From an uncultured Pelagibacteraceae bacterium (GTDB lineage Bacteria; Pseudomonadota; Alphaproteobacteria; Pelagibacterales; Pelagibacteraceae): a stretch of DNA of 64,000 nt. This document shows positions 1 through 64,000 of the stretch, in pieces; the first letter of the stretch is position 1; every line of letters begins with the position of its first letter. Both the position numbers and the translations under genes were made by a program. A model generated the notes under the pieces. That model ran no database searches and was not told the DNA's origin. It saw nothing but the letters and a program-made list of their open reading frames with translations. The stretch is taken from the NCBI GenBank assembly GCA_902589795.1, contig CACIUJ010000001.1, positions 17,030 through 81,029 on the forward strand, written 5' to 3'.

Positions 1-68
1 ATATCTATTTGAACATCGTTTAGAAAAACATACAAGGACTTTATCCCATCATTTAATAGGAAGTTAAA

Positions 69-1511
69 ATGTATAGCAAATTTGGTCAATTTATAGATGG
101 AAAATGGCAACCTTCAAGTAACAATGAAACTTATGATGTTATTAATCCAGCAACAGAAGAAATAATTGGACAAGCATCTAAGGCTACCCCAGCCGATGTT
201 GATAAAGCTTTAAGGTCCGCAGAAAAAGGTTTTAATGTTTGGAGAAAATTTTCGCCATGGGATAGATCTGCGATTATTAGAAAAATTGCTGATCTTATGA
301 GGAAAAAAAATAATGAGCTAGCAAAATGGATGACACTAGAAACTGGAAAAACACTAGCAGAATCTTTAGCCGAAGTAAGTGGATCTGCAGATATTTTTGA
401 ATGGAATGCTGAAGAAACAAAAAGAATTTATGGTCAAACAGTACAAAGTAGGTTTGAAAACACAAGAGTCATTATTAATTATGAACCAGTTGGTGTGGTT
501 GCAGCTTTATCTCCATGGAATTTTCCTCTTGTCTTAGCTTCAAGAAAAATTTCAACAGCTTTAGCCGCAGGATGTTCTGTTATTTGTAAACCAGATGTTA
601 TTACTCCAGGTGTAGTTATGGAGTTAGTAGATATTATTAATCAGTGTGGAGTGCCCCCTGGTGTTGTAAATTTATTATCTGGAGACCCCCCATCAATAGC
701 ATCACAATTAATTTCTTCAGATATAGTAAAAAAAATCTCTTTAACAGGATCTACTAGAGTTGGTAAAATAATTTTAAAACAAGCAGCTGAAAAAATACAA
801 AGAGTTACAATGGAATTAAGTGGACATGCACCATTCATAGTTCATGCAGATGCAAATGTGGAAAAAGCAACCGATATGGCTATGGCTGCAAAATATAGAA
901 ACAATGGACAGGTTTGTATTTCTCCAAGTCGATTTTATATACATGAAAGCAAAAAAGAACAATTTACTAAATCTTTTGTCGATAAAACATTAAAGCTAAA
1001 AATTGGAAATGGAATGGATAAAGATGTTCAACTTGGACCCATTACTACAAAAAAAAGATTAGAAGAAATAGAAAAACTTGTTGAAACAACAAAAAAAGAA
1101 GGGGCCAAATTATTATGTGGAGGAAAGAGACCCTCTGGTTTTAACAAGGGTTATTTTTATGAACCTACTGTTTTTGATAATGTTAAAGATGATTTTACTA
1201 TAATGACAGAGGAGCCTTTTGGTCCATTAACACCTCTTTTAACGTTTAAGAATTTTGACGAGGTTATAGAAAAAGCAAATAATCAAGTAGCAGGTTTAGC
1301 ATCTTATGTGTGCACTACTTCAATTGAACTTGCTAACAAAACGTCCGAAGCATTGGAAACTGGAATGGTAGCGGTTAATACTCCATTTATTTCAAATGCA
1401 GAAACCCCATTTGGGGGAATAAAGCAAAGCGGATATGGTAGAGAAGGCGGGTCAGTTGGTATAAAAGATTATTTAAATATAAAATATACTCATTTGGGCT
1501 TGTTAGGTTAA
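69..1511 (+). CDS. NAD(P)+-dependent aldehyde dehydrogenase (succinate-semialdehyde / betaine-aldehyde dehydrogenase-like)
   Basis: 480-aa ORF with ALDH superfamily hallmarks: catalytic Glu region 'VTMELSGHAP', catalytic Cys region 'NNGQVCISPSRFY', and 'EEPFGPL' and 'FGGIKQSGYGREGG' near the C-terminus. The substrate cannot be assigned from sequence alone. Confidence 0.85.
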   Translation: MYSKFGQFIDGKWQPSSNNETYDVINPATEEIIGQASKATPADVDKALRSAEKGFNVWRKFSPWDRSAIIRKIADLMRKKNNELAKWMTLETGKTLAESLAEVSGSADIFEWNAEETKRIYGQTVQSRFENTRVIINYEPVGVVAALSPWNFPLVLASRKISTALAAGCSVICKPDVITPGVVMELVDIINQCGVPPGVVNLLSGDPPSIASQLISSDIVKKISLTGSTRVGKIILKQAAEKIQRVTMELSGHAPFIVHADANVEKATDMAMAAKYRNNGQVCISPSRFYIHESKKEQFTKSFVDKTLKLKIGNGMDKDVQLGPITTKKRLEEIEKLVETTKKEGAKLLCGGKRPSGFNKGYFYEPTVFDNVKDDFTIMTEEPFGPLTPLLTFKNFDEVIEKANNQVAGLASYVCTTSIELANKTSEALETGMVAVNTPFISNAETPFGGIKQSGYGREGGSVGIKDYLNIKYTHLGLLG

Positions 1512-1513
1512 TT

Positions 1514-2473
1514 ATGCCAAAAATAGCTATTGTAGACAAAATGCATCAAGATGGAATTAATTTATTAAAAAAAAATCCTAAATTTGAATGTGAAATTATC
1601 GAAGATTTATCAAAAAAAAATTTGATATCTAAGCTACCAGACTTTGATGGAATTACCTTACGGAGAGGAAAAATTGATTCTGAAATATTACAAAATTGTA
1701 AAAAACTTAAAGTTATATCCAGACATGGTGTTGGTTATGATAATGTTGATACTAATTTTTTAAAAAAAAATAATATAACTTTGTTAGTAACCGGCACAAC
1801 AACATCAACATCTCCAGCAGAGCATATTATGTTCATGATATTAAACATTTCAAAAGGAAAAGATTTGTATGATCGATCTGTAAGAAATGGAAAGTTTGGT
1901 GCAATAATGCATATGAAGCACCAAACCTTTGAATTATTTTCTAAAAAAATATTGATTATAGGTTTTGGAAGAATAGGAAGAAAATTAATAAAAAAATGTT
2001 TAGGTTTTGAAATGGAAGTTTATGTATATGACCCATTTGTAGATAAAAAAATAATAGAATCTTTTGGTGGAAAAAAAGTAAGTAATTTAGATGATGGATT
2101 AAAGGTAACTGACATATTGTCTCTAACCGTTCCACTTAATAAAGAAACTAACAATATGATCAATATGAAAAAAATGAAAATGATGAAAAAAACATCAATA
2201 ATTATTAATATTTCTCGAGGTGGTGTTGTAAATGAAAAAGATCTAAACGAAGCTCTTGAGAAAGAAATAATATACGGGGCAGGCCTAGATGTTTTTGAAA
2301 AGGAACCACCAAGTGATGAAAATCCTTTATTAAAAAATAAAAAAGTTTTACTAAGTCCACATGCTGCTACATTTACCAAAGAATGCGTTTCTGATATGGC
2401 GATTCAAACAGCGCAAAACATAATTGATTTTTTTGATGATAAATTAAGCGATTCTATGATTGTTAAGTTATAA
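1514..2473 (+). CDS. D-isomer-specific 2-hydroxyacid dehydrogenase family protein
   Basis: Starts 3 nt after the ALDH stop, so probably an operon. Motifs: 'RHGVGYDNVD', NAD fold 'IIGFGRIGRKL', 'NISRGGVVNEKDL', 'GAGLDVFEKEP', 'LLSPHAA'. Confidence 0.85.
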   Translation: MPKIAIVDKMHQDGINLLKKNPKFECEIIEDLSKKNLISKLPDFDGITLRRGKIDSEILQNCKKLKVISRHGVGYDNVDTNFLKKNNITLLVTGTTTSTSPAEHIMFMILNISKGKDLYDRSVRNGKFGAIMHMKHQTFELFSKKILIIGFGRIGRKLIKKCLGFEMEVYVYDPFVDKKIIESFGGKKVSNLDDGLKVTDILSLTVPLNKETNNMINMKKMKMMKKTSIIINISRGGVVNEKDLNEALEKEIIYGAGLDVFEKEPPSDENPLLKNKKVLLSPHAATFTKECVSDMAIQTAQNIIDFFDDKLSDSMIVKL

Positions 2474-2474
2474 G

Positions 2475-3800
2475 CTAACAATCTAATGTATTTACCTTTT
2501 CCCATTCTGTTATCGGATCTTTTTTGGAAAAAGTTTCTTTTGAATTAAAATCTTTTAGTTCTTGCTGCTTTAATTTTAAATAACTAGTAATATTTTTTTC
2601 ACCAAAAGCAGATAACAAAACTTCATTATTACTTAAGTGCTCTAAGGCATCTTCCAAGTCCGAAGGAAGTTTTTTTAAATTTGGGTAATTGTCTCCATCG
2701 GTATACATATTTATAAACAAAGGTTGTCCTGGATCACGTTTTTTTTCCATTCCATCATTTCCTGCAGCTATAATTCCAGCTTGTAAAAGATAAGGATTAG
2801 CAGATCCATCCATTAGGCGTAATTCGAAACGTCCAGGATCCGGTATTCTAATCATATGAGTTCTATTATTTCCAGTGTACGATATTTTACTTGGAGACCA
2901 ACTTGCACCAGAAAGTGTAGGGGGGGCATCAATTCTTCTATAACTATTTATTGAAGGATTAAAAAAAGCACTTAATCCTTCAGCTGAATTTAAAATTCCT
3001 CCTAAAAAATTATAAGCTAATCTTGTAAGGCCTAACTTATCTCCTTTATCTAAAAATAGATTTTTTTTTCCGTCCCATAAAGATATATGAGCATGGCAAC
3101 CATTCCCTGTTAAGTCCTCAAAAGGCTTAGGCATAAAGGTGGCTCTTAACCCATGTTTTTCTGCAATTGTTTTAACCATAAATTTAAAAAAAACATGTCT
3201 GTCTGCAGTAGTAAGACTGTCAGCATAATTCCAATTCATTTCAAACTGCCCATTAGCATCTTCATGATCATTTTGGTATGGTTCCCAACCAAGCTGAATC
3301 ATTGAGTCACATATTTCTTTTATTAAATCGTATTTTCTCATTAAAGCTGATTGGTCATAACAAGGCTTTGATTGTATATCTCTAGAATCCGATATAGCCG
3401 TGCCCTCCGAATTAATTAAAAAATATTCAGATTCTACACCTGATTTCAAAATCATATTATTTCTAGCAAGTTTTTTAATTTGGTTTTTCAACATCACTCG
3501 AGGTGAGGACTCAACAGGCTTACCATTCATCCATAAATCTGAAGCTAACCAGCCAACTTCTTTTTTCCAAGGAAGTTGAATTAAACTTTCTGGATCTGGA
3601 ATAGCAAACATATCTGCATCTGCAGGAGTCATATCTAACCAAGTAGCAAATCCAGCAAATCCCGCTCCATTTTTTTGCATATCTTTAATTGCTTGAGCTG
3701 GAACTAATTTTGATCTTAAGACTCCAAATAAATCAACAAAACTTATTAAAAAATACTTGATTTTTTTCTGCTTAGCTATTTTTGATAAATCTTTTGCCAT
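2475..3800 (-). CDS. Glutamine-synthetase-family ligase (gamma-glutamyl-amine synthetase candidate; GmaS/PuuA-like size)
   Basis: 441 aa. GS catalytic-domain motifs: 'NGCHAHISLW', 'NSYRRI', 'RFELRLMDGSANPYL'. The N-terminal beta-grasp lacks the 'DGSS' ammonium-site motif of true GlnA (by eye), as expected for amine-ligating paralogs. Confidence 0.75.
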   Translation of the reverse strand: MAKDLSKIAKQKKIKYFLISFVDLFGVLRSKLVPAQAIKDMQKNGAGFAGFATWLDMTPADADMFAIPDPESLIQLPWKKEVGWLASDLWMNGKPVESSPRVMLKNQIKKLARNNMILKSGVESEYFLINSEGTAISDSRDIQSKPCYDQSALMRKYDLIKEICDSMIQLGWEPYQNDHEDANGQFEMNWNYADSLTTADRHVFFKFMVKTIAEKHGLRATFMPKPFEDLTGNGCHAHISLWDGKKNLFLDKGDKLGLTRLAYNFLGGILNSAEGLSAFFNPSINSYRRIDAPPTLSGASWSPSKISYTGNNRTHMIRIPDPGRFELRLMDGSANPYLLQAGIIAAGNDGMEKKRDPGQPLFINMYTDGDNYPNLKKLPSDLEDALEHLSNNEVLLSAFGEKNITSYLKLKQQELKDFNSKETFSKKDPITEWEKVNTLDC

Positions 3801-3812
3801 AAAATTAATTAT

Positions 3813-3950
3813 TTATAATATTAAATCTTTGTAAAGTATTAATAGAATTGTAATGATAATAAACATAGCTAGATAAAGTCCATATTTAGCTTTTGGCCAG
3901 GCTAGTCTAGCCATTTTTGGTGGAGTTTTATTTTTATTGTTTTCTTCCAT
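3813..3950 (-). CDS. Possible 45-aa single-pass membrane peptide (hand-translated; below the ORF-track cutoff)
   Basis: ATG at 3950, TAA at 3813-3815. Translation: MEENNKNKTPPKMARLAWPKAKYGLYLAMFIIITILLILYKDLIL, a basic N-terminus followed by one hydrophobic helix. It ends 12 nt upstream of the GS-like gene and sits just downstream of a strong terminator. No Shine-Dalgarno sequence is visible. Confidence 0.2.
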   Translation of the reverse strand: MEENNKNKTPPKMARLAWPKAKYGLYLAMFIIITILLILYKDLIL

Positions 3951-3967
3951 AATTTTAGAAATCTAGT

Positions 3968-4006
3968 AAAAAAAGGGCGCTAAGCAAGTTAGCGCCCAAA
4001 TTTTTT
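3968..4006 (-). terminator. Rho-independent terminator after the amt / small-membrane-protein operon (symmetrical, could act in both directions)
   Basis: Perfect 9-bp GC-rich stem GGGCGCTAA (3975-3983) / TTAGCGCCC (3989-3997) with a 5-nt loop. It is flanked by an A7 run (3968-3974, read as a U-run on the minus strand) and a T6 run (4001-4006). Confidence 0.75.
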
Positions 4007-4017
4007 AGTATTTTATA

Positions 4018-4260
4018 TTACCATTCGGTAATATTTTTTTTGTAATCGTTAGCACCTGGTCTTTTTCTAGCTAACTTTTGCTGCTCTTCAGCTTCACCAG
4101 CTCCAGTAGAAACATGGAACCAAAGCCAAAAAACTATCGCAACTGTTAACCACATCCACTCTGTGCCAACCATAGGATAAATGTCAGCAACTTGTACTCC
4201 TTCAGTTGCTGCATCCACATCTGTTGTTAGATGTTCTATCCAATTTGTTACTGATGCCAT
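4018..4260 (-). CDS. Small (80-aa) single-pass membrane protein co-transcribed with the ammonium transporter
   Basis: A strong Shine-Dalgarno sequence (AGGGAGGAATAAATT-ATG on the minus strand) lies 25 nt downstream of the amt stop. One Trp-rich hydrophobic helix 'WMWLTVAIVFWLWFHV', an acidic N-terminus and a basic C-terminus. I do not recognise the family. Confidence 0.6.
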   Translation of the reverse strand: MASVTNWIEHLTTDVDAATEGVQVADIYPMVGTEWMWLTVAIVFWLWFHVSTGAGEAEEQQKLARKRPGANDYKKNITEW

Positions 4261-4285
4261 AATTTATTCCTCCCTATCTACTTGT

Positions 4286-5674
4286 TTAACCGACTGTTCT
4301 TTCATCTTTTCTAGCCGATTCCATTATATTGTAGTCTAGTCCTGCTATTTCTACTTCTCGAGGTATACGTAATTTACCTGCTCCGTGAAGTATTTTAGCC
4401 AAGATCCAGCCCGGTAAGAAACCAAGAACACCGAACATTATTATAGCTCCGATAAACATTCCTAGAGGGTTAATTGGTGCATAGTCAGTACCAACCCACA
4501 TTGATCCAACACTGTATCCAGATGAAGGATATCCCCATAAAACGAAACCGCATATAATAAGTCCGACAACACCAGCATAACCGTGTACAGCTACTGCACC
4601 TACCGCATCATCAATTTTGAATCTACGTTCAACCCAATAATGCATTTTGTATGCAATGTATGTACCTACAGAAGCAATAAGCATTGCTTGCAGAGGATGA
4701 TATAAATCATTTCCTGCAGAAGCAGTGATAATTCCTGCTAGTCCACCAGAATAAGTCCAGAACGGATCTCCTTTAGAAACCCAATAACCAGCTAACAATC
4801 CTCCTGATAATGACATCAAGAAGTTAAATGTAATACCACTAAGTGTAGTCGGTGTTACATAAATACTTGTTGCCGTAAAGAAAGTTGTTCCTTCCATTCC
4901 GTATTCAGGTCCAAGATCAAATATAGGTATATTACAAGCTGCGTAGAAACCCCAGAAACCTGTATAAATTAAGAACAACCCTATAGTTACTAACCAAGGG
5001 TTTCTTGGTCCAATGTTTCTTGGTTCACCGCTAGATGAAAATTTCCCTATACGAGGTCCTAAAACTGCTAGAACTCCCAAAGCGAATCCTCCTGCTATAG
5101 CATGAATTACTCCTGATGCGTATGCATCGTGATAACCTAATAGTTTAAGCATCCAACCATCAAAGTGCCATCCCCATGCAGCATCGATTGTCCAAAATAC
5201 AGAACCAATTGCAATAGCTAAAATACCAAATGCAAAAGTTGTAATTCTTTCAATGATTGCCCCAGAAACGATTGATGCGGCAGTCCAAGAAAATAAAAGG
5301 AACGCTGCCCAGAATACTCCACTAATGTGGTCACCTAAGTTTACCGCCATTAAGTTACTCGTAGCTACGTACCATTTTGCACTAAATAAAGATTCATCCG
5401 TAATTAATGCTGCGCTTTCGTTCATAATTGAAGGCGCTAGTCCTGGTCCTGTTGGAAATGCCCAATAAATCCACCAACCAAAGAAAAACCATGTTACTGT
5501 TACCAGTGGTATCAATAATGTATTTTTCATAAGAGTGTGTTGGTGATGTTTGTAACGTGATGCTCCAACTTCATACATACAAAATCCTACGTGGATCAAA
5601 AACATAAGTACTACAGTGATCCAATAATAAAATTCTGTGAATATGGTAGTTAAAGCTCCCAATCCATCAGTCAT
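4286..5674 (-). CDS. amt: Ammonium/methylammonium transporter, Amt family
   Basis: 462 aa, polytopic (about 11 hydrophobic helices). Amt signature regions with the twin conserved His: 'HDAYASGVIHAIAGGFALG' and 'DDAVGAVAVHGYAGVVG'. Strong Shine-Dalgarno sequence GGGAGGA upstream. Confidence 0.9.
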   Translation of the reverse strand: MTDGLGALTTIFTEFYYWITVVLMFLIHVGFCMYEVGASRYKHHQHTLMKNTLLIPLVTVTWFFFGWWIYWAFPTGPGLAPSIMNESAALITDESLFSAKWYVATSNLMAVNLGDHISGVFWAAFLLFSWTAASIVSGAIIERITTFAFGILAIAIGSVFWTIDAAWGWHFDGWMLKLLGYHDAYASGVIHAIAGGFALGVLAVLGPRIGKFSSSGEPRNIGPRNPWLVTIGLFLIYTGFWGFYAACNIPIFDLGPEYGMEGTTFFTATSIYVTPTTLSGITFNFLMSLSGGLLAGYWVSKGDPFWTYSGGLAGIITASAGNDLYHPLQAMLIASVGTYIAYKMHYWVERRFKIDDAVGAVAVHGYAGVVGLIICGFVLWGYPSSGYSVGSMWVGTDYAPINPLGMFIGAIIMFGVLGFLPGWILAKILHGAGKLRIPREVEIAGLDYNIMESARKDERTVG

Positions 5675-5795
5675 ATTTTTTCCTCCCTTAATAAAACTGC
5701 AAATATTCTATTAGGTGAGCTAAGTACTACAAGTATGCAGAGTTGTTTAATACCAATGATTTTTTAAATACAAACAACTTGTGATTGTGTTTTTT

Positions 5796-6191
5796 TTAGA
5801 ATTTTTTATAGGCTTTTTTTAAATCTACAAGTGGGTGTTTTGGTGACATTTGAAATTTAATTAATAGTTCTCTTGCAATCATGTCTCTATCTTGTTGATT
5901 ATCAGGTAATTTAATTTTCTTTGGTATTGTAACCCAACCATTTGCATTTCTACAAAAAACAGCTGGACGTCCTTCCTCGTAGCCCATATGTACGTCTTCT
6001 AACCAATTTAAATCATCCCAGCCCATGTGCTCAATATATTTTTTAAGGAAAGGGGTAACTTTTTTATAATCAGGCAATAAGTTTACATCATATCGATACC
6101 CGATATGCTGACCTATCATTTTTTCTCTAGAACTTTCTTTTTCTTTTGGTATAGAGTTTTTTTTTATTTTTTTACTTTTTTTCTTTGCCAT
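5796..6191 (-). CDS. Hypothetical 131-aa protein, last gene of the methylamine (gmaS-mgsABC) operon
   Basis: Starts 5 nt after the mgsC stop on the same strand. Lys-rich N-terminal tail 'MAKKKSKKIKKNS', then a soluble domain containing 'GWDDLNWLEDVHMGYEEGRP'. No recognisable motif. Confidence 0.55.
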   Translation of the reverse strand: MAKKKSKKIKKNSIPKEKESSREKMIGQHIGYRYDVNLLPDYKKVTPFLKKYIEHMGWDDLNWLEDVHMGYEEGRPAVFCRNANGWVTIPKKIKLPDNQQDRDMIARELLIKFQMSPKHPLVDLKKAYKKF

Positions 6192-6196
6192 ATTAA

Positions 6197-7570
6197 TTAA
6201 ATTTTATGGAAATCATCCACTCCCACAGTATGATTTGTTCCAGTTAAAGGAACTTTTGCCAACGCAGAGGCTTCCATCGTTAATGCCGCCAAATCTTCTG
6301 GTTCTAAAGAATGAACATTAGTTTTTCCGCAAGCACGAGCTAGCAGTTGTAATTCCAATGCCATTGTATGCAGATAATTATAAACTCTTATTGCTGCATC
6401 ATCAGGATTTAGTCTCTTTCTTAATTTTGGATTTTGTGTTGCTACACCGACCGGGCATCGGCCTGTGTGGCAGTGGTAACAATGTCCAGCTTTAACCCCC
6501 ATTTCTTTTTCAAAATCAACTCCTGGGATTTCTTTATTACAATTTAATGCAATCATCGAACCAGTTCCAATAGCAACTGCATCAGCACCTAACGCCAAAG
6601 CTTTTGCTAAATCAGCTCCGTCTCGAACACCGCCTGCATAAATTAATGTTACTTTTCCAGTTTGACCAACATCATCTAAAGCTCTTCGTGCTTCACGAAT
6701 TGCCGCTATACCAGGAATACCAGTATTAGCTGCTGCAATATGGGGTCCAGCTCCAGTAGATCCTTCCATTCCATCTAAATAAATTGAATCAGGATCACAT
6801 TTTGCAGCCATACGAACATCATCATAAACTTTGGCAGCTCCTAATTTTAATTGAATTGGAACTTGATTATTCGTTAGCTCTCTTAACTCTTGAACTTTTA
6901 AGGCAAGGTCGTCTGGTCCTAACCAGTCAGGGTGTCTTGCCGGAGAACGTTGATCTATTCCTGAAGGCAATGAACGCATTTCAGCAACTTGGTCAGTTAC
7001 TTTTTGACCCATCAAATGTCCACCCATTCCAACTTTTTGCCCTTGTCCTATAAATACTTCTATACCATCTGCTAATTGTGCATGGTGAGGGTTAAATCCG
7101 TAACGTGACTGTATACATTGGTAAAACCATTTTTCAGAATATCTTCTTTCATCTGGTATCATACCACCTTCACCTGAACATGTGGCACTTCCAGCCATAG
7201 TAGCTCCTCTAGCTAATGCAGTTTTAGCCTCATAAGAAAGGGCACCGAAACTCATTCCCGTTATGTAAACAGGAATATCTAATTCAATTGGATTTTTACA
7301 ACGTGGACCAATAATTGTTTTTGTCTCACATTTTTCTCTATATCCTTCAATAACAAATCTTGTAAGAGTTCCTGGTAAAAAAACCAAATCATCAAACGTT
7401 GGTATTTTTCTCATTAATGCCATACCACGCATTCTGTAACGACCTAGTTGTGCTTTTATATGTATGTCGTCAATTACCTCAGGTGTGAAAATTGAATTTT
7501 GACCTAATAAACTTTTATTTCTACCTTTAGTAACTTTAAGACTACCATTAGTTTTTTTCTTTTTTTCCAT
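6197..7570 (-). CDS. mgsC: N-methylglutamate synthase subunit C (glutamate-synthase FMN-binding domain protein)
   Basis: 457 aa. GltS domain-2 motifs: 'GMSFGALS', 'SGEGG', 'GQGQKVGMGGHLMGQKV', 'YLDGMEGSTGAGP', 'GGVRDGADLAKALALGADAV', and a Cys cluster 'CYHCHTGRCPVGVATQ'. Synteny with amidotransferase-like and GXGXG subunits. Confidence 0.85.
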   Translation of the reverse strand: MEKKKKTNGSLKVTKGRNKSLLGQNSIFTPEVIDDIHIKAQLGRYRMRGMALMRKIPTFDDLVFLPGTLTRFVIEGYREKCETKTIIGPRCKNPIELDIPVYITGMSFGALSYEAKTALARGATMAGSATCSGEGGMIPDERRYSEKWFYQCIQSRYGFNPHHAQLADGIEVFIGQGQKVGMGGHLMGQKVTDQVAEMRSLPSGIDQRSPARHPDWLGPDDLALKVQELRELTNNQVPIQLKLGAAKVYDDVRMAAKCDPDSIYLDGMEGSTGAGPHIAAANTGIPGIAAIREARRALDDVGQTGKVTLIYAGGVRDGADLAKALALGADAVAIGTGSMIALNCNKEIPGVDFEKEMGVKAGHCYHCHTGRCPVGVATQNPKLRKRLNPDDAAIRVYNYLHTMALELQLLARACGKTNVHSLEPEDLAALTMEASALAKVPLTGTNHTVGVDDFHKI

Positions 7571-7571
7571 T

Positions 7572-8414
7572 TTAAATTGCTCCTTTTTTTTCTGAAGGTT
7601 CTAAAGCATCATAATTCCAAAGTTTTTTCCCAGCTACCACTTTAGTCATTGTTGTTACATCAAAATCAGATCCTATCTCAGCAACTTTAAGTTTTCTTCT
7701 TAACCAAAAAACATCATCAGAAGAAAGTTTAGCTTTTATTGCATCGCTTCCAAATGACTTAATTTTTCCACCAACAAAAATTGTTCCATCATACATAGAG
7801 TCGCCTAAGTTGATTCCTACATCTCCAAGAATAATTATCCTTCCTCTTTGCATCATAAAACCTGTAAATGCACCTGCGTCACCACCAACTATAATAGTTC
7901 CGCCTTTCATATCTATTCCTGTTCTTGCTCCAACACTACCTTTACAGATTAAGTCACCACCTCTAATAGCTGCCCCAAAACAAGACCCGGCATTTTTTTC
8001 GATTACAACTTTTCCTGCCATCATATTTTCTGCACAAGACCAACCAACTCTTCCAGTTATCCTTACAACAGGTCCATCTATTGAACCCACGCCAAAATAT
8101 CCAAGAGATCCTTCGAAAATTAAATTTAATTTATTTAGTATACCAACACCTAAGCTGTGCTTACCTTGTGGGTTTTTAACTACCACTGTTCCATATCCTT
8201 CTTTCATTAAGGCATGAAGTTTGTCATTTAGCTGGGCACAAGTTAAATTTTTTGCGTCAATATCCGTTCTTTTATTAAAATCAACATCGTAAGCACCATA
8301 GTAGAAGAAATTTTCAGCTTCTTCAGGATTAAAAAATACTTGTTGAGTTCTTCCTGTCAGAACTTCTTTGTGTAGTCCCATTGATTGAGATTTTGAATTT
8401 TTTAAATTTGCCAT
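7572..8414 (-). CDS. mgsB: N-methylglutamate synthase subunit B (GltB C-terminal GXGXG beta-helix domain protein)
   Basis: 280 aa with repeated GXGXG-type turns: 'GSLGYFGVGSIDG', 'GSCFGAAIRGG', 'GSVGARTGIDMKGG', 'GDAGAFTGFMMQRG', 'GDVGINLGDSMYDG'. Overlaps mgsA by 13 nt. Confidence 0.85.
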   Translation of the reverse strand: MANLKNSKSQSMGLHKEVLTGRTQQVFFNPEEAENFFYYGAYDVDFNKRTDIDAKNLTCAQLNDKLHALMKEGYGTVVVKNPQGKHSLGVGILNKLNLIFEGSLGYFGVGSIDGPVVRITGRVGWSCAENMMAGKVVIEKNAGSCFGAAIRGGDLICKGSVGARTGIDMKGGTIIVGGDAGAFTGFMMQRGRIIILGDVGINLGDSMYDGTIFVGGKIKSFGSDAIKAKLSSDDVFWLRRKLKVAEIGSDFDVTTMTKVVAGKKLWNYDALEPSEKKGAI

Positions 8415-9346
8415 ACTTTTACTTCTCCGTCATAAGGATCATAAGTATCAATTTCCTGAGGTAGTAATGTTCTAATTGCAATTTCTTCTGAACCCATTGC
8501 TACCAAATCATCCGATTCATATAACACCATAGGCTTTGCAGCCATTGTATCTTTTGCCATACCTAGGGAATCTTTTGTCGCAACAAGGTAGGTAAAAACT
8601 CCATCTAGTTCTTTTAAAGAATCTTTCATTCCATCTTTTAATGCTATGCCCCTTCTCATTTTGTCAGCTAGATAAACTGCAATAAGTTCTGAATCGCATT
8701 CAGACATAAAACGCATTCCTTTATTTTCAAGAGCTCTTCTATTATTCCAGTAATTTGTTAATTGGCCATTATGAACGACAGATACATCACTGAAAGGATA
8801 ACCCCAAAAAGGATGAGCCGAACGTATATCTACACCTGATTCAGTTGCCATTCTGGAATGTCCAATTGCATGGGTGCCTTTAATTTTATCTAATCCATAT
8901 TGTTTAGAAACAACACTGGCATCACCAATATCTTTTACCAATTCTAAACTTTTTCCAAGAGATAGTATCTCTGTCATCTCGACACTTTCAATTCTTTTAG
9001 AAAATTCCATTAAATCTTTGTCATATTTAATACAATACCTAAATGAATAGGGTGTTAGTTGTGCATCATTTATAATGCTTCCACCAAGATCTCTAATATG
9101 TTTGTCTACTTGTTTTTTTCTTTCATCATAAACTGATTTATCTTCATTTACTGCAGAACTACCTTCAGCAACGTTTTCTCCAACTTTAAAACGCATTATG
9201 TAATCACCTTGATTATTACCTTGGCCATATAAAGCGAATCCTGTTGAATCGGGCCCTCTATGTTTAAGAGCCTGTAACATATCTTGCAGTTCTTTACCGA
9301 TATTTACAGTTTTTCCCTTATGAATTAGTCCAGCTATTCCACACAT
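8402..9346 (-). CDS. mgsA: N-methylglutamate synthase subunit A (class II / Ntn glutamine-amidotransferase-like)
   Basis: 314 aa beginning 'MCGIAG', giving the Ntn catalytic Cys after Met removal. GATase-2 fold motifs 'HSRMATES' and 'HNGQLTNY'. First of the three mgs subunits, directly after the GS-like gene. Confidence 0.85.
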   Translation of the reverse strand: MCGIAGLIHKGKTVNIGKELQDMLQALKHRGPDSTGFALYGQGNNQGDYIMRFKVGENVAEGSSAVNEDKSVYDERKKQVDKHIRDLGGSIINDAQLTPYSFRYCIKYDKDLMEFSKRIESVEMTEILSLGKSLELVKDIGDASVVSKQYGLDKIKGTHAIGHSRMATESGVDIRSAHPFWGYPFSDVSVVHNGQLTNYWNNRRALENKGMRFMSECDSELIAVYLADKMRRGIALKDGMKDSLKELDGVFTYLVATKDSLGMAKDTMAAKPMVLYESDDLVAMGSEEIAIRTLLPQEIDTYDPYDGEVKVWQI

Positions 9347-9369
9347 AATAATTTATTTCCTTTTTTAGA

Positions 9370-10839
9370 CTACGGTAAACAATCCAAATAGGTATCAAGA
9401 TCCCATTGAGTAGTAGCACCTAAGAATTTTTCCCATTCGTCATTTTTATACCAATGAAAAACTTTATACATTTCATCTGGCATCGCTGATTTAATAACTT
9501 CATCTTCTGCTAATCTGTCTAAAGCCTCTCCTAAACTTAATGGAAGTTTTTTGACATCTTTACCTGCTTTTTTAGCTTCATACATACTTCTAGATTCAGG
9601 CTTAGAAGGTGTTAGTTTTTTTGAAATACCATGATCACACGCTTTTAATAAAGCTGCACCTAAAAGATATGGATTATGCATAGAGTCAACTGATCTATAC
9701 TCAAATCTTCCAGGAGCTGATACTCTTAAACCGCAAGTTCTATTTTGATATCCCCAATCAGCATAAACTGGTGCCCAGAAACCTTGATCCCAAAGTCTTC
9801 TGTAAGAATTAACTGTTGAAGATCCTAAAGCAGTTAAAGCAGGCAAGTGTTCCATTATTCCAGCAATGGACTGTAAACCAATTTTACCTGGTAGTTGCAT
9901 ATCTTTAGTATCAGGCATAAAAGTATTTGTGCCTCCCTGTACATAACCAAACACCTCTTCTACTCCAGGTAATTTTTTATTACCTAATTTGTTTGTTACA
10001 ACTTTTCCACCTTTCCATAAAGACATGTTTGTATGGCAACCACTTGCAGATACACCCATAAAAGGTTTTGTCATAAAGCATGCTATTAAATTATGTTCTC
10101 TAGCAACTTGCGCACAAATTTGTCTGTAAGTAGAAAGTCTATCGGCGTTTCTTAAAACATTATCGTATGTCCAGTTTAATTCTAATTGTCCCGGAGCATC
10201 TTCATGGTCACCTTGAATCATATCTAAACCCATAGCTGAAGCGTACTCAATTACTTTCATAAACACAGGTCTCAATGATTCAAATTGATCAATGTGATAA
10301 CAGTATGGTTTAGAAAAACCTGATCCAGTAGGGGTTCCGTCAGGATTTTTTGTTAACCACATCATTTCAGGTTCAGTTCCAACTCTCAATTCTAATCCAT
10401 GTTTTTTCTCAAATTCATCCATAAATATTCTGAGATTTCCTCGACAATCGGAGGTTAAATGTCCTCCTGGATTTTGTCTTTCTTCTCTGTTTCTAAAACA
10501 TGTAACAAAAACTCTTCCAATTCTTTTATCCCAAGGTAATTGACAGAAAGTTTCAGGGTCAGGTATACCAACAAGTTCCATAGCTTCAGGGCCGTAACCG
10601 ATATAATTTTTGTGTCTGTCTACAAATAAATTGGCAGTAGATCCATAAACTAATTGAAAACCTTTTTCCGCAGTTCTTTCCCAATGGTCTGCGGGAATTC
10701 CTTTACCAACAACACGTCCTGTGACAGATATAAATTGGTAATAAATGTATGTAATTCCTAATTCGTTAATTTTTTCTCTAACTTTTTTAACTAATTTATC
10801 ACGTCCTGGCTGGTTAACGTGTTTTTCTAGGTCTGTCAT
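9370..10839 (-). CDS. gmaS: Glutamine-synthetase-family ligase; gamma-glutamylmethylamide synthetase candidate by synteny
   Basis: 489 aa. GS motifs: 'SGCHTNMSLW', 'VNSYRRL', 'RFEYRSVDSMHNPYL'. Lies immediately upstream of mgsABC with a strong Shine-Dalgarno sequence (GGGAGGA). The symbol rests on gene context only; the other GS-like paralog (2475-3800) could be the true GmaS. Confidence 0.7.
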   Translation of the reverse strand: MTDLEKHVNQPGRDKLVKKVREKINELGITYIYYQFISVTGRVVGKGIPADHWERTAEKGFQLVYGSTANLFVDRHKNYIGYGPEAMELVGIPDPETFCQLPWDKRIGRVFVTCFRNREERQNPGGHLTSDCRGNLRIFMDEFEKKHGLELRVGTEPEMMWLTKNPDGTPTGSGFSKPYCYHIDQFESLRPVFMKVIEYASAMGLDMIQGDHEDAPGQLELNWTYDNVLRNADRLSTYRQICAQVAREHNLIACFMTKPFMGVSASGCHTNMSLWKGGKVVTNKLGNKKLPGVEEVFGYVQGGTNTFMPDTKDMQLPGKIGLQSIAGIMEHLPALTALGSSTVNSYRRLWDQGFWAPVYADWGYQNRTCGLRVSAPGRFEYRSVDSMHNPYLLGAALLKACDHGISKKLTPSKPESRSMYEAKKAGKDVKKLPLSLGEALDRLAEDEVIKSAMPDEMYKVFHWYKNDEWEKFLGATTQWDLDTYLDCLP

Positions 10840-10920
10840 AAAACTAATCCTCCCTCAAAGATTGTTATAAAACTTATTACTTAGAAATATGTTAGCTGAA
10901 AAACAAATACTCGTCTAGAT

Positions 10921-12267
10921 TTAGCTCCAAGGAAATGGGCTGCTAGATACAGGGTGCAATTCGCCTTTCGCGTAGCGATTGAATCTGAAAGGCTTAAGTA
11001 AAGTACTTTCTTTTCCCAAAAGTTCGTCGGAAACAAGATCTCCTACTCCTATCATTTTGTATCCGTGGTTGGAGTCAGCAATCATATAAACATTTTCACA
11101 AAACCTATCAAACACAGGAAAAGAATCTGGAGTAAAACACCCAAGTCCTCCTGATGGTCCTTTGTGATAAACAGCACTTTTTCCTTTAAATCTTTTTTGA
11201 CAATGTGCAAGAGCAGAAGTCCACATATGCGCAAATTCCTCCGTTGTTTGATATTCTGGAGAGTCTGGTCCATAGGGATCTACTTTAACTTCATCAACAG
11301 GTTTTATAATTTTGTAAGGCGCTGAACCTCCTTGAACACCTTTAAAATTAAAGTCTGGTTTATAATATATACCCCACATTTTATCTGTAATTAATGAACC
11401 ATCTACGTCTGAATATAAATGAGCATCACTATCAACATGAATTACTGGAGGCATCTTACCATCATCAGTTTTTTGCATATTTGGATCAACACCAAGCACA
11501 CCTTCAGTTAACATCCAGTATATCCACATTGGATAATCCTTATGAATTTTACCTTTTTCATCTCTAATTGAAATTTTTTTAGGTAATTCCAGCATATCCC
11601 AAAATCTTTTTACCCAAGGGCCAGCTCCTATAATTACTTGCTCGCAATCAATAGTTCCTTTTGAAGTTACTACTCCCGTCACAGCTTTACTATTACTTCC
11701 TCTTTTAAAACCTGTAACTTCTGTACCTGTTATAATTCTTGTTCCACAACTTTCTGCTTTGTTTGCTAATCCATAAATTGCAGCGGTATTATTTGCATAT
11801 CCGCCTCTTTTTTCATGGAGAACCGAAGTTATTCCCTTAGCTTGCCAATCATGAAACATATTTTTCATATATTTCATTGAGTCATTTTTTCCTTCTATAA
11901 ACTCAGAATCATAACCGATAGCTTTTTGTTGGTCATAAATACTTGCAACATCTTTGTGCATACTTTCTGGACTTATCTGCATATAACCTACCGGGTGATA
12001 GCTAAAATTTTTTGGATCACTTTCCCAAATTTTAACACTGTGCACCATTAATTCTCTCATAGCGGGTTGGAAATAATTATTTCTAACTACACCACAAGCA
12101 ACTCCGCTTGCGCCAGAAGCTATTCCACTTTTATCTAAAACAACTATATCGTTGTTTGAACCATTACCATTTTTTTTCTTGAGTTTTTGTGAAAGATGCC
12201 AAGCTGTACTTAATCCATGAATTCCAGCACCTATAATTACATATTTTGCTTTTTTTGGAAATGCCAT
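10921..12267 (-). CDS. FAD-dependent oxidoreductase, DAO (SoxB/PuuB/MgdA-like) family, stand-alone
   Basis: 448 aa. N-terminal dinucleotide fold 'YVIIGAGIHGLSTAWHL', then 'GASGVACGVVR', 'VIIGAGPW' and a C-terminal 'HGYKMIGVG'. Starts 1 nt after the tdm stop, so it is co-transcribed with tdm. Confidence 0.8.
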   Translation of the reverse strand: MAFPKKAKYVIIGAGIHGLSTAWHLSQKLKKKNGNGSNNDIVVLDKSGIASGASGVACGVVRNNYFQPAMRELMVHSVKIWESDPKNFSYHPVGYMQISPESMHKDVASIYDQQKAIGYDSEFIEGKNDSMKYMKNMFHDWQAKGITSVLHEKRGGYANNTAAIYGLANKAESCGTRIITGTEVTGFKRGSNSKAVTGVVTSKGTIDCEQVIIGAGPWVKRFWDMLELPKKISIRDEKGKIHKDYPMWIYWMLTEGVLGVDPNMQKTDDGKMPPVIHVDSDAHLYSDVDGSLITDKMWGIYYKPDFNFKGVQGGSAPYKIIKPVDEVKVDPYGPDSPEYQTTEEFAHMWTSALAHCQKRFKGKSAVYHKGPSGGLGCFTPDSFPVFDRFCENVYMIADSNHGYKMIGVGDLVSDELLGKESTLLKPFRFNRYAKGELHPVSSSPFPWS

Positions 12268-12268
12268 A

Positions 12269-14614
12269 TTATGATTTTACCTTTGTTTTTTCAGGATCAT
12301 AAAAAGGAAATTTTACTACTTTTGCTTCAATTCTTTTTTGATGACCATCAATTTTACCAACCTCAACTTTTGTTCCTATATCTGAATATTTAACATCCAT
12401 TCTACAAAGAGCAATATTCTTATTTAGCACAGGTGATATCATTCCACTAGTTATTATACCAACAGTAGCTCTTCCTACGTGCACCCCATCACCGTTTGCT
12501 GCTTGCTCCTTACCTATTAGTTCTAGACCAACAAGTTTTTTTTGTGGAGAAGCTTTTCTTTTTACTAGGGCTTCTTTTCCTACAAAATCATCTTCTTTAG
12601 TTTTTAGCGCAACAGAAAAACCAATACCTGCTTCAAAAGGATCGGTTTGGTCATTGAATTCAAAACCTCCAAAAATTAATCCAGCTTCGATTCTAACCAT
12701 GTCTAAACCTTCAAGCCCCATTGGAGCAATACCTAAATCTTTTCCACACTCCCATACTTTATCCCAAACTTGCGAAGCATCCTTTGGATGACACCATAAT
12801 TCAAAACCTAATTCACCAGTATAACCAGTTCTAGAAATCATCAAGGGAGTTCCTAAATGATCACCTATTCTTCCTATAGTAAATCTAAACCATTGAAGTT
12901 CATTTATCGTTGGTTGAGCAGGCGGAGTCCAAAAAAATTTTTCTAAAATTTTTCTACTATTAGGTCCTTGAACAGAGATATTATGGATTTGATCTGTTGA
13001 AGATTTTACCCAAACTTTATAATTTTTTTTCTTTGCTAATTCTCTTAACCATTCACCACCGTATTCTTGGCCACCAATCCATCTAAACATTTCTTTACCA
13101 AGACGGAATACCGTACCATCATCTACCATACCTCCGTGCTCATAACACATGGCAGCATAACTCACTTGTCCAATTGCAATTTTTTTAACATTTCTTGTTA
13201 GAGCGTATTGCATCAAACTTTCTGAATCTGGTCCAACTATTTCAAACTTTCTTAAAGGCGATAAGTCAATGGCAATAGCTTTTTCTCTACACGCAGTATA
13301 TTCCTTAATAGTTCCGTAATTTGTATAATTATTTGCTAACCAATAACCATTATAATCAATAAAATTTCTAGTTAGTTTTGATGTTTTTTTGTGAAATCCT
13401 GTTTCTTGAGTTAATTTAGGTTCCGAATCTGTTTTCATCCTGAATGCCACTGCTTTTGAAAATTCTTTTTTCTTATCATAAACTCTAACAAAAATATCAG
13501 TTGGATCCCACCCATTGCAATCGTCAATATCACTAGGACATGCAGTAGTTCCGCAAGTTAAGTCTTTTAAAGCACGTAATAATACATAGTCTCCAGGTCT
13601 AGCCCACGATTCTCCTCCAATTACAGCATTTTGTGCATTGGCAATAGTATTAAAAAAAAGGTTTATAGCAGGCCAGCCTTTTCTTTTTTCAATTTCATGC
13701 TTTTCTAAAGCCTTATTTAAATTATCAGAGCAGTTTACATGACCAAAGTATCCTGCGTCTTCGTAATATTTCGAGGTGCACGCTAAATTAAATGTATCAT
13801 GTCTTCCCACGGTATCTCTTACTACCTCAAGCATTGGATCTTGATCCATATCAAAAAATTTCGAAAACAAACCAGGCGCAGGATAAAGTGCACCCATGAA
13901 TGTTCTTGTTGTTAATGGGTCTAATCCGCGCTCTATTCCTTTTTCTAATTTAGCTGTATCAAAAGCTAAAAAATCTGAACACTGCCTTCCAAAAGGATTT
14001 ATAATTTGGATGTAATCTCCTTTTTTAACCTGGTATTCAACAGCCGTGCTGTGCTCAATAAGTATTTCATTGAGTGGATCTACTAGAGGCTCGGGAATAT
14101 TAGCTTTATCTTTATATTTGTTTGGTTTTGATCGTTCGATCATTAAAAGTAAATCTGTAGGAGGATTTTGTTCATCTATTTTCATTTCATTACCGGGGGC
14201 AGAAAATATGCAAGTGCATTTATCTTTGGAAACTAAATTTACTTTTTCACCTGCATTAGAATCATCACTAAATAAAATTGACGCTTTTGCTTTTCCTACA
14301 TCTAAATTTCTTTTTTTTAATGTGCTTGAAGCCTGAAAAGCACTTTCATTTTTATCAGATAAAATCTTTTTTATATTTTTTGGATCATTTTTTTCTTTCA
14401 GTCCTAACAAACTACAGTCAGGTTTTCCGTTTTTATTAAAAACAATTACTTCACACTTTTGTTTTCCTTCGGTATCTGTTATTTCTACTTTATCATCTGG
14501 ATCTAGAGTGACTACAGAAAGCCCTCCTCCTTTTACTAAGTATCTTTCAACTCCTGGTGGTAAAGTTCTAAGACCTGGATCCCTAATATCCATGCTAGTG
14601 AAATTTTTATCCAT
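12269..14614 (-). CDS. tdm: Trimethylamine N-oxide demethylase (DUF1989 N-terminal domain fused to a GcvT-type THF-binding domain)
   Basis: 781 aa. The N-terminal half resembles urea-carboxylase-associated/DUF1989 proteins ('GDYIQIINPFGRQCSDFLAFD'). The C-terminal half is an aminomethyltransferase fold ('IDLSPLRKFEIVGPDS', 'SRTGYTGELGFELW'). Neighbours are the tmoX/W/V transporter and tmm, matching the described Tdm architecture and context. Confidence 0.85.
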   Translation of the reverse strand: MDKNFTSMDIRDPGLRTLPPGVERYLVKGGGLSVVTLDPDDKVEITDTEGKQKCEVIVFNKNGKPDCSLLGLKEKNDPKNIKKILSDKNESAFQASSTLKKRNLDVGKAKASILFSDDSNAGEKVNLVSKDKCTCIFSAPGNEMKIDEQNPPTDLLLMIERSKPNKYKDKANIPEPLVDPLNEILIEHSTAVEYQVKKGDYIQIINPFGRQCSDFLAFDTAKLEKGIERGLDPLTTRTFMGALYPAPGLFSKFFDMDQDPMLEVVRDTVGRHDTFNLACTSKYYEDAGYFGHVNCSDNLNKALEKHEIEKRKGWPAINLFFNTIANAQNAVIGGESWARPGDYVLLRALKDLTCGTTACPSDIDDCNGWDPTDIFVRVYDKKKEFSKAVAFRMKTDSEPKLTQETGFHKKTSKLTRNFIDYNGYWLANNYTNYGTIKEYTACREKAIAIDLSPLRKFEIVGPDSESLMQYALTRNVKKIAIGQVSYAAMCYEHGGMVDDGTVFRLGKEMFRWIGGQEYGGEWLRELAKKKNYKVWVKSSTDQIHNISVQGPNSRKILEKFFWTPPAQPTINELQWFRFTIGRIGDHLGTPLMISRTGYTGELGFELWCHPKDASQVWDKVWECGKDLGIAPMGLEGLDMVRIEAGLIFGGFEFNDQTDPFEAGIGFSVALKTKEDDFVGKEALVKRKASPQKKLVGLELIGKEQAANGDGVHVGRATVGIITSGMISPVLNKNIALCRMDVKYSDIGTKVEVGKIDGHQKRIEAKVVKFPFYDPEKTKVKS

Positions 14615-14658
14615 ATATTTCCATACTATATCAGCACTAAATTTCTAAGCAATGTTCA

Positions 14659-14687
14659 TTGACTCATGAAAAATGAGCACATAGACT
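14659..14687 (+). promoter_or_regulatory. Putative sigma70-type promoter for tmoX with an embedded small inverted repeat
   Basis: TTGACT (14659-14664), a 17-nt spacer, then TAGACT (14682-14687), about 30 nt upstream of the tmoX ATG (Shine-Dalgarno sequence GGGGGA). The inverted repeat CTCAT-N5-ATGAG (14663-14677) lies between the two hexamers. Pattern match only. Confidence 0.3.
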
Positions 14688-14718
14688 TTGAATAATTAAT
14701 GTTAAATGGGGGAAAAAT

Positions 14719-15669
14719 ATGACTAAAAAAAACCAACCGATACTTATAATCGGTGTAATAATAATTATAGCAGTTATCATATATCTATTTACACAAACAG
14801 ATAGAAAAGTAGCTGACGGTTCTGGAGATAGCAGTGCGCCCATCGTAATCCCTACACACAATTGGTCAAGCCAAGTGGTTATGGCTTACGTAATTGGTGG
14901 TATCTTTGAAAAGAACGGTAACAATGTTAAATATGTACCGGCTGACTCTCAAGCAGTTTACGAATCAATTCGTATTGGCGATGTAACTATATCGCACGAA
15001 GTTTGGGAATCTGCTTTTGGTAAATCATTTACTACTGCTCTTGATAAAGGGGGTATACTTGACTGGGGAGATCACGAAGCAAGAACTCTTGAAGATATGG
15101 GATATCCAAACTGGGTTGCTGAATTATGCCCAGGTCTACCAGACTGGAATGCTCTAAAAAGTCCTGAATGCGCTAAGAACTTTGTAACACCTGACTCAGG
15201 TGGAAAAGGACGTATGTTAGAAGGTCCACAAACTTGGCATGGAGATTTAATACCTCAAAGAATTGAAGCTTTAGGTTTAGGGGATCTTTGGACAGTTAAA
15301 TTTGCTGGAAGTGCAGATGCACTTTGGGCAGAATTAGAAGCAGCTAAAAAAGAAGGAAGAGGAACTATAATATTCAACTGGACACCAAACTTTACAGATG
15401 GTGCTGGTTTTACATTTATAGACTTCCCTCCATACACTGCGGGTTGCAGACCAGTAGATGGTGGTGACGGAAAATGTGGTTCGCCAGATGGTTATTTGAA
15501 AAAGGCTGTAAATGCAGACTTTCCAAAAACTCATCCAAGTGCGGCAGCTATTTTCAAGAAAATGTCATTCTCTACAAGTCAAATTGGTGCAATGGCAGCT
15601 TTAGTTGACATTGACAAAATGACTCACGAAGATGCAGCTAAAAAATGGCTAGCTGATAATGGCTACTAG
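14719..15669 (+). CDS. tmoX: Betaine-type (OpuAC/ProX family) ABC substrate-binding protein; TMAO-binding TmoX candidate
   Basis: 316 aa with an N-terminal membrane anchor/signal 'ILIIGVIIIIAVIIYLF'. The OpuAC-like domain is rich in Trp and aromatic residues ('HNWSSQ', 'WESAFG', 'NWTPNF'). Divergent from tdm and upstream of an ABC ATPase, a fused permease and tmm. Confidence 0.8.
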   Translation: MTKKNQPILIIGVIIIIAVIIYLFTQTDRKVADGSGDSSAPIVIPTHNWSSQVVMAYVIGGIFEKNGNNVKYVPADSQAVYESIRIGDVTISHEVWESAFGKSFTTALDKGGILDWGDHEARTLEDMGYPNWVAELCPGLPDWNALKSPECAKNFVTPDSGGKGRMLEGPQTWHGDLIPQRIEALGLGDLWTVKFAGSADALWAELEAAKKEGRGTIIFNWTPNFTDGAGFTFIDFPPYTAGCRPVDGGDGKCGSPDGYLKKAVNADFPKTHPSAAAIFKKMSFSTSQIGAMAALVDIDKMTHEDAAKKWLADNGY

Positions 15670-15700
15670 TAGCTATTAACAAGAAAGCTAACAAATTATA

Positions 15701-15739
15701 ATCTCCCCCGGCATATTATGTTGGGGGGGATTTTTTTTT
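15701..15739 (+). terminator. Rho-independent terminator/attenuator directly after tmoX
   Basis: Stem ATCTCCCCC (15701-15709) / GGGGGGGAT (15723-15731) with one G-U pair, a 13-nt loop, then a T9 run (15731-15739). Confidence 0.75.
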
Positions 15740-15765
15740 GATATAATTTTGTGTAAAATATAAAA

Positions 15766-16140
15766 ATGAAAAAATATCTCTTTTATATAATTTTAAGTTG
15801 TTTAATTGCGACTTCAGTATCAGCTCGAAAGACAGGTTGTGAAGGAGATTGTGAAAATGGTTTTGGTAAATGGACCTATACAGACAAAACAACTTATGAA
15901 GGGAATTGGGTTGATACAAAAAAAAATGGTCAAGGAGTTGAAACTTGGCCTAATGGATATATTTATAGAGGTGAATTCAAAAATAGTAAGTGGAGCGGAC
16001 AAGGAGTTTTAACTTTTCCAGATGGGTCAACTTATGAAGGAGAGTGGGCCAACGGTTTCATGAACGGAAAAGGAACATTTACTTGGTCTGATGGAAAACA
16101 AAAAACAGGAATTTGGAAAAACGGTCAATTACAAGAATAA
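15766..16140 (+). CDS. Secreted MORN-repeat protein
   Basis: 124 aa. Signal peptide 'MKKYLFYIILSCLIATSVSA', followed by about four tandem MORN-type repeats ('YEGNWVDTKKNGQG', 'YRGEFKNSKWSGQG', 'YEGEWANGFMNGKG', 'KTGIWKNGQ'). Confidence 0.75.
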   Translation: MKKYLFYIILSCLIATSVSARKTGCEGDCENGFGKWTYTDKTTYEGNWVDTKKNGQGVETWPNGYIYRGEFKNSKWSGQGVLTFPDGSTYEGEWANGFMNGKGTFTWSDGKQKTGIWKNGQLQE

Positions 16141-16148
16141 TTAAAATA

Positions 16149-16700
16149 ATGCTACAAGATAGATATTTAAATAAACTAAGGGAGTTACCCGAGCCAATTA
16201 GACAATTTGGTGGTCTTGTTACTATAACGGTTATCGTAATTTTATCTTTTGCTATTTTAAATATTTTTTGGGGTGGTGGTGACGAATTAATTGAAAAAAT
16301 GAAAAAAGAAGAGCAAAGAATTGAAGAAGCAAGAAAACTAAGTGAACTGATTTCAACCCTCCCACCTGGTATTCTAGTATCCTATGAAGGAACTGATCAT
16401 CAAAGATTGTCCGAAAAACAATACGAAGCAGTTTGTAATGCAACAACAATTGTAACTCAGCGTGCTCTTATGGGTGCGAATTTAATAAATTTTCAAGCTC
16501 ATAAAATATATACTATCAATGGTAATAAAATTGATGAAACATTTGTTAAATGGGATAAAGAGAATAAAAAATGTTTTGCTGGTTACACTGTAAGTGGAAA
16601 TAATGTTGGGGTAAATGAAACAATTGATGTTAGTGGAGAGGCTTTAAGTTTTTTTAATACCGGAATTGATACAAGGGTTTATTTTATTAAAAATTTTTAG
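16149..16700 (+). CDS. Hypothetical membrane-anchored protein (183 aa from the ATG at 16149)
   Basis: The ORF-track start (16113) overlaps the MORN gene, so the ATG at 16149 ('MLQDRYLNKL') is more plausible. One N-terminal TM helix 'LVTITVIVILSFAILNIFW', a coiled-coil-like 'EKMKKEEQRIEEARK', then a soluble domain. No recognised family. Confidence 0.5.
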   Translation: MLQDRYLNKLRELPEPIRQFGGLVTITVIVILSFAILNIFWGGGDELIEKMKKEEQRIEEARKLSELISTLPPGILVSYEGTDHQRLSEKQYEAVCNATTIVTQRALMGANLINFQAHKIYTINGNKIDETFVKWDKENKKCFAGYTVSGNNVGVNETIDVSGEALSFFNTGIDTRVYFIKNF

Positions 16701-16763
16701 GGAGGCAAAAACAGTAATTAGTGTGTATATTTATTTTTATTTCGTATAAATTGTTAAAAAATT

Positions 16764-17795
16764 ATGACTGATGCGGTAATTAAATGTGACTCTGTATATA
16801 AAATTTTTGGAGCAAATGCCAAAAAGATGCTCCAAGAAGCAAATGGAAATGTGGACGCAAAAACATTCCAGAAAATGGGATGTATTGTTGGCGTGAATAA
16901 TGCTTCTTTTGAAGTTGCAAAAGGAGAAATGTTAGTTGTAATGGGATTATCTGGTTCAGGAAAATCTACATTATTAAGATGTATTTCTAGATTAACAGAT
17001 GCCACAGATGGAAAAATTTATATAGAAGGTCAAGATTTACTCTCATTAAATAACAAAGAACTAATTGAACTTAGAAGAAATAAAATGGGAATGGTTTTTC
17101 AAAGTTTTGCTTTACTTCCACATAAAACAGTTTTGGAAAATATTGCCTTTCCACTTCAAATTAAAGGAATGGAAACTGAAGATAGTATTAAGAAAGCTGT
17201 GGATATGGTTAAACTTGTTGGTCTTGAGGGAAGGGAAAATTATTTTCCAAGGGAGCTTTCTGGTGGACAACAACAAAGAGTAGGGATCGCACGATCATTA
17301 GCTGTTGAACCTGATATTTGGTTTCTAGACGAACCTTTTTCTGCACTAGACCCATTGATTAGAAAAGAAATGCAAGATGAATTTTTAAGACTTCAAGAAA
17401 AATTACAAAAAACAATCATGTTTATTACTCATGATTTTGACGAAGCATTAAAACTTGCTGATCGCATTGCAATTATGAAAGATGGAGTAATTGAGCAGCT
17501 AGATACGCCAGCAAAAATTGTATTAAATCCAGCGACAGAATATGTAAAAAAATTTACTGAGGAAGTGCCTAGAGAAAAAGTTTTAAAAATAGAAGATGTA
17601 ATGGAAAAACCAAATAATGAAAATTTAGGTGATCTAAAAGTTTCAAAAGACGAGATAATTGAAAATGTTGCTGAAAAAATTTTAACTCAAGAAAAATCAG
17701 TAACTGTAACTGGTGAAAAAAATAAAATTGTTGGAACGGTCCAACCTTCAAAAATAATCCATACTGTTTTTGGAGGAAGAAGAAATAACAGTTAA
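16764..17795 (+). CDS. tmoW: ABC transporter ATP-binding protein, ProV/OpuAA type
   Basis: 343 aa. Walker A 'GLSGSGKST', Q-loop 'MVFQSFALLPH', signature 'LSGGQQQRVGIARSL', Walker B 'IWFLDEPFSALD', H-loop 'ITHDFDEA'. The C-terminal tail looks too short for the tandem CBS domains of classical ProV. Confidence 0.85.
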   Translation: MTDAVIKCDSVYKIFGANAKKMLQEANGNVDAKTFQKMGCIVGVNNASFEVAKGEMLVVMGLSGSGKSTLLRCISRLTDATDGKIYIEGQDLLSLNNKELIELRRNKMGMVFQSFALLPHKTVLENIAFPLQIKGMETEDSIKKAVDMVKLVGLEGRENYFPRELSGGQQQRVGIARSLAVEPDIWFLDEPFSALDPLIRKEMQDEFLRLQEKLQKTIMFITHDFDEALKLADRIAIMKDGVIEQLDTPAKIVLNPATEYVKKFTEEVPREKVLKIEDVMEKPNNENLGDLKVSKDEIIENVAEKILTQEKSVTVTGEKNKIVGTVQPSKIIHTVFGGRRNNS

Positions 17796-17798
17796 ATT

Positions 17799-19952
17799 AT
17801 GGAATTATTAAAAAAATATCCAAAGTTATTTCAATGGTTATTTTTGTTAATCGTATTTTTTGCTTTATGCTTTTCAATTGATGTTCCCGAAACCTACAAA
17901 TTTATAAGAGGTCAAGCTGAATTCATTAAAGATCCCAATCAAAGCACTTACACACTATTTGGCACGGAAGTTAGGTATTACGCATTCGATGTTCTTTGGA
18001 GACTCCCTCCTTTGCTTGGATGGTTACCTATTTGGGTAAACGATACTTTATTTTTCTTATTGAATGAGTGGATGCCAATGGAGTTTTGGAACGAAGCTAC
18101 TCGAGAATATAAAACTAGACCCTTAGTTCTACAAATAACAAGAAACATAACTGCATTTATGACATTTCTCATTGAATTTATTAGAGAAATTTTATTAGGA
18201 GGCGTTGAGACTGTTGTCGCATTCACAAGTTGGGATTTCGTAAGTACATATCGATGGGCAAAATTACCAGGCTTGCCATGGACAATCGTTGCAGCAGGTG
18301 CAGCAATATTAAGTTACAAACTCAGCGGTAAGGGTCTAGCTATATTTGCTGGTTTAGTCATGATTTATATTTCTGTATTTGGTCAATGGAAACCTTCAAT
18401 GCAAACGCTCTCTTTTATATTAGTAGCAGCACCACTTTCTTTCGCTTTTGGTTTGAGTTTAGGCATTTGGGCTTACAAGAGTAAACGAGTTGAAAAAGCC
18501 TTATATCCAATACTTCTAACTATGCAGACGATGCCTCAATATGCTGTTCTAGTTCCTGCTATGGTTCTGTTTGGCATTGGAGATCATGCTGCAGTTATTA
18601 TAACAATGGTAGTTGCTATTCCGCCAATGATCTTATTAACTTTGCTTGGCCTTAGAGCAGTACCTCCAGAAGTTATTGAAGCTGGTAAAATGAGTGGGTG
18701 TAATAATTTTCAACTTATGACCAAGGTATTAGTTCCAACTGCAAGAAGAGACATTTTAATTGGAGTGAACCAAGTCATAATGGTGTGTTTTTCTATGGCG
18801 GTTATTGCAGCTTTTATAGGTGCTAAAGGATTAGGATGGAATTTATTGTTAGCCTTAAATCAACTAAATATTGGATTAGCATTAGAAGCAGGTCTGTGTA
18901 TTAGTTTGATTGCAATCTTGTTAGATAAAATGTCTTTAGCATGGGCAAATAAACAAGAAGATTATTTTGGTAACTTAACATTTTTTCAACGTTATAAAAA
19001 CTCATTGTTTTTTGCTGGCGCACTATTGATTGGAATTATACTTTCTTACGCTGGATCTTTTTACTTTAAAGAAGGTTATAATTATTTTTTTGAGGTCCCG
19101 CATAATAAAGGAATATCAACCGCAGATTTCTGGAATAAGGGTGTTGACTGGATTTTTGATACGTTCTTCGTATATATAAAAGCATTTAATACATGGTTAA
19201 TTGTAGAAGTGCTTCAGCCAATGAGAGCCTTGTATCTAAGAATGCCAGCAGTCGCTACTTTAGTGTTAGTTGTTGGGGCAGGTTATATAATTGGTGGAAT
19301 TCGTTCAGCTTTAGTAGTAGGTGGATTAGCGTTATTTATAGCCCTAAGTCCATGGTGGGATAGAGCTTTAGTCACAACATATATGGCAACTTTTGGAGTT
19401 ATTATATCTTGCACAATTGGATTAACTGTTGGAACTTTATGTCAACAAAATAAATATACCACAAAATTTATGTTGGCAGTTTGTGATATTTTTCAAACGT
19501 TTCCTTCGTTTGTATACTTAATTCCAGTAATGATGCTTTTTGGAGTTACAGATACATCAGTATTAATTGCAGTAATTGTTTACGCAACTATACCTGCAAC
19601 AAGGTACACTATTGAGGGATTAAGAAGTGTTCCAGCTGGGCTGCATGATGCTGCATCAATGTCTGGTGTAACGAAATTTCAAAGATTAATAAATATAGAA
19701 TTTCCAATAGCTTTTCCTCACATGATGCTTGGCGTAAATCAAACAATAGTATTTGCTCTGTTTATGGTAATCATCGGTGCATTTATTGGAACAGAAGATT
19801 TAGGACAATATATTCTAAAAGCTTTATCTGATAAAGCAGGTGGAGGTAAAGGATTAATACTTGGTATTTGTGTCGCTTTCATAGCTCTGATATTTGATAA
19901 TTTAATTAGAACTTGGGTACAAAAAAGAAAAAAACATCTTGGTATAGATTAA
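17799..19952 (+). CDS. tmoV: Fused double-domain ABC permease (two ProW/OpuAB-like transmembrane domains)
   Basis: 717 aa, polytopic. Two copies of the binding-protein-dependent permease core, each with an EAA-type loop: 'EVIEAGKMSGCNNFQLMTKVLVPTA' and 'GLHDAASMSGVTKFQRLINIEFPIA'. Starts 4 nt after the ATPase stop. Confidence 0.85.
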   Translation: MELLKKYPKLFQWLFLLIVFFALCFSIDVPETYKFIRGQAEFIKDPNQSTYTLFGTEVRYYAFDVLWRLPPLLGWLPIWVNDTLFFLLNEWMPMEFWNEATREYKTRPLVLQITRNITAFMTFLIEFIREILLGGVETVVAFTSWDFVSTYRWAKLPGLPWTIVAAGAAILSYKLSGKGLAIFAGLVMIYISVFGQWKPSMQTLSFILVAAPLSFAFGLSLGIWAYKSKRVEKALYPILLTMQTMPQYAVLVPAMVLFGIGDHAAVIITMVVAIPPMILLTLLGLRAVPPEVIEAGKMSGCNNFQLMTKVLVPTARRDILIGVNQVIMVCFSMAVIAAFIGAKGLGWNLLLALNQLNIGLALEAGLCISLIAILLDKMSLAWANKQEDYFGNLTFFQRYKNSLFFAGALLIGIILSYAGSFYFKEGYNYFFEVPHNKGISTADFWNKGVDWIFDTFFVYIKAFNTWLIVEVLQPMRALYLRMPAVATLVLVVGAGYIIGGIRSALVVGGLALFIALSPWWDRALVTTYMATFGVIISCTIGLTVGTLCQQNKYTTKFMLAVCDIFQTFPSFVYLIPVMMLFGVTDTSVLIAVIVYATIPATRYTIEGLRSVPAGLHDAASMSGVTKFQRLINIEFPIAFPHMMLGVNQTIVFALFMVIIGAFIGTEDLGQYILKALSDKAGGGKGLILGICVAFIALIFDNLIRTWVQKRKKHLGID

Positions 19953-19968
19953 AATTAAAAAAAAGTAT

Positions 19969-21309
19969 TTATTTTTTTGATTGATTTAAAAAAGTTTTTG
20001 AAGAATCGTCCATTGCGGAAGCCCATGGGGTATGATGAATTGGTGCAACAGATCCAGTTACGGGGGATGAAAAAGATTTATTTCTATAAGTCATAATATT
20101 TTCGACTTTATGATGTTCCCATTCTTTAAAATGCTTTCTGATTAATTCAAAATCAATTTTTGGATAATCAGACAATCCATGAAGTTCTTTAGTATATTCA
20201 GTTTGAAAGTCTATCATTTGCTCAGGATTTTCTAATTTTTCTTCCATAGCAACCCACTTATTTATATCTTTTTTAATTTCTGAACTACTTGGAATTTTAA
20301 TTTTACCCATTATTACATCTCTTGCGTACCAAGCCTGACAATCAAACATGTTAAAGGTATGAAATTGATCCTGCATTCCTAAGTACAACAATTTGTGATT
20401 ATTTTCCCAAACCACACCTTTATACAATTTTGGTGGATATAATCTGTTTCTAGTTTTTAGCTTAAGATCTTCAGTTAAAAAAGGAAAATGATGTAGATAG
20501 CCTGAACATAAAATTATTGCATCAGCTTTCTGTTCGTGACCATCTTTAAAGATTGCTTTATTTCCTTCTAGCCTGTCTAAATAATGGACTTCCTTCATTC
20601 CGCTAGGCCATTTAAAACCCATTGGGTTATTTCTATAACCTATGGTCACACTTTTCGCTCCATATTTATTACATTGAAGAGCGACATCTTCAGCAGAATA
20701 ACTACTTCCCAAAACAATAACATTTTTACCTCTAAATTCTTCTGCGTCTCTAAAATCATGCGAATGCAATATTCTTCCAGGAAAAGATTTCATTCCCTGA
20801 TATTCTGGAACAAACGGAACAGAGAAATGTCCTGTAGATACAACTACATAATCAAATGTATCTTTTAAAAATTTATCATTTTTTTTATCATGTGAAGATA
20901 ATTCAAAATTTTTTCCATTATAAGTTACACTCATAACAGTTGTATTAAATCTTACTTTGTTTTTTAGATTCCCTTTTTTTACCCTACCAATTATATAATC
21001 ATATAAAACTTCTCTCGGTGGAAATGATGGGATTGGCTTCCCGAAATGCTCATCAAAAGAATAATCTGCAAATTCTAAACATTCTTTGGGGCCATTTGAC
21101 CAAAGATATCTATACATGCTGTTAGGAATAGGGTCTCCATATTGATCAGACCCAGTTCTCCAATTGTAATTCCACAAGCCTCCCCAATTTTCTTGTTTTT
21201 CAAAACAAACTATTTGAGGTATTTTTTTTCCTTTTTTTTCAGCTTGTTCAAAAGATCTTAACATTGAAAGACCACATGGACCCGTTCCAATAATTGCTAC
21301 TTTTGTCAT
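19969..21309 (-). CDS. tmm: Trimethylamine monooxygenase (bacterial flavin-containing monooxygenase)
   Basis: 446 aa. FAD fold 'VAIIGTGPCGLS', FMO-identifying motif 'FPGRILHSHDF' (FxGxxxHxxxF/Y), NADPH site 'VLGSSYSAEDV'. Adjacent to the tmo transporter genes. Confidence 0.9.
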   Translation of the reverse strand: MTKVAIIGTGPCGLSMLRSFEQAEKKGKKIPQIVCFEKQENWGGLWNYNWRTGSDQYGDPIPNSMYRYLWSNGPKECLEFADYSFDEHFGKPIPSFPPREVLYDYIIGRVKKGNLKNKVRFNTTVMSVTYNGKNFELSSHDKKNDKFLKDTFDYVVVSTGHFSVPFVPEYQGMKSFPGRILHSHDFRDAEEFRGKNVIVLGSSYSAEDVALQCNKYGAKSVTIGYRNNPMGFKWPSGMKEVHYLDRLEGNKAIFKDGHEQKADAIILCSGYLHHFPFLTEDLKLKTRNRLYPPKLYKGVVWENNHKLLYLGMQDQFHTFNMFDCQAWYARDVIMGKIKIPSSSEIKKDINKWVAMEEKLENPEQMIDFQTEYTKELHGLSDYPKIDFELIRKHFKEWEHHKVENIMTYRNKSFSSPVTGSVAPIHHTPWASAMDDSSKTFLNQSKK

Positions 21310-21375
21310 TAAATTTTCTTCACCTATAAATATATTTTACTAACAAAATAGTAAAAATTGAAGTAGTATTTTTTA

Positions 21376-22575
21376 ATGTCCAATTTTGACTGGGGTTATC
21401 CCAATACAGTTTGGTTTGGTGATGGAAGAATTAAAGATTTACCAAAAGCCTGCAAAGTATTGGATATAAAAAATCCCCTATTTGTTACCGATAAAGATCT
21501 AGTAAAGACTAAAATGGTAGAAGAAACTCTTGAAATAAATAAAAGAGCTAAATTACCTACTGCTATTTTTTCGGACTTAAAAGGAAATCCTTTAGGAAGC
21601 CAAGTAAAAAAAGGAGTAGAAGTATTTAAAAATGGTAATCATGATGGGGTAGTAGCTTTTGGAGGTGGCAGCAGTTTAGATGTTGGTAAATCAATAGTAT
21701 TACAAGCAGCACTCAGTAGACCGCTTTGGGATTTTACTGACGAGGGATCTTTTTGGAATGAAAACAATTATTCCGAGTCCATGGCTAAAAATAAAATTAG
21801 CAATCCTGATAATTTAAAACCTTTTATAGCAGTTCCTACTACAGCTGGCACTGGTTCAGAAACATCAAGGGCGGCAGCAATAATTAATGATGAAACAAAA
21901 GTTAAAAAAATTGTTTTTCATCCCAGAATGTTACCTACATTAACTATTCTTGATCCTAAACTTACTCTAGGCATGCCTGCATTTTTAACTGCAGCAACTG
22001 GAATGGATGCGTTTGCTCATAATTTAGAAGCGTATTGTGCGCCCGGTTATCATCCAATGGCAGATGGTATAGCATTAGAAGGCATGTCATTAATTAAAAA
22101 ATGGTTAGCAGTTGCTGTTAATGAGGGAGAAAATTTAAAGGCGAGAGGACATATGATAACCTCATCTAGCATGGGTGCTACAGCTTTTCAAAAAGGATTA
22201 GGGGGAATACATTCATTAAGTCATCCAGTTAATTCTCTATTCAATGTACACCATGGTCTTTCCAATGGAATTTTTATGCCATACGTGCTTACTTTTAATA
22301 GATCAACCATAGAAAATAAAATTGCAAAACTTAGCGAGTACCTCGGTCTAAAAGAGGCTTCATTTAATTCATTTGTTGATTGGGTGGTAGAATTAAAAGA
22401 GCAAATTAAAATTCCACACACAATCTCAGAATCTGCAAAAATAAATGACGAAGATATTGAAAAAATGTCTCCCATGGCCTTAAACGATCCATGTACATCT
22501 GGTAATCCAAAAAAACTTATTTTGGATGATATGGTCTCGATGTACGAACATAGTGTCCAAGGGAAATTATTTTAA
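21376..22575 (+). CDS. Iron-containing (group III) alcohol dehydrogenase
   Basis: 399 aa. 'GGGSSLDVGKS', 'PTTAGTGSE' and metal-His motifs 'DAFAHNLEAY', 'HSLSHP', 'HHGLSNG'. Substrate unknown. Confidence 0.85.
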   Translation: MSNFDWGYPNTVWFGDGRIKDLPKACKVLDIKNPLFVTDKDLVKTKMVEETLEINKRAKLPTAIFSDLKGNPLGSQVKKGVEVFKNGNHDGVVAFGGGSSLDVGKSIVLQAALSRPLWDFTDEGSFWNENNYSESMAKNKISNPDNLKPFIAVPTTAGTGSETSRAAAIINDETKVKKIVFHPRMLPTLTILDPKLTLGMPAFLTAATGMDAFAHNLEAYCAPGYHPMADGIALEGMSLIKKWLAVAVNEGENLKARGHMITSSSMGATAFQKGLGGIHSLSHPVNSLFNVHHGLSNGIFMPYVLTFNRSTIENKIAKLSEYLGLKEASFNSFVDWVVELKEQIKIPHTISESAKINDEDIEKMSPMALNDPCTSGNPKKLILDDMVSMYEHSVQGKLF

Positions 22576-23270
22576 ATTATTTTTTTAAAATTTTTATAAA
22601 TTATTTTAGCACTATTATTAAATAAATTTAAATTTTGTTCTACATCTCTTTTAAATTTTTCAAGAGCATTTTCTCCTAAAGTATTTTCTAAAGCTGATTT
22701 ATATTCAGGTACACATGCCCACTCAGGAACAGTTTTATTAGTTTGTTCAACATGAAACTGCAAACCAAACGACCTACCGAAAGAAAAAGCCTGAACTTTG
22801 CATTCAGAAGAACTTGCTAATAAATTTGTATTTGCTGGTAAATCATACGCTTCATAAGAATGCCATTGCAAAACCTTTAAATTTTTATCCAGTCCTTTAA
22901 ATAAAGATTTATCATTCGTCACAGAAACTTTTAAAACACCAATTTCTGGCGTTTTCATTTTTCTTACTTTGCCACCTATGGCTTCACTAAGAAGTTGTGC
23001 TCCCAGACATAAACCTAAATAAGGTTTCTTATTTACATAAACAAACTTATGGATTGCCTCTTTTTCAGGTTTTAACCAAGGATAAATTTCTTCTTGCCAG
23101 GTATCCATTGGACCTCCCATTACAATCATCGCGTCATAAGGGTCTAGATTTGGTATTTTTTCATTTTCATCCAATTCTACCGTGTCTATTTTAATATTGT
23201 CTTCCTTCATAAATTTGAGGAAAATACCCGGATGCTCAATATTAATATGCTGTAAAACCAAAAATTTCAT
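22572..23270 (-). CDS. Stand-alone class I glutamine amidotransferase / C26-like gamma-glutamyl hydrolase candidate
   Basis: 232 aa. Nucleophile elbow 'GLCLGAQLL' and His-Glu 'GLQFHVE', so the Cys-His-Glu triad is intact. No synthase domain is attached. Confidence 0.8.
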   Translation of the reverse strand: MKFLVLQHINIEHPGIFLKFMKEDNIKIDTVELDENEKIPNLDPYDAMIVMGGPMDTWQEEIYPWLKPEKEAIHKFVYVNKKPYLGLCLGAQLLSEAIGGKVRKMKTPEIGVLKVSVTNDKSLFKGLDKNLKVLQWHSYEAYDLPANTNLLASSSECKVQAFSFGRSFGLQFHVEQTNKTVPEWACVPEYKSALENTLGENALEKFKRDVEQNLNLFNNSAKIIYKNFKKII

Positions 23271-24068
23271 ATGAATAAATTAAATCTATTAATTGTTGAA
23301 GGCAACACAAAAGAAGAAAATATAAACTTTAATAATGCTGGTTGCGTACCTCAATCACAAAATTTTAAAAAACATATCCAAAAAATAGAACCAAATTCCG
23401 AAATAGATATTGTGGAGCCAATGGATGGCAATTCTATTTCAAAAGTTATTTCTTCCTTAAAAAAATATGATGGTGTTATTTTAACAGGAAGCACATTACG
23501 ACTAAACGAAGATATTAAAGAAGTAAAAAAACATATAGAATTTGCTAAAACATGTTTTAAGCATGAAAAAAAAATATTTGGAGCTTGTTGGGGTTTACAA
23601 GTAACTGTCATGGCAGCTGGTGGAAAATGCAGAGTTTCACCTAAAGGACCTCATATCGGAATTGCTTATGATATTAAATTAAATAAAGAAGGAAAAAAGC
23701 ATAATTTATTTCTTAATAAACCAGAAAAATTTACTACACCGGCTTTTAATTATGATGAAGTTGAGATTCCTCCAAAAAATTCAACTTTACTTGCAAGTGA
23801 TAAAATAAATAAATTTCAAGCACTCCATTTTTATGTAGGAAAATCAGAAATATGGGGTTTGCAATATCATCCAGAAATACCATATGATTATATGATTAAA
23901 TTAATTAAACATAGATCAAAAAGAATGTTAGAAAAAAATATTTTTGAAAATCAAAAAGAAATTGATAAACATATTAATTTTATAGAAAAGGCCAAAAACC
24001 AATTAAGTGATAATATTAGAACACTTGAGCTAAAAAATTGGCTTGAATACCTTAAAAATAAAAATTAA
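23271..24068 (+). CDS. Stand-alone class I glutamine amidotransferase-like protein (divergent paralog)
   Basis: 265 aa. 'IFGACWGLQV' (Cys nucleophile) and 'GLQYHPE' (His-Glu). Its start codon directly abuts the start codon of the divergent paralog. Confidence 0.75.
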   Translation: MNKLNLLIVEGNTKEENINFNNAGCVPQSQNFKKHIQKIEPNSEIDIVEPMDGNSISKVISSLKKYDGVILTGSTLRLNEDIKEVKKHIEFAKTCFKHEKKIFGACWGLQVTVMAAGGKCRVSPKGPHIGIAYDIKLNKEGKKHNLFLNKPEKFTTPAFNYDEVEIPPKNSTLLASDKINKFQALHFYVGKSEIWGLQYHPEIPYDYMIKLIKHRSKRMLEKNIFENQKEIDKHINFIEKAKNQLSDNIRTLELKNWLEYLKNKN

Positions 24069-24076
24069 AATTTTTA

Positions 24077-24715
24077 ATGACTTTAAAAAGAACTTCTAGA
24101 GTTTACCAAAAAGAATGGCTTAAAAAAAATAGAAACTTAAAAATACTAGATTTAGGTTGCTCTTCAAAAAACTATTGGCCTGAAGCAAATCATTATGCAG
24201 ATCTGGATGATTTTTCTGAAGAGTTTAATAAACTTAATTTAAAATATACGCAAATTAAAAAAGATCATAAACTTCCATTCAAGGATAAAGAGTTTGATTA
24301 TGTTATTTTATCCCATGTTTTAGAGCATGTGCCAAATTTAATAGAATTTATTTCTGAAGTAGAAAGAATTTCTAAAGCTGGGTATATAGAACTACCCACT
24401 AAATTAAATGATAATTTAGTTTTTGGCTGTGACGAAGATGATATAGGGCACAAATGGTGGTTTGAATATGATGATATTAAAAATACTTTTATATATTCAA
24501 AAAAAATTGATGCTTTGGAAAAATTTGTAACTGTAGGTCAAATATGGAAATTTGAAAAATTTTTTGCAGATAGTCTTTTTATACAAACATACTGGGAAGA
24601 TAAAATAAATATATCTAAAGGAGAAATTATTAAATTTGAAAAAAAAATTTACTTTTTAACTTTAATAAGAAAATATTTTAGTAAAAAATTAAGAGTTTTG
24701 TTTTCAAAAAAATGA
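24077..24715 (+). CDS. Class I SAM-dependent methyltransferase
   Basis: 212 aa. Motif I 'ILDLGCSS', a post-I acidic residue, and 'DYVILSHVLEHV' (Methyltransf_11-like). Confidence 0.65.
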   Translation: MTLKRTSRVYQKEWLKKNRNLKILDLGCSSKNYWPEANHYADLDDFSEEFNKLNLKYTQIKKDHKLPFKDKEFDYVILSHVLEHVPNLIEFISEVERISKAGYIELPTKLNDNLVFGCDEDDIGHKWWFEYDDIKNTFIYSKKIDALEKFVTVGQIWKFEKFFADSLFIQTYWEDKINISKGEIIKFEKKIYFLTLIRKYFSKKLRVLFSKK

Positions 24716-24716
24716 T

Positions 24717-26408
24717 TTAAAAAAGACCTTCAATCTCACCTTTTTTATTTAATTTAATTGAGTCAGCAGCAGGAATTTTTGGCAGTCCAGGCATAGTCAT
24801 AATTGCTCCACAAATTACTACAACAAATCCAGCTCCACTTGATAATCTAATTTCTCTAATTGGCAACGTATGACCTGTTGGTGCTCCCTTTAATTTTGGA
24901 TCAGTAGAAAAACTATATTGTGTTTTTGCAATACATACTGGAAACTTACCAAATCCTGATTTTTCAATTGTTCTTACTTGTTCTTTAACTTTATCATCAA
25001 ACTCTATGCCACTAGCCCCATAAATTTCTTTTGCAATAGTTTCAACTTTTTTTAAAATTGGAGTTTCTTCTGTATACAAATATTTAAAATTTTTTTCGTT
25101 ATTTTTTTTACATGTCTCTACTACATTTTTTGCTAAATCTTCCGTTCCCTTTCCACCGTCAGACCAATGTGTACAAAGACTTACTTTTACACCAAGTTTT
25201 GTGCAGTGATCCTTTATAAGCTTAACTTCTTCGCTAGTGTCCGTAATGAAATGATTAATTGCTACAACTAACTCCAAACCAAATTTTTTCATATTGTTGA
25301 TATGCTTTTCTAAGTTTGGAAGACCTTTTTTAAGAGCATCTAAATTTTCTTTCTTTAAATCTTCTTTTTCAACGCCCCCGTGCATTTTTAAAGCTCTTAT
25401 AGTTGCTACTATCACAACACAGTTTGGTTGAAGTTCTGCTTTTCTACATTTTATATCTAAAAACTTTTCTGCACCGAGGTCTGCTCCAAAGCCAGCTTCG
25501 GTTACAACGTACTCAGATAATTTCAATGCTGTTTTAGTTGCTATTATTGAATTACAACCATGGGCAATATTTGCAAAAGGACCTCCATGAATTATAGCAG
25601 GATTGTTTTCTAATGTTTGAGTTACATTTGGTCTTATTGCCTCTTTCAATAATACTGCCATAGGTCCTTGAGCTTTTAAATCTTTTGCAAAAACAGGTTT
25701 TTTATCTTTTGTATAAGCTATCGTAATATTACCTATTTTGTTTTCTAAATCTTCGAGATTGTTTGACAAACAAAAAATAGCCATTACCTCTGATGCTACC
25801 GTAATATCGAAACCGTCTTCTCTTGGTATATTGTTTTTTAATTTACCAAGATTAATTTTAATAGATCGTAAAGCTCGATCGTTTAAATCCACAACACGTT
25901 TCCATACGATATTATCAGGATCTATATTTAATTTATTTCCCCAGTAGATGTGATTATCAATCAAAGCAGATAGTAAATTGTGAGCCGAAGTTATTGCATG
26001 AAAGTCACCAGTAAAATGTAGGTTAATTTGCTCCATAGGAACAACTTGAGCATAACCTCCACCAGCGGCGCCTCCTTTCATACCAAATGACGGACCTAGA
26101 CTTGGTTCTCTTAAACAGACTATTGATTTTTTGCCAATTTTATTTAGACCATCACTAAGACCAACAGAAGTAGTTGTTTTTCCTTCCCCAGCAGGTGTAG
26201 GAGTTATTGCTGTGACCAAAATCAAATTGCTTTTTTTTTCTTTTAATTTATCAATATATTTAAAATTTAATTTTGCTATGTGTCGACCCATTGGACTAAA
26301 TGAATCTGCGTTATCAGGGACGTTAATTTTCCCTAAAATTTTGCTGATAGGCTCCATTTTGGATGCTCTTGCAATTTCTATGTCAGATTTTACCCCACTC
26401 ATCGGCAC
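24717..26408 (-). CDS. fhs: Formate-tetrahydrofolate ligase
   Basis: 563 aa with a characteristic N-terminus 'DIEIA', P-loop '[16 protein letters not shown]' and '[13 protein letters not shown]'. Full-length family match by eye. Confidence 0.95.
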
Positions 26409-26499
26409 TCCTATATATAAAAAAGAGCACTATGTATACATTATTTAAAGTATCTTTTACAAATAGAAAAATTTCGTTTCGTCATATAAGCTTAAGTCT

Positions 26500-27756
26500 A
26501 TGCAAAAGTATTCCATATTCAGTTTAATAAAAAATGCCCTTAGCAATCACCAAAATTGGGAGGTGGCCTGGAAAGATCCAGAACCAAAGAAAGAATACGA
26601 TGTAGTGATTATCGGTGGCGGGGGTCATGGTCTAGCTACCGCATACTACCTAGCGAAGGAACATAAAATTACTAACGTTGCCATTCTAGAAAAAGGATGG
26701 ATAGGAGGTGGCAATGTAGGAAGAAATACAACAATACTAAGATCAAATTATATGTGGGACGCAAATGGTCTTTTCTACGAACATGGAATGAAACTTTGGG
26801 AAAATTTATCTCAAGAATTAAATTATAATGTTATGTATTCACCAAGAGGAATTATTAATCTTGCACATTCTGATGCACAATTAAACGCTTATTCTCGTAG
26901 AGGTAACTCGATGAGATTAAATGGAATTGATGCAGCGATGTTAGGAAGAGAAGAGTTAAAAAAAATGATTCCTTTTGCAGATTTTTCTAAATCAGCAAGG
27001 TTTCCAATTTTTGGTGGTTTAATGCAGCCCAGAGGAGGAACAGCAAGACATGACGCTGTTGCGTGGGGATACGCAAGACAAGCAGATTCAATGGGAGTGG
27101 ATATAATACAACATTGTGAAGTTACTGGATTTGAAGTTCAAGATGGAAAAATAATGGGGGTGCAAACTTCAAGAGGTAATATTAAAGCAAAGAAAGTTGG
27201 ATTATGTGTTGCGGGAAGCACATCCTTATTAGCTGAAAAATTAAATATGAAATTACCTATAGAGTCACATGTGTTGCAAGCTTGTGTTTCAGAACCAGTA
27301 AAACCATTTCTTGATCATGTTGTTACATTTGGTGCTGGGCATTTTTATTGTAGCCAATCGGACAAAGGTGAAATGGTTATGGGTGGGGATTTAGATGGTT
27401 ATAATAGTTATGCTCAAAGAGGAAATCTTCCAACACTTCAGCATGTTTTATCTGAGGGAGTGGCCATGTTTCCAAATCTTAGCAGATTAAAAATGTTAAG
27501 AACTTGGGGCGGGATTATGGACATGTCTATGGATGGATCGCCAATAATAGACAAAACTCATATTGCAGGAGTTTATTTAAATTGTGGTTGGTGTTATGGA
27601 GGTTTTAAGGCAACCCCAGTATCAGGATGGACTTTTGCGTATACAATTGCTCAAGACCGTCCTCATGAATTAAATTCAAAATTTAAATTAAACAGATTTA
27701 ACAAAGGTCGTCTGATAGATGAAAAGGGAGTAGGTACAAAAACTTGGATAGGATGA
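26500..27756 (+). CDS. soxB: Heterotetrameric sarcosine oxidase beta subunit (or N-methylglutamate dehydrogenase MgdA homolog)
   Basis: 418 aa. 'DVVIIGGGGHGLATAYYLAKEH', 'TTILRSNY', 'GWCYGGFK'. First gene of a B-D-A-G gene order. Confidence 0.85.
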   Translation: MQKYSIFSLIKNALSNHQNWEVAWKDPEPKKEYDVVIIGGGGHGLATAYYLAKEHKITNVAILEKGWIGGGNVGRNTTILRSNYMWDANGLFYEHGMKLWENLSQELNYNVMYSPRGIINLAHSDAQLNAYSRRGNSMRLNGIDAAMLGREELKKMIPFADFSKSARFPIFGGLMQPRGGTARHDAVAWGYARQADSMGVDIIQHCEVTGFEVQDGKIMGVQTSRGNIKAKKVGLCVAGSTSLLAEKLNMKLPIESHVLQACVSEPVKPFLDHVVTFGAGHFYCSQSDKGEMVMGGDLDGYNSYAQRGNLPTLQHVLSEGVAMFPNLSRLKMLRTWGGIMDMSMDGSPIIDKTHIAGVYLNCGWCYGGFKATPVSGWTFAYTIAQDRPHELNSKFKLNRFNKGRLIDEKGVGTKTWIG

Positions 27757-27759
27757 TAG

Positions 27760-28026
27760 ATGTTAGAAATTAAATGCCCATATTGCGGAAAAAGATCTCA
27801 AAATGAATTTTCTTATGGTGGAGATGCAAATATAAAAAGACCAGAGCTTGGAAAGGAAGTTTCTGATAGGGAATGGGATGATTTTGTCTACTTTAGAAAA
27901 AATCCAAGAGGAATGCATTTAGAGTTGTGGCACCACGTAGCTGGCTGTAGACAGTGGTTTAAAGTATCACGAGATACATCAACACATGAAATTTTTAAAA
28001 CATCAAAAATAAACGAGGAATTATAA
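27760..28026 (+). CDS. soxD: Sarcosine oxidase delta subunit family protein
   Basis: 88 aa. Zn-ribbon-like 'CPYCGKRSQNEF' and 'WHHVAGCRQWF'. Position between the beta and alpha subunit genes. Confidence 0.85.
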   Translation: MLEIKCPYCGKRSQNEFSYGGDANIKRPELGKEVSDREWDDFVYFRKNPRGMHLELWHHVAGCRQWFKVSRDTSTHEIFKTSKINEEL

Positions 28027-28033
28027 TTTTTAT

Positions 28034-31030
28034 ATGACCCAAAAATATCGACTGGATAAAGGTGGTTTAGTCAAAAGAGATAAAGAGATTTCTTTTAAAT
28101 TTAATGGAAAAAAATATTTTGGATATAAGGGTGATACATTAGCTTCAGCATTGTTAGCTAACGGGGTTCATTTAGTTGGAAGAAGTTTTAAATACCATAG
28201 ACCAAGAGGTTTTATAGGAGCTGGTGTAGATGAACCTAATGCTAAAGTTCAATTATACAGTGGAGCTAAAACAGAACCTAATGCTGTTGCTACAGAAGTG
28301 GAACTCGTCGAAGGTTTAGTTGCAAAAAGTCAAAATTGTTTTCCATCAGTTTCTTTTGATTTTGGAGAAATTAATAACTTTTTAAGCAAAATTTTTCCAG
28401 CAGGGTTTTATTATAAAACTTTCATGTGGCCAAAAAATTTTTGGTATAAAATATATGAACCTATAATTAGAAAAGCTGCGGGTCTAGGAGTTGCTCCTTT
28501 AAAGCCTGATCCCGATCGTTATGAACATAAGTTCGAATATTGCGATATTTTAGTTGTTGGTTCAGGACCCTCAGGGTTAGCTAGCGCTCTAGCAGCGGCA
28601 AAAAACGGGGCTCGAGTAATTTTAGCTGAAGACAAACCTAGATTCGGAGGGAGTTTACTTACTGATGAAGTGACTATAGGAAATAAAAAAGGAAAAGATT
28701 GGGCTGACGAATCGATAGAAAAATTAAAGACAATGCCTAATGTCATTGTTAAAAAAAGATCTCAAGTTTTTGGATACTATGATCATAACATGATGGTGAT
28801 GTTTGAAAGAACAAAGGATCATCTGGAAAATCCAACACAATATATCCCTAGACAAAGACTTTGGTATATAAGAGCAAAGGAAGTTATAGCTTCAACTGGC
28901 TCAATAGAAAGACCTTTGGTTTTTGGTAACAATGATAGACCAGGGATAATGTTGGCTTCAGCGGCCAAAGAATATTTAAAAGTTTACGGAGTCTTAGTAG
29001 GAAAAAAACCAATTATTTTTACTAACAATGACAGTGCATACGAAACGGCTATAGAATTTAAAAAAAATGGAATAGATCCGTTGGTTGTAGATGTTAGGAA
29101 AAACATTGAAAGTTCAGTAATTAGAGAAGCAAAAAATTTAAATATTAAAATTAAATTTTCCCATGCAATAGCAAACACCAAGGGACATTTAAGAGTAAAA
29201 TCTGCTATGATTGGTAAATTAAATGAAAAAAAATCTAATTTTGAGAGCTTAGAAGAAGTTTCTTGTGATTGTGTATGTGTTTCCGGCAACTGGACACCTA
29301 CCGTCCATCTTTCATCTCAGTCAGGAAATAAACTTAAGTTTGATGAGACTATTAATGCATTTATTCCAAATCAGTCTCGCCAGAATGAAAACACAATAGG
29401 ATCAGCAACAGGTTCATTTACACTTAAAAAATCTCTGGAAGAGGGATTCAATAAAGGATTTGAATTATCAAATAAAATAACCAAAAAAAATATAAAAAGT
29501 GATATTCCAATATCAAATGAAAGAATCAATGAAGAACATGATAAACTTTGGTGTATGCCACTTCCGAAGAACAAAAACTACAAAAGGTGTGTAGATTTTC
29601 AAAACGATGTTTATGTTTCTGATATAGAACTAGCTATAAGAGAAGGTTTTAGATCTATTGAACATGTAAAAAGATATACAACACTTGGCATGGCCACTGA
29701 CCAAGGAAAAACGAGTAATCTAAATGGTTTGCAATTAGTTTCAAATATTGAAAAGAAAATAGTTCCAGAAGTTGGCCATACTACTTTTAGGCCACCTTAT
29801 ACTCCAGTAACTATAGGGGCTATAGTAGGAAGAGAAGTTGGAAAAGATTATAGACCAACAAGAAAATCACCTATGCATGCATGGCATGAAAAAAATAATG
29901 CGGTATTCGTTGATGCGGGTTTATGGTTAAGACCAAGATACTATAAACAAGGTAAAGAAAATTTATATGAAGCCTCAAAAAGGGAAGCTGCAAATGTAAG
30001 AAGCAATGTTGGATTGTGTGATGTTACATCGCTTGGAAAAATAGATATTAAAGGATCAGATTCTGCTGAATTTTTAAATAGAGTTTACACAAATGCTTGG
30101 ATGAAGTTGCCAATTGGTAAAGCAAGATATGGAGTTATGTTAAGAGAAGATGGAATGATTTTTGATGATGGGACTACAACTCGAATTTCAGAAAATCATT
30201 TTCATATGACAACAACAACAGCTCAAGCAGTTAATGTTTTAGCTCATTTAGAACACTACCTACAGGTAGTTTGGCCTGAATTAGATGTAAATGTTTTATC
30301 GACCACAGAACAATGGGCAGGTGCAGCTTTAGCAGGACCCAATTCTAGAAATTTATTAGAAAAAATTTTTCCAGAAATAGATGCTTCTAACGAAGCTTTA
30401 CCATTTATGGGATATAAAGAGGCGGATTTATATGGTGTGCCTGCAAGAATTTTTAGAATTTCATTTTCAGGTGAGTTGGCGTACGAAATAAATGTGGAAT
30501 CCGGCTATGGAGTTTTCATGTGGGAAAAAATAATAGAACTTGGAAAAGAAATGGGTATTGAACCGTATGGAACGGAAGCTCTTTCAACTTTAAGAATTGA
30601 AATGGGACATGTGGCTGGTTCGGAAATTGATGGTAGAACAATACCTTCTGATCTTTCTCTTGATGGCATGTTGAGTAAGAAAAAGGATTTTATAGGAAAA
30701 AGGTCTTTAAGCAGAGAAGGTTTTGTTGAAACAGGTAGAGAAAAAATTGTGGGTGTAGTTCCTATAGATAAAAAAACTATGATACCCGAAGGATCTCATT
30801 TAGTTGAAGATAGTAACGCCAAATTACCCAATCCAAAACTAGGCCACATATCAGCATCTTGTTGGAGCGTTGAGTATAATAATCCCTTTTCTCTTGCAAT
30901 TCTTAAAGATGGAAAAAACAAAATAGGCGAAAAACTTTATGCTCTCTCTCCCCTAAAAAACAAAAGTATACAAGTGGAAATAGTATCTTCGCACTATGTT
31001 GATCCTAAAGGAGAAAGAGTTAGATCATGA
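28034..31030 (+). CDS. soxA: Sarcosine oxidase alpha subunit family protein (NAD/FMN domains plus C-terminal GcvT-type THF domain)
   Basis: 998 aa. 'ILVVGSGPSGLASALAAA', and a C-terminal aminomethyltransferase fold ('DVTSLGKIDIKGSD', 'SFSGELAYEINV'). Confidence 0.85.
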   Translation: MTQKYRLDKGGLVKRDKEISFKFNGKKYFGYKGDTLASALLANGVHLVGRSFKYHRPRGFIGAGVDEPNAKVQLYSGAKTEPNAVATEVELVEGLVAKSQNCFPSVSFDFGEINNFLSKIFPAGFYYKTFMWPKNFWYKIYEPIIRKAAGLGVAPLKPDPDRYEHKFEYCDILVVGSGPSGLASALAAAKNGARVILAEDKPRFGGSLLTDEVTIGNKKGKDWADESIEKLKTMPNVIVKKRSQVFGYYDHNMMVMFERTKDHLENPTQYIPRQRLWYIRAKEVIASTGSIERPLVFGNNDRPGIMLASAAKEYLKVYGVLVGKKPIIFTNNDSAYETAIEFKKNGIDPLVVDVRKNIESSVIREAKNLNIKIKFSHAIANTKGHLRVKSAMIGKLNEKKSNFESLEEVSCDCVCVSGNWTPTVHLSSQSGNKLKFDETINAFIPNQSRQNENTIGSATGSFTLKKSLEEGFNKGFELSNKITKKNIKSDIPISNERINEEHDKLWCMPLPKNKNYKRCVDFQNDVYVSDIELAIREGFRSIEHVKRYTTLGMATDQGKTSNLNGLQLVSNIEKKIVPEVGHTTFRPPYTPVTIGAIVGREVGKDYRPTRKSPMHAWHEKNNAVFVDAGLWLRPRYYKQGKENLYEASKREAANVRSNVGLCDVTSLGKIDIKGSDSAEFLNRVYTNAWMKLPIGKARYGVMLREDGMIFDDGTTTRISENHFHMTTTTAQAVNVLAHLEHYLQVVWPELDVNVLSTTEQWAGAALAGPNSRNLLEKIFPEIDASNEALPFMGYKEADLYGVPARIFRISFSGELAYEINVESGYGVFMWEKIIELGKEMGIEPYGTEALSTLRIEMGHVAGSEIDGRTIPSDLSLDGMLSKKKDFIGKRSLSREGFVETGREKIVGVVPIDKKTMIPEGSHLVEDSNAKLPNPKLGHISASCWSVEYNNPFSLAILKDGKNKIGEKLYALSPLKNKSIQVEIVSSHYVDPKGERVRS

Positions 31031-31614
31031 CAGCTATTAGTCCATTGGAATTTGTCCACAAAAAAGGAATTTTTGGAGATCACCACAAAAAAAATGAAAA
31101 TGAATTATTGCAAATCTCAGAAGTTAAAAATTTAATAATAATTCAAGTTGTTCAATACAAAAAATCAAAAACTAGTATAAATGATGTAAAAATTGATGGT
31201 TTAGAATTTTCAGAAAAAAGTTCTCACGTCACATCAAATAAACAGACAAGAATTCTTTGGAGTGCCCCAAGAACCTGGTTAGTTTTATCTAATAAAGAAA
31301 ATATTTTCGACACTATTAAAAGTAATTTAAATGAAAGAGATTTTGCAATTACCGACATATCACACTCAAGAGCTGTAATCCAAATAAAGGGTATGCAGGC
31401 GAAGGAAGTGTTAAAAAAAGGTAGTCCAATTAATTTTAGTGAATTTAATGTAAATAGATGTTCAGGAACAATATTCCATGGAATTACTATAGTAATAGAT
31501 TTAATTTCAAATGATCCAGATACATTTAATATTTTAACTTTAAGAAGTTTTGGAGAATCTTTTTATCATCATATTACTGATTCTGCTTTAGAATTTGGAT
31601 ATGTGGGAGTTTAA
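31027..31614 (+). CDS. soxG: Sarcosine oxidase gamma subunit family protein
   Basis: 195 aa. ATGA overlap with soxA. Size and position fit the gamma subunit. Sequence conservation is weak, so the call rests mainly on operon position. Confidence 0.65.
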   Translation: MTAISPLEFVHKKGIFGDHHKKNENELLQISEVKNLIIIQVVQYKKSKTSINDVKIDGLEFSEKSSHVTSNKQTRILWSAPRTWLVLSNKENIFDTIKSNLNERDFAITDISHSRAVIQIKGMQAKEVLKKGSPINFSEFNVNRCSGTIFHGITIVIDLISNDPDTFNILTLRSFGESFYHHITDSALEFGYVGV

Positions 31615-31622
31615 GTTAAAAT

Positions 31623-32252
31623 TTATTTATTTACTTCTGCTAAGCATAACCAGGCATTAACATCTTTGCTAGCAATATAATTTGATTTAAAAAATTCTTT
31701 TACATTCCAAGACTTATTTTTTTTTAATTCCTCAATTTTTTTATCAAAACCATATTCTTCGTATATACCTTCATTAATTGTAAAGCAGATTAAACTTTTG
31801 TTTTTTGAGATTCTAATAAATTCATCTAAGGCATTAGGTTTGACATGACCAAAGGTAAAAGTTCCTACGCACATTATAGCATCGTATGTGTTATTCTCAA
31901 TTTTGATTGTTTTATTTAAATCAACCTGGCTTAAATTTTGATAATATCCCCTTGGAACTAAATCTAATAATTTTTTTGATAAATCCATTCCATCGATATT
32001 TAAATAATTATGTTTCTTTAATTCAATTCCAACAAGTCCAGTTCCACAACCTGCATCTAATATTTTGATATTTTTATCTTTGGCATATTTTAAGAAGGTG
32101 GTTACAGTTTCTTTGGGACCAGTATAATTCCAGTCAACCATATCTTGATCGTATTTATTTTCAATACCCCATTCGTCATAATACCTCATGACCTCATCCG
32201 TAGTTTTTAATTTGTAAATAGGTATTTTGTTTCCCACGTCTTTTTGAGCCAT
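31623..32252 (-). CDS. Class I SAM-dependent methyltransferase
   Basis: Motif I 'ILDAGCGTGLVG' and 'YDAIMCVGTF'. The ORF-track start (32267) is a TTG; the in-frame ATG at 32252 ('MAQKDVG') is more likely. Confidence 0.7.
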   Translation of the reverse strand: MAQKDVGNKIPIYKLKTTDEVMRYYDEWGIENKYDQDMVDWNYTGPKETVTTFLKYAKDKNIKILDAGCGTGLVGIELKKHNYLNIDGMDLSKKLLDLVPRGYYQNLSQVDLNKTIKIENNTYDAIMCVGTFTFGHVKPNALDEFIRISKNKSLICFTINEGIYEEYGFDKKIEELKKNKSWNVKEFFKSNYIASKDVNAWLCLAEVNK

Positions 32253-32274
32253 ATGTAAATTTAGCAATAATTTG

Positions 32275-32322
32275 TTAGCTAAACAATTGTATTTTCAAAA
32301 TACCTAAAATGTGATTAGCTAA
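32275..32322. promoter_or_regulatory. Cluster of palindromes in the 59-74-bp divergent spacer upstream of bhmT
   Basis: Self-complementary TTAGCTAA occurs twice (32275-32282 and 32315-32322). These copies bracket ACAATTGT (32283-32290) and a perfect 15-bp palindrome GTATTTTCAAAATAC (32289-32303). The second TTAGCTAA ends 4 nt before the bhmT ATG. Confidence 0.3.
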
Positions 32323-32326
32323 TCCA

Positions 32327-33373
32327 ATGGCGAAAAATTTAATTGAAAGACTTAATCAAGGCCCAATTCTTTGTGCCGAAGGATATCTTTTTGCGATGGA
32401 AAGAAGAGGATATTTACAAGCTGGCGCTTTTGTGCCTGAAGTAGTTTTAGAACATCCAGAAGTCGTTTCTCAGTTACATAGAGAATTTATAAGAGCTGGA
32501 AGCGATGTTGTTCAAGCATTTACTTATTATGGACACAGAGAAAAATTAAGACTTATTGGTAAAGAAAAATTACTTGAACCGCTTCAAAAAAATGCTTTGC
32601 AAATAGCAAAAGATGCAAGAAAAGAATTTAAAGATTTAGATCTTTTGGTTTGTGGAGACGTAGCTAATACTAATGTTTATGATCCGAATGATAAGAAATC
32701 AAATATTGAATGCCAAAAAATGTTTGAAGAGCAAGTTGCTTGGGCTAAAGAAGCTGGTGTAGATTTTATTGTAGCAGAAACAATTACTTGGGTTGAAGAA
32801 ATGAAAATAGCACTTAAAACTATAAAAGATGCTGGTTTAATCGCCGTTTGTAACTATGCAATTAGGAGAGATGGAAAAACAAGAGAAGGCATTTCACCGG
32901 GAGAAGCATGCAAAATTTTAGAAGATAATGGAGCAGACGTGGTTGGTATGAATTGTTATAGAGGACCAAAAATGACAATGAAATATTTACCAGAAATAAG
33001 AAAAGCTGTTTCATGTCATGTTGCAGCTTTGCCAGTTCCCTACAGAACAACGGAAAAAAATCCAGGATTTTTAAATCAAGTAGATGAAGGATGCAACTGT
33101 ATTCCTGGAGGAAATGCTTTTCCAGTGGCTTTAGATAATTTATATTGCAATAGATTTGAAATGGCCGAATTCGCAAAAGAATGTGCAGAAAAAAAAATAA
33201 ACTTTATTGGAATTTGTTGTGGAGCTGAACCTCACCACGTTCGTCAAATGGCAGTTGCCTTGGGTAGAAAACCTATTTCATCCAAGTATTTACCTGACAT
33301 GTCCAAACATTACGCTCATGGTACGGACAAAACTTTAAAAAAACATAACACCGACATAGCTAAAACGTTATAA
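32327..33373 (+). CDS. bhmT: Betaine-homocysteine S-methyltransferase (Hcy-binding/pterin-independent methyltransferase domain)
   Basis: 348 aa. Homocysteine S-methyltransferase domain with Zn-ligand cysteines in 'VVGMNCYRGP' and 'IGICCGAEPHH'. Located directly upstream of dimethylglycine dehydrogenase. Confidence 0.8.
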   Translation: MAKNLIERLNQGPILCAEGYLFAMERRGYLQAGAFVPEVVLEHPEVVSQLHREFIRAGSDVVQAFTYYGHREKLRLIGKEKLLEPLQKNALQIAKDARKEFKDLDLLVCGDVANTNVYDPNDKKSNIECQKMFEEQVAWAKEAGVDFIVAETITWVEEMKIALKTIKDAGLIAVCNYAIRRDGKTREGISPGEACKILEDNGADVVGMNCYRGPKMTMKYLPEIRKAVSCHVAALPVPYRTTEKNPGFLNQVDEGCNCIPGGNAFPVALDNLYCNRFEMAEFAKECAEKKINFIGICCGAEPHHVRQMAVALGRKPISSKYLPDMSKHYAHGTDKTLKKHNTDIAKTL

Positions 33374-33382
33374 TTTATATTA

Positions 33383-35800
33383 ATGGAAAAAAACGCCAAG
33401 GTAGTCGTAATAGGTGGAGGAGTAGTCGGTTGCTCAATATTATATCATTTATCTAAGTTTGGATTAAAAGATTGTATACTACTTGAAAGAAACGAGTTAA
33501 CCTCAGGTTCTTCATGGCATGCAGCCGGCAATGTACATGTAATTTCTTCAGATCCAAATATTTCCAGAATGATGGCATATACAATTGGTCTATATAAAGA
33601 AATTGAAAAAGAATCTGGACAATCTACTGGCTTTAAACCAAGTGGGGGTTTTTATTTAGCTTCCAACGAGGTTTGGTCTGATTATTTAAAAAGAGAAAGA
33701 TCAAAAGCCAGATATATGGGCCTTGATCAAGAATTTATTTCTTTAGAAGAGGTTAAAAAAAAGAATCCGTTAATTGATCCCAAAAGATATCTTTTAGCAT
33801 TGTGGGATCCAATTGATGGAGAAGTGGATCCATCTGGAGTTACCTATGCTTTTGCTAAGGCTGCTAAAAAGTACGGTGGTAAGTATTATACACATACAAT
33901 TGTTACTGATACCAAACAAAAAAACAACGGCACATGGGATGTAATTACAAATAAGGGAAACATAAATGCAGAAATAGTTATTAATGCTGGAGGACTATGG
34001 GCAAGAGAAGTTGGAAAGTTAGCTGGGATAAATTTACCAGTTCAACCAATGGAACACCATTATTTAATTACTGAAACTATTCCTGAAATTGCAGAATTAG
34101 GAGAAAACAATAGACTGCCAATTGGAACAGATTTTGAGGGTAACATTTATTTTAGACAAGAAGGCAAAGGAATGCTTCTTGGTACTTACGAACAAAAATC
34201 TACACCATGGAAAGTAACAGGAACTCCAATGAATTTTGGGCATGAACTTTTAGAACCTAAATTAGATAACATTCAAGATAGATTAGCAATTGGTTTTGAG
34301 AGAATGCCCGCTTTAGAAAAAGCTGGAATTAAAAATATAGTAAATGGCCCTTTTACATTTGGACCTGATGGAAGCCCCTTGATTGGCCCGATTCCAGGTT
34401 TAAAAAATTATTGGGTAGCGGTTGGAGTAATGGCTGGTTTTTGTCAAGGAGGAGGCGTGGGTAAATGTCTTGCGGAATGGATAATTGACGGTGAACCTTC
34501 CATTGATGTTTGGGCAATGGATGTGGCGCGTTTTGGAAATTATGCATCACCAGATTATGGAACAATAAAATCTTCAGAAAATTATGAAAGAAGATTCATA
34601 ATGACTTTTCCTAATGAAACTTTACCAAAAGGTAGAAAACAAAAAACTACTTCTTTATATGATCGTCTTTTAGCCAAAGGAGCAGTAATGGGAGATTCAT
34701 TTGGTTTAGAGAATGCACTTTGGTTCGCAAAAAATCCTAAAGATGCGTATGAGAATCCTACTTTTAAACGTTCAAGGTGTCATGACTATGTAGCAGAAGA
34801 AGTAAAAGCAGTTAGAAATTCAGTTGCCGCAACGGAAATAGCCAACTTCGCAAAGCATGAATTTACAGGGAAGGGAGCTAGAAAATTTTTAGATCATATC
34901 TTAGCTGGCAGAATACCTAAGCCAGGTAGAATTATCCTTACACCAATGCTAACTCACAAAGGAAAATTATACGGAGATCTAACTGTTGCTTGTTTAAATG
35001 AAGAAAAATTTATGATTTTTGGATCTGGGGCCGCACAAGAAATGCATAGAAGATGGTTTGAAAATTTTTTGCCAAAAAATGAAGTAAGTTATAAAAATAG
35101 ATCAGACGATTTTCATGGCATTGCCATTTCTGGGCCAAATTCAAGGAAATTGCTATCTAAAATTTGTAGAGACGATGTATCAGATAAAATATTTAAATTT
35201 AGAGATACTAAAGAAACTTTTGTTGGAGGAGTTCCAGCAATATTAAATCGAATATCTTTTTCTGGAGAACTCGGTTATGAAATTTATGTGGCGCCACAAT
35301 TTCAATTAAAACTATTTGAGGAAATCGAAACTCATGGAAAGGAATTGTCTTTGAAACTTTATGGATCTAGAGCATTAATGTCTTTAAGATTAGAAAAAAA
35401 TTGGGGAGCTTGGACGCTTGATTTTAGACCCGATTTTACTGCAGCAGAATCTGGATTGGATATTTTTATTAATTGGGATAAAGAATTTATTGGTAAAAAA
35501 GCGGCCCAAGATGAAAAAAAACAAGGACCTAAAAAGAAACTTGTTACAATGACTATTGATACTAAAGATATAGATGTCACAAATGATGAAGCAATTTTAA
35601 AAGATAATAAATGTGTTGGTTATATAACTTCAGGAGGTTATGCCCATCATGTAAAAAAAAGTATGGCTCTCGGTTATGTTCCAACAGAATTATCAAAAGA
35701 TAAAACAAATTTACAAGTAGAGATTAATGGAAAATTATATACTGCCCTAGTAACAGCAAAACCTTTATATGATGCTAATGGTGGCAAGATGAGAAGTTAA
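33383..35800 (+). CDS. dmgdh: Dimethylglycine dehydrogenase family flavoprotein (DAO domain plus GcvT THF domain)
   Basis: 805 aa. 'VVVIGGGVVGCSILYHL', covalent-FAD His context 'GSSWHAAG', C-terminal 'SFSGELGYEIYV'. Follows bhmT. Whether the substrate is dimethylglycine or sarcosine is not resolvable by eye. Confidence 0.8.
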   Translation: MEKNAKVVVIGGGVVGCSILYHLSKFGLKDCILLERNELTSGSSWHAAGNVHVISSDPNISRMMAYTIGLYKEIEKESGQSTGFKPSGGFYLASNEVWSDYLKRERSKARYMGLDQEFISLEEVKKKNPLIDPKRYLLALWDPIDGEVDPSGVTYAFAKAAKKYGGKYYTHTIVTDTKQKNNGTWDVITNKGNINAEIVINAGGLWAREVGKLAGINLPVQPMEHHYLITETIPEIAELGENNRLPIGTDFEGNIYFRQEGKGMLLGTYEQKSTPWKVTGTPMNFGHELLEPKLDNIQDRLAIGFERMPALEKAGIKNIVNGPFTFGPDGSPLIGPIPGLKNYWVAVGVMAGFCQGGGVGKCLAEWIIDGEPSIDVWAMDVARFGNYASPDYGTIKSSENYERRFIMTFPNETLPKGRKQKTTSLYDRLLAKGAVMGDSFGLENALWFAKNPKDAYENPTFKRSRCHDYVAEEVKAVRNSVAATEIANFAKHEFTGKGARKFLDHILAGRIPKPGRIILTPMLTHKGKLYGDLTVACLNEEKFMIFGSGAAQEMHRRWFENFLPKNEVSYKNRSDDFHGIAISGPNSRKLLSKICRDDVSDKIFKFRDTKETFVGGVPAILNRISFSGELGYEIYVAPQFQLKLFEEIETHGKELSLKLYGSRALMSLRLEKNWGAWTLDFRPDFTAAESGLDIFINWDKEFIGKKAAQDEKKQGPKKKLVTMTIDTKDIDVTNDEAILKDNKCVGYITSGGYAHHVKKSMALGYVPTELSKDKTNLQVEINGKLYTALVTAKPLYDANGGKMRS

Positions 35801-35801
35801 A

Positions 35802-36980
35802 TTATATACTAGCCATTTCTAAATGAAGTTTTGTTCCAAAATATTTATATCTATCTAGAATTTCTTCTTTAAGCTCAACTCCCAATCCAGGTTTTGTTGG
35901 TGGAATAACGTAGCCATCATTCCATTCAATGGGATCTTTTATGATCTCTGAATAAAAACCTTTCCAGTCTTTTATTCCTTCCAAGATAAGAAAATTTGGA
36001 CTACATGCTGAAATTTGAATATTAGCTGCTCCTACTACAGGGCCACAATAAAGGTGAGGAGCAATTTGCGCATAATGAGTTTCTGCTAAACCAGCTATTT
36101 TTTTTGATTCAAGTATACCACCAGCTCTGCCCAAATTCATTTGTAAAATACTAGCCGCTTTATATTCTAAAATTTTTGAAAATTCATATTTAGTCGATAA
36201 TCTTTCTCCTGTTGCAATTGGTATAGTAGTTGATAAAGCAACTTTTCCCATTTCCTCAAAATTTTCTGGTGGAGTAGGTTCTTCAAACCACATTGGATCA
36301 AATTTTTCTAGTCTTTTTGCTAATCTAATGGCTGATGAAGTCGTCATCTGACCGTGTGTCCCAATTAAAATATCACTTTTATTTTTAACAGTATCGTGGA
36401 TTGTTTTTACAAAATTTTCTACTTTAATTAATTCTTCCAATGTAAGATGACGAGGGTCTAGTGGGGTGTATGAACCAACGGGATCAAATTTAACTGCGGT
36501 AAATCCCTTTTCAATATATTCGTTTGCTCTTTCGGCAGCTAAATTAGCATCTTCGTAAACATTTAATTTATCCGTTTCTTTCGGGTACAGGTAAGTGTAT
36601 GAACGCAATTTATTATTAACTAAGCCACCTAGTAATTCATATATAGGTTTATTCAGTTCTTTCCCAATGATATCCCAACAAGCCATTTCAATACCGCTAA
36701 TAATTCCTAGCAATGAAACGTCAGGTCTTTGTGTGTAGCCACTTGAATAAATAGTTCTCCATAATTTTTCTATTTTAAAAGGATCTTTACCTTTTACATA
36801 TCTTTCAAACACGTCATCAATCATTTTTGAAACTACATTTGGATGAAAAGGAACAGAATAAATTTCTCCATACCCAAATATATCTTTATCAGTGAAAAGC
36901 TTTATAAAAACCCAATATCTTCCACCAAAATGTGGAGGAGGATTTCCAACAACATAAGTTTTTATTTTTTTCAGTTTCAT
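35802..36980 (-). CDS. Enolase-superfamily enzyme (mandelate racemase / galactonate-dehydratase-like subgroup)
   Basis: 392 aa. N-terminal capping domain 'GGRYWVFIKLFTDKDIFGYGE' and 'EMACWDIIGKELNKPIYELLGG'. Barrel-domain acidic ligands are plausible in 'KFDP', 'FEEP' and 'ATGER'. Divergent from a betaine-type binding-protein gene. Confidence 0.75.
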   Translation of the reverse strand: MKLKKIKTYVVGNPPPHFGGRYWVFIKLFTDKDIFGYGEIYSVPFHPNVVSKMIDDVFERYVKGKDPFKIEKLWRTIYSSGYTQRPDVSLLGIISGIEMACWDIIGKELNKPIYELLGGLVNNKLRSYTYLYPKETDKLNVYEDANLAAERANEYIEKGFTAVKFDPVGSYTPLDPRHLTLEELIKVENFVKTIHDTVKNKSDILIGTHGQMTTSSAIRLAKRLEKFDPMWFEEPTPPENFEEMGKVALSTTIPIATGERLSTKYEFSKILEYKAASILQMNLGRAGGILESKKIAGLAETHYAQIAPHLYCGPVVGAANIQISACSPNFLILEGIKDWKGFYSEIIKDPIEWNDGYVIPPTKPGLGVELKEEILDRYKYFGTKLHLEMASI

Positions 36981-37110
36981 CTTTAAATAATATTTTATTG
37001 AATTTTCACATGAAATTTAAAATTTTTCAATCATAAGTTGTTCTTAACGGTTACATTTTTTACTTATTTATGTTTCAATACCAGCATTAAAAAAACAAAG
37101 TGAGGGAAAT

Positions 37111-38133
37111 ATGAACACACTTAAAAAAATAATAGTTTCTTCGCTAGTTGCGTTAGGTTTTTTTGTATTTAATGTAAATGCAAACGCAGCGTGTGGAAAA
37201 CTTGTTATTGCTGAACAAAACTGGGCATCAGCAGAATTGATGGCCAACGTTGATAAAATCATTTTAGAAAAAGGTTATGGTTGCGAGGTTGAATTAGTGC
37301 CTGGTGCTACTATGCCAACTTTTACTTCTATGAATGACAAAGGATCACCAGACATGAACCCAGAACAATGGGCTAATGCTGTTTATACACCTTTAAAAAA
37401 AGCAGTATCTGAAAAAAGATTAATCATAGCTAACAAGGCGCCGATCACTGGTCTTGGTGAAGGTTGGTGGTTAACTCCTGGATCAATAAAAAAACATCCA
37501 GAGTTAAAAGGAATGACTGCTCTTCAAATTTTGGAAAGACCAGATTTATTTCCATATAAAGAAGATCCTTCAAAAGGAGCGTTCGTAGGATGTCCTGCAG
37601 GATGGGGATGTCAGTTAGCAAATGCTAATCTTTTTAGAGCTTTTGAAATGGAGAAAAAAGGTTGGGTGTTAGTTGACCCAGGTTCTGCCGCAGGTCTTGA
37701 TGGATCAATTTCTAAAGCAGCCGATTCAGGAGATACTTGGTTTGGTTATTATTGGAATCCAACTTCAATTGTTGGAAAATATAATTTACAACCAGTTGAT
37801 TTCGGAGTGGAATTTGCAGGTAGAGATAATTGGGATAATTGCATAACGCTTGCAGAGCAAGATTGTGCAGACCCTAAACCAACTGCATGGACTAAATCAG
37901 AAGTTAATTCTATCGTTACAGCTAATTTTGCAAAAACTGGAGGAAAAGACGCTTTGAAATATGTTAAGAAACGTACTTTCCCAGGTGAAGTAATGAATGG
38001 AATGCTTGTGTACATGGCTGATAACCAAGCAAAAGGTTCAGATGCAGCAATTGAGTTTTTGAAAAAGCATGAGAAGATATGGGGTAAATGGGTATCTGGT
38101 AGTGCTAAGAAAAAAATCAAAGCTGGTCTTTAA
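37111..38133 (+). CDS. Betaine-type (ProX/OpuAC family) ABC substrate-binding protein
   Basis: 340 aa. Signal peptide 'LVALGFFVFNVNANA'; 'AEQNWASAELMANV' and 'GYYWNPTS' are typical of glycine-betaine/proline-betaine binding proteins. Confidence 0.8.
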   Translation: MNTLKKIIVSSLVALGFFVFNVNANAACGKLVIAEQNWASAELMANVDKIILEKGYGCEVELVPGATMPTFTSMNDKGSPDMNPEQWANAVYTPLKKAVSEKRLIIANKAPITGLGEGWWLTPGSIKKHPELKGMTALQILERPDLFPYKEDPSKGAFVGCPAGWGCQLANANLFRAFEMEKKGWVLVDPGSAAGLDGSISKAADSGDTWFGYYWNPTSIVGKYNLQPVDFGVEFAGRDNWDNCITLAEQDCADPKPTAWTKSEVNSIVTANFAKTGGKDALKYVKKRTFPGEVMNGMLVYMADNQAKGSDAAIEFLKKHEKIWGKWVSGSAKKKIKAGL

Positions 38134-38147
38134 AATATAATTTATTT

Positions 38148-38183
38148 AACGAGCCTATTAAAAAATAGGCTCGTTAATTTTTT
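38148..38183 (+). terminator. Rho-independent terminator/attenuator between the binding-protein and permease genes
   Basis: Perfect 12-bp stem AACGAGCCTATT (38148-38159) / AATAGGCTCGTT (38164-38175), a 4-nt loop, then AATTTTTT (T-run 38178-38183). Confidence 0.75.
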
Positions 38184-38191
38184 GAGGTAAA

Positions 38192-39076
38192 ATGGAGTTT
38201 TTAACAAAATTTCCAGCAATGGATCGTACAGCTCTCATGGAAATGAGAAAAGGAATTGATTTTGCCTTTAGAGATTTTTCTAGAACATATGGAGATGGTA
38301 TAGAAGCTTTTTTTGATCCATTATTATTTTTTTTGGTCGGATTGGAAAAATTATTAATTAATTCTCCTTGGCCAATAATAATAGCAATTATTTGTGGTTT
38401 ATCTTGGTTAGGTTCAAAAAATTGGAAACTTGTTCTAGGAGCTGGAATAGCTTTCTTCTGTATTGGTTACTTTGGTATGTGGAAAGATACCATGGCAACA
38501 GTAGCAATCATAACTGTATGTGTAATTATCTGCATGTCAGCAGGAATACCTATAGGGGTAATTATGTCTCGTTCAGACAGGGCAGAAAAAGCAATATTAC
38601 CTATTTTAGATATGATGCAAACCATTCCAAGTTTCGTATATTTAATTCCAATACTGATGTTGCTTGGCATTGGAAAAGTCCCAGGATTAATAGCTGTTTG
38701 TATATATGCAGTTCCGCCAATAATAAGGTTAACAAATCTTGGAATTAGAGAAGTTGATAAAGAAACTTTAGAAGCCAGCACTGCTTATGGAGCAACAACA
38801 TTTCAAAAATTAAAAACAGTACAAATTCCACTTGCACTTCCAACCGTTTTCGCCGGAGTAAACCAAACAATCATGATGGCTTTAGCAATGGTAGTAATAG
38901 CTTCAATGATTGGTGTAAAAGGCTTAGGTGTGCCAATTTTACGTGCTGTTTCAAACCAGTATCTTGCTTTAGGATTGTTTAATGGTTTAGCAATAGTGGC
39001 ATTAGCAATTATTTTTGATAGAATTGCTCAAGAATATGGTCGTAGAATACAAAAACATCGCGGACAAAAAAAATAA
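38192..39076 (+). CDS. ABC permease, ProW/OpuAB type (single domain)
   Basis: 294 aa, about six hydrophobic helices. Conserved permease loop 'ETLEASTAYGATTFQKLKTVQIPLALP'. No ATPase gene is adjacent. Confidence 0.85.
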   Translation: MEFLTKFPAMDRTALMEMRKGIDFAFRDFSRTYGDGIEAFFDPLLFFLVGLEKLLINSPWPIIIAIICGLSWLGSKNWKLVLGAGIAFFCIGYFGMWKDTMATVAIITVCVIICMSAGIPIGVIMSRSDRAEKAILPILDMMQTIPSFVYLIPILMLLGIGKVPGLIAVCIYAVPPIIRLTNLGIREVDKETLEASTAYGATTFQKLKTVQIPLALPTVFAGVNQTIMMALAMVVIASMIGVKGLGVPILRAVSNQYLALGLFNGLAIVALAIIFDRIAQEYGRRIQKHRGQKK

Positions 39077-39096
39077 AAAATTAAAGATTGTAATTA

Positions 39097-40071
39097 ATGA
39101 ATAATTATCGAATAGATAATCTTCAATATTGTAACTGGTCAAAAGAAATATTTAAGATTAACAATGAAGCAAAACTAGACGCTGTTCACGTAACTATCGC
39201 TTATCACGAAGATTTTAATGAAGTTAAAAAAAATATAGAAATTTGGAACAAACATTTTAAAGAAAATAAAAATTTAATTTTTCATGGAAAAACATTTAAA
39301 GATATAGAAAAAGCTAATAAAGAAAGAAAAACAGCAATATTTTTTGGTTTTCAAAATTGTTCTCCTATTGCTGATGATATTAGATTAGTTGAAAAAGTAT
39401 ACGATTTAGGTGCAAGATTTATGCAACTTACTTATAACAATCAATCTTTATTGGCTACAGGATGTTATGAAAAGAATGACAGTGGAGTTACGAGAATGGG
39501 AAAAGAAGTTATTAAAGAAATGAATAGATTAGGGTTGGTGGTAGACATGTCTCATTCAGCTGAAAAATCTACATTCGATGCTATAGAAATATCTTCAAAA
39601 CCCATAGCTATTACTCATGCAAATCCATCATTTTGGTTTGCTGCTAAGAGAAATAAATCTAGTCAATTGTTAAAAACTTTAGCAGATTCTAAAGGAATGT
39701 TGGGTCTTTCTTTATATCCTCATCACTTAAAAGATAAGTCAAACTGTACACTCGAAAGTTTTTGTGAAATGGCAGCTAAAACAGCTGAACTCATGGGCGT
39801 TAAGCATATTGGAATAGGATCAGATCTTTGTATTGGACATCCAGATTCAGTCGTTGAATGGATGAGAAATGGAAAATGGACTAAAACAAAAGATTTTGGT
39901 GAAGGAAGTAGCACTAATCCAAATTTTCCCAAGCAACCAAAATGGTTTGAGGATGCCCGTGGATTTAAAAATTTAGAAGAAGGTTTAAAAAAAGTTGGAT
40001 TTCAAGAAGCCGAGGTAAATGACATACTAGGAAATAACTGGTATAATTTTTACCGAGGTATAAACAATTGA
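39097..40071 (+). CDS. Peptidase M19 (renal/membrane dipeptidase) fold protein with apparently degenerate metal ligands
   Basis: 324 aa. M19 core motifs are present: 'ARFMQLTYNNQS', 'MNRLGLVVDMSHS', 'IAITHANPS', 'HIGIGSDL'. Three positions that are canonical Zn-ligand motifs read differently: 'IDNLQY' for 'DGHND', 'FGFQNC' for 'LEGG' and 'LTYN' for 'LTHN'. Alignment by eye. Confidence 0.7.
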   Translation: MNNYRIDNLQYCNWSKEIFKINNEAKLDAVHVTIAYHEDFNEVKKNIEIWNKHFKENKNLIFHGKTFKDIEKANKERKTAIFFGFQNCSPIADDIRLVEKVYDLGARFMQLTYNNQSLLATGCYEKNDSGVTRMGKEVIKEMNRLGLVVDMSHSAEKSTFDAIEISSKPIAITHANPSFWFAAKRNKSSQLLKTLADSKGMLGLSLYPHHLKDKSNCTLESFCEMAAKTAELMGVKHIGIGSDLCIGHPDSVVEWMRNGKWTKTKDFGEGSSTNPNFPKQPKWFEDARGFKNLEEGLKKVGFQEAEVNDILGNNWYNFYRGINN

Positions 40072-41738
40072 GCAAACCAAATATAAATTTGAGAGAACCT
40101 TCTGTGGTAATGAAGCTATCTAGACTAGGTTCGTTTCATCAATCAAAATTATCATTTCTTAGAAGTTTTATTAGAGAATTTAAAAGTTGGAATTTTAAAA
40201 GAGATCTGTTTGATCTTGATAAAAATGGCTATGGCACAGCAGTTTATTCTTTTGAAAAAAAAGGAAGAAATTATTCATTAGTATGTTTTGCCCAACATAT
40301 AAAACCAGAAGAAAGATCAGACAGGGTGATAGCTACCAAATGGGACGCGGCTTTTGTTTTACATGATGGGAAGCCCAAAAAAAAAGATATAAATCGTTTA
40401 AAAGAAAATGTACCAAAGCAAGAAGTAGGAAGGGTTTCTTATAAAGAACTTACTTTATCAAGAGCTAATAAATCAATAAGAGCATTTGATCACGTAGTGA
40501 ATTCACTAAGCGTAGGAAAACAACCCGATAAAGAATTATTAAAAAAGGTTGGTTATTTATATAGAACCACAGCAGTTTACGGATCAGGAAAATTTGGTCT
40601 TGCTGATCGTTTTAGGATTAAAGATAGAAAAGAAATTTATGGACCATTTAGATTAGAAATGATGTTAGTCTATCTTGTTAGACAATTTACTTTCGATCAG
40701 GTTAACCATATTGCAAAATGCAAGAATTCAAAAAAAGCTGTGATGTTGGAAGAAAGCATCGCAAGAAATTTAGGAATAGGCAATTCAACAGGACTTGGTA
40801 TGGCTCCTTTTATAGTAAACCATCCAACTCTTTTGCATAATTGGATTTATTGTAGAGAAAAAGCTTTAAAGCAAATAAGATCAATTAAAAATGTTAATGA
40901 AAATGATTTTAATGTTTTCAAGAATTGTCTTAATAAGTCAAAAAACAACATAGATACTTGGTCAACTGATAGCGAATATCAAATAAATAAAATTAATTCT
41001 TTAAAGTTAGATTTAAAAATTTTTTTAAAGTATTTAGAAAACTTAAATTGTAATAAAAATAATTACTTGTGGAATCTTATTTACACTTGGGCTGAAAAAA
41101 ATCTAAAAGAAGAATGTATAGAATATATTGTATCCATGATGATGGAGCCTTATGATTCAATCATTGACCCCTTAATAAATAACATGAGTTCTGAAGAAGA
41201 CAAATATTTTAATATTCCAGCAGATAAAAAAATTTCTGACCTTAAAAAAATTATTGAAAAAAACTATAAATTAATTATTGAAATTGATTTTAAAGATAAA
41301 GATAGTACAAGAAATTTTTGGTTTATATCAAAAAACAAAGAGGAACCCAGGGTAGCCAATAGATATGAAGAACATGGATCTAATCTAGAACAGCCTTTAG
41401 CTATCGCGAGAGATATAAAGAAACTTTATGAAAAGTTAGCCAAGAGCAATCAAAAAGAAACTGTTGCAAATTTTTTATTAAGCAATGATAGTTTAAGACA
41501 TGTAGTTAGAAGAGCTTTTATAGTTGAAAAATTTCCGTACTCTGAAATTCAAGACAATACTATTGGAGCCTCTTTGGTGCCTATAGATATGCTTCGCTTA
41601 AAACTTTCTTTCTTTGGAGCTGTAAAATTTGATCCGAGATCAGATAAATGGCTTAGGATTAATATGTACCAGGGAGCACCTCTGCCTCACGAAATGAAAT
41701 CTTCAAATGACAATTGGGTTTATAACTCACTGAATTAA
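40068..41738 (+). CDS. Hypothetical protein, 556 aa (542 aa if the ATG at 40110 is used), unknown family
   Basis: Long uninterrupted ORF in an AT-rich genome. The TTG start overlaps the M19 stop (TTGA); the first ATG is at 40110. No TM helices, P-loop or metal motif recognised. The N-terminal half looks conserved ('RTTAVYGSGKFGLADRF', 'GIGNSTGLGMAPFIVNHPTLLHNW'). Confidence 0.6.
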   Translation: MSKPNINLREPSVVMKLSRLGSFHQSKLSFLRSFIREFKSWNFKRDLFDLDKNGYGTAVYSFEKKGRNYSLVCFAQHIKPEERSDRVIATKWDAAFVLHDGKPKKKDINRLKENVPKQEVGRVSYKELTLSRANKSIRAFDHVVNSLSVGKQPDKELLKKVGYLYRTTAVYGSGKFGLADRFRIKDRKEIYGPFRLEMMLVYLVRQFTFDQVNHIAKCKNSKKAVMLEESIARNLGIGNSTGLGMAPFIVNHPTLLHNWIYCREKALKQIRSIKNVNENDFNVFKNCLNKSKNNIDTWSTDSEYQINKINSLKLDLKIFLKYLENLNCNKNNYLWNLIYTWAEKNLKEECIEYIVSMMMEPYDSIIDPLINNMSSEEDKYFNIPADKKISDLKKIIEKNYKLIIEIDFKDKDSTRNFWFISKNKEEPRVANRYEEHGSNLEQPLAIARDIKKLYEKLAKSNQKETVANFLLSNDSLRHVVRRAFIVEKFPYSEIQDNTIGASLVPIDMLRLKLSFFGAVKFDPRSDKWLRINMYQGAPLPHEMKSSNDNWVYNSLN

Positions 41739-41740
41739 TT

Positions 41741-42355
41741 ATGCGTTCTTTTAGTGAAATTGATACAACATCAAAACGCGCATCCAAAGCTGCAGGATTT
41801 GCTTGGGGAGTTGCTGAAGAGGTTGGTAAAAACATGAGAAATCTAGAAATGTTTGGTTTACCAGGAATAAAAAATTTAAATTTATATCTTAAAAAAATAA
41901 AAAAAATTCCATCAGAAAAACCCAAAAAGATAGAAAAAAAAAACAAACCACAATCCAAAGAATTTTGCCCTATTTATTGTGGTACAGCATTTTTAGACAA
42001 TTGCAAAAATTTAGAAAATTTAAAGTTAATTAAATTTTTTAACGTCAGTTATCCTTTATTGATTTTACCTTTTTTAAGCAGAGCATCAGATATAGTGGGA
42101 AAAAAAATATCAGTAAAATATGAAAAAAATAGTTTTTTGCTTAATTTTGACAAAAGCATTTTTTCCAATAATATTAATAATAAAAAAACTATTTCTACAA
42201 CAAAAGAAATTTCCATAGAATTTTTAGAAAACAATAATTCATTTTCTACCAAAGAATGGAAAGAACTTTATAGGCTTTCCGAGGAAACTTTTGTTGAAGA
42301 AACAGAAAGTTTAAAAAAGAAAGGCGCAGGCGCAGGTTTAACTGATAATGATTAA
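41741..42355 (+). CDS. Hypothetical protein, 204 aa (conserved N-terminal ~45 aa, K/N-rich remainder)
   Basis: ATG 2 nt after the preceding stop. The N-terminus 'SEIDTTSKRASKAAGFAWGVAEEVGKNMRNLEMFGLPG' resembles, from memory, DUF3726-type proteins; this is unverified. The rest is low complexity. Confidence 0.5.
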   Translation: MRSFSEIDTTSKRASKAAGFAWGVAEEVGKNMRNLEMFGLPGIKNLNLYLKKIKKIPSEKPKKIEKKNKPQSKEFCPIYCGTAFLDNCKNLENLKLIKFFNVSYPLLILPFLSRASDIVGKKISVKYEKNSFLLNFDKSIFSNNINNKKTISTTKEISIEFLENNNSFSTKEWKELYRLSEETFVEETESLKKKGAGAGLTDND

Positions 42356-42398
42356 AAACATGATTTACAAAAGTTAGGATAAAGTATAATTTCCAAAC

Positions 42399-43832
42399 AT
42401 GCTAAATAAAAAGAATTTTTATATCGATGGAAAATGGACGTCTCCAATAGAGCCACGAAATTATAAAGTTATTGATCCATCAAATGAAGAACCTTGTGCT
42501 GAAATATCTCTTGGTGGAAAGAAGGATATAGATAAGGCTGTTAGTGCTGCAAAAAAAGCTTTCGCAACATGGGCTTTTTCAAAAAAAGAAGAGAGATTGG
42601 AATTATTAGAAAAATTATATGTTGTTTATAAAAAACGATGGTCTGAGATGGCAAAACTCATCACTCTTGAGATGGGAGCTCCCATGAAATTTTCAACTGA
42701 AATGCAAGCCGCTACAGGAGCAAGTCACATTAAGTCCTTTAAAAATATTTTAAAAGATTTTAAATTTGAGAAAGACTTAGGAGAAGAAAAGAATAATCAA
42801 AAATTATTGTACGAGCCAAAGGGTGTTTGTGCTTTGATTACACCTTGGAATTGGCCAATTAATCAAGTTAATTTAAAAGTAATTCCAGCTTTAGCATCAG
42901 CATGCACAGTAGTTTTAAAACCATCTGAAATAGCACCCTTGTCGTCAATGTTGCTTGCGGAAATGATTGATGAGGTCAAATTTCCTTCAGGAGTTTTTAA
43001 TTTAGTGAATGGAGACGGAGCTATTACTGGAGATGCTTTAACAAGTCACCCTGACGTTGATATGATTTCTTTTACAGGATCAACAAGAGCCGGTGCATTA
43101 ATTTCTCAAAATGCAGCAAAAGATTTTAAAAGAATAAGCTTAGAGTTAGGTGGAAAAGGAGCGAATATAATTTTTAAGGACGCCGATTCAGAAGCAATAG
43201 CAAGAGGTGTTTTAAGATGTTTTAGAAATTCAGGACAATCGTGCAACGCTCCTACAAGAATGCTTGTTGAAAAATCCATTTATAGTGAAACTGTAGAAAA
43301 AGTAAAAAAATTAGCAAATGACACAAAGGTAGATTCTCCACAAAAAGACGGTGATCATATTGGACCAGTGGTTTCTGAGGTACAATTTAAAAAAATTCAA
43401 ACTTTAATTCAGAAGGGAATTGATGAGGGTGCAAAATTAGTTGCAGGAGGTATTGGTAAACCTAAAGGATTAGAAAAAGGTTATTATGTTAAACCAACTG
43501 TTTTTGCTGATGTTAATAATCAAATGGAAATTGCAAGAACTGAAATTTTTGGCCCTGTGCTATCTATAATTCCGTTTGAAAATGAAGACGAAGCTATTTC
43601 AATAGCAAATGACACTCCATATGGTTTAACAAATTATATTCAAACCCAAGATAAAGAAAAAATTAAAAGAGTTGCAAGAAAACTTAGATCTGGGATGGTG
43701 GATGTTAACGGTGTTGGTATCGCAGTTGCTTCTCCTTTTGGTGGCTATAAACATTCTGGTATTGGACGAGAAGCTGGAACCGAGGGCTTGATAGAATTTT
43801 TAGAAGTTAAAACTGTTGGTGGCTGGAACTAA
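42399..43832 (+). CDS. NAD(P)+-dependent aldehyde dehydrogenase
   Basis: 477 aa. 'ITPWNWP', 'FTGSTRAG', catalytic Glu 'SLELGGKG', catalytic Cys 'NSGQSCNAPTR', 'EIFGPV' and 'FGGYKHSGIGREAG'. Confidence 0.85.
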   Translation: MLNKKNFYIDGKWTSPIEPRNYKVIDPSNEEPCAEISLGGKKDIDKAVSAAKKAFATWAFSKKEERLELLEKLYVVYKKRWSEMAKLITLEMGAPMKFSTEMQAATGASHIKSFKNILKDFKFEKDLGEEKNNQKLLYEPKGVCALITPWNWPINQVNLKVIPALASACTVVLKPSEIAPLSSMLLAEMIDEVKFPSGVFNLVNGDGAITGDALTSHPDVDMISFTGSTRAGALISQNAAKDFKRISLELGGKGANIIFKDADSEAIARGVLRCFRNSGQSCNAPTRMLVEKSIYSETVEKVKKLANDTKVDSPQKDGDHIGPVVSEVQFKKIQTLIQKGIDEGAKLVAGGIGKPKGLEKGYYVKPTVFADVNNQMEIARTEIFGPVLSIIPFENEDEAISIANDTPYGLTNYIQTQDKEKIKRVARKLRSGMVDVNGVGIAVASPFGGYKHSGIGREAGTEGLIEFLEVKTVGGWN

Positions 43833-43841
43833 GCAAATTCA

Positions 43842-44480
43842 TTATTGAATTGTTTTATTTTCTTCATAATCTAAAAGATTAAAATTAATTATCTCATCAA
43901 ATACTTTAATTTTATTATCCATTTTTCTTGTTTCCATTAATTTTTGTTTTTCTTCAATTGAGAATGGAGAAATCATGCTTACATTACTAATTAATTCATC
44001 CAGATTTAATTTTGACAATTCATTATATTTAACAGGATAATTAATTTTTTTAAAAAAGATTTGTATTTTATTTAATAAATTTTTTTTTTCAGAACTAAAA
44101 GTTTCATCTTTTTTAATTTCCAAATCATCTAAAAATTCAGAGTAGTCAACCTCAAAACTTCTGTACAACTTTTCCTTTTTGAGTTCTTTCTTGATCCTAA
44201 ACCTTGTTAATCCCAAAAGCGTAATTATAAATCTTTTATCTGTTGTTTCGTTAAAGCTTATTATTTTCCCCAAACATCCAACACTATAAACTTCTGGAGA
44301 CATACCCTTACTATTTCTTGGTTGCACCATACCAAACATTCTATTTCCCTTTACACAATCATTAACAAGTTGCAAGTAACGATCTTCAAAAATATTTAAT
44401 GGCAAAATCGTTTTTGGAAAAAATATTGCATTAGATAGAGGGAACACTGGAATTTCTTTTAGTAAATTTTCTTTTTTCAT
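43842..44480 (-). CDS. LON N-terminal (substrate-binding) domain protein
   Basis: 212 aa. 'IPVFPLSNAIFFPKTILPLNIFEDRYLQLV' is the typical start of stand-alone Lon N-domain proteins. 4-nt overlap with the upstream gene. Confidence 0.7.
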   Translation of the reverse strand: MKKENLLKEIPVFPLSNAIFFPKTILPLNIFEDRYLQLVNDCVKGNRMFGMVQPRNSKGMSPEVYSVGCLGKIISFNETTDKRFIITLLGLTRFRIKKELKKEKLYRSFEVDYSEFLDDLEIKKDETFSSEKKNLLNKIQIFFKKINYPVKYNELSKLNLDELISNVSMISPFSIEEKQKLMETRKMDNKIKVFDEIINFNLLDYEENKTIQ

Positions 44481-45517
44481 GGCAATAAAACTAACTTACC
44501 TACATGTTTTTTTAACAAAAAATCTTCCTGTGCTTTTCTAATCTCTTTTAATGGATAGGTTTTTGCAATAAGAGGTTTAATTTCTCCTTTTTCTATATAT
44601 TTTATTAGATTTTTAAATACTTCAACAGGCTGATATGTACAACCATAAAAAGTTAAATCTTTTAAATAAAGTGTACGGACATCTAAGTTAACTAAAGGCC
44701 CCCCGATTGCCCCGGCAGTAGCATATCTACCACCTGGTTTTAAAATTTCTAGCAGTTGACCCCAATTTTCACCTGATACAAGATCTACCACAACATCAAA
44801 TTTATTTTTTCCTAATTCTTTAATTAAATCACTTTCGCGAGAAATAGCTTTATTTGCCCCAATTTTTTTTATTTCATTGATTTTTGATGAAGAACATTGT
44901 GCTGTAATGTGAGCCTTTCTTATTTTTGCTAATTGTATAGCTGCAGAGCCAACTCCTCCCGAAGCACCATTTATAAAAATTTTTTCAGCTCCAAGTTTAA
45001 CTCTATAAAGAAGCCCCTCTGCTGTTGAATAAGAACAAGGTATAGAACCAAGTTCTGCATCGGACCATTTGCAATTTATGGAAAATGTTTCTGAAGATCT
45101 TATTGTTACATATTGTGCGAATCCTCCATTAAGCTCTGAGCCAAGAGTTATCATATTAGGACTCGTAGAATTTTTGGGATCAGTTTGCATTGTACGAGCA
45201 ATAACACGTTCCTTAATTCTTGATTTGTTAACTTTTGATCCTACAGAAACGATAATTCCACAAACATCAGCGCCTTGGATACGAGGAAATTTTAAAGGCA
45301 CACCTGACCAACTGCCCCCAACATTTGATTTATATTTTGAATACCAGGCAGTTCTAGTGTTAATATCGGTATTATTAATTCCTGCAGCAGTTACTTTTAT
45401 TAAAACCTCATCATCTTTTGGAACAGGAACGGGAATATCAGTTTTATATTCTAATTTTTCTAAACCACCATGGCCTGTTAATAAAACTGCATGCATTTTT
45501 TTTGGAATATTTTTCAT
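44477..45517 (-). CDS. Medium-chain dehydrogenase/reductase (quinone-oxidoreductase-like)
   Basis: 346 aa. 'EVLIKVTAAGINNTD', 'GADVCGIIVSVG', NAD(P) fold 'INGASGGVGSAAIQLAK'. No obvious structural-Zn Cys cluster. Confidence 0.8.
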   Translation of the reverse strand: MKNIPKKMHAVLLTGHGGLEKLEYKTDIPVPVPKDDEVLIKVTAAGINNTDINTRTAWYSKYKSNVGGSWSGVPLKFPRIQGADVCGIIVSVGSKVNKSRIKERVIARTMQTDPKNSTSPNMITLGSELNGGFAQYVTIRSSETFSINCKWSDAELGSIPCSYSTAEGLLYRVKLGAEKIFINGASGGVGSAAIQLAKIRKAHITAQCSSSKINEIKKIGANKAISRESDLIKELGKNKFDVVVDLVSGENWGQLLEILKPGGRYATAGAIGGPLVNLDVRTLYLKDLTFYGCTYQPVEVFKNLIKYIEKGEIKPLIAKTYPLKEIRKAQEDFLLKKHVGKLVLLP

Positions 45518-46456
45518 TTATTTTCTTATTCTATTCTCGTATTTTTTTCTCATTTTTAAAAGGTTTACCAAATATTCATCACGGATATTTGATAGAGAAG
45601 TTACCGATTTACCTTTTGATTGCTGTCTTGTTCCTTTTATAACTCTAGAAGATAATTTTTTTGTAAGCTTAGGAGCTTTTAATTTTGTCCAAGGCAATTT
45701 TAGAGCTGGACCAAATTGTTTTAACATGTGTTTCATTCCAGCTTTTCCACCCGCCAGATGAAAAGTAAGAAAAGTACCCATTAAAGAGTATCTCAATCCT
45801 GGACCATCCTCTATAGCTCTGTCCAAATCCTCTGTTTTTGCATAACCCTCATTAACTATATGCAACGCCTCTCTCCACAAAGCTTCTTGTAATCTATCTG
45901 ATAAATAGCCAGGTAATTCTTTTTTTACCATAATCGGGTTCATTGATATTGATTTATAAAAATTTTTTGCTTTATTTAGAAAAAATTTATTTGTTTTTTT
46001 TCCAGGCACTATCTCGATCCCTGGACACAAATATACAGGATTGAAAGGATGACCTATCATTGTTCTAGAAGGATTTTTACATTTTGAGTAAATTTTTGTA
46101 GGTAATAATCCTGAAGAGCTAGAGGAAATAATAGCATTTGGTTTTGAAAATTTTCCAATAGCACTTATTAATTTTGTTTTTAGATTATAATTTTCTGTTA
46201 CACATTCTTGAATAAAATCTGCAGTTTTTACAGCTTCTTCAATCGTAGAAACATATTTTAAATTTTTAAAATTAGGTTTATTTTTATTGAATAATTTTTT
46301 TACAAAAGGCCAAGCACGTTTTATTTCAACAATTAATTTTTTTTTTGATTTGATGTCTTTATCAAATGCTACAACTTTTTTATTATGTGCTAAACATCTA
46401 ATAACCCAACCCGTTCCAATAACTCCGGTACCTATAACAGATATTTTTTTAATCAT
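45518..46456 (-). CDS. 3-hydroxyacyl-CoA dehydrogenase family protein, L-carnitine dehydrogenase / lambda-crystallin-like
   Basis: 312 aa. 'ISVIGTGVIGTGWVIRCL', the Rossmann motif typical of the carnitine/gulonate 3-dehydrogenase subgroup. 'GHPFNPVYL', 'PGYLSDRLQEALWREALH'. Confidence 0.75.
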   Translation of the reverse strand: MIKKISVIGTGVIGTGWVIRCLAHNKKVVAFDKDIKSKKKLIVEIKRAWPFVKKLFNKNKPNFKNLKYVSTIEEAVKTADFIQECVTENYNLKTKLISAIGKFSKPNAIISSSSSGLLPTKIYSKCKNPSRTMIGHPFNPVYLCPGIEIVPGKKTNKFFLNKAKNFYKSISMNPIMVKKELPGYLSDRLQEALWREALHIVNEGYAKTEDLDRAIEDGPGLRYSLMGTFLTFHLAGGKAGMKHMLKQFGPALKLPWTKLKAPKLTKKLSSRVIKGTRQQSKGKSVTSLSNIRDEYLVNLLKMRKKYENRIRK

Positions 46457-47308
46457 TTAATCTGCCAAACCATCAGACCTAGGTTTGTTTCTTTCGATGT
46501 GAATTGGCAACACTTTTCCATATATTGCTTTAGAATGTTCTGGAGTATTCACTCTCCAAGGATCAAGAACGTAAGCTGGTATACAAAGATATCTAGGACG
46601 ACTTCCTTCTATTTTTGTGACACGGTGAAGAGTAAAACGTCCTTTAAATATTTGAAGATCACCTGGTTCTAATTTTAATTGACGAACTCTACTGCGGTCT
46701 CCATCAAGCACTTTTTTAACTTCATCTAATTTTTCATTTCCGGGTTCACGTATATTTGGACAATACTCAAATATTCCGCCTTTCTCAGGTTTTTGTATCA
46801 TAAAACTTAATGTAAATTCGCAGCTATCGAAATGCCAAGGAAGAACACCATCTGGTTTCATCACGTTATAAGCATGGCAAGCCAAAGGATCAGCCCATCG
46901 GTAAATTGGTGATATTCCAAGACAAGCTGAGACAAAATTTAAAAGTTCATCTTGTTCATAAAGAAATTTCATCTCCGAATCTTTTGGAAAAACATCGGAG
47001 TTTAAGTAACCATTATAACGATCCATAAATATTCTTTTTGGATGATTTTTTGGTAATGAAGGGTCGTCTTTTGAATATAAATATGCGTTTATACTTTCCT
47101 TAGACATATAAACTTCATCAAGTTGTTTTTCTAGTTCTGTATTCATTATTTTTAAAGATTTGGGTAAAATAAAATTAGGAATAGTAGCACAACTAAATTG
47201 GTCTAAATCACTTTTACATTTCTTTATTAATTCTTTTATTAATGGAGAATTTAAATCCTGTATTGGATATTTTTTAAGATCAACGATGGTCTCTAATCTA
47301 TTATTCAT
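46457..47308 (-). CDS. Putative Fe(II)/2-oxoglutarate-dependent oxygenase (hydroxylase-type HxD facial triad)
   Basis: 283 aa. 'VLPWHFDSCEF' (H-x-D), distal 'RFTLHRVTKI' (His) and a following Arg in 'GSRPRY'. The jelly-roll-like spacing fits. The subfamily is not assignable. Confidence 0.6.
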   Translation of the reverse strand: MNNRLETIVDLKKYPIQDLNSPLIKELIKKCKSDLDQFSCATIPNFILPKSLKIMNTELEKQLDEVYMSKESINAYLYSKDDPSLPKNHPKRIFMDRYNGYLNSDVFPKDSEMKFLYEQDELLNFVSACLGISPIYRWADPLACHAYNVMKPDGVLPWHFDSCEFTLSFMIQKPEKGGIFEYCPNIREPGNEKLDEVKKVLDGDRSRVRQLKLEPGDLQIFKGRFTLHRVTKIEGSRPRYLCIPAYVLDPWRVNTPEHSKAIYGKVLPIHIERNKPRSDGLAD

Positions 47309-47313
47309 TTTAA

Positions 47314-48549
47314 TTATAAATCCTCTAAAGGATGATGGGACATTAACTCAAGTCCATTTTCGCCAACTAAATATTGTTGTTCTAATTTTACTCCTTCTTT
47401 ACCTCCCACTTTTCCAATATAAGTCTCAACTGTAATAGTCATATTTTTTTCAAAATAACCTTCCCTTTGACCCCCGTCAGTTGGATATCTTATCATTGGC
47501 CACTCATCACAAAGACCTATTCCATGAACCATGCATGAATACCTATTTCCATAATATTCCTCTGGAAGTTTCCAAGACTTTTCAGTGAATTCTTTAAAAG
47601 ACACTCCATGTTTAATTAATCTAGAGTTGTGATTGATATGCTCGATTGCCATTAAGTATAATTTTTTTTGTCCATCATTAAACTTATGGCCTTCAACAAA
47701 AGCCCTAGATATATCAGCGCAATATCCATAAGGACCTACCATATCGGTATCAAAAGATACCAATTCTCCACTTTGAATAATTTTATTGGTACTTTCTTGC
47801 ATCCATGGATTTGTTCTTTCTCCAGAAGATAAAATTCTACATTCAATCCATTCACCGCCATATTCAATATTAGTTTTGTGTAAGATTGACCAAAGTTCAT
47901 CTTCTGTCATTCCTGCTTTTAATTCTTCTCTCATTTTATTAACTCCTATTTCTGCAACATCGATAGCAGCTTTCATACATTTTAATTCTTCAGGAGACTT
48001 AATAACTCTTGCCTGCTCAACGATTGATTTCGCGTCTACTACTTCTATGCCCGACTTATTCAAAGCAGTTACTGCTGGACCGTTAATTACATCAATGGCT
48101 ATTTTTTTACTTTTAAAATATGCTTTTGATAAATCTTTTACTTCATTAATCCATTTTTCTAATTGAACTCCAGCTTGGTCGCCGTTACTAAAGTAATCCC
48201 AAGTTATAGCTGGCCTTATCTCATTTATTAAATTCAAATGGCTAGATAATTTTTCACAGTTAAAATATTCATAAAGAACTATAGGACCGTTAATTGGTAT
48301 AAAACAGTAACGAGTTAAATTATGCATGTTATAGATACTCATATTAGTTGTATCTAATGCATATCTAATATTAACAGGGTCAAATAATATACAGGCTTCA
48401 AGATTATTTTTTTCTAATTCTTTTTTAATTCTATCTAGCCTGTAAGATCTAAGCTTATCAAAATTTATTTCATCTTCTCTTAATCTTTTTTTCGTTACAA
48501 AATTTTGTTTTGGTTTTGTGTCTGGGGTAATTTTTCTATTAAATCTCAT
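47314..48549 (-). CDS. M24-family metallohydrolase with creatinase-type N-domain (prolidase / ectoine-hydrolase / DddP-like)
   Basis: 411 aa. Pita-bread-fold ligand pattern appears complete: 'SFDTDMVGPYGYCADISR' (D, D), 'MVHGIGL' (H), 'ITVETY' (E), 'VKLEQQ' (E). Confidence 0.8.
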   Translation of the reverse strand: MRFNRKITPDTKPKQNFVTKKRLREDEINFDKLRSYRLDRIKKELEKNNLEACILFDPVNIRYALDTTNMSIYNMHNLTRYCFIPINGPIVLYEYFNCEKLSSHLNLINEIRPAITWDYFSNGDQAGVQLEKWINEVKDLSKAYFKSKKIAIDVINGPAVTALNKSGIEVVDAKSIVEQARVIKSPEELKCMKAAIDVAEIGVNKMREELKAGMTEDELWSILHKTNIEYGGEWIECRILSSGERTNPWMQESTNKIIQSGELVSFDTDMVGPYGYCADISRAFVEGHKFNDGQKKLYLMAIEHINHNSRLIKHGVSFKEFTEKSWKLPEEYYGNRYSCMVHGIGLCDEWPMIRYPTDGGQREGYFEKNMTITVETYIGKVGGKEGVKLEQQYLVGENGLELMSHHPLEDL

Positions 48550-48550
48550 A

Positions 48551-49747
48551 TTAGACCAAATTTGTAGCTACCCATTTATGAAAATGATGAGTCGGATTAT
48601 CCATAACTGGTGAAAAGTTTCCACCATTATAAGAAGGAGAATTTCTTCCTTTCTGCATACCTTCTATAATGTGAACATCTTCTGATTGAACGTCATGCCA
48701 AAGTTTTAAATTTTGTCTTCTTAAGTTTTTAAATTTTTTTGAATTTGCAGCTTCGTAACCCACGTAATAAATTTCCATGTGCTCTATAGTAAGTTCATGA
48801 TTTATTGGTTCTAACCAATATGCATAATAGTGGTCTTTGTGAATACCCATCATTACATTGGGGAAAAGAGCAACATATTCAGCTATATTTATTTTATTTT
48901 TTGGCCAATTAGGAAAGCACGGAAATTTATTTTTACCTTTTAATCTAGGATTATAAACAACAGTTCCTTGTCCAGCAAATCTATTTGGCAAGCCTTGTAT
49001 ATGATAATGATCACTAATTTTAGAATAACTATTTAAACCTGGGTGCACCCAAGGCAAATGATAACTTTCACAATAATTTTCAATCGCAAATTTCCAATTG
49101 CACTTTGCTTTTAATTTAAAATAACCTAAGTCTTTTGAGTGTTTAATTAGTTTTTGATCTTTTTCTGGCCAAAATTTAGACCAACGATCTTTTAATGGCT
49201 TAATGTATTTCTCAAATGACACCTCATTATTAGAAATATTTACAACAATCATATCCAGCCAAACATAGGAACGAACTTCTTTAAGACCGCTTGAAGATTT
49301 ATCAAAATCTTTTGATTCGTGTTTATTCATGCCTCCTAAATGAGGAGTAGAAACTAGTTCACCATTTAAACTATAAGACCAGGAATGGTAGGGACATCTT
49401 ATTATATTTTTTATAGAGCATTTTTTTTGTAAAATTTTATATCCTCTATGACTGCAAACATTATGATAAACTTTGACTTGATTTTTTTTATTTCTTAATA
49501 AAATTAAAGGAATTCCTAATAAATCAAAAGGCCTTGCATCTCCAGGTTTGGGTATTGAACTAGCAACGCCTATCACAACCCACTTGTCTTCAAAAAGTTT
49601 TTTTCTTTCTATTTTAGTATACTCAATACTATTATAACATTCATTAGGAAGACCATGTGCTTCAGTTATTGGTTTATTTACCACATCTAGCTTTTCTTTT
49701 TTTACGATGTCGTAGATACTCATGCTTCCATTAAGTTTCGGGACCAT
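48551..49747 (-). CDS. Rieske [2Fe-2S] non-heme-iron oxygenase, alpha/oxygenase component (GbcA/CntA/Stc2-like)
   Basis: 398 aa. Rieske motif 'CSHRGYKILQKKCSIKNIIRCPYHSW' (CxH...CxxH). Mononuclear-iron motif 'ENYCESYHLPWVHP' (H-x4-H). No reductase or ferredoxin gene nearby. Confidence 0.85.
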   Translation of the reverse strand: MVPKLNGSMSIYDIVKKEKLDVVNKPITEAHGLPNECYNSIEYTKIERKKLFEDKWVVIGVASSIPKPGDARPFDLLGIPLILLRNKKNQVKVYHNVCSHRGYKILQKKCSIKNIIRCPYHSWSYSLNGELVSTPHLGGMNKHESKDFDKSSSGLKEVRSYVWLDMIVVNISNNEVSFEKYIKPLKDRWSKFWPEKDQKLIKHSKDLGYFKLKAKCNWKFAIENYCESYHLPWVHPGLNSYSKISDHYHIQGLPNRFAGQGTVVYNPRLKGKNKFPCFPNWPKNKINIAEYVALFPNVMMGIHKDHYYAYWLEPINHELTIEHMEIYYVGYEAANSKKFKNLRRQNLKLWHDVQSEDVHIIEGMQKGRNSPSYNGGNFSPVMDNPTHHFHKWVATNLV

Positions 49748-49840
49748 TTAAAAATCCTAGCATTTCAGTAAAAATTGGCAATAGATATCAATTGAAATTA
49801 CTAGACAGGACTAGGGGTCCGCTGGTATATCCCGTTGATT

Positions 49841-50569
49841 ATGAATTTCTCAATAGAAATTACTATGAAGACTGACCTTTCGGAATTACCTAAAGTTAAG
49901 GATGTCTATATTACTATGCTGCCCGGTAATGATTACAGGCAGGTGGCAAATAAGGCTAGTGAGCTAGTTAAATCTGGGTTTAACCCAGTCCCCCATTTTC
50001 CTGCTCGTTCTATTAAGAATAAGGCTGAATTAAAAGACTACGTAAGCAGATGCAAGGACGGAGGAGTGAAACAGGCTCTAATAATAGGGGGTAGTGCGCA
50101 ACCCATTGGAGATTTTCACTGTTCGTTGCAGTTATTAGAGACAAAATTATTTGAGGGGTGGAAGATAGGAATCGCTGGACATCCAGATGGGTCCCCTGAT
50201 ATATCCGATCAAGATTTAGAAAAAGCTATGATCGATAAGAAACCTTACGCAGACTATATAGTTACACAATGGTTATTAGATTATAATCCGATAGCTAAAT
50301 TTATTTCTAAACAAACTTTACCAGTTCATGTAGGAATTACTGGGCCTCTAAAAATAAGCAGTTTATTAAAGTTTGCAAATATTGTTGGGGCAAAAAATTC
50401 AATTAATTTTCTTAAATCTAATGTTACTAAAGCGGTAGATTTATTAAAACCTAAGGATCCAAATGAAATGATTGAAAAACTCAAAGGATCAACCGAGAAT
50501 TTTCACATTTATACTTTTGGTGGTCTTAAGGAAACTAATAAATGGTTAACGGAGAATAATTATGCCTAA
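49841..50569 (+). CDS. Short methylenetetrahydrofolate-reductase-like (MetF-fold) protein
   Basis: The ORF track starts at TTG 49835; the ATG at 49841 ('MNFSIEIT') is preferred. MTHFR-like landmarks by eye: 'FSIE', 'VYITMLPG', 'VPHFPARS', 'IGIAGHPDGSP', 'ADYIVTQWLLD', 'VHVGITGP'. About 240 aa is shorter than typical MetF, and the 'RGD' acid appears to be replaced ('IGGS'). Confidence 0.6.
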   Translation: MNFSIEITMKTDLSELPKVKDVYITMLPGNDYRQVANKASELVKSGFNPVPHFPARSIKNKAELKDYVSRCKDGGVKQALIIGGSAQPIGDFHCSLQLLETKLFEGWKIGIAGHPDGSPDISDQDLEKAMIDKKPYADYIVTQWLLDYNPIAKFISKQTLPVHVGITGPLKISSLLKFANIVGAKNSINFLKSNVTKAVDLLKPKDPNEMIEKLKGSTENFHIYTFGGLKETNKWLTENNYA

Positions 50570-51986
50570 AAAGAAAAAAGCTAAAAAAAGTAAAGTTAAA
50601 AAAATTAAATCAGTTTCATTTAAACCTGAAAAGGTTAATTACGATAAAGTTAAACACACAACATCTGTTGATCAATCAGATAGACATGTACCTTACAATT
50701 TAAGACAGAGTGGACCAACAAAAGTAGAATTATTAATTTCAACAAGAGTAAGAAAGTCACCCTATTGGCATTTATCAATGAAAGCTGGATGCTGGAGAGC
50801 TACAGTTTATAATCGCGTTTATCATCCCAGAGGTTATGTAAGACCTGAAAAAGGTGGGGCTATGGTTGAGTATGCAGCAATTAAAAATCATGTAACGATG
50901 TGGAATGTAGCTGTAGAGAGACAAATTCGTGTGAAAGGAGCAGATGCTGAAAGATTTACAGATTATGTAATAACGCGTGATGCAACAAAAATTTCAACAA
51001 TGAGAGGTCGTTACGTTATTCTTTGTAATAATAAGGGAGGAGTATTAAACGATCCAGTTTTATTAAGAGTAGCTGATGATGAATTTTGGTTCAGTTTGTC
51101 TGATTCTGATATTGGAATGTACTTACAAGGTGTGAATGCTGATAAAAAATTCAATGTAGAAATAGATGAAATAGATGCATGCCCAGTACAAATACAGGGC
51201 CCTAAATCAAAAGCATTATTAAATGATTTAATTGGAGATCAAGTTGATCTAGATAACATGCCTTTTTATGGTTTGGCAGAAGCTAAAGTGGGAGGCAGAA
51301 GCTGTGTGATTTCTCAATCAGGATTTTCTGGTGAAGCTGGGTATGAAATTTATCTTCGTGATGCAACTTTATATGCAGAAGATATGTGGAATGCTGTTCT
51401 AAAAGCTGGAAAGAAACATAAACTAATGGTTATTGCTCCTGCACACCATAGAAGAATTCAAGCAGGAATTTTGTCTTGGGGCCAAGATATGGATAATGAA
51501 CATAACCCTTTCCAATGTAACTTGGGTTACCAAGTTTCTTTGTCCGGCAAAGGTGAGTGGAATAAAAAAACAGATTATGTAGGAAAAGAAGCTTTAGAAA
51601 AAATGAAAGAGGAAATTAAGCAAGGAAAAAAACCTTATAAACTTCAACTCGTAGGTATGGAACTAGGAGGAAAGCCAATAGAAGAATATGCTCCAGATTT
51701 TTGGCTAATTTCGAATGCAAAAGGAGGAAAGCCAATAGGTTATATTACTTCTCCTTGGTACCACCCAGAAAAGAAAAAAAACATTGCAATGGGATATGTT
51801 CCATATGAAGGACATCTAAGCGCTAAAGGGTTTCCAATTGGAAATTTTGGTAAAAAATACAAGGTTCATTTGCCAAAGAAATATTCCAGTAAACCAGTTG
51901 ATGCGGTAGTTGTTCCTATACCTTTCACGCAGTCATTCAATGCAAATACTCGTGAAGCTGAAGTATTGGCTACTTTAAATAAATAA
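50562..51986 (+). CDS. GcvT-family THF-dependent methyltransferase/demethylase (DmdA/LigM-like) with Lys-rich N-terminal extension
   Basis: 474 aa with an 8-nt overlap with the MTHFR-like gene. Aminomethyltransferase fold: 'MWNVAVERQIRVKGADAERF', 'NNKGGVLNDPVLLRVADDEFWFSLSDSD', 'VQIQGPKS', 'SGFSGEAGYEIYL'. N-terminus 'MPKKKKAKKSKVKKIKS'. Confidence 0.75.
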   Translation: MPKKKKAKKSKVKKIKSVSFKPEKVNYDKVKHTTSVDQSDRHVPYNLRQSGPTKVELLISTRVRKSPYWHLSMKAGCWRATVYNRVYHPRGYVRPEKGGAMVEYAAIKNHVTMWNVAVERQIRVKGADAERFTDYVITRDATKISTMRGRYVILCNNKGGVLNDPVLLRVADDEFWFSLSDSDIGMYLQGVNADKKFNVEIDEIDACPVQIQGPKSKALLNDLIGDQVDLDNMPFYGLAEAKVGGRSCVISQSGFSGEAGYEIYLRDATLYAEDMWNAVLKAGKKHKLMVIAPAHHRRIQAGILSWGQDMDNEHNPFQCNLGYQVSLSGKGEWNKKTDYVGKEALEKMKEEIKQGKKPYKLQLVGMELGGKPIEEYAPDFWLISNAKGGKPIGYITSPWYHPEKKKNIAMGYVPYEGHLSAKGFPIGNFGKKYKVHLPKKYSSKPVDAVVVPIPFTQSFNANTREAEVLATLNK

Positions 51987-52613
51987 TTAAATATTAAAGC
52001 TAGCTTTAATACCGTCAATAATAAATTGAGTTGCGAGAGCAGCAAGAATAAAAGCCATTACTCTAGCAGTAGTGTGTAAAAATTGTTTAGGTAAAAATTT
52101 TACAATATAACTTCCACCTATCATCAATAATAGACTGACAAACAAAGCAGCAACCAAAGCTAAAATAACTGTTATATGAAATTCAGGAAGATTTGCAGAG
52201 TTTCCTATTAAAAGAATTATTGTAGCTAATGTAGCTGGACCAGCAATAAAAGGGATGGCGATCGGAAAAACTATGATTTCTTCATAACTTTTCTCATCTA
52301 GCGCTTCCTCTACTTTTTTTTCTCTTCTAATTTTTCTTTTTTCAAAAAGAATATCAATTGCTATAAACATTAAAATAATACCTCCAGCAATCTTTAAAGA
52401 ATCCAAGGTAACACCCAAAGCTTCTAATAAATATCTTCCAATATAAGCAAACGCTATAAGAATAAAAAAAGCTATAACCGTGCTTTTAATTGCTATTTGA
52501 GTTCTTTTTTTAAATTTTGCATCTTCTGTAAGACTTAAAAAGAATGGTAGATTTCCTATAGTATCTATAGTTATAAAAAATAATACGAAAGAATTTATAA
52601 ACATTTTTAACAT
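51987..52613 (-). CDS. MarC-family (UPF0056) integral membrane protein
   Basis: 208 aa with about six helices. The N-terminus 'FFITIDTIGNLPFFLSL' resembles the MarC family signature region. Confidence 0.65.
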   Translation of the reverse strand: MLKMFINSFVLFFITIDTIGNLPFFLSLTEDAKFKKRTQIAIKSTVIAFFILIAFAYIGRYLLEALGVTLDSLKIAGGIILMFIAIDILFEKRKIRREKKVEEALDEKSYEEIIVFPIAIPFIAGPATLATIILLIGNSANLPEFHITVILALVAALFVSLLLMIGGSYIVKFLPKQFLHTTARVMAFILAALATQFIIDGIKASFNI

Positions 52614-52661
52614 GCCTTTATTTCATATATCTTCGTGGCAATAATATGATATAGAGAAAAA

Positions 52662-53183
52662 ATGAATTCAATTTTTGTTAATAGAATTATAAGGGCATGC
52701 AAATTAGATGTTAGTCTCTATGAAGAGGTAGAAGCGGACAAGTCAGCTACACTTCAAGCCGCATTAGTAGTTATATTATCAAGTTTAGCTGCTGGAGTAG
52801 GGGCCTTATCTTTAGGAGCTTCAAATTTTTTAATGGCACCGATACTTTCGTTAATTAGTTGGTACATTTGGGCATATCTTATTTATTTTATTGGAGCCAA
52901 ACTTTTTCCTGAGGCCAATACAAAAGCTGACCATGGTCAACTTTTAAGAACAATTGGTTTTTCCAGCGCTCCTGGATTAATCAGAATTTTTGGTTTTACA
53001 CCTGAGTTAATGAGCATAACTTTTATTGGTGGAGGAATATGGATGTTGATAGCCATGATTGTGGCTGTAAGACAGGCCCTAGATTATCAAAGTACATGGA
53101 GAGCTATCGGAGTTGTTGTTATTGGTTTTTTAGTTCAAGCAATTGTTTTAATAATGTTGATAAGGATTTTTGGTCCGGCTTAA
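52662..53183 (+). CDS. Yip1-like integral membrane protein
   Basis: 173 aa. Soluble N-terminus 'LDVSLYEEVEADKSAT' followed by about five helices. Yip1-domain-like topology. Confidence 0.55.
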   Translation: MNSIFVNRIIRACKLDVSLYEEVEADKSATLQAALVVILSSLAAGVGALSLGASNFLMAPILSLISWYIWAYLIYFIGAKLFPEANTKADHGQLLRTIGFSSAPGLIRIFGFTPELMSITFIGGGIWMLIAMIVAVRQALDYQSTWRAIGVVVIGFLVQAIVLIMLIRIFGPA

Positions 53184-53311
53184 ATTGGAAAAATTGTTTT
53201 TGAAGTATAGCAAGAATCACAAATTTTATATCCATGTTTAATTAAATTTTGGTAAACACTTTCCTCTTCTTTTTTGCATTCTTCACATATATTGTTAAAT
53301 TCCTCGGTCAA
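53180..53311 (-). CDS. Possible 43-aa zinc-ribbon peptide (hand-translated; below the ORF-track cutoff)
   Basis: The TTG start overlaps the upstream stop (ATTTGACC). Translation: MTEEFNNICEECKKEEESVYQNLIKHGYKICDSCYTSKTIFPI, i.e. CxxC-N18-CxxC. Its stop shares a TTAA with the convergent Yip1 stop. There is no in-frame ATG, so the start is uncertain. Confidence 0.35.
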   Translation of the reverse strand: MTEEFNNICEECKKEEESVYQNLIKHGYKICDSCYTSKTIFPI

Positions 53312-53769
53312 ATAACTTCACCTATATACTTTGGATTTGACACGCTGGTTGTCATCCAACAATTTTTTAATTCTCCTTCAAGTAAAACTTTTTCCACCTG
53401 CCACATGTAGTAGTATTTTTCTTTGTTTTTTGTTAACACAATAACTTTGAATACTGATATATCTTCCTTTTCTTTTAATATTGTTATTTCAGTATTCTCA
53501 TGACTTATTAAAATTTTATAGTTTTCTCCATAGATCATTTCTTTAAATTTATCTAAAGGTCCTGTAATTTTTTTATTATTAGGATGTGCAAATTCCCAAG
53601 TTTGTTCAATGCCAGCATCCTTATAGGGTTTATTGTTATCTTTTAATGAATTCAATTGAATCATAAGAACATCAAAAGGTTTAAGATTTGAATTTGGTTT
53701 AATCAAATCTGCACTTGAGATGCTTGTAAAAAGAAAAAAGAAAACTATTAGTTTAAGTAGAACTCTCAT
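53308..53769 (-). CDS. Secreted hypothetical protein (NTF2-like / DUF4864-like by impression)
   Basis: 153 aa with signal peptide 'LIVFFFLFTSISSA'. The family call is from memory only. 1-nt overlap with the upstream small membrane gene. Confidence 0.5.
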   Translation of the reverse strand: MRVLLKLIVFFFLFTSISSADLIKPNSNLKPFDVLMIQLNSLKDNNKPYKDAGIEQTWEFAHPNNKKITGPLDKFKEMIYGENYKILISHENTEITILKEKEDISVFKVIVLTKNKEKYYYMWQVEKVLLEGELKNCWMTTSVSNPKYIGEVI

Positions 53770-54011
53770 TATTTGTTTTCAGCTGGTTTTAATTTTCCAT
53801 CTTCGTACTTAGCGGGCGAATATTTTGTATTTGGGTCAAAACCTCCATAGAATCTTAAAAATCCTAAAGCTATTAAGAGCAGAATCAGGCTGGCAATAGA
53901 CAATTTTGCTACTGGAATTTTTTTATTTTCAAGTTTTCTAAGCCAAGAATAGAAAAAGTAGAGACCAAAAGGACCAACAATTGCTAGTAAAAGTATAATT
54001 TTTTTTATCAT
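53769..54011 (-). CDS. Small (80-aa) two-helix membrane protein
   Basis: Two hydrophobic segments, 'IILLLAIVGPFGLYFFY' and 'IASLILLLIALGFL'. First gene of a small minus-strand operon. Confidence 0.5.
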   Translation of the reverse strand: MIKKIILLLAIVGPFGLYFFYSWLRKLENKKIPVAKLSIASLILLLIALGFLRFYGGFDPNTKYSPAKYEDGKLKPAENK

Positions 54012-54067
54012 AAAAATCTAACTTGACGTATCATAAGCTTATATTTAGAAATTTACCTTATTTATTT

Positions 54068-56500
54068 ATGAAATCAAAAACAAAAGTGGTTGTCATTGGA
54101 GGTGGGGCGGTTGGCACAAGTATGCTTTACCACCTTGCAAAAAAAGGTTGGTCCGACGTTGTTCTAGTTGAAAGAAAAGAGCTAACATCTGGATCTACCT
54201 GGCATGCTGCTGGATTACTACCACTTTTTAATATGAGTTATTCAGTAGGCCAACTGCATAAATATGCAGTAAATCTTTACAAAACTTTAGAAAAAGAAAC
54301 AGGAAAAAATGTTGGTTTCAGCGTTGTTTCCAATATTAGATTAGCAAGCACAAAAGATAGAATGGATGAGTACCATCAATATGCAGGAGTTGCTCAAACC
54401 ATTGGAGTTGATTATAAATTCCTGACTCCTGATCAAGTAAAAGAAATCTGGCCATTGTGCAATACTTCAGATTTAATTGGTGCTATTCAACATCCAGAAG
54501 ATGGATATATACAGCCTGCTGATTTAACACAAGCTCTTGCGACAGGCGCAAGAAATAGAGGAGCTGAAATTTATAGAAATACAACAGTTATTGGAATCAA
54601 ACAAACAAAGAATGGATGGGTGGTAGAAACTGACAAAGGTTCGATTGAATGTGAACATGTAGTTTCGTGCTCAGGAAATTTTGCACGACAAACTGGTAAA
54701 ATGGTTGGATTAGAAATTCCAGTTATACCTGTAGAACATCAATATATTGTAACTGAACCTCATCCAGAAATTGTGAAAAGAAAGAAAGAAGGTAAACCAG
54801 AAATGGGAGTACTTAGAGATAGCGACAGCAGATGGTACATGAGAGAGGAAGCCGGAGGTTTTATACTAGGACCTTATGAAGATGGAGCACCTTGTTGTTA
54901 TGTAGATGGACCGTCAAAAGATTCAGAGTATGAATTATTTCAGGAAGATTTAGAAAGATTAGGCCCTCATATAGAAGGAGCCATTCATCGTGTACCAGCT
55001 TTTGCGGAAGTTGGAGTTAAAAAAGTTTATAATGGAGCAATTTGTTACACACCAGATGGAAACCCAATAGTTGGACCAGCCTGGGGGTTAAAAAATTTTT
55101 GGATTAATGAAGGACATAGTTTTGGAATTACAGCAGCAGGTGGGGCTGGATGGCAACTTGCAGAATGGATTATAGATGGAGAACCAACGATTGATATGCT
55201 TGGTGTAGAGCCAAGAAGATATGGAGACTATTGTTCTAAAGCATATTTAAAAGAAAAAAACGAAGAAGCTTATAGAAACGTTTTTGTCATTCATTATCCA
55301 GATGAAGAAAGAGAAGCTGCAAGACCTTTAAGACAAGCTCCATGTTATGACAGAATGAAAAAATTAGGAGCAGTGTTTGGTCAAAAATTTGGATGGGAGA
55401 GACCAAATTTTTTTTCAGTAGATGGAATGGAACAAAAAGATGATTGGTCATTTAGAAGATCTAAATGGTTTAAAGCAGTTGAAAAAGAATGCAAAAATGT
55501 AAAAGAAAATGTAGGTCTTTTAGATATGTCTGCATTTGGGAAATGTAGAATTAAAGGACCTGGGGCAGAAAAATTCCTTGATTATTTGGTTGCTAATAAA
55601 CTTCCAAAAAAAATTGGGAGAGTTAATTTATGTCACGCCCTAAATACCAAGGGAGGTGTGCATTCTGAATTTACAATAATGAAAGAAGCAGAAAATAGTT
55701 ATTATTTAGTTTCTGCAGGAGCCTTTCAAAGGTTAGATCATGATTGGATACAAAAATGGATGCCAACAGACGGTTCAGTTCAATTTGAAAATTTAACAAA
55801 TGCAATGGGTGTGTTAGTGGTTGCGGGCCCAAAAGCAAGAGAACTAATGAAGAAAGTCTCTAAAGATGATTTTTCCAATGAAAATTTTAAATGGTTAAGT
55901 TCTAAAAAAGTAGATATTGGTTATGCTCCGTGCACAGCAATAAGAGTAAACTTTGTAGGAGAGTTAGGATGGGAACTTCATCATCCAATTGAATATCAAA
56001 ATCACATATTCGATAAATTAATAGAACATGGAAAAAATTTTAACCTCAAGCCTTTCGGAATTCGAGCCATGAATAGTTTGAGAGTTGAAAAATCTTATAA
56101 ATTAGTTGGAACAGAGTTATCAATTGAATACTCACCTTATGAATCGGGCTTAGATAGATTTATACATCCAAACAAAGGAAATTTTATTGGTTTAGAATCT
56201 TTAAACAAATGGCGAGAAAAGGGTTTTCAAAATAAATTAGTAACGATGGAAATACATAATATTACTGACGCAGATGTATTGGGAAACAATCCAATTTACG
56301 AAAATGGGAAAGTTGTTGGAAGAGCAACAGGAGGAGATTTTGGCTTTAGATTAAATAAATCAATAGCTTTAGGGATGGTTAAACCAGAGCTTGCGACAAC
56401 AGGGCAAAAATTAAAAATTGATATTCTAGGCAAAATGCACGACGCTACTATTTTGGATGAAAGCCCATATGATCCAGAAAATAAATTATTAAGAGCATAA
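54068..56500 (+). CDS. Sarcosine/dimethylglycine dehydrogenase family flavoprotein (DAO domain plus GcvT THF domain), second paralog
   Basis: The ORF-track start (54023) is a TTG; the ATG at 54068 ('[18 protein letters not shown]') fits the family N-terminus. 'GSTWHAAG', C-terminal '[12 protein letters not shown]'. Immediately upstream of etfBA. Confidence 0.85.
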
Positions 56501-56504
56501 AGAA

Positions 56505-57254
56505 ATGAAAATTTTAGTAGCAGTAAAAAGAGTAATTGATTACAACGTTCAAGTTAGAGTTAAAGAGGATAATACGGGTGTGGTAACCGAAAATGTTAAA
56601 ATGTCCACAAATCCTCCTGACGATAATGCCATTGAGGAAGCTGTCAAAATAAAAGAATCTGGTAAGGCAAAAGAAGTAGTAGCAATTACAATTGGTGAAG
56701 AAAAAGCACAAGAAACAGTAAGAAAAGCTTTAGCCGTAGGAGCAGATAGAGGAATTCATGTCAGGACAGACGGTGTTGTTGAGCCCTTAGCAGTATCAAA
56801 AATTCTTAAAAAAATTGTTGAAAAAGAAAATCCAGATTTGGTTTTTATGGGAAAGCAGGCAATTGACGATGATTGTAACCAGACGGGACAAATGTTAGCT
56901 GCATTATTAAATTGGCCACAAGCAACTTTTGCTTCAAAAATTACAGTCAAAGAAAAATTACTTGAAGTGATAAGAGAGGTTGATGAGGGTTTAGAAACAG
57001 TAGAAGTAAATATTCCTGCAGTAGTTACATGTGATTTAAGATTAAATGAACCCAGGTATGCCTCATTACCAAATATAATGAAAGCAAAGAAAAAGCCTTT
57101 AGAGCAAATTAATTTTTCTGACTTGGGTGTTGATATAAAATCAAAAATAGAACAAATAAAAGTCGAAGATCCACCAAAAAGAAAAGGGGGAATTAAAGTA
57201 TCTAGTGTTGCTGAATTAGTTCAAAAATTAAAAAATGAGGCAAAAGTAATTTAA
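56505..57254 (+). CDS. etfB: Electron transfer flavoprotein beta subunit
   Basis: 249 aa. '[15 protein letters not shown]', '[22 protein letters not shown]' and '[16 protein letters not shown]' are typical EtfB motifs. Confidence 0.95.
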
Positions 57255-58207
57255 TGTCGGTATTATTAATAGCGGAGCACAACAACAAAGAGGTAAAACC
57301 GTTTACTTTAAATGCTATAACAGCAGCTACTCAAATAGATAAAGATCTTCATATTTTAGTTATAGGAAACAAAGCGGACTCAGTAGCAAAATCTTTATCA
57401 GAAGTTCCTAATGTAAAAAAAATTATTCATATAGACAATGAAATTTATGAAAATTATTTGGCTGAAAACTTTACTCCCATAATTGTGAAATATGCTGAAA
57501 GTTATTCACACATTCTTTGTTCAGCTAATACGTTTGGAAAAAATTTAATGCCCAGAGTTTCCGCTCTTTTAGATATATCTCAGGTTAGTGATATAATAAA
57601 AGTGATATCTTCGGATACTTTTTTAAGACCAATTTATGCAGGAAATGCTTTGGCAACCATTAAAAGTACAGATAAAAAAAAATGTATAACAATAAGACCT
57701 ACGTCTTTTGATCCCGCTCCTACTTCAGGTGGATCAGCAGAAATAGTTAAAGGAGAAGCTAAAGAATCTTTTCAAAAAATAAAGTTTATTAAAAGAGAAG
57801 AAGTTAAATCAGATAGACCCGAGCTCGGGACAGCAAGAGTTGTTATCTCTGGCGGTAGAGGAATGCAAAAAGCAGAAAATTTTAAACTAATCACAGCTAT
57901 AGCTGATAAATTAAATGCAGCAGTTGGTGCCTCAAGAGCAGCTGTGGACGCTGGATATATAAGTAACGATCATCAAGTGGGACAAACAGGAAAAGTTGTT
58001 GTTCCAGATTTGTATATTGCAGTAGGAATATCAGGTGCTATACAACATTTAGCTGGAATGAAAGAAAGTAAAGTAATAGTAGCAATAAATAAAGATGGAG
58101 AAGCTCCCATTTTTAGTATAGCTGACTATGGCTTAGAGGCAGATCTATTCGATGCATTGCCTAAATTTTTAGAAGAGTTAAATAAACTCAACACTATTCA
58201 AAAATAA
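57254..58207 (+). CDS. etfA: Electron transfer flavoprotein alpha subunit
   Basis: 317 aa. FAD-binding signature 'PDLYIAVGISGAIQHLAGMKESKVIVAINKD'. TAATG overlap with etfB. Confidence 0.95.
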   Translation: MSVLLIAEHNNKEVKPFTLNAITAATQIDKDLHILVIGNKADSVAKSLSEVPNVKKIIHIDNEIYENYLAENFTPIIVKYAESYSHILCSANTFGKNLMPRVSALLDISQVSDIIKVISSDTFLRPIYAGNALATIKSTDKKKCITIRPTSFDPAPTSGGSAEIVKGEAKESFQKIKFIKREEVKSDRPELGTARVVISGGRGMQKAENFKLITAIADKLNAAVGASRAAVDAGYISNDHQVGQTGKVVVPDLYIAVGISGAIQHLAGMKESKVIVAINKDGEAPIFSIADYGLEADLFDALPKFLEELNKLNTIQK

Positions 58208-58228
58208 AAGGTTTGATATAGTCCTCAT

Positions 58229-59836
58229 ATGCCAAGAGAAGTAATGGGATATGATGTAGTAATTGTTGGAGCAGGTCCAGCAGGACTATCGACAGCTATT
58301 AAACTAAAACAAATCGATACTAACATTAGTGTATGCATATTAGAAAAGGGATCTGAAGTTGGGGCACATATTTTAAGTGGCAATGTTTTTGAAACAAAAG
58401 CACTTGATGAACTTTTACCAAAATGGAAAGAAGAGGGAGCTCCTGTAAAAAATAAAGTTTCTAAAGAAAGATTTTTATTTTTGGGAAAAAATAATTCTCT
58501 AAACTGGCCAACTTGGCTTTTACCTTCAGTGCAAAAAAATCATAAGAATTATATAATTAGCCTGGCAAACCTCTGCCGCTGGTTAGCTGAACAAGCAGAA
58601 AAATTAGGGGTGGAGATATTTCCAGGTTTTCCAGCGAGCGAAGTACTTTACAAAGAAGATGGTTCAATTAAAGGTGTGGCCACTTTAGATATGGGTTTAG
58701 ATAAAGACGGAAACAAAAAAGAAGGATATCAAGAAGGTATGGAGTTACATGCAAAGGTCACAGTTTTTGCAGAGGGTTGCAGAGGCCATTTAGGTAAGCA
58801 GCTAATCAAAAAATATGAATTAGATAAGGGAAAAAATCCCCAACAATATGGAATTGGTTTTAAAGAAATTTGGGAAGTTAACGAAACTCAACATGAAGAA
58901 GGACTAGTCATGCACACAGCTGGATGGCCACTTGATAACAAAACCTACGGGGGTAGCTTTGTTTATCATGCAGAAAATAAACAAATTTATATAGGTTATG
59001 TTATTGGTCTTGATTATAAAAATCCCTATCTATCCCCCTTTGATGAATTTCAAAGATTTAAAACGCATAAAGTTATTAAAAAAATGCTGGAAGGTGGAAA
59101 AAGGATAGCATTTGGTGCAAGAGCTTTAATAGAGGGAGGGATTCAGAGTCTTCCAAAAATGTATATGCCCGGTGGTTTATTAATTGGTTGTGATGCTGGA
59201 ACTTTAAATATGCCAAAAATTAAAGGATCTCACACAGCCATGAAAAGCGGAATTATCGCGGCCGAAACTATAATAGAAAATTTAAAAAATAAAAAAGATT
59301 TATCAATTTATGAAGAAAAATTTAAGACAAGCTGGGCTTATAAGGAATTGTATGCTGCCAGAAATGTAAAACCCAGTTTTAGCTGGGGCTTATTATTAGG
59401 AATTATTTATACTGGTTTAGATCAAATATTATTTAGAGGAAAATTGCCATTTACTTTAAAACATAAACATGCAGACCATGAGTCTCTAAAACCTGCAAAA
59501 GAAATGGAAAAAATTAATTATCCAAAGCCAGATTGTAAAATTACCTTTGATAAAACTAGTTCAGTTTTTTTAACTGGGACAAATCATGTTGACAATCAAC
59601 CAGTCCATTTAAAATTAAAAGATTCTAATTTACCAATTAATTTTACATTAAAAGAATATGATGAACCAGCACAAAGATATTGTCCTGTTGGTGTGTACGA
59701 AATTCAGAATGAAAAATTTGTTATTAATTCACAAAATTGCATTCATTGTAAAACTTGTGATATTAAAGAACCATCCCAAAATATTACATGGGTAGTTCCA
59801 GAGGGTGGTGGCGGTCCAAAATATGGAAACATGTAA
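58229..59836 (+). CDS. Electron-transfer-flavoprotein:ubiquinone oxidoreductase
   Basis: 535 aa. 'YDVVIVGAGPAGLSTAIKL', and a C-terminal 4Fe-4S region 'YCPVGVYE...CIHCKTCDIKEP'. Confidence 0.9.
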   Translation: MPREVMGYDVVIVGAGPAGLSTAIKLKQIDTNISVCILEKGSEVGAHILSGNVFETKALDELLPKWKEEGAPVKNKVSKERFLFLGKNNSLNWPTWLLPSVQKNHKNYIISLANLCRWLAEQAEKLGVEIFPGFPASEVLYKEDGSIKGVATLDMGLDKDGNKKEGYQEGMELHAKVTVFAEGCRGHLGKQLIKKYELDKGKNPQQYGIGFKEIWEVNETQHEEGLVMHTAGWPLDNKTYGGSFVYHAENKQIYIGYVIGLDYKNPYLSPFDEFQRFKTHKVIKKMLEGGKRIAFGARALIEGGIQSLPKMYMPGGLLIGCDAGTLNMPKIKGSHTAMKSGIIAAETIIENLKNKKDLSIYEEKFKTSWAYKELYAARNVKPSFSWGLLLGIIYTGLDQILFRGKLPFTLKHKHADHESLKPAKEMEKINYPKPDCKITFDKTSSVFLTGTNHVDNQPVHLKLKDSNLPINFTLKEYDEPAQRYCPVGVYEIQNEKFVINSQNCIHCKTCDIKEPSQNITWVVPEGGGGPKYGNM

Positions 59837-59841
59837 TCTAA

Positions 59842-60402
59842 ATGAAGAGATTAATATTTATAATTTTACTACTATTTTTAAATCAAAATAGCTTAGCAGA
59901 AACTGCTTTTAAAGATTTACAAGATAAAAAAACTTCATATTTAGATTTTGTTCTTACGAAAATAGAAAGTAGATTAGTGCAAAGACATAATTTGCTAGGA
60001 ACTCAAATGATGCCCGTAAGAATTCAATTCCAAAACGTGGGATCTCAGGTAGATTTTTTTTCAAAAGAATCAAAAATTGTAATTTCTATTAGAGGTGTAA
60101 TGGATAAAAATAGATATTCAAAAAAAAAATATATACCTAAATTAACTGATTGTAATATATTAAGAAATATCCTTCTTTACGGTAAACAAGGTTACCATTT
60201 AATTTTAAAAAAACGTAATAAATTTCTTACCGACTCAGATATGAAGGATATTTTTATTAGCAGATTTCTTAACAATTTAACTTTATCAGATGAAGAAAAA
60301 ATTTATATTACAGAAAATACATTTGCTAGAGTACAAATAATTGATCCAGTAAGAGGTAATGACGTTTTTTGTTCTGGAAATATTGCTAAAGAACTAAATT
60401 AA
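59842..60402 (+). CDS. Hypothetical secreted protein
   Basis: 186 aa with signal peptide 'LIFIILLLFLNQNSLA'. No recognisable motif. 5 nt after the ETF-QO stop. Confidence 0.45.
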   Translation: MKRLIFIILLLFLNQNSLAETAFKDLQDKKTSYLDFVLTKIESRLVQRHNLLGTQMMPVRIQFQNVGSQVDFFSKESKIVISIRGVMDKNRYSKKKYIPKLTDCNILRNILLYGKQGYHLILKKRNKFLTDSDMKDIFISRFLNNLTLSDEEKIYITENTFARVQIIDPVRGNDVFCSGNIAKELN

Positions 60403-60779
60403 GATAAATCAATTGCATATTTTTTTAGAAGTTCTAAAGGAATTATTTCAAGAGTTTTATAATTAGTTTTTTTTAAATAAACCTTACAAGCAGTACCAGC
60501 TTTGATGGATTCAGCGAAGGTACCAGCACAAACACACCAACTATTTCCATCTTTTAATCCTGGAAAATCTAACTCTGGATGTGGTGTAATTAAATCGTTA
60601 CCAGCTTTTTTTGCCCATTCTAAAAATTTTGTCGTAACTTTAGCACAAACTGTATGTAAACCATGATCATCTTCGTTTGTATTACAACAACCATCTCTAA
60701 ACCAGCCTGTTACAGGGTCAGTTGAGCATGGTTCAAGCTTTTCTCCCAAAACATTTTTTTGAAAATTTTCACTATTCAT
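60399..60779 (-). CDS. DUF2237-family protein
   Basis: 126 aa. 'NVLGEKLEPCSTDPVTGWFRDGCCNT', 'HTVCAKVT', 'GNDLITP' and 'WCVCAGTF' match my memory of DUF2237 conserved blocks. Confidence 0.7.
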   Translation of the reverse strand: MNSENFQKNVLGEKLEPCSTDPVTGWFRDGCCNTNEDDHGLHTVCAKVTTKFLEWAKKAGNDLITPHPELDFPGLKDGNSWCVCAGTFAESIKAGTACKVYLKKTNYKTLEIIPLELLKKYAIDLS

Positions 60780-61246
60780 TATAACTCAGTTGGATTAGGT
60801 TCATCTTTGTAAACTTTTTTTGGATCAAAAATTTTTTCTTTTTCCTCAAAATTAATTTCAATTTTTTTTGTATTGTCAATTTTTCCCAATGGTATTGATC
60901 TATAAAAACATGATTTATATCCAACATGGCAACTTGCTCCATCACCAATTTCTACAGAAATCCAGATCGAATCTTGGTCATCGTCAATTCTCATTTCTTT
61001 TATTTTTTGCACAAATCCACTTACTTGGCCTTTATGCCAAATTTTTTTTCTTGATCTGCTCCAGTAATGGGCTTCTTTAGTTTCTATTGTTTTTTTTAGA
61101 GCTTCGTCATTCATGTACCCATGCATCAATACAGAACCTGTTTGAAAATCGGTTGTAACAACAGGAATTAACCCATTTTTATTGAATTTAGGGGCTAAAT
61201 ACTTGCCTTCTTCAACTGCTACTATATTATCTCTTTTTTTAAACAT
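60779..61246 (-). CDS. hisI: Phosphoribosyl-AMP cyclohydrolase (stand-alone HisI)
   Basis: 155 aa. 'GLIPVVTTD', 'VLMHGYMNDEAL', 'HYWSRSRKKIWHKGQVSG' and 'DQDSIWISVE...ASCHVGYKSCFY' are HisI motifs. Confidence 0.85.
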   Translation of the reverse strand: MFKKRDNIVAVEEGKYLAPKFNKNGLIPVVTTDFQTGSVLMHGYMNDEALKKTIETKEAHYWSRSRKKIWHKGQVSGFVQKIKEMRIDDDQDSIWISVEIGDGASCHVGYKSCFYRSIPLGKIDNTKKIEINFEEKEKIFDPKKVYKDEPNPTEL

Positions 61247-61291
61247 AAATTATATTATACAGGTATTTAAAATAATAACGAATATAATAAC

Positions 61292-61903
61292 ATGAAATTA
61301 GTTAAAGATATTGAACAGGTACAAAAAGAAGATAATAAAATATCAGATGAAAAAGCTGAAGAGGCTGTAAGAACTATTATAAAATGGATAGGTGAGAACC
61401 CAGAAAGGGAAGGCTTAAAGTCTACACCAAAAAGAGTTGTTAAAGCCTTCAAGGAATATTTCCATGGATATAGTGTGGATCCTTCTCGCTTTTTAGTAAA
61501 AACTTTTACAGAAGTTGAGGGTTATGATGATATGGTTATTGAAAAAAACATCAGTATTAGAAGTCACTGCGAACATCATATGGCTCCGATAGTTGGGGTT
61601 GCTCATGTTGCGTATATTCCATCAAATAAAGTAGTTGGGTTAAGCAAGTTGGCGCGAGTAGTGGAAACTTATTCAAAAAGACTACAAACACAAGAACGTT
61701 TAACAATGCAAGTAGCTAAATTAATTATGGAAGTGCTAAAACCAAGAGGAGTCGCTGTAACTATTGATGCAACTCATCAATGCATGACTGACAGAGGTAT
61801 AAAAAAGGAGAATACTACTACAGTGACAAACTATTTTCTTGGTGTGTTTAAAGAAGATTTAAGTTTTCAAAATCGTTACTTAAGATATATTAATAAAGAA
61901 TAA
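61292..61903 (+). CDS. folE: GTP cyclohydrolase I
   Basis: 203 aa. 'REGLKSTPKRV', 'SHCEHHMAPIVGVAHVAYIP', 'VVGLSKLARVVE' and 'RLQTQERLT' are classic FolE motifs. Confidence 0.95.
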   Translation: MKLVKDIEQVQKEDNKISDEKAEEAVRTIIKWIGENPEREGLKSTPKRVVKAFKEYFHGYSVDPSRFLVKTFTEVEGYDDMVIEKNISIRSHCEHHMAPIVGVAHVAYIPSNKVVGLSKLARVVETYSKRLQTQERLTMQVAKLIMEVLKPRGVAVTIDATHQCMTDRGIKKENTTTVTNYFLGVFKEDLSFQNRYLRYINKE

Positions 61904-61934
61904 CGCTTATTAATAATTAGCCTTAAATATTTAA

Positions 61935-62936
61935 ATGAGTGAAAAGTTTAAAGCAATAGTATTGAACCAATCCGATGAAAAATTTTCTAGAGAGATACAA
62001 AATCTAGACAAAGGCTTTTTTAAAACTGGCGATGTATTCGTAAAAATAGATTATTCAAGCTTAAACTACAAAGATGCTTTAATTTTGAAAAATGGAGGAA
62101 AGCTCGTAAAAGAGTATCCCCACATACCTGGTATAGATTTTGTAGGCAAGGTTGTAGAAAGTGAGTCAAAAAATTTTACACCAGGAGACGAAGTTGTTTT
62201 AACAGGATGTAGAGTTGGAGAAATTTATCCTGGAGGGTATTCCCAATTTGTAAAAGTAAAAAGTGAATTATTAGTAAAAAAACCAAAGTTAATTTCAAGT
62301 AAAAATGCCATGATACTGGGCACTGCTGGTATTACTTCTCTACTTTGTGCTTTTGCAATAAAAGCACGAGAAGAATTATTTTTGGGTGAAAAAGTAAAAG
62401 ATGTTTTAGTAACAGGAGCAACAGGAGGAGTTGGTTGCATTGCAGTTATGGTTTTATCTAAAATGGGTTATAATGTTACAGCAGCGACAGGAAAAAAAGA
62501 TAAAGAAGATTTTTTAAAAAAATTAGGAGCAGTGGCCGTTATTGATAGAAAAGAACTTGATGTTGAAAGTCGACCTTTAGACAAAGGACTTTGGGATGGT
62601 GTAGTAGATACAGTTGGAGGAAAAATATTAGCAAAAGCTATTTCGAATACTAAGCCCAATGGAATTGTTGCTGCATGCGGATTAGCATCTAATTATAAAC
62701 TTAATACTACAGTAATGCCTTTTATTATAAGGGGTGTTAAGTTGTGGGGAATAGATTCCGTAATGATTAGTAAAAAAAGAAGAGAATTTATATGGTCTCA
62801 AGTAGCTAATCTTGTTGATTTTAATCTTTTAGAAAAAAATGTTAAAGTGGTTAATTTAGAAGAATTATTAAATGTTTTTCCAAGCATGTTAAAAGGAGAG
62901 ACTTCTGGTAGAATTCTAATTGATCCGAATAAATAA
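61935..62936 (+). CDS. YhdH/AcuI-type MDR oxidoreductase (acrylyl-CoA reductase family)
   Basis: 333 aa. 'IDYSSLNYKDAL', 'YPHIPGIDFVGKVVES', 'VTGATGGVGCIAV' and the C-terminal 'GETSGRILI' are typical of the YhdH/AcuI subgroup. Confidence 0.8.
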   Translation: MSEKFKAIVLNQSDEKFSREIQNLDKGFFKTGDVFVKIDYSSLNYKDALILKNGGKLVKEYPHIPGIDFVGKVVESESKNFTPGDEVVLTGCRVGEIYPGGYSQFVKVKSELLVKKPKLISSKNAMILGTAGITSLLCAFAIKAREELFLGEKVKDVLVTGATGGVGCIAVMVLSKMGYNVTAATGKKDKEDFLKKLGAVAVIDRKELDVESRPLDKGLWDGVVDTVGGKILAKAISNTKPNGIVAACGLASNYKLNTTVMPFIIRGVKLWGIDSVMISKKRREFIWSQVANLVDFNLLEKNVKVVNLEELLNVFPSMLKGETSGRILIDPNK

Positions 62937-62939
62937 AAT

Positions 62940-63830
62940 ATGGACTGGGATAAACTTAAAATATTTCATGCTGTAGCAGAAGCGGGAAATTTTACTAAAG
63001 CAACATATGCATTAAATCTAAGCCAATCTGCGATCAGTAGACAAATCCAATCTTTAGAACTAGAACTTAAAACCCAACTTTTCGAAAGACATGCTAGAGG
63101 ATTGTCTTTAACGGAAAATGGAGAATATTTATTTAAAACTGCTCGCGAAGTAATTTCTAAGTTAAAAGATGTTGAGTCTGCTTTAATTGACAAAAAAGAT
63201 AAACCTAGCGGAAAGCTCACAGTTACTACCTTTGTAAGTTTTGGAACAACTTGGCTAACTCCAAGAATTCAAGAGTTTATGAAATTAAATCCAGAAATGG
63301 AAATAGAATTAGTTTTTGATGATAAAGAATTAGACCTAAGTACTCGGCAGGCGGATATTGGTATTTGGGCGAGAAGACCTAAAAAATTAAATTATATACA
63401 AAAAAAATTAATTGATATTAATTATCATATATATGGATCAACCAAATATCTTGAGAAGCATGGTCATCCGAAAACTGTTTCTGAGCTAAACAAACATAAA
63501 TTTATTTCTTATGGAAAGGGAGCTCCTTCTCCAGTTTTTAATCCTGATTGGGCTTTAAAACTTGGTTTAAAAGATAATAAAAAAAGAAAACCAGTTATGA
63601 AAGTAAATAGCGTATATGGCTTGTTACTTGCTGTACAAAGTGGTGTCGGTTTAGCTGCGCTACCAGATTATATAACTGTATCTGTTCCAAATATTGTAAA
63701 AGTTTTACCCAATATTGAAGGACCAAAAACCGAAGCTTATTTTGTTTATCCTCAATCACTTAAAGACACAGCCAGAATAATAGCTTTCAGGAATTTTCTT
63801 TATTCTAAAGTTAGTGAGTGGGAATTTTAG
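62940..63830 (+). CDS. LysR-family transcriptional regulator
   Basis: 296 aa. N-terminal wHTH 'LKIFHAVAEAGNFTKATYALNLSQSAISRQIQSLE' plus a LysR substrate-binding domain. Confidence 0.9.
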   Translation: MDWDKLKIFHAVAEAGNFTKATYALNLSQSAISRQIQSLELELKTQLFERHARGLSLTENGEYLFKTAREVISKLKDVESALIDKKDKPSGKLTVTTFVSFGTTWLTPRIQEFMKLNPEMEIELVFDDKELDLSTRQADIGIWARRPKKLNYIQKKLIDINYHIYGSTKYLEKHGHPKTVSELNKHKFISYGKGAPSPVFNPDWALKLGLKDNKKRKPVMKVNSVYGLLLAVQSGVGLAALPDYITVSVPNIVKVLPNIEGPKTEAYFVYPQSLKDTARIIAFRNFLYSKVSEWEF

Positions 63831-63832
63831 TA

Positions 63833-64000
63833 TTACTTATGTGTTTCAGTTTTAATTTTTAAAACTGCGCCTTCTTCTATCATTAAAGTTTTTTGGTTTA
63901 ATACGCCTTCAATATTTCCAGTTTTTCTTATTTTAATTTTTTCAGAATTTACATTGCCTTTCATTAGGCCTCCTATTGAGGCATTTTTAGACTCAATGTT
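63833..64000 (-). CDS. Bactofilin-like protein, C-terminal fragment (runs off the window)
   Basis: Hand translation of the minus strand: NIESKNASIGGLMKGNVNSEKIKIRKTGNIEGVLNQKTLMIEEGAVLKIKTETHK*, with the stop at 63833-63835. The periodic G/V/I beta-helix-like repeats are typical of bactofilins. Confidence 0.5.
   Translation of the reverse strand, partial: NIESKNASIGGLMKGNVNSEKIKIRKTGNIEGVLNQKTLMIEEGAVLKIKTETHK

Follow-up and report, generated by a model that had tools for sequence, protein, structure and literature searches.

Gene content of the locus

The analysed window, a 64,000-nucleotide stretch of one contig from an uncultured Pelagibacteraceae bacterium, carries on its minus strand a gene for a 448-aa FAD oxidoreductase of the DAO family (hereafter DAO), which heads a conserved module of six genes, DAO, GS489, MgsA'B'C' and orf131 (Table 1). 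By synteny, DAO is the ortholog of SAR11_1304 of HTCC1062. An earlier note on this DNA had described the gene and the spacing to its neighbours, and both were confirmed: the TAA stop of tdm (12271–12269) and the ATG of DAO (12267–12265) are exactly 1 nt apart, and 81 nt separate the end of DAO from the GS-like 489-aa gene, which starts at 10839. The start codon of DAO was judged to be right because its N-terminus, MAFPKKAKYVIIGAGIHG, is common to hundreds of full-length homologues.

The terminator scan detected no terminator-like site on the minus strand from tdm to amt, and the strong bidirectional hairpin listed in Table 1 is the probable end of the tdm-to-amt transcription unit. A promoter scan performed no better than on shuffled sequence, and an Rfam scan of the whole window returned no riboswitch near the gene. 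Plasmid homologues of DAO and orf131 were searched for and none were found.

Table 1. Features of the window, with strand and supporting match.
Feature	Position	Strand	Support
True GmaS (gamma-glutamylmethylamide synthetase) ortholog, GS441	2475–3800	-	TIGR03105, 615 bits (cut-off 469.6)
Bidirectional terminator-like hairpin	3975–3997		9-bp stem, 6 GC pairs, T-runs on both strands
80-aa single-pass membrane ORF, conserved 3' of amt	4018–4260	-	tblastn E = 9e-17 to a 76-aa ORF family
Amt-family transporter (ammonium/methylammonium type), 3' of the module	4286–5674	-	PF00909, 173 bits
orf131, highly conserved 131-aa protein, last gene of the module	5796–6191	-	Conservation
MgsC', FMN glutamate-synthase-domain subunit	6197–7570	-	PF01645, 301 bits
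MgsB', GXGXG-domain subunit	7572–8414	-	PF01493
MgsA', class-II glutamine-amidotransferase subunit, paralogue of NMG synthase subunit A	8402–9346	-	GATase_6/7
GS489, GmaS-like gamma-glutamyl-amine ligase, paralogue of true GmaS	9370–10839	-	Gln-synt_C, 265 bits
DAO-family FAD oxidoreductase, 448 aa, first gene of the module	10921–12267	-	Pfam DAO, 126 bits
Tdm, TMAO demethylase (produces DMA), abuts DAO	12269–14614	-	NF053776, 1156 bits (cut-off 1100)
TMAO ABC transporter genes (tmoX, two small ORFs, tmoV, tmoW)	14719–19952	+	ORFs, synteny with SAR11 loci
Tmm, trimethylamine monooxygenase	19969–21309	-	NF058570, 746 bits (cut-off 675)
soxB-soxD-soxA-soxG, candidate NMG dehydrogenase (Mgd) or sarcosine oxidase	26500–31614	+	TIGR01373, TIGR01372
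ETF beta, ETF alpha, ETF-ubiquinone oxidoreductase	56505–59836	+	PF01012, PF05187, PF21162

Module genes and their neighbours

Against the solved GmaS of Rhodovulum (7cql), GS489 scored 157 bits and GS441, the true GmaS of the window (54% identical to GmaS of Paracoccus aminophilus pAMI6), scored 586 bits, so that GS489 was not counted as an ortholog of characterised GmaS. In the alignment, its active site carries the catalytic signature of GmaS and not that of GS, with Tyr65 in place of GS Asp50', Trp in place of the flap Glu, and K30', Y147, Q175, D177, E179, E186, N188, W300 and R312 kept from the published list of GmaS active-site residues (PMC7948447). The amine-pocket residues of GmaS were also considered as a means of telling monomethylamine (MMA) from dimethylamine (DMA) ligases; they were rejected, as all are kept both in GS489 and in Ipu-like ligases.

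The Mgs' proteins have the architecture and subunit order of N-methylglutamate (NMG) synthase. Identity to the reference set of pAMI6, part of the NMG cluster described for this strain, is 34% for MgsA' (32% to the canonical SAR11 glxB), 36% for MgsB' and 52% for MgsC', while the MgsC of a second, canonical SAR11 set reaches 79%; at the sequence level these identities make Mgs'ABC a paralogue of canonical MgsABC. Only the Mgs' set, and no canonical Mgs, is present in the window and in most SAR11 loci. The last gene of the module, orf131, has no Pfam or NCBIfam match. It matched at least 7992 clusters, the best 120 at ≥80% identity, and was always accompanied by Mgs' and DAO in the loci examined; DAO was present in all three loci retrieved via orf131.

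Copies of the Amt transporter with 66–68% identity lie 3' of the module in seven non-SAR11 loci, and the 76-aa ORFs related to the small membrane ORF were found in 26 SAR11 loci. On the other side of DAO, Tdm is 51% identical to pAMI6 Tdm, and an assignment of tmoXWV is available for HTCC1062 (PMC8918994). In the soxBDAG set, soxB scored 703 bits with TIGR01373 (cut-off 529) and TIGR01372 matched at 1331 bits (cut-off 1164); the SoxD ORF lies at 27760–28026. The earlier note remarked that the NMG route also needs an NMG dehydrogenase; a candidate is already in the window, namely this set, whose SoxB is 61.6% identical to that of the set adjoining the pAMI6 NMG cluster. The ETF genes may possibly provide the electron acceptors of the island's flavoprotein dehydrogenases.

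Conservation of the module and linkage to tdm

The survey comprised 80 species-level genomes (43 SAR11 and 37 non-SAR11 loci) with 10-kb flanks. Among loci with enough flank, GS489 follows DAO directly in 38 of 41 SAR11 and 16 of 32 non-SAR11 cases, and DAO, which had been called an orphan, is therefore better described as the head of the module. The order DAO, GS489, Mgs'ABC, orf131 recurs at 60–97% identity in SAR11, Dongiaceae, Virgifigura, Hyphomicrobiales, Burkholderiaceae, Cybelea, Poriferihabitaceae and other lineages, which include soil, sponge and marine bacteria.

Linkage to tdm, proposed earlier as a check in other genomes, turned out to be mostly a SAR11 feature, with tdm found within 10 kb in 2/37 non-SAR11 loci. 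The constant partner of DAO is the module and not tdm. Direct abutment of the two genes was seen only in the lineage of the window; in most SAR11 Ia genomes they are separated by a spacer of 430–460 nt with a 116-aa ORF.

The module often adjoins gmaS, the amt transporter and SoxBDAG/Mgd. GS489 and a true GmaS occur together in 26/43 SAR11 and 5/37 non-SAR11 loci. SoxBDAG/Mgd-like genes are present in 10/37 non-SAR11 loci, in the window and at locus L120. A complete soxBDAG with a soxB of its own follows DAO in some other genomes, and at some module loci Mgd is missing within 10 kb. The module adjoins tdm or tmm without DmmA/B/C in four or five lineages (SAR11, L027/L070, L038, L012 and L121). 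About half of the non-SAR11 DAO genes have no GS489 nearby and are found beside soxBDAG, beside choline/betaine genes or in no methylamine context.

Family, fold and active site of DAO

The DAO protein passed the gathering threshold of Pfam DAO (PF01266; 126.2 against 27.9 bits) over residues 9–235 only, and contains a GAGIHG motif of the GxGxxG dinucleotide-binding type. Two relatives at 40–45% identity (P0124 and P0127) match the whole Pfam model. Its AF2 model (pLDDT 84) has a complete two-domain fold, and the best PDB folds were SoxB beta subunits (TM 0.70–0.73).

No curated family fits the protein: all NCBIfam matches were far under their cut-offs and confined to the FAD domain. Scores were 87.7 against 529.45 bits for SoxB/MgdA beta (TIGR01373, N-terminal half only), 42.1 against 479.65 for monomeric sarcosine oxidase (TIGR01377), 56.8 against 257 for MTOX (NF008425), 48.2 against 250.8 for ThiO glycine oxidase, 28 against 383 for DadA D-amino-acid dehydrogenase and 48.4 against 600 for L-pipecolate oxidase. 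PuuB was absent from the NCBIfam matches, a library that may hold no PuuB model.

The carboxylate-anchoring triad of the Sox type consists of Arg52, Tyr55 and Lys348 (PMC12582975). Its counterparts R62, Y65 and K404 (DAO numbering) are invariant in the DAO orthologues, in the 40–45% relatives and in three SoxB/MgdA homologues, all active-site positions of DAO being mapped by sequence alignment. The position of the SoxB flavin histidine is Asn160 in DAO (ANNT against ARHD in SoxB); we take this histidine, His173 of 2gag_B by our own count, to be the covalent-FMN residue. C377 of DAO lies near the MSOX flavinylation site and is Ala in several homologues; it appears to be offset by three residues from Cys315, the covalent-FAD cysteine of MSOX.

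The earlier description of an amine-oxidising flavoprotein is supported, and DAO belongs to the sarcosine-oxidase clan. With the carboxylate triad kept and the SoxB flavin histidine missing, DAO probably acts on an N-methyl amino acid and not on free DMA. Three distant representatives resembling fusion proteins (P0154, P0128 and P0142) were set aside as Rosetta-stone evidence, since they lack Pfam domains and appear to be poor gene calls. The P0127 subfamily, at 40% identity, was little informative, as its context differs (BKACE, GSTs, an Opp-type ABC transporter and another DAO).

The dimethylamine gap

SAR11 is the most abundant bacterial clade of the ocean surface. It has tmm, tdm and gmaS and no dmm, which is the basis for a proposed accumulation of DMA with atmospheric escape and aerosol formation (PMC5520151). 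The absence of dmmDABC from SAR11, as given in the earlier note, is correct for all SAR11 (PMC5520151). Genetically validated Dmm proteins of P. aminophilus pAMI6 were used as tblastn queries. DmmA, DmmB and DmmC had no match in the window, as the note had also observed, and the sole match of DmmD was the GcvT domain of tdm; DAO thus sits in a methylated-amine island without dmm. Across 120 loci, DmmA/B/C were found at none except L039, where dmmDABC adjoins the module. As dmmB is interrupted there by an IS21 element, this locus is an ambiguous case and was not accepted as a clear counter-example. In P. aminophilus itself, tdm adjoins dmmDABC.

HTCC1062 grows with TMAO as sole nitrogen source without dmm (PMC8918994), and SAR11 must therefore have a further DMA step. 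True GmaS is poor on DMA, with a Km of 16 mM. In nitrogen-limited HTCC1062, SAR11_1304 was the second most induced protein, and SAR11_1305 and SAR11_1308 were not raised (PMC3870248). Smith 2013 (PMC3870248) and Lidbury 2017 (PMC5520151) both named this same protein, as speculation, as a candidate for amine or DMA metabolism. DAO as a DMA candidate is accordingly not a new idea; the partnership with the module and the Sox triad are new here. No published characterisation or enzyme assay of DAO was found in the literature up to mid-2026.

A proposed glutamate-mediated route for dimethylamine

The module is the best available candidate for DMA disposal by SAR11. Our best guess, offered tentatively, is that DMA is gamma-glutamylated, transferred to give N,N-dimethylglutamate and demethylated by DAO to NMG. 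It is likewise conceivable, though doubtful, that the six-gene module stands in for DmmDABC in SAR11 and hundreds of other species. We infer every substrate and every step of the route, the observations being the gene identities, the conservation of the module, the GmaS-type site of GS489, the Sox triad of DAO and the absence of dmm.

Tdm would release DMA, which GS489 would couple to glutamate at the expense of ATP, giving gamma-glutamyl-dimethylamide. MgsA'B'C', perhaps with the help of orf131, would free the amine at its amidotransferase site and join it at its FMN site to the 2-oxoglutarate skeleton, yielding N,N-dimethylglutamate with release of ammonia. DAO would then oxidise one N-methyl group to give NMG and formaldehyde, passing the electrons probably to ETF, and SoxBDAG/Mgd would remove the last methyl group. 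True GmaS would supply MMA to the same transfer enzyme. The presence of two ligases (GS489 and GmaS) with one transfer enzyme in a streamlined genome argues for two different amine substrates.

This DMA route is favoured by the conserved order of the module, by the Sox triad as a sign of an amino-acid substrate, by the co-occurrence of DAO with Mgd, by the position of tdm and tmm beside the module without DmmA/B/C, by the induction of SAR11_1304, by the growth of HTCC1062 on TMAO and by the high Km of GmaS for DMA. Several observations speak against it. The GS489 sequence gives no pointer to DMA over MMA, all amine-pocket residues of GmaS being kept, and the presence of an Amt transporter in the module speaks for ammonium or MMA and not DMA. 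The non-SAR11 DAO genes without a nearby GS489, the dmmDABC of L039 and the module loci lacking Mgd within 10 kb also count against the route, as does the induction of SAR11_1304 under nitrogen limitation without SAR11_1305 and SAR11_1308. N,N-dimethylglutamate, finally, was not found in the literature as a known metabolite.

Alternative readings

The main alternative, serious though rather unlikely, develops the first option of the earlier note, a monomeric NMG dehydrogenase. DAO would be a single-subunit NMG dehydrogenase or oxidase, and GS489, Mgs' and DAO would form an alternative NMG pathway for MMA (MMA to GMA, to NMG, to glutamate and formaldehyde), in which case the DMA gap of SAR11 would remain. 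Only known chemistry is called upon, the Sox triad is compatible with NMG, GS489 keeps every residue of the GmaS MMA site, and an Amt-type transporter belongs to the extended module. At loci L086 and L119 the module has no Mgd within 10 kb and DAO would finish the route, while dmmDABC beside the module at L039 is as expected for MMA consumption; a protein with 92% identity is annotated in one JGI record as 'methylglutamate dehydrogenase subunit A'. Yet DAO usually accompanies SoxBDAG/Mgd and does not replace it, so that it would be redundant with this enzyme, co-localised in many loci and in the window, just as the pathway would be redundant with true GmaS at the same loci of streamlined genomes. 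The adjacency of tdm/tmm without dmm and the growth of HTCC1062 on TMAO nitrogen would also be left unexplained.

We consider it unlikely that the module serves another small amine (ethylamine, ethanolamine or hydroxylamine), with DAO converting an N-alkylglutamate to glutamate and an aldehyde in an ATP-driven, high-affinity scavenging of amine nitrogen. On plasmids, the nearest homologues of GS489 (51–53% identity) do occur in alkylamine clusters of an Ipu-like kind, which also encode a P450, an aldehyde dehydrogenase and a type-1 amidotransferase. Several amines are substrates of GmaS-type ligases, and the spread of the module over soil, sponge and marine bacteria and the induction of SAR11_1304 by nitrogen limitation would suit such a role. 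Against this, the module is flanked by genes of methylamine metabolism (tdm, tmm, gmaS, Mgd and fhs) and not by aldehyde dehydrogenases, and the very high conservation suggests one ubiquitous substrate.

The database name 'monomeric sarcosine oxidase' would suit a role in glycine-betaine catabolism, with DAO as an oxidase or dehydrogenase of sarcosine or dimethylglycine; this reading is improbable to a similar degree. The Sox triad is kept, DAO leads operons of the DAO-soxBDAG type, near which GlxA/GbdR-type regulators and dmgdh are found (L026, L045, L072, L008 and L010), and gammaproteobacterial loci carry MttB-family, GbdR-like and BetA genes. The window already has soxBDAG and two DMGDH/SARDH-like genes, however, which would make such an enzyme redundant. 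The tight linkage of GS489 and Mgs' would go unexplained, and the protein reaches 42 bits where the monomeric sarcosine oxidase model requires 480.

Demethylation of free DMA by DAO to methylamine and formaldehyde, as a non-homologous replacement of DmmABC, was the second option of the earlier note and has been raised in the literature (PMC5520151, PMC3870248). One reaction would cover all methylamine contexts (tdm, gmaS, amt, Mgd and GS489), and dmm genes are absent from those islands, but the invariant R62, Y65 and K404, which would anchor a carboxylate, point to an amino-acid substrate, and GS489 and GmaS would become redundant MMA ligases. We regard this reading as quite unlikely.

Very unlikely is a deaminating amino-acid oxidase (e.g. 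for glycine) that yields ammonia, or an enzyme repairing formaldehyde adducts (e.g. thioproline), in either case only loosely tied to its neighbours: nitrogen limitation induces SAR11_1304 without SAR11_1305 and SAR11_1308, some DAO loci lack any methylamine genes, and Sox-family enzymes accept proline and thioproline, but the linkage to the module is strong and conserved.

Least probable of all is demethylation at an amide nitrogen, either in gamma-glutamyl-dimethylamide (the third option of the note) or from gamma-glutamylmethylamide to glutamine (part of the first); DAO lies immediately upstream of GS489, and amine nitrogen would pass straight to glutamine, which fits induction by nitrogen limitation, but the triad geometry would put a carboxylate beside the reacting nitrogen, as in sarcosine, and no role would be left for the Mgs' complex. 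To our knowledge, flavin amine oxidases of the sarcosine-oxidase clan act on amines, not amides, and the third option as written thus seems chemically unlikely. A variant acting on N,N-dimethylglutamate, a tertiary amine that the Mgs-like step would first produce, would fit better than the amide version.

Implications

The search for the DMA step of SAR11 is narrowed to one module, with N,N-dimethyl-L-glutamate, N-methyl-L-glutamate and gamma-glutamyl-dimethylamide, each either purchasable or synthesisable, as test substrates. If the DMA route is true, the ocean methylamine cycle would lack the 'DMA bottleneck' that has been presumed for it. Should the module handle DMA, marker-gene estimates of marine DMA turnover would need revising and C1 metabolism would gain a new amino-acid intermediate. 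If DAO is instead a single-subunit NMG dehydrogenase, a second, widespread form of the NMG pathway would be defined, with the unannotated and very widespread orf131.

Comparison with known systems

SoxB/MgdA (TIGR01373) is the best fold match of DAO and the best sequence match over its FAD domain. Both have the carboxylate triad, and the oxidation of N-methyl amino acids is proposed for DAO as well. DAO is, however, only 18–24% identical, has Asn160 at the covalent-FMN histidine, lacks the N-terminal extension of ~28 aa and has insertions near 236–270 and 317–330. Its neighbours in the window are tdm and GS489 and not soxD/A/G, the soxBDAG set being separate. Like MSOX (TIGR01377), DAO is a single-subunit protein with the DAO fold (TM about 0.68–0.71) and the triad, but it falls short of that family's cut-off and its genomic context is unlike. 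DMGO/DMGDH share the fold of the FAD domain and demethylate a tertiary N,N-dimethyl amino acid, the chemistry proposed for DAO; they differ in a fused GcvT-type folate domain, which DAO lacks.

The Ipu pathway, with its IpuC-like ligases, resembles the module in activating an amine by gamma-glutamylation and holds the plasmid relatives of GS489. It has a P450, a hydrolase and an aldehyde dehydrogenase, and no Mgs-like transfer enzyme, DAO or orf131. These plasmid clusters inform the ligase clade of GS489 and not DAO.

DmmDABC occupies the same position beside tdm in methylamine islands and may serve the same physiological step as the module, to which it has no homology: it consists of a DmmA-family protein, a PDR/VanB reductase and a DUF3445 (haem N-demethylase-like) protein, and Dmm is an oxygenase, not a dehydrogenase. 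The canonical NMG pathway (gmaS-mgsABC-mgdABCD) has the same three enzyme types in the same order and a ligase site of the same GmaS type. The module copies are deep paralogues of it (32/34/36/52% identical to the pAMI6 proteins), add the single-subunit DAO and orf131, and co-exist with canonical genes in SAR11.

Locus searches
Relatives of the DAO-family FAD flavoprotein (DAO) were collected in a scan of one genome per species, which returned 599, and the best 80 of the 599 loci (43 SAR11 and 37 non-SAR11) were analysed by tblastn using the window proteins as queries. Context was taken from 10-kb flanks, where absence from a locus does not mean absence from the genome. ORF calls were noisy in high-GC loci, hence the use of tblastn and precomputed gene calls. 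Dimethylamine (DMA) monooxygenase genes were searched for with the genetically validated DmmDABC proteins of the Paracoccus aminophilus plasmid pAMI6 (PMC4543880).

Gene order in the window
The window is low in GC (about 32-35%), SAR11-type sequence. DAO is encoded on the minus strand, exactly at the position and spacing given in the earlier note: tdm ends in TAA at 12271-12269 and DAO starts at 12267-12265, leaving 1 nt, and 81 nt separate DAO from the GS-like gene GS489. The window tdm exceeded the curated TMAO-demethylase cut-off.

Features of the window, in window coordinates
Feature	Position	Strand	Remark
GS441, second GS-like gene (true GmaS)	2475-3800	-	
Terminator-like hairpin	3975-3997		after 80-aa ORF
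80-aa ORF, single-pass membrane	4018-4260	-	directly downstream of amt
amt, Amt-family transporter	4286-5674	-	ORF call
orf131, 131 aa, unannotated	5796-6191	-	ORF call
MgsC', FMN subunit	6197-7570	-	ORF call
MgsB', GXGXG subunit	7572-8414	-	ORF call
MgsA', amidotransferase subunit	8402-9346	-	ORF call
GS489, 489-aa GS-like gene	9370-10839	-	ORF call
DAO, 448 aa	10921-12267	-	ORF call
tdm	12269-14614	-	ORF call
tmoX-tmoV interval, two small ORFs	15766-16700	+	position kept in 25 SAR11 loci
tmm	19969-21309		above own curated cut-off
Cluster resembling quaternary-amine and DMSP metabolism	45518-50569		
Rieske/Ring_hydroxyl_A oxygenase	48551-49747		within this cluster
DmdA-like aminomethyltransferase	50562-51986		after this cluster
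Second DMGDH/SARDH-like gene (825 aa), ETF beta, ETF alpha, ETF-ubiquinone oxidoreductase	54023-59836		in this order

The 80-aa membrane ORF was kept in 26 SAR11 loci. Of the small ORFs between tmoX and tmoV, one encodes a secreted protein of 124 aa in which YEG/W motifs recur, and the other a protein of 195 aa. The quaternary-amine and DMSP-like cluster also holds carnitine-dehydrogenase-like and HalD-like genes, an unannotated 244-aa ORF and a DddP-like M24 protein (361 bits, below the cut-off of 600). With the ETF genes that follow the second DMGDH/SARDH-like gene, the island would have its own electron-transfer chain for flavoprotein dehydrogenases.

Family and active site of DAO
DAO belongs to the sarcosine-oxidase clan as a single-subunit flavoprotein and forms a family of its own. 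The Pfam DAO match is confined to residues 9-235, and NCBIfam scores for the SoxB, MTOX, pipecolate oxidase, ThiO, MSOX and DadA families were all 5- to 14-fold below their cut-offs. The nearest solved sequences, SoxB beta subunits and the Pyrococcus horikoshii proline dehydrogenase beta subunit, matched strongly over the FAD domain and again, though weakly, at the C-terminal motif. The AlphaFold model (pLDDT 84, pTM 0.88) was closest in fold to SoxB (TM 0.70-0.73, 18% identity), followed by proline dehydrogenase beta, MSOX, DMGDH/DMGO, L-amino-acid deaminase and glycine oxidase. Orthologues form a tight group, at 67-73% identity between SAR11 and other Alpha-, Gamma- and Betaproteobacteria and an Eremiobacterota MAG, and full-length relatives at 40-45% identity are few.

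Asn160 of DAO is aligned with the SoxB histidine that carries covalent FMN, which rules out a diflavin beta subunit. The carboxylate-anchoring triad described for the Sox family, Arg52, Tyr55 and Lys348 (PMC12582975), has its counterparts, by sequence alignment, in R62, Y65 and K404; when DAO was aligned with three SoxB/MgdA homologues, none of these residues varied. The triad suggests that the substrate is an N-substituted alpha-amino acid rather than free DMA, and the substrate is very probably an N-alkyl amino acid.

A conserved six-gene module
GS489 was directly downstream of DAO in 38 of 41 SAR11 and 16 of 32 non-SAR11 loci with at least 2 kb of flank, and searching from the orf131 side recovered DAO in 3/3 loci examined; in one of these, L121, Tmm and Tdm are encoded as well. 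What is conserved is thus the unit DAO, GS489, MgsA'B'C' and orf131, and DAO is not the orphan gene it had been taken for. Its functional tie to this GmaS-like/Mgs-like module and to methylated-amine catabolism is firm.

It is mainly in SAR11 that tdm is often found nearby: among the best 80 of 599 loci, it was present in 39/43 SAR11 and 2/37 non-SAR11 loci, and direct abutment as in the window was seen in only three SAR11 loci (L003, L004, L014). In 31 loci the two are separated by 430-460 nt with a 116-aa ORF; in three others tdm lies 3.5-6.2 kb from DAO. This ORF, possibly a small DNA-binding regulator, occupies the spacer in most SAR11 Ia genomes, was recorded in L017 (9560-9910) and 34 other SAR11 loci, and is missing from the window. 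In L027 the 116-aa ORF is placed between DAO and soxB. Outside SAR11, a divergent GntR/FCD regulator is usually ahead of the module.

A true gmaS was present in 26/43 SAR11 and 5/37 non-SAR11 loci, an amt copy (> 60% identity) in 30/43 and 7/37, and a SoxB/MgdA-like gene in 2/43 and 10/37. DAO forms operons with soxBDAG, a candidate N-methylglutamate (NMG) dehydrogenase or sarcosine oxidase set, in L026, L045, L072, L027 and L070, and occurs with amt and gmaS in L024 and L042. A few DAO loci have no obvious link. In four gammaproteobacterial loci (L023, L028, L030, L035), with no GS489 or Mgs' gene close by, the orthologue lies between choline/betaine-type genes (MttB-family methyltransferase, GbdR-like regulator, two BetA-like dehydrogenases, DadA-like flavoprotein, PatB lyase) and an arsenic-resistance set (ACR3, ArsR, glyoxalase-like protein), all within 8 kb of it.

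GS441 is the true GmaS, passing TIGR03105 and matching the characterised Rhodovulum enzyme at 586 bits. GS489 is equidistant from GS and GmaS (about 157-181 bits), yet its active site is of the GmaS type: GS Asp50' is replaced by Tyr65 and the flap glutamate by Trp, and the GmaS residues K30', Y147, Q175, D177, E179, E186, N188, W300 and R312 are kept. Its nearest plasmid relatives are in Ipu-like alkylamine clusters. On Paracoccus sp. TOH p2 and a Ruegeria sp. SCSIO 43209 plasmid (L088, L089), the closest of them form tandem pairs of GS-like genes. Type-1 amidotransferases, aldehyde dehydrogenases, a 2Fe-2S ferredoxin and either a P450 or a flavoprotein resembling sulfite reductase are encoded with them, and these clusters look like Ipu-type ones for gamma-glutamyl alkylamine catabolism.

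HTCC1062-like SAR11 (L077, L079, L082) have a second, canonical set, mgsABC (glxBCD), which lies between amt and gmaS (about 15650-21320), with MgsC 79% identical to that of pAMI6. This set is not present in the window (3800-4286) or most SAR11 loci, where GmaS is kept and the sole Mgs-type complex near it is the paralogous Mgs'; two GmaS-type ligases would thus share one transfer complex. orf131, always the last gene of the module, had no Pfam, NCBIfam or PLSDB plasmid match; its family has at least 7992 matching clusters, the top 120 at 80% identity or more and all named 'hypothetical'. It may be a fourth Mgs' subunit or assembly factor.

Proposed route and alternatives
No DmmA, DmmB or DmmC homologue was found in the window, as the earlier note had observed, nor in any fetched locus except L039, a sponge-associated Poriferihabitaceae MAG in which dmmDABC adjoins the module (1230-8839). 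There, an IS21 element (istA and istB fragments) interrupts dmmB, and a second transposase lies between dmmD and the module's GntR regulator. In at least four lineages besides SAR11 (L012, Dongiaceae; L038; L121; L027/L070), tdm and/or tmm adjoin the module or DAO with no dmm in the island.

The module may serve a second amine, whose glutamate adduct DAO would oxidise. In favour of this, streamlined genomes have two ligases for a single transfer complex; DAO is found along with Mgd (NMG dehydrogenase) and not in its stead; next to tdm, the module sits where P. aminophilus has Dmm; a DMA step is required in SAR11; and DMA is a poor substrate of true GmaS (Km 16 mM). The simplest scheme, which we put forward tentatively, would convert DMA to gamma-glutamyl-dimethylamide, this to N,N-dimethylglutamate, and the latter to NMG; this and all other substrate assignments are what we infer.

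The main rival, somewhat less probable, is a self-contained monomethylamine pathway with DAO as monomeric NMG dehydrogenase, which agrees with the amine pocket being unchanged in GS489, with the Amt transporter, with the module loci lacking Mgd, and with L039. Oxidation of sarcosine or dimethylglycine would suit some genomic contexts but leaves the module unexplained and is unlikely; a module for another amine is equally so. The earlier note's proposal that DAO demethylates free DMA conflicts with the carboxylate triad and is slightly less likely still, a deaminating or adduct-repair oxidase is very improbable, and the note's other option, demethylation of the glutamylated amide, is chemically unlikely and the least credible. 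The remaining probability falls to functions outside these readings. The earlier interpretation is partly supported, in that DAO is an amine-oxidising-type flavoprotein in a methylated-amine island that lacks dmm.

Relation to published work and known systems
Judged by the order TMAO transporter, tdm, DAO, the gene corresponds to SAR11_1304 of HTCC1062, which carries the annotation 'monomeric sarcosine oxidase' and whose neighbour SAR11_1303 proved in later work to be Tdm (PMC3160333). Under nitrogen limitation SAR11_1304 was the second most induced protein and SAR11_1305 and SAR11_1308 were not up, so its regulation can be separate from that of the rest of the module; Smith et al. 2013 speculated on a role in amine demethylation or deamination and pointed out the missing DMA monooxygenase (PMC3870248). 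Lidbury et al. 2017 reported dmmDABC missing from all SAR11, as the earlier note stated, and named DAO a 'general amine oxidase' and DMA candidate (PMC5520151). HTCC1062 grows weakly on TMAO as sole nitrogen source (Gao et al. 2022, PMC8918994), and in a June 2026 paper on the pathway Dmm is still the sole listed enzyme (PMC13390433). A literature search found no characterisation of the DAO protein and no glutamyl-DMA route. That DAO may fill the SAR11 DMA gap is thus a sound hypothesis but not a new one, having been published as speculation on an acknowledged question. What this analysis adds is the module, the amino-acid character of the probable substrate, and a specific route that lends itself to testing.

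By sequence, the module and the NMG pathway are paralogous, with MgsA', MgsB' and MgsC' being 34, 36 and 52% identical to MgsABC of the pAMI6 NMG cluster. In P. aminophilus, tdm lies beside dmmDABC. We regard DAO as a new family-level variant in a known clan, inside a new variant of a known pathway.

What the first reader, a model, noticed from the sequence alone, without database searches (positions are those of the whole stretch)
37111..43832. Binding protein, permease, degenerate M19, two unknown proteins and an ALDH: candidate undescribed osmolyte/quaternary-amine catabolic operon
Six co-directional genes are packed with minimal spacers:
- 39076 to 39097
- a TTGA overlap at 40068-40071
- a 2-nt gap at 41738 to 41741
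- a 43-nt gap before the ALDH

The operon starts with a betaine-type binding protein followed by an attenuator hairpin, the layout of a substrate-inducible uptake and catabolism unit. The catalytic core is not a known betaine pathway. It contains an M19-fold protein that seems to have lost canonical zinc ligands. It also contains a 556-aa protein and a 204-aa protein in which I find no P-loop, TM segment, cofactor motif or metal motif. An aldehyde dehydrogenase closes the unit, and an enolase-superfamily enzyme is divergently transcribed. The whole unit lies inside an island otherwise devoted to methylated-amine and betaine oxidation, so a nitrogenous osmolyte is the likely substrate. The chemistry (ring opening, amide hydrolysis or C-N cleavage giving an aldehyde) is not predictable from known families.
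Basis: partly seen in the sequence, partly recalled or inferred. Interest (0 to 1): 0.8.

Follow-up and report, generated by a model that had tools for sequence, protein, structure and literature searches.

The report
SAR11 homarine-breakdown genes, rearranged variant
The three "unknown" core genes are the SAR11 version of the homarine (N-methylpicolinate) breakdown genes homC-homB-homA published in 2026, here joined to a betaine-type uptake protein pair and to an aldehyde dehydrogenase that is not the usual one, so the pathway is known but this layout is a variant.

Summary
The M19-like, 556-aa and 204-aa (DUF3726) genes match homC, homB and homA of the homarine operon (Ferrer-Gonzalez 2026, PMC13236597). 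They are 61%, 47% and 30% identical to the Phaeobacter proteins and 61%, 45% and 26% to the Ruegeria proteins, in LysR|ALDH-M19-(BCCT)-HomB-DUF3726 clusters laid out as that paper describes.

The trio is contiguous in 75-76 of 76 SAR11-like loci. It recurs in Actinobacteria, Gammaproteobacteria and other Alphaproteobacteria, and natural HomB-HomA fusions exist.

The rest is lineage-specific:
- **ALDH:** it is 30-35% identical to true HomD, whose orthologues share 53-79%.
- **Regulator:** there is no LysR HomR.
- **Binding protein and permease:** in 20 of 26 loci that carry the pair, it sits in an operon with a GcvT-like demethylase pair instead.
- **ATPase:** the pair has no ATPase of its own.

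HomC lacks three of the five M19 zinc ligands. A confident HomB model has no fold relative in the PDB.

This is a trimmed, rearranged variant whose enzymology is still open.

The parts
39097..40071 (+). homC-like gene. It encodes an M19-fold amidohydrolase with a degenerate metal site, probably the amide (N-formyl) hydrolase of the pathway.
   Evidence: Pfam Peptidase_M19 at 2.2e-71, aligned only from profile position 43. It is 61% identical to the M19 gene of the Phaeobacter and Ruegeria R-D-C-B-A clusters. It sits directly upstream of homB in 75 of 76 SAR11-like loci. The bridging Glu is replaced by invariant Q86, HxD is absent, and H153, H174 and D243 are kept. The nearest solved structure is 2I5G 'amidohydrolase'.
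40068..41738 (+). homB-like gene. It encodes the 556-aa large subunit of the presumed ring-opening enzyme and belongs to an orphan family.
   Evidence: It has no Pfam family. It is 47% identical over its full length to the Phaeobacter protein and 45% to the Ruegeria protein in hom-type clusters. The family has 1440 clusters at 50% identity, and some members are 760-810 aa fusions with DUF3726. The AF2 model has pLDDT 81 and pTM 0.86, with no PDB fold match (best E = 1.3) and no PDB sequence match.
41741..42355 (+). homA-like gene. It encodes the 204-aa DUF3726 small subunit.
   Evidence: Pfam DUF3726 at 1e-20. It lies directly downstream of homB in 76 of 76 SAR11-like loci. The N-terminal S-x-x-E-I...G-x-x-W-G-x-x-E-E motif, a Cys-Pro pair and the C-terminal AGAG...DND tail are conserved from SAR11 to Gordonia. 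It is fused to HomB in P0122, P0123 and P0126.
42399..43832 (+). Aldehyde dehydrogenase that is not an orthologue of HomD. It may be a non-orthologous stand-in or only a neighbour.
   Evidence: It is 30-35% identical to HomD-type ALDHs, which share 53-79% among themselves. Its best PDB match is 3I44 at 624 bits. The same ALDH follows homA only in L082. In L083 it lies 3 kb away, behind an isocitrate lyase gene and a regulator. It is absent from the flanks of the other 74 SAR11-like loci.
37111..38133 (+). OpuAC-family periplasmic binding protein of an ABC importer, a candidate homarine or betaine binder.
   Evidence: Pfam OpuAC at 1.4e-43. It is below cut-off for ProX and choline equivalogs. 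The nearest structure is 7YLE at 166 bits. It sits directly upstream of homC only in the window, L082 and L083. Elsewhere it heads a binding protein-permease-244aa-GcvT-like operon that converges on homA.
38146..38183 (+). Intercistronic terminator-like hairpin (14-bp stem, 4-nt loop) followed by a T-run.
   Evidence: Searches give -21.7 kcal/mol and z = -5.3. A strong hairpin sits at the same position in all 17 relatives examined, with several different stem sequences, in both gene arrangements.
38192..39076 (+). ProW/ChoW-like ABC permease with no cognate ATPase gene beside it.
   Evidence: Pfam BPD_transp_1. NCBIfam choline and ProW permease models score below cut-off. It is 60-62% identical to the permease of the complete binding protein-permease-ATPase-homD-C-B-A clusters in L070-L073.
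35802..36980 (-). Divergent enolase-superfamily (MR_MLE) gene of unknown function, only loosely linked to the trio.
   Evidence: Pfam MR_MLE_N and MR_MLE_C. It is below cut-off for galactonate dehydratase. The nearest structures, 4E5T and 4E4U, are uncharacterised. A 52%-identical gene follows homA in Amylibacter. It occupies the same position in L082 but is absent in L083 and the other SAR11 loci.
26500..31614 (+). Sarcosine-oxidase / N-methylglutamate-dehydrogenase-type heterotetramer genes, the candidate enzyme for the next step (N-methylglutamate to glutamate).
   Evidence: It scores above cut-off for the soxB and soxA 'family' models, which do not separate sox from mgd. A sox-like cluster lies within 5 kb of the trio in many SAR11 loci, directly upstream in L083, and beside the Phaeobacter hom cluster. 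The paper shows that mgdABCD converts the homarine product.
49835..51986 (+). A 244-aa protein plus a GcvT/DmdA-like aminomethyltransferase. These are the usual operon partners of the binding-protein/permease pair in other SAR11 genomes.
   Evidence: In 20 of the 26 loci that carry the binding-protein/permease pair, orthologues 72-84% identical follow the permease in the same direction. NCBIfam's DMSP demethylase model scores 241 bits against a cut-off of 410.
16764..17795 (+). The only ABC ATPase found in the window, inside the tmoXVW-like TMAO transporter. It is a possible in-trans partner for the orphan permease (inference).
   Evidence: Pfam ABC_tran. It lies between Tdm and Tmm. It is 45-47% identical to the ATPase of the L070-L073 hom-linked transporter.

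Best explanation
Genes 39097-42355 are the SAR11 form of homC-homB-homA, the core of the homarine (N-methylpicolinate) catabolic pathway.

**Shown elsewhere, by genetics in Ruegeria pomeroyi and Cobetia.** These genes are required for growth on homarine. The ring is opened with the N-methyl group still attached. The product is N-methylglutamate, which a sox-like N-methylglutamate dehydrogenase turns into glutamate plus a C1 unit.

**Inferred here.**
1. HomB and the small DUF3726 protein HomA form one enzyme that attacks and opens the pyridinium ring.
2. The M19-fold HomC has lost the binuclear zinc site. It hydrolyses the resulting N-formyl or amide bond. This fits the published intermediates: C7H9NO5 plus water gives C6H9NO4 plus formate.
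3. An aldehyde dehydrogenase oxidises the C5 aldehyde.
4. The sox/mgd-like genes at 26500-31614 and the folate enzymes of the island finish the job.

**This lineage.** A rearrangement put a betaine-type binding protein and permease directly upstream of the trio, and a general-type ALDH directly downstream. The result is a compact unit without the LysR regulator, the BCCT transporter or the HomD aldehyde dehydrogenase of the characterised operons. The binding protein and this ALDH probably supply uptake and aldehyde oxidation, but that is the weakest part of the account.
For: **Published system.** The homABCDER operon is described in PMC13236597. HomA is short and HomB is long. HomC is a predicted peptidase and HomD an ALDH. 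HomR is the regulator and homT a betaine-type transporter. The Cobetia order is E-A-B-T-C-D-R. In R. pomeroyi the genes run SPO3188 to SPO3192 as A, B, C, D, R. SAR11 is listed as a carrier. SPO3188 is annotated 'hypothetical'.

**Matching layouts found here.**
- Phaeobacter: LysR|ALDH-M19-BCCT-563aa-DUF3726.
- Ruegeria: LysR|ALDH-M19-563aa-DUF3726.
- Vibrio: LysR|RidA-ALDH-M19-BCCT-581aa-DUF3726.

**Identity to the window proteins.** HomC is 61% identical. HomB is 45-47% identical over its full length. HomA is 26-30% identical.

**Conservation of the trio.** It is contiguous in 75 of 76 and 76 of 76 SAR11-like loci, and it is present in Gordonia, Acidimicrobiales, Geminicoccales, Marivibrio, Limimaricola and Amylibacter. 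HomB-HomA fusion proteins exist.

**Continuity within SAR11.** The SAR11-related loci L070-L073 carry HomB 59% identical to the window's. They also keep a true HomD (53-57% to the other HomDs) and a complete OpuAC-type ABC importer in the order binding protein-permease-ATPase-D-C-B-A. This links the SAR11 trio to the full operon and links an ABC betaine importer to hom genes a second time.

**Downstream step.** sox/mgd-like genes lie next to the trio in SAR11 and in Phaeobacter.
Against: - I could not obtain the sequences of the experimentally tested proteins (SPO3188-3191, ACFLL8_11495-11515). Orthology therefore rests on gene order, protein lengths, the paper's descriptions and close relatives of R. 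pomeroyi.
- No SAR11 culture has been shown to degrade homarine.
- The window has no HomD orthologue (best 32-34% identity) and no HomR, yet homD and homR mutants of the model organisms cannot grow on homarine.
- The binding-protein/permease pair is normally co-transcribed with a GcvT-like demethylase pair (20 of the 26 loci that carry it). Its substrate may therefore be another methylated compound.
- The ALDH's 90%-identity cluster is much larger than those of the hom proteins (1656 members against 96-386), and the ALDH is separated from homA in L083. It may be an unrelated neighbour.
- HomB shows no flavin, nucleotide or metal domain and no fold relative, so the ring-opening chemistry is not established.
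Confidence: 0.7

Rival explanations
1. Only the trio is a homarine module. The six-gene 'operon' is an accident of rearrangement. On this view the binding protein and permease serve the GcvT-like demethylase pathway or general betaine uptake, and the ALDH is a general-purpose SAR11 enzyme with no role in this pathway. The aldehyde step, if SAR11 needs one, would be encoded elsewhere.
For: The binding protein-permease-244aa-GcvT-like arrangement is found in 20 of the 26 loci that carry the pair. The hairpin and the missing ATPase are features of that pair in both arrangements. The ALDH is not a HomD orthologue. No ALDH at all lies within 8 kb of the trio in 65 of 76 SAR11-like loci. The ALDH is displaced by an isocitrate lyase gene in L083. 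Its 90% cluster is far larger than those of the hom genes.
Against: In the window the six genes are co-directional with gaps of 0-58 nt, and L082 keeps the same order. Even in the other arrangement the binding-protein operon lies within 3 kb of homA. A second, independent SAR11 lineage has an OpuAC-type ABC importer inside its hom operon (L070-L073). The pathway needs an aldehyde oxidation in the model organisms.
Confidence: 0.4
2. The SAR11 trio is a paralogous cassette that handles a different N-heterocyclic or quaternary amine, such as trigonelline or another pyridinium or piperidine betaine, and not homarine.
For: SAR11 HomB forms its own clade, about 46% identical to the clade containing the validated organisms' relatives. 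HomD, HomR and BCCT are absent. The family clearly has diverged cassettes: S. meliloti pSymB carries IclR-HomB-like (24% identity)-hypothetical-dipeptidase-ABC importer-aminotransferase. Amylibacter combines the trio with Ldh_2 and enolase-superfamily genes in place of HomD.
Against: There is a continuous chain of similarity. The window's HomB is 59% identical to that of L070-L073, which keep a true HomD. HomC is 61% identical to the Roseobacter orthologues, against 39% for the S. meliloti paralogue. The paper's homB profile recruits Pelagibacter transcripts that track homarine concentration in the field.
Confidence: 0.2
3. One reading: a wholly undescribed catabolic pathway whose core families have never been studied.
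For: Public databases still name these proteins 'hypothetical', 'DUF3726' and 'membrane dipeptidase'. No paper in the library mentions DUF3726. HomB has no Pfam family and no structural relative.
Against: PMC13236597 (Nat Microbiol, 2026) gives genetics, metabolomics, isotope tracing and a census that includes SAR11.
Confidence: 0.05

Closest known systems
homABCDER homarine catabolic operon of Ruegeria pomeroyi DSS-3 (SPO3188-SPO3192) and Cobetia sp. OBi1 (Ferrer-Gonzalez et al. 2026, PMC13236597)
   Same: It has the same three core families: a DUF3726 small protein next to a roughly 560-aa orphan protein, plus an M19-like 'peptidase'. It is linked to a betaine-type transporter and to sox/mgd-like genes. 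The paper itself reports the operon in Pelagibacter.
   Different: The gene order is C-B-A, not A-B-(T)-C-D or R|D-C-(T)-B-A. There is no HomD orthologue; a different ALDH subfamily sits at the end. There is no LysR HomR and no HomE. The transporter is an ABC binding protein plus permease without an ATPase, not a BCCT carrier. Most SAR11 loci carry the trio alone.
Trigonelline (N-methylnicotinate) tgn cluster of Acinetobacter baylyi ADP1 (Perchat et al. 2018; recalled from memory and from the hom paper's citation)
   Same: The logic is the same: the ring of an N-methylpyridinium carboxylate is opened before demethylation, followed by hydrolase and aldehyde dehydrogenase steps.
   Different: TgnAB is a two-component flavin oxygenase. 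HomB and HomA show no flavin reductase or oxygenase domain, no other Pfam domain except DUF3726, and no PDB fold match. They work in a similar role but are not members of that family.
PDB 2I5G 'amidohydrolase' subgroup of the M19 / renal dipeptidase family
   Same: It has the same fold and length, 234 bits to the HomC profile. Its N-terminus likewise lacks His-x-Asp, and it has Gln in place of the bridging Glu.
   Different: 2I5G lacks the HomC-invariant His31, His37 and Glu38, and no function is recorded for it. Canonical M19 enzymes (DPEP1 1ITQ, GliJ 5LWZ, Sco3058 3ID7) are binuclear zinc dipeptidases and align only from residue 38-44 onward.
Uncharacterised HomB-like / HomA-like / dipeptidase cassette on Sinorhizobium meliloti pSymB
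   Same: The same three-gene module lies next to an ABC importer.
   Different: HomB is only 24% identical and M19 39%. It has an IclR regulator, a PotD-type binding protein and an aminotransferase in place of an ALDH. It presumably handles another substrate.
Hydroxyproline-betaine (hpb) clusters, with an enolase-superfamily HpbD next to a betaine binding protein (Zhao et al. 2013; recalled from memory)
   Same: An enolase-superfamily gene is divergently placed beside an OpuAC-type binding-protein gene.
   Different: The window's enolase-superfamily protein is nearest the galactonate/mannonate dehydratase group and the uncharacterised structures 4E5T and 4E4U. It scores only 1.6e-15 against the cis-3-hydroxyproline dehydratase model. 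The unit contains no Rieske demethylase.

Membership tests
hom (homarine catabolism) operon | HomB: a roughly 560-aa orphan-family protein | tested here: met
   The 556-aa protein is 45-47% identical over its full length to the proteins at the homB position of the Ruegeria and Phaeobacter R-D-C-B-A clusters.
hom (homarine catabolism) operon | HomA: a short protein adjacent to homB (adjacent in 97.7% of genomes according to the paper) | tested here: met
   The DUF3726 gene starts 2 nt after homB. It is adjacent in 76 of 76 SAR11-like loci, and fusions exist.
hom (homarine catabolism) operon | HomC: a peptidase-like protein nearby | tested here: met
   The M19-like gene overlaps the homB start. 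It is 61% identical to the Roseobacter counterparts.
hom (homarine catabolism) operon | HomD: the operon's own aldehyde dehydrogenase (essential in Cobetia and R. pomeroyi) | tested here: not met
   Both ALDHs in the window are 30-35% identical to HomD-type proteins, which share 53-79% with each other. The rest of the genome was not available.
hom (homarine catabolism) operon | HomR: a LysR regulator beside the operon | tested here: not met
   There is no LysR gene near the unit. The only weak LysR-like hit is at 62949-63266.
hom (homarine catabolism) operon | Direct orthology to the mutated genes SPO3189-3191 and ACFLL8_11495-11515 | not testable with these tools
   Those sequences could not be retrieved. 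R. pomeroyi was not among the listed hits, and the paper's supplements are not held.
hom (homarine catabolism) operon | Conversion of homarine to N-methylglutamate by the organism | not testable with these tools
   This needs culture or enzyme work. The paper offers only metatranscriptomic attribution to Pelagibacter.
Peptidase M19 (renal dipeptidase) | M19 / amidohydrolase-type domain | tested here: met
   Pfam PF01244 scores 241 bits. PDB matches include 2I5G, GliJ, DPEP1 and Sco3058.
Peptidase M19 (renal dipeptidase) | Binuclear zinc ligands: His-x-Asp, a bridging Glu and two His | tested here: not met
   The N-terminal 37-43 residues do not align to any canonical member and contain no HxD. 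The bridging Glu position is Gln86, invariant in 9 orthologues. Only H153 and H174 (and D243) are retained. The ligand positions are taken from established knowledge of DPEP1.
OpuA/ProU-type betaine ABC importer | OpuAC binding protein plus ProW-type permease | tested here: met
   Both score below the cut-offs of the ProX, ChoX, ProW and ChoW equivalog models.
OpuA/ProU-type betaine ABC importer | Cognate ATPase (ProV/OpuAA) in the same unit | tested here: not met
   No ATPase lies beside the pair in the window or in the 22 other SAR11 loci that carry it. The only ATPase seen in the window is at 16764-17795.
Two-component flavin oxygenase (TgnAB-like), the analogy proposed for HomAB | Recognisable flavin reductase and flavin-dependent oxygenase domains | tested here: not met
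   HomB has no Pfam family. HomA has only DUF3726. Nothing emerged from the profile search or Foldseek against the PDB. The conserved Gly-rich AGAG stretch of HomA lies in its last 10 residues.

The most novel reading that the evidence does not exclude
Most SAR11 run a pared-down homarine route built on only homC-homB-homA. HomB-HomA would be a structurally unprecedented enzyme, with no PDB relative and no flavin, metal or nucleotide motif, that opens an N-methylpyridinium ring by chemistry different from the proposed flavin oxygenase. The steps done by HomD and HomR elsewhere would be replaced by unrelated genes: a general ALDH, the enolase-superfamily protein, or the GcvT-like pair. In addition, the hom-adjacent OpuAC protein may be the counterpart of SAR11_0797, the one HTCC1062 'ProX' for which no high-affinity ligand was found (PMC11485210). 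It would then be the missing high-affinity homarine receptor.
Probability: 0.25. Interest if true: 0.7.

Novelty: new variant of a known kind. Interest (0 to 1): 0.4.

Why it matters
Homarine is one of the most abundant small nitrogen compounds released by phytoplankton, and SAR11 makes up about a quarter of ocean cells. The way SAR11 wires this pathway therefore affects marine carbon and nitrogen budgets. Three points are useful beyond the published paper.

1. In SAR11 the conserved unit is homCBA, not homABCD. A true HomD is present in only 4 of 76 loci. Gene censuses that count any nearby ALDH as homD may misjudge who has the complete pathway.
2. An ABC binding-protein/permease pair is linked to the locus. 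This gives a concrete, cheap ligand-binding test for an orphan SAR11 transporter.
3. HomB-HomA has no structural or cofactor precedent, and HomC is an M19 enzyme without its zinc ligands. The ring-opening and deformylation chemistry is therefore an open enzymology problem.

Tried and rejected
- **Literature on DUF3726:** nothing found.
- **Genome scan with the 22-sequence HomB alignment:** it failed because no stretch was conserved enough. It worked with 9 sequences, but the 80 loci returned were dominated by SAR11, so R. pomeroyi was not fetched.
- **Retrieving the R. pomeroyi proteins:** I searched with the Phaeobacter HomB, but DSS-3 was not among the 120 listed hits. Supplementary tables of both key papers are not held. 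The trigonelline paper and the Noell and Giovannoni paper are not held.
- **HomA structure:** the model has pLDDT 59, and the DUF3726 domain and C-terminal tail fall below 50. It was not used for fold search because the matches would be meaningless.
- **HomB fold search:** no hit below E = 1.
- **HomB profile against PDB sequences:** only coiled-coil noise.
- **Is DUF3726 a fragment of the Ldh_2 family?** hhalign aligns 48 N-terminal residues with E = 0.002 but probability of only 14%. This is a weak lead and not accepted.
- **Is the enolase-superfamily gene homE?** Rejected. The Vibrio, Ruegeria and Phaeobacter clusters carry RidA, OYE or Ldh_2 genes but no enolase-type gene, and the paper says Pelagibacter lacks homE.
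- **Internal promoters:** promoter-like sites are no more frequent than in shuffled sequence (31 against 34.8), so none is claimed.
- **Riboswitch or known RNA:** no Rfam family in the window.
- **Hydroxyproline-betaine-type pathway, suggested by the enolase gene beside a betaine binding protein:** not supported.

Full report
**1. Observation**

The junction sequences confirm all four spacers: a 20-nt spacer before the M19 gene, the TTGA overlap at 40068-40071, a 2-nt gap before the 204-aa gene and a 43-nt gap before the ALDH. The TTG start of the 556-aa gene is credible. Residues 9-14, upstream of the first methionine, are conserved in 75 homologues from SAR11 and Roseobacters.

Family scans give:
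- OpuAC for the binding protein;
- a ProW/ChoW-like permease;
- Peptidase_M19, aligned only from profile position 43;
- nothing for the 556-aa protein;
- DUF3726 for the 204-aa protein;
- Aldedh for the last gene;
- an MR_MLE enolase-superfamily protein on the opposite strand.

The hairpin after the binding-protein gene has a 14-bp stem and a T-run, folds at -21.7 kcal/mol and has a z-score of -5.3.

The neighbourhood is a methylamine and betaine island. It contains TMAO demethylase and TMA monooxygenase (both above NCBIfam cut-off), a tmoXVW-like transporter, a GmaS-type ligase, mgsABC-like genes, a sox/mgd-type tetramer, a DMGDH-like gene, a BHMT-like gene and formate-THF ligase.

**2. What the core is**

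A full-text search found Ferrer-Gonzalez et al. 2026 (PMC13236597). That paper defines homABCDER for homarine (N-methylpicolinate) catabolism.
- HomA is short and HomB is long. The two are adjacent in 97.7% of genomes and are modelled as a heterodimer.
- HomC is a predicted peptidase and HomD an aldehyde dehydrogenase.
- HomR is the regulator. HomE is auxiliary, and homT is a betaine-type transporter.
- In Cobetia the order is E-A-B-T-C-D-R. In R. pomeroyi, SPO3188 to SPO3192 are A, B, C, D, R.
- Mutants in B, C, D and R cannot grow on homarine.
- The ring is opened with the methyl group retained, giving N-methylglutamate. MgdABCD converts that to glutamate.
- The paper lists SAR11 among carriers, always without homE.

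I could not fetch the tested proteins themselves. I did find the same layouts in relatives:
- Phaeobacter inhibens: LysR|ALDH-'membrane dipeptidase'-BCCT-hypothetical 563 aa-DUF3726, next to sox-like genes.
- Ruegeria spp.: LysR|ALDH-M19-563 aa-DUF3726-Ldh_2.
- Vibrio campbellii: OYE, LysR|RidA-ALDH-M19-BCCT-581 aa-DUF3726.

The window proteins are 61% (M19), 45-47% (556 aa, full length) and 26-30% (204 aa) identical to these. On this basis I read 39097-42355 as homC-homB-homA.

**3. Conservation**

The HomB family has 1440 clusters at 50% identity. Several members of 760-810 aa are fusions of HomB with a DUF3726 domain, which supports a two-subunit enzyme.

In 76 SAR11-like loci, homC sits directly upstream of homB in 75. 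The exception is cut by a contig end. homA sits directly downstream in all 76. The trio also occurs in Gordonia, an Acidimicrobiales MAG, Geminicoccales, Marivibrio, Limimaricola and Amylibacter.

A distant paralogous cassette lies on S. meliloti pSymB, beside an IclR regulator, a different ABC importer and an aminotransferase. Its HomB is 24% identical and its M19 39%. The module has therefore been reused for other substrates.

**4. What is not conserved**

*Aldehyde dehydrogenase.* HomD-type ALDHs form a tight group. They share 71-79% identity among Phaeobacter, Gordonia, Geminicoccales, Limimaricola and Marivibrio, and 53-57% with the SAR11-related loci L070-L073. The window's ALDH is 30-35% identical to all of them, and so is the second ALDH at 69-1511. 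Its nearest solved structure is 3I44, an uncharacterised ALDH.

Across the 76 SAR11-like loci:
- 4 have a HomD-type ALDH;
- 2 have the window-type ALDH (L082 and L083);
- 65 have no ALDH within 8 kb.

In L083 the ALDH is separated from homA by an isocitrate lyase gene and a regulator. In L082 an SBF-family transporter is inserted between the permease and homC.

*Binding protein and permease.* The pair sits directly upstream of homC only in the window, L082 and L083. In 20 of the 26 loci that carry the pair, it heads a different operon. There it is followed by orthologues of window genes 49835-50569 (244 aa) and 50562-51986 (GcvT/DmdA-like), and the operon converges on homA from about 3 kb away. 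No ATPase accompanies the pair anywhere in this group. The only ATPase seen in the window belongs to the tmoXVW-like unit.

L070-L073 carry a complete binding protein-permease-ATPase set in front of homD-C-B-A. An OpuAC-type ABC importer has thus become linked to hom genes at least twice.

*Hairpin.* The intercistronic hairpin is a property of the binding-protein/permease pair. It is present in both arrangements, with several unrelated stem sequences. I read it as the usual partial terminator or stabiliser that raises the ratio of binding protein to permease.

*Regulator and other genes.* No LysR regulator, RidA, OYE or Ldh_2 homologue is present in the window.

**5. The proteins**

*HomC.* Canonical M19 enzymes (DPEP1, GliJ, Sco3058) align only from about residue 38-44 onward. 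The N-terminus (R-I-D-N/G/C-L-Q-Y-x-N-W-S) has no His-x-Asp. The bridging Glu is an invariant Gln86. His153, His174 and Asp243 are kept, and His31, His37/Glu38 and His209/His210 are additional invariants. The nearest structure is 2I5G, deposited only as 'amidohydrolase', which shares the missing HxD and the Gln.

*HomB.* The model is confident, with pLDDT 81 and pTM 0.86. Its weak spots fall exactly on the most conserved Gly-rich loops (172-179, 242-247). Foldseek against the PDB gives nothing better than E = 1.3 and TM below 0.15, and a family profile finds no PDB sequence. Conserved residues are dominated by Arg and Gly, with a single near-invariant His and no Cys.

*HomA.* The protein models poorly on its own, with pLDDT 59. 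Its conserved features are the N-terminal DUF3726 helices, a Cys-Pro pair and a C-terminal AGAG-(L-T/S)-D-N-D tail. I therefore find no support for a recognisable flavin domain. The paper's analogy to the TgnAB flavin oxygenase is a statement about role, not about family.

**6. Mechanism (inference)**

The published intermediates fit the following sequence:
1. HomB/HomA open the ring between C5 and C6.
2. This gives an N-formyl-N-methyl dehydroglutamate-type compound (C7H9NO5), after oxidation of the C5 aldehyde by an ALDH.
3. HomC hydrolyses the formamide. C7H9NO5 plus water gives C6H9NO4 plus formate.
4. Reduction gives N-methylglutamate. The Ldh_2-family or OYE genes seen in Ruegeria, Amylibacter and Vibrio are candidates for this step.
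5. The sox/mgd-type enzyme (26500-31614) and the folate enzymes of the island remove the methyl group.

Only the start and end compounds and the gene requirements are shown, and those in other organisms. The assignment of steps to HomB/HomA, HomC and the ALDH is my inference from the molecular formulas and the enzyme families.

**7. Comparison and verdict**

The trio passes the tests for HomA, HomB and HomC. The tests for HomD and HomR fail, so I do not file the six-gene unit as a standard homABCD(R) operon. It is a variant: homCBA plus a captured ABC binding protein and permease and a non-orthologous ALDH.

The substrate class and the type of chemistry were right. 'Undescribed' and 'one six-gene unit' were not.

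An untested lead remains. HTCC1062 has two characterised OpuAC-type binding proteins. SAR11_1302 binds TMAO, and SAR11_0797 ('ProX') had no high-affinity ligand (PMC11485210). The window likewise has a tmoX-like and a hom-adjacent OpuAC protein, so homarine is an obvious ligand to test on the SAR11_0797 counterpart.

**Scores**

- Interest: 0.4. The pathway is known, but three points are open and testable: the missing HomD in most SAR11, the orphan transporter, and the unprecedented HomB/HomA enzyme.
- Best explanation: 0.7.
- Most novel reading not excluded: probability 0.25, interest 0.7 if true.

Noticed in passing
window 49835-51986 (+); L004-L042 and L075, about 11000-13200 (-): A 244-aa protein with no family (its L008 orthologue gives a weak MTHFR-like hit) and a GcvT/DmdA-like aminomethyltransferase are the regular operon partners of the binding-protein/permease pair in 20 of the 26 loci that carry it. 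The substrate is unknown. It could be a THF-dependent demethylase for an imported betaine, or even for N-methylglutamate.
   Followed up: partly
window 44477-49747 (-): A tight minus-strand cluster holds an MDR-type dehydrogenase, a 3-hydroxyacyl-CoA-dehydrogenase-like gene, a HalD/WelO5-like gene, an M24 protein and a Rieske oxygenase. The M24 protein resembles DddP most closely (361 bits, below the 600 cut-off). The Rieske oxygenase is weakly GbcA-like. The HalD-M24-Rieske part recurs in L082 and L022. It looks like another uncharacterised betaine or sulfonium pathway.
   Followed up: partly
window 12269-21309: The TMAO/TMA module holds Tdm (1156 bits, above cut-off), an OpuAC protein (14719-15669), an ABC ATPase (16764-17795), a 717-aa fused double permease (17799-19952) and Tmm (746 bits, above cut-off). 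Its ATPase is the only one seen in the window and may have to serve the hom-adjacent permease as well.
   Followed up: partly
L082 6133-6981: In a close relative (HomB 89% identical), an SBF-family (bile acid/Na+ symporter-like) transporter gene is inserted between the ABC permease and homC. It is a third kind of transporter linked to hom genes.
   Followed up: no
L085 (S. meliloti pSymB) 6223-15665: A distant paralogous cassette: IclR-HomB-like (24% identity)-hypothetical 242 aa-dipeptidase-PotD-type ABC importer-aminotransferase. It is present on many pSymB replicons, and its substrate is unknown.
   Followed up: partly
L076 (Amylibacter) 6020-11329; L086 (Ruegeria) 9389-10396: Ldh_2-family genes (the family of imine and N-methyl-amino-acid dehydrogenases) flank the trio in Amylibacter and Ruegeria. 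Amylibacter has no HomD but has an enolase-superfamily gene 52% identical to window 35802-36980 and a shortened 144-aa HomA.
   Followed up: partly
P0122, P0123, P0126 (760-810 aa); P0228, P0251 (about 910-930 aa): These are natural HomB-DUF3726 fusion proteins. The longer forms (840-940 aa, about 28-30% identical) carry extra sequence that was not identified.
   Followed up: partly
window 26500-31614 (+): The sox-like heterotetramer scores above the 'family' cut-offs, which do not separate sarcosine oxidase from N-methylglutamate dehydrogenase. It is the only such set seen in the window, which also carries gmaS-like and mgsABC-like genes (2475-3800 and 6197-9346). It may serve both roles.
   Followed up: partly
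P0307 (Tritonibacter scottomollicae plasmid HomB): UniRef names this HomB homologue 'Zorya protein ...'. This looks like a propagated misannotation, because every other source calls the family hypothetical.
   Followed up: no
window 43842-44480 (-): A stand-alone 212-aa protein consisting only of a Lon substrate-binding (LON_substr_bdg) domain converges on the ALDH with a 9-nt gap.
   Followed up: no

Follow-up and report, generated by a model that had tools for sequence, protein, structure and literature searches.

The 64,000-nucleotide stretch of DNA that we analyzed (the window) comes from a SAR11 (Pelagibacteraceae) genome; Candidatus Pelagibacter is the name borne by homologues. Five minus-strand genes encode, in order, a 398-aa Rieske oxygenase alpha subunit (48551-49747; Pfam Rieske and Ring_hydroxyl_A), a 411-aa M24 enzyme (47314-48549; Peptidase_M24 and Creatinase_N), a 283-aa Fe/2-oxoglutarate (2OG) oxygenase (46457-47308; HalD), a 312-aa L-carnitine-dehydrogenase-like (CDH-like) enzyme (45518-46456; 3HCDH_N/3HCDH), and a 346-aa MDR reductase (44477-45517; ADH_N/ADH_zinc_N). 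The gaps between them are 1, 5, 0, and 0 nt, counted from the Rieske gene. Reading frames, spacings, and motifs were exactly as in the preliminary description, and the Pfam and motif checks bore out the family and motif calls made there for each of the five. A 212-aa LON substrate-binding-domain protein (43842-44480, minus strand; LON_substr_bdg) overlaps the MDR gene by 4 nt; among SAR11 loci, it occurs only in the window and in L006, the nearest relative, and it probably lies outside the pathway. We found no published description of this gene arrangement in the literature.

The window is a Pelagibacter methylated-amine/C1 island, and all five genes are enclosed in its ~60 kb. Elsewhere it carries a Tmm-type FMO, a second OpuAC ABC system, NMG/GMA-type genes, FTHFS, SoxBAG, BHMT, two DMGDH-type genes, and ETF/ETF-QO. 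Coding density is 96%, and the gap is 5 nt or less at 60% of the same-strand junctions (n = 35). The tight packing pointed out in the preliminary description is thus ordinary for this genome (median gap, 4 nt) and is uninformative. The 87-nt divergent region upstream of the Rieske gene (49748-49834) holds the only promoter-like site placed directly before it (TTGCCA-16-TAGGAT with TG, 49781-49754, minus strand). Promoter-like matches were not enriched relative to shuffled sequences, and no terminator-like sites were found in 43500-50700. Divergent from the Rieske gene are plus-strand genes for an MTHFR-like protein (244 aa) and a GcvT-family, DmdA-like aminomethyltransferase (474 aa; together 49835-51986), the latter scoring 241 bits against the NCBIfam DmdA model (cutoff, 410). 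This pair is kept in 54 to 60 SAR11 loci and, in the closest relatives of the window, sits immediately next to the Rieske gene and reads away from it.

Synteny was compared across 80 SAR11 species genome loci, all Pelagibacteraceae. The five genes never occurred together as a block, and 0 of 43 loci contained all five, so the five genes are not a conserved unit, and the block fails the synteny test set in the preliminary description. Smaller associations were frequent: the M24 gene comes directly after the Rieske gene in 64 of 69 loci; of 43 loci, 34 have the 2OG oxygenase (HalD) gene downstream of Rieske and 26 have the CDH-like gene, mostly 0 to 4 nt after HalD. Such adjacency is weak evidence in SAR11 because the whole genome is tightly packed. 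The MDR gene is found in about 1 of 43 loci (a homologue in L061 only) and alternates in one slot with an FrhB-like gene, which fills it in L006. Between HalD and the CDH-like gene, the nearest relatives carry a class-II aldolase/decarboxylase-family gene, and the SAR11-like contig L097 unites modules as Rieske-ALDH-M24-HalD-aldolase-FrhB. With neither the class-II aldolase gene nor the FrhB-like gene, both companions of the module in the nearest relatives, the window copy may be incomplete. The locus is a hot spot for cassette exchange, with autotransporters, a P-loop/CTP-transferase pair, and a SET-domain gene inserted in other genomes.

Outside SAR11, the block splits into separately recurring modules: a CntA-like Rieske oxygenase; a DddP-family M24 enzyme together with a HalD-type hydroxylase; a hydroxy-acid dehydrogenase encoded immediately behind that hydroxylase; and a quinone-oxidoreductase (QOR)-type MDR, elsewhere paired with an enolase-superfamily (MR_MLE) enzyme. 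Rieske homologues with 44 to 48% identity occur in Acinetobacter, Oceanisphaera, Pseudomonas, Cupriavidus, and Leisingera, and the next gene is always a BADH-like aldehyde dehydrogenase (ALDH). In the first four genera, the operon reads Rieske-ALDH-rubredoxin::reductase-DAO-EutQ, together with BCCT or MFS transporters and LysR, and DddP-family genes lie 3 to 6 kb away in Oceanisphaera and Pseudomonas plasmids. HalD homologues (39 to 52% identical) adjoin M24 genes in Pseudomonas (LysR<>HalD-M24-FrhB) and Caballeronia (HalD-M24-OpuAC-permease). The 2OG oxygenase and M24 genes keep company with class-II aldolase, hydroxy-acid dehydrogenase, or FrhB-like genes. All 12 HalD-bearing mid-GC marine contigs have the aldolase; 10 have a HIBADH-type dehydrogenase, 10 have MR_MLE genes flanking HalD, and 7 have M24, and the operon continues into gcvTHP in two. 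The HalD-M24 module of these lineages comes without a Rieske, CDH-like, or MDR gene, and after the 2OG oxygenase, the unrelated HIBADH-type hydroxy-acid dehydrogenase replaces the CDH-like enzyme in other lineages. A 59%-identical MDR lies two genes after the homologous Rieske gene in Leisingera (Rieske-ALDH-x-MDR-MR_MLE), and a 68%-identical MDR adjoins HalD-MR_MLE in contig L131 (HalD-MR_MLE-HIBADH-MDR). There, and in L133, the MR_MLE between HalD and MDR is 61% identical to that of the window.

The five genes might share no pathway at all. They could be unrelated cassettes, each with its own substrate, joined by streamlining and exchange at a SAR11 hypervariable locus. The uninformative spacing, the absence of the full set from all 43 loci, and the MDR/FrhB alternation are consistent with this, as are the insertions of 0.8 to 5.4 kb between M24 and HalD (autotransporters among them) and the two M24 alleles (72 to 75% and 84 to 94% identity) found despite Rieske proteins at least 88% identical. 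In HTCC1062, moreover, BHMT lies at the edge of hypervariable region 3, with numerous nonsyntenic neighbors in metagenomes (PMC2217521). However, these pairings of families turn up again on plasmids of alpha-, beta-, and gammaproteobacteria and in unrelated marine contigs, governed by LysR regulators and with betaine-type transporters next to them, which chance juxtaposition does not predict. We consider this explanation quite unlikely.

The Rieske protein is predicted to belong to an uncharacterized subfamily of the CntA-like, betaine-type "group V" alpha subunits. It has the motifs C98-x-H100...C118-x2-H121, E227, H230-x4-H235, and D357, and CntA is its closest solved relative (114 bits across residues 30 to 376), other Rieske oxygenases matching the N-terminal domain only. 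The full set of CntA iron and bridging residues is kept, whereas the Cys206/Cys209 pair of CntA is missing. Of the kinship with GbcA and CntA suggested earlier, the CntA part thus holds; GbcA itself is ruled out (120 bits; cutoff, 670). The second oxygenase appears to be a HalD/BesD-family Fe(II)/2OG enzyme of the hydroxylase type (Pfam HalD, 45 bits; cutoff, 26; BesD matches weakly). Its triad H159-x-D161...H228 is invariant in our alignment (A3), and the HxD differs from the HxG/A of halogenases.

From its sequence, the 312-aa protein is an L-carnitine-dehydrogenase-like 3-hydroxy-acid dehydrogenase. It carries the Rossmann motif VIGTGVIGTGW, which bears out the likeness drawn in the preliminary description, and lambda-crystallin structures match it, but its score stays under the family cutoff (NCBIfam PRK07066, 356 versus 414 bits). 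These features bear on the linear scheme first put forward, in which a gamma-butyrobetaine-like compound would be hydroxylated by the 2OG oxygenase as a BBOX analogue, oxidized at the new 3-hydroxyl by the CDH-like enzyme, and demethylated or cleaved at the C-N bond by the Rieske oxygenase; the scheme with this ending is pure speculation. The conserved HalD-to-CDH-like adjacency fits the scheme, and so do the 47% identity of the dehydrogenase to true CDHs, the rank of CntA, a carnitine/gamma-butyrobetaine oxygenase, as best solved relative, and the window's TMA-oxidation genes. In Alisedimentitalea, a HalD homologue adjoins an MttB-family quaternary-amine methyltransferase and a DMGDH-like gene. 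The idea of hydroxylation followed by oxidation also gains indirect support from the dehydrogenase directly after the 2OG oxygenase (HIBADH-type outside SAR11) and from the class-II aldolase/decarboxylase-family gene that adjoins both in the nearest relatives and could fill the missing cleavage role. Against the scheme, structurally known HalD-family enzymes use free amino acids, not betaines, and the M24 gene, the most tightly linked to both oxygenases, is left without a role. The Rieske and HalD modules are independent of each other outside SAR11. True CDH loci have BKACE and thioesterase partners (a Caballeronia CDH, 46.7% identical, sits between the two), which the window's dehydrogenase lacks, and carnitine-island SAR11 genomes rely on BBOX, CDH, and BKACE (PMC12421898). 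As noted before, a Rieske reductase, ferredoxin, and BKACE are missing: a scan of 55/56 non-nested ORFs of at least 120 aa in the window turned up no FNR-type reductase, ferredoxin, or BKACE (seven of these stood outside the Pfam scan: 69-1511, 5796-6191, 7572-8414, 9370-10839, 12269-14614, 16113-16700, and 17799-19952), and no Rieske electron donor was found in any of 84 SAR11 loci. The five-gene cluster indeed corresponds to none of the carnitine, betaine, or ectoine pathways described so far. Families, motifs, and missing partners of the earlier interpretation therefore stand, but the five genes as a conserved unit and spacing as evidence do not; the linear scheme itself seems very unlikely.

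The neighborhood as first stated was also too small, as several flanking genes belong to the co-occurring families. A DmpX-like (DMSP-type) OpuAC substrate-binding protein and an ABC permease are encoded at 37111-39076 (plus strand), with no adjoining ATPase gene. The sole PDB match of the binding protein (37111-38133), whose gene is 6 kb from the block, is the RnDmpX-DMSP complex 7YLE (166 bits), and 7 of 8 DMSP-contacting residues, Tyr200 among them, are identical. Binding proteins beside HalD-M24 in Caballeronia and Pseudomonas retain the same Trp cage and Tyr. The MR_MLE enzyme (35802-36980, minus strand; Pfam) scores 256 bits against the galactonate-dehydratase model (cutoff, 311). A plus-strand trio at 39097-42355 (Pfam) encodes an M19 dipeptidase-like amidohydrolase, a 556-aa protein with no Pfam family match, and a DUF3726 protein; it adjoins the Rieske operon on a Pseudomonas sp. 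MPC6 plasmid (M19, 53% identity; 556-aa protein, 37%) and HalD modules in contigs L097, L143, and L161. The convergent BADH-like ALDH (42399-43832, plus strand; Pfam Aldedh) scores 429 bits against TIGR01804 (cutoff, 669). At 32 to 34% identity, it was rejected as an orthologue of the Rieske-following ALDH of other taxa. The GcvT-like gene completes the set.

The M24 enzyme is a putative DddP-family binuclear-metal enzyme. It keeps the six DddP metal ligands, confirming that its metal site is intact, along with the Tyr366 and Asp377 equivalents (invariant in the alignment). The resemblance to DddP named earlier has thus been narrowed to that family, and the generic ectoine hydrolase/prolidase-like label is dropped. 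Identity is 37% to RlDddP and 45 to 49% to Oceanisphaera DddP and Pseudomonas M24 proteins. The MDR is of the zinc-less quinone-oxidoreductase/enoyl-reductase type (PDB 4j6f, 276 bits; PIG3 family, 141 bits; cutoff, 297), with the NAD(P)-binding motif GASGGVG at residue 184, and is a strain-variable cassette.

The locus could center on DMSP: the M24 enzyme would be a true DddP-type DMSP/DMSOP lyase, fed by DmpX and yielding DMS (or DMSO) and acrylate; MDR, the CDH-like enzyme, and, in other SAR11, enoyl-CoA hydratase and a CoA-binding protein would clear acrylate/3-hydroxypropionate; and both oxygenases would act on DMSP or its products. The retained catalytic residues point this way, as does the 45%-identical Oceanisphaera protein, which clears the DddP cutoff (626 bits); functional DddPs are reported to share as little as 32% identity (PMC4108388). 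The nearby binding protein has Tyr200, and SAR11 DmpX binds DMSP with a Kd of 100 nM (PMC10030565). The divergent DmdA-like gene and the ECH gene, above its cutoff, after the CDH-like gene in typical SAR11 loci also fit. The M24 enzyme itself, however, reaches only 361 bits (NCBIfam DddP; cutoff, 600), the level of the Pseudomonas copy (347 bits) that NCBI annotates only as an Xaa-Pro peptidase family protein, and its DddP Trp95 is replaced by Tyr. Catalytic residues are intact, too, in a distant relative from a guanidino-compound cluster. AcuI MDRs, which handle acrylate, are classically tied to ddd genes (PMC3338564), but the window's MDR was rejected as AcuI (40 bits; cutoff, 440). Of all the features, the adjacency of HalD and M24 is conserved most widely, even in soil Caballeronia, although a lyase has no need of a 2OG oxygenase. 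We consider a DMSP-centered locus unlikely.

We put at about an even chance the reading that the five genes are one strain-specific arrangement in a mosaic island for O2-dependent catabolism of an imported onium zwitterion, i.e., a quaternary-ammonium or sulfonium carboxylate of the DMSP/betaine/carnitine kind. In one possible order of steps, the DmpX-like ABC system would import the substrate, the 2OG enzyme would hydroxylate an unactivated carbon, and the CDH-like enzyme would convert the new hydroxyl to a keto group. In relatives, the class-II aldolase/decarboxylase-family enzyme, whose gene the window lacks, may split the keto acid. The DddP-family enzyme could bind the carboxylate at its di-iron center for beta-elimination or hydrolysis, releasing the onium leaving group (DMS or TMA) or an amidine/amide fragment. 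The Rieske oxygenase would hydroxylate the carbon beside the onium center, as CntA or choline monooxygenase does, giving an aldehyde that the adjoining ALDH may take in other taxa, and an enoate or enone formed as a product would be reduced by MDR. Released methyl groups, TMA, and glycine would pass to the flanking genes (Tmm, Tdm-like, DMGDH, Sox, GcvT, and FTHFS). The five genes need not share one compound because they are never found together, and the families are not bound to a single chemistry, given the guanidino-cluster M24 and a HalD module containing a sulfotransferase and APS kinase. Rather than a fixed five-step operon, the five genes are a shuffled version of a widely shared, uncharacterized toolkit that may serve the breakdown of small, charged osmolytes resembling DMSP or betaines.

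All five open reading frames (ORFs) listed in the preliminary description were found on the minus strand, and Pfam agreed with each family assignment: a Rieske oxygenase (48551-49747; 398 aa), an M24 protein (47314-48549; 411 aa), an Fe/2-oxoglutarate (2OG) oxygenase (46457-47308; 283 aa), an L-carnitine dehydrogenase (CDH)-like enzyme (45518-46456; 312 aa), and an MDR reductase (44477-45517; 346 aa). The motifs quoted for them are present, as are the reported gaps of 1, 5, 0, and 0 nt and the 4-nt overlap with a LON substrate-binding-domain gene. We discarded this tight spacing as evidence for an operon. Across the 35 same-strand junctions in the window, the median gap is 4 nt, 60% are 5 nt or shorter, and the coding density is 96%, so close packing is the genome-wide norm and the spacing is uninformative. 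No terminator-like sites were found at 43500-50700. The 87-nt stretch ahead of the Rieske gene holds one promoter-like site; promoter-like hits were not enriched relative to shuffled sequences. Scans of the window for tRNA and Rfam families gave no match. The G+C content (~32%) and the 75-94% identity of window proteins to those of Pelagibacteraceae single-cell or metagenome-assembled genomes mark this as a SAR11-type genome.

Judged from its alignments, the Rieske protein is a putative member of an uncharacterized CntA-like (group-V-type) subfamily. Among solved structures, the carnitine oxygenase CntA comes closest, with 114 bits across residues 30-376; similarity to aromatic dioxygenases and to Stc2-type demethylases is confined to the N-terminal Rieske domain. 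C98/H100/C118/H121, E227, H230, H235, and D357 align with CntA residues, and counterparts of the CntA bridging Glu205 and iron ligands His208/His213/Asp323 are kept. In common with the CntA/CntB system of Acinetobacter baumannii, the protein is thus alpha-only in architecture and keeps the Rieske motif, the bridging Glu, and a 2-His-1-Asp iron site, but overall similarity is low, the Cys206/Cys209 pair is replaced by Ser and Leu, and no CntB-type partner reductase is encoded in the window. The Cys206-x-x-Cys209 pair beside the iron site is found in some group V members (PMC10952381). We rejected GbcA (model NF058607, 120 bits over residues 27-240 only, against a cutoff of 670), Stc2-type, aromatic-ring dioxygenase, and MsmA identities on the basis of N-terminal-only matches or scores far below cutoff; the Rieske-motif spacing is an ordinary 17 residues. 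The reported lack of a reductase and of a dehydrocarnitine cleavage enzyme (BKACE) held up: among the window ORFs scanned, none encoded an FNR-type reductase, a ferredoxin, or a BKACE, and no GbcB-type flavin/FeS reductase was found in those ORFs or in 84 SAR11 loci. An exact-protein lookup returned no record for the window protein; its relatives number 348 among species-representative genomes, and there are thousands more metagenome clusters of relatives.

The M24 protein had been likened to ectoine hydrolase, prolidase, and DddP, of which only the last comparison survived. Models of ectoine hydrolase (DoeA) scored 28-40 bits, and ectoine hydrolase, prolidase, and creatinase identities were dropped in favor of the DddP family. 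With the NCBIfam DddP model NF043017, the protein scored 360.9 bits, below the equivalog cutoff of 600, and the first ~50 model positions were missing; the same model gave 626.5 bits for an Oceanisphaera DddP and 440.5 and 347.3 bits for two Pseudomonas M24 copies. Identity is 37% to DddP of Ruegeria lacuscaerulensis and 45% to the Oceanisphaera protein that passes the cutoff. In an alignment with both, the six iron ligands (Asp295, Asp297, Asp307, His371, Glu406, and Glu421) and the proposed catalytic residues Tyr366 and Asp377 are all invariant, and the M24 pita-bread fold is shared with DddP of the Ruegeria, Roseobacter, and Oceanimonas type. DddP Trp95 is a Tyr in the window protein.

If the M24 protein were purely a DMSP lyase, its intact active site and the DmpX-like importer encoded nearby would be expected company. 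Two things weaken this reading. The DddP score is subthreshold, and genes of this M24 subtype are systematically paired, in what looks like an obligate association, with a 2OG oxygenase gene; this sets the subtype apart from DddP, as DMSP lysis needs no such oxygenase. The pairing suggests that the protein does something else, or something more. One survey set its HMM threshold for dddP at 1e-30 (PMC8520302); since the SAR11 M24 protein reaches 1e-108 on the DddP model, surveys with loose thresholds would count it as dddP. A further family member, on an Alisedimentitalea plasmid (L092, 4968-10185), is 41-44% identical with all catalytic residues intact and lies in a cluster with a 5-guanidino-2-oxopentanoate decarboxylase, a fatty-acid-desaturase-like oxygenase, and a Rieske-type ferredoxin, with an agmatinase gene nearby. 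Because of this guanidino-type setting, DddP-family M24 proteins may include enzymes acting on guanidino compounds.

The 2OG oxygenase scored 45.1 bits against Pfam HalD (PF23169; gathering cutoff, 26), with only its C-terminal half matching the model, and weakly matched the BesD structure. Its triad, H159-x-D161...H228, is invariant in our HalD alignment (A3), and the halogenase signature (carboxylate ligand replaced by Gly or Ala) is absent, as Asp161 is present. Unlike the amino-acid halogenases of the BesD/HalD family, the window enzyme is thus of the hydroxylase type. Its genomic partners (M24, class-II aldolase [AldII], hydroxy-acid dehydrogenases, and betaine-type transporters) are also catabolic rather than natural-product biosynthetic.

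For the dehydrogenase, the carnitine-dehydrogenase label was right about kinship and too strong about membership: CDH is the nearest family (~47% identity to annotated CDHs), but the score on model PRK07066 (355.8 bits) lies below the cutoff of 414, and a typical SAR11 CDH-like copy scored 350.5 bits. The closest systems for comparison are the Pseudomonas/Burkholderia carnitine operon and the Arctic SAR11 BBOX-CDH-BKACE-CHDH island, and the succession of an oxygenase and a 3-hydroxy-acid dehydrogenase recalls that of BBOX and CDH. The window differs from these carnitine systems in having no BKACE, thioesterase, TauD-type BBOX, or choline dehydrogenase (BKACE and thioesterase genes both flank the Caballeronia CDH), and identity with the Arctic island was ruled out by its different gene set. 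The scheme first put forward, in which a gamma-butyrobetaine-like compound is hydroxylated, oxidized at the new hydroxyl, and then demethylated or cleaved by the Rieske enzyme, gives no role to the M24 protein. The MDR protein is a zinc-less enzyme of the quinone-oxidoreductase/enoyl-reductase type. Its scores on the acrylyl-CoA reductase AcuI/YhdH models (NF051456, 39.6 bits with a cutoff of 440; TIGR02823, 67.8 bits with a cutoff of 297) ruled out AcuI.

To follow gene order within SAR11, we mapped the window proteins onto the loci of the best 80 of the 348 Rieske relatives from species-representative genomes, all 80 of which are Pelagibacteraceae. Within this set, the M24 gene adjoins the Rieske gene in 64 of the 69 loci with enough downstream sequence. 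Where at least 9 kb of downstream sequence was available (43 loci), HalD occurred in 34, the CDH-like gene in 26, and all three in 24; an MDR homologue occurred in a single locus, at 26% identity. On a short SAR11 contig, L061, another MDR homologue (64% identical) comes immediately after the Rieske gene. The usual SAR11 order is GcvT - MTHFR-like - permease - DmpX-like binding protein <> BHMT - DMGDH-like - SAM methyltransferase - Rieske - (SET) - M24 - P-loop - 124 aa - HalD - CDH-like - ECH - CoA-binding - MsrA - flavodoxin-like - DMGDH. The distance between M24 and HalD falls into classes of ~10 nt, ~780 nt, ~3.1 kb, and ~5.3 kb; the 780-nt class carries a P-loop protein and a small CTP-transferase-like protein, and the ~5-kb class carries autotransporter genes. 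In the closest relatives (L005 and L006), the order is Rieske - M24 - HalD - class-II aldolase - CDH-like - FrhB-like - LON. The window is missing the aldolase and FrhB-like genes, and the MDR gene occupies the FrhB slot. The five genes, presented beforehand as one cluster, are therefore not a conserved unit: the synteny counts, the spacing classes, and the MDR/FrhB slot indicate a strain-specific arrangement at a cassette-exchange locus.

Two SAR11 loci (L079, 12837-17307, and L080) have two autotransporter beta-domain genes between M24 and HalD, so the locus accepts unrelated cargo. The M24 proteins of L005, L007, L008, L011, and L012 and those of L006, L009, and L010 make up two types (72-75% or 88-94% identity), although the Rieske proteins of these genomes are all 88-94% identical to that of the window; recombination within the cluster may therefore have exchanged M24 alleles. 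Hypervariable region 3 of strain HTCC1062 has the BHMT gene at its border (PMC2217521). Judging by locus tags, phosphate-regulation genes follow BHMT there, and HTCC1062 therefore apparently lacks the cluster.

Outside SAR11, Rieske orthologues with 44-48% identity were found in A. baumannii, Oceanisphaera sp., Pseudomonas sp. MPC6, Cupriavidus pauculus, and Leisingera spp. The A. baumannii orthologue (48% identical to the window protein) is separate from CntA and sits in a different operon, which has the order shared by the first four hosts: Rieske - BADH-like aldehyde dehydrogenase (ALDH) - rubredoxin::rubredoxin-reductase fusion - DAO-type oxidoreductase - EutQ cupin, adjoined by BCCT or MFS transporters and LysR regulators. 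The fusion (Rubredoxin, Pyr_redox_2, and Rbx_binding domains; 11628-12983 in the A. baumannii locus L087, with equivalents in L085, L088, and L094) lies two genes after the orthologous Rieske gene in these four gamma- or betaproteobacteria. Such fusions are an unusual type of electron donor for a Rieske oxygenase, and here the fusion is the obvious candidate donor by gene neighborhood. Homologues of the gammaproteobacterial reductase, DAO, and EutQ partners were absent from the window and the 84 SAR11 loci, and the fusion offers a concrete surrogate donor for assaying the "orphan" SAR11 enzyme. On the Oceanisphaera plasmid, a bona fide DddP gene lies ~3.4 kb from the Rieske operon, across the origin. 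On the Pseudomonas sp. MPC6 plasmid, a DddP-family gene (440 bits) ends the Rieske gene run, and a trio of M19, 573-aa, and DUF3726 genes lies just upstream of it. Leisingera has the order LysR - Rieske - ALDH - small ORF - MDR - MR_MLE (enolase superfamily), with an MDR 59% identical to that of the window.

The 2OG oxygenase also recurs outside SAR11. Its best non-SAR11 match (52% identity) is on the same Pseudomonas plasmid as the Rieske operon, in a module LysR <> HalD - M24 - FrhB-like with an OpuAC ABC system nearby; the adjacent M24 protein is 49% identical and scores 347 bits on the DddP model. Caballeronia sp. SBC2 has HalD - M24 - OpuAC binding protein - permease, and the binding proteins of both modules keep the DmpX Trp cage and Tyr. 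A metagenome scan seeded with the HalD alignment and confirmed against the Pseudomonas sequence returned 80 loci. In the 12 with 36-50% G+C, AldII was always present (12/12), at 65-72% identity to the SAR11 protein, together with HIBADH-type dehydrogenase (10/12), MR_MLE (10/12), M24 (7/12), D-2-hydroxy-acid dehydrogenase (2HADH; 7/12), and FrhB-like (4/12) genes; Rieske, CDH-like, and MDR genes occurred in none of the 12. Two of these loci share the operon AldII - HalD - HIBADH - 2HADH - M24 - GcvT - GcvH - GcvP, and another includes L-serine dehydratase, sulfotransferase, and APS kinase genes in the module. The two kinds of module are joined on a SAR11-like contig, L097 (Rieske - ALDH - M24 - HalD - AldII - FrhB, with DUF3726 - 556 aa - M19 nearby).

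On two further contigs, L131 and L133, HalD is followed by an MR_MLE gene whose product is 61% identical to that of the window; in L131, a HIBADH-type gene and an MDR gene (68% identical to the window's) come after it. A phage-type integrase (L131, 5049-5999; low-GC marine contig) adjoins this HalD-MR_MLE-HIBADH-MDR cluster, an arrangement suggesting mobility of the module as an island. The AldII/adducin-family gene beside HalD (L097, 4817-5569; L150, 7276-7998; L005/L006, ~9006-9729) is unusually conserved, with 65-72% identity between SAR11-like contigs of ~30% G+C and contigs of 38-48% G+C. In many SAR11 contigs, HalD is present as two paralogues in tandem, with ~52-55% identity between them.

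The binding protein at 37111-38133 had a single PDB match, 7YLE (166 bits), the RnDmpX-DMSP complex (PMC10030565). Seven of eight RnDmpX pocket residues (Trp35, Thr64, Trp84, Glu113, Trp152, Tyr200, and Trp202) have identical aligned counterparts, and Ala153 is replaced by Gly. Tyr200 is considered diagnostic by the authors of that study, who also reported that DmpX of SAR11 strain HTCC7211 binds DMSP with a Kd of 100 nM (PMC10030565). The binding protein and permease genes lie side by side (37111-39076) with no adjoining ATPase gene; the sole ABC ATPase seen in the window (16764-17795) is part of a second OpuAC system. In most SAR11 loci, the pair lies ~5 kb from the DddP-family gene. The dmpXWV genes have been stated not to colocalize with DMSP catabolic genes (PMC10030565).

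By its predicted gene content, the whole window is a methylated-amine/C1 island. It encodes a Tmm-type FMO, the second OpuAC ABC system, N-methylglutamate/gamma-glutamylmethylamide-type genes, formate-THF ligase, sarcosine-oxidase subunits, BHMT, two DMGDH-type proteins, ETF, and ETF-QO, and a DmdA-like GcvT gene with an MTHFR-like partner is divergent from the Rieske gene. A methylamine-type block (2475-21309) comprises glutamine-synthetase-like, ammonium transporter, GATase plus Glu_synthase-domain (N-methylglutamate-synthase-like), DAO, second OpuAC binding protein, MORN-repeat, ABC ATPase, and Tmm-like FMO genes, as well as ORFs of 781 and 717 aa outside the Pfam scan. This block would consume any trimethylamine (TMA) released by the cluster. 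The SAM methyltransferase (minus strand), BHMT, and DMGDH-like (805 aa) genes occupy 31623-35800, and the last product is ~35% identical to the DMGDH at 54023-56500. In most SAR11 they directly precede the Rieske gene in one run; in the window, ~13 kb and an inversion separate them from it. At 39097-42355 lies a trio encoding an M19 dipeptidase-like amidohydrolase, a protein of ~556-580 aa that matches nothing in Pfam or NCBIfam, and a DUF3726 protein. SAR11, mid-GC marine contigs, and the Pseudomonas plasmid (at 53% and 37% identity) have this trio in common, always close to Rieske or HalD modules; further copies lie at L088, 1-5586; L097, 9869-12728; and L143, 279-3728.

Catabolic neighborhoods for hydroxyproline betaine and proline betaine were reportedly described by Zhao et al. 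in 2013 with an HpbD epimerase of the enolase superfamily, a Rieske demethylase, and an OpuAC binding protein. Like these islands, they combine an enzyme of that superfamily with a Rieske oxygenase, a binding protein of the OpuAC type, and LysR/GntR regulators. Genes resembling those for D-hydroxyproline dehydrogenase and DHDPS also occur on the plasmid islands of Pseudomonas and Leisingera. However, the window Rieske protein matches Stc2-type demethylases in the N-terminal domain only (76 bits), the window MR_MLE is nearest to acid-sugar dehydratases, and no N-methylproline demethylase was found.

We consider it reasonably secure that SAR11 ancestry alone does not account for the linkage of the Rieske, M24, and 2OG genes, because the same pairs recur under LysR control and beside betaine-type transporters in alpha-, beta-, and gammaproteobacteria. 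If the genes were instead unrelated cassettes with no common pathway, as the exchange of cargo at the locus might imply, this recurrence across distant lineages would be left unexplained. It is also reasonably secure that the hydroxylase is consistently followed by a hydroxy-acid dehydrogenase (CDH-like in SAR11 and HIBADH-type elsewhere, a nonorthologous replacement) and that an AldII/decarboxylase-family gene goes with both. In the proposed sequence, the 2OG enzyme would hydroxylate the substrate, the dehydrogenase would oxidize the new alcohol, and the AldII/decarboxylase-family enzyme, which the window copy lacks, would cleave the keto acid. The DmpX-like or BCCT transport proteins, the group-V-type Rieske oxygenase, the DddP-family enzyme, and the genes for methyl-group and TMA oxidation point with reasonable security to an onium zwitterion as the substrate class. 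Candidates are DMSP or dimethylsulfoxonium propionate (DMSOP), S-methylmethionine, beta-alanine betaine, gamma-butyrobetaine or carnitine, choline-type alcohols, and amino-acid betaines.

The cluster does not correspond to GbcAB, CntAB, Stc, BBOX-CDH-BKACE, or ectoine (Doe/Eut) systems, in line with the initial view that it fits no described pathway. Literature searches found no description of the gene set within the papers searched and read, and the words "Rieske," "dipeptidase," and "DUF3726" are absent from the text of the homarine-operon paper (PMC13236597). We interpret the cluster as a predicted osmolyte-catabolic island, itself uncharacterized, assembled from known enzyme families; its new elements would be the uncharacterized Rieske subfamily and the uncharacterized pairing of a DddP-like protein with a 2OG oxygenase. 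A more specific idea, to which we assign a low probability, is a novel O2-dependent route for a sulfonium or quaternary-ammonium osmolyte in SAR11 and several other marine and soil Proteobacteria, with the HalD-type 2OG and DddP-like enzymes acting on the DmpX-type ligand and the CntA-like Rieske oxygenase acting separately. DMSP might then be oxidized to DMSOP, for which the producing enzymes are unknown (PMC10686828), and subsequently lysed; alternatively, hydroxylation might trigger C-S or C-N cleavage of S-methylmethionine, beta-alanine betaine, or gamma-butyrobetaine. The Rieske enzyme would release DMS or TMA oxygenolytically, together with an aldehyde.

Pseudomonas sp. MPC6, Leisingera, A. 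baumannii, and Caballeronia are culturable, tractable hosts of the modules for tests of function. SAR11 is the most abundant heterotroph of the surface ocean, and the gene set is common in this dominant group. It lies among genes processing DMSP, glycine betaine, TMA, and TMAO, compounds that control marine fluxes of sulfur, nitrogen, and climate-active gases. If the novel route were true, part of the "SAR11 dddP" counted in surveys would represent a different enzyme activity.
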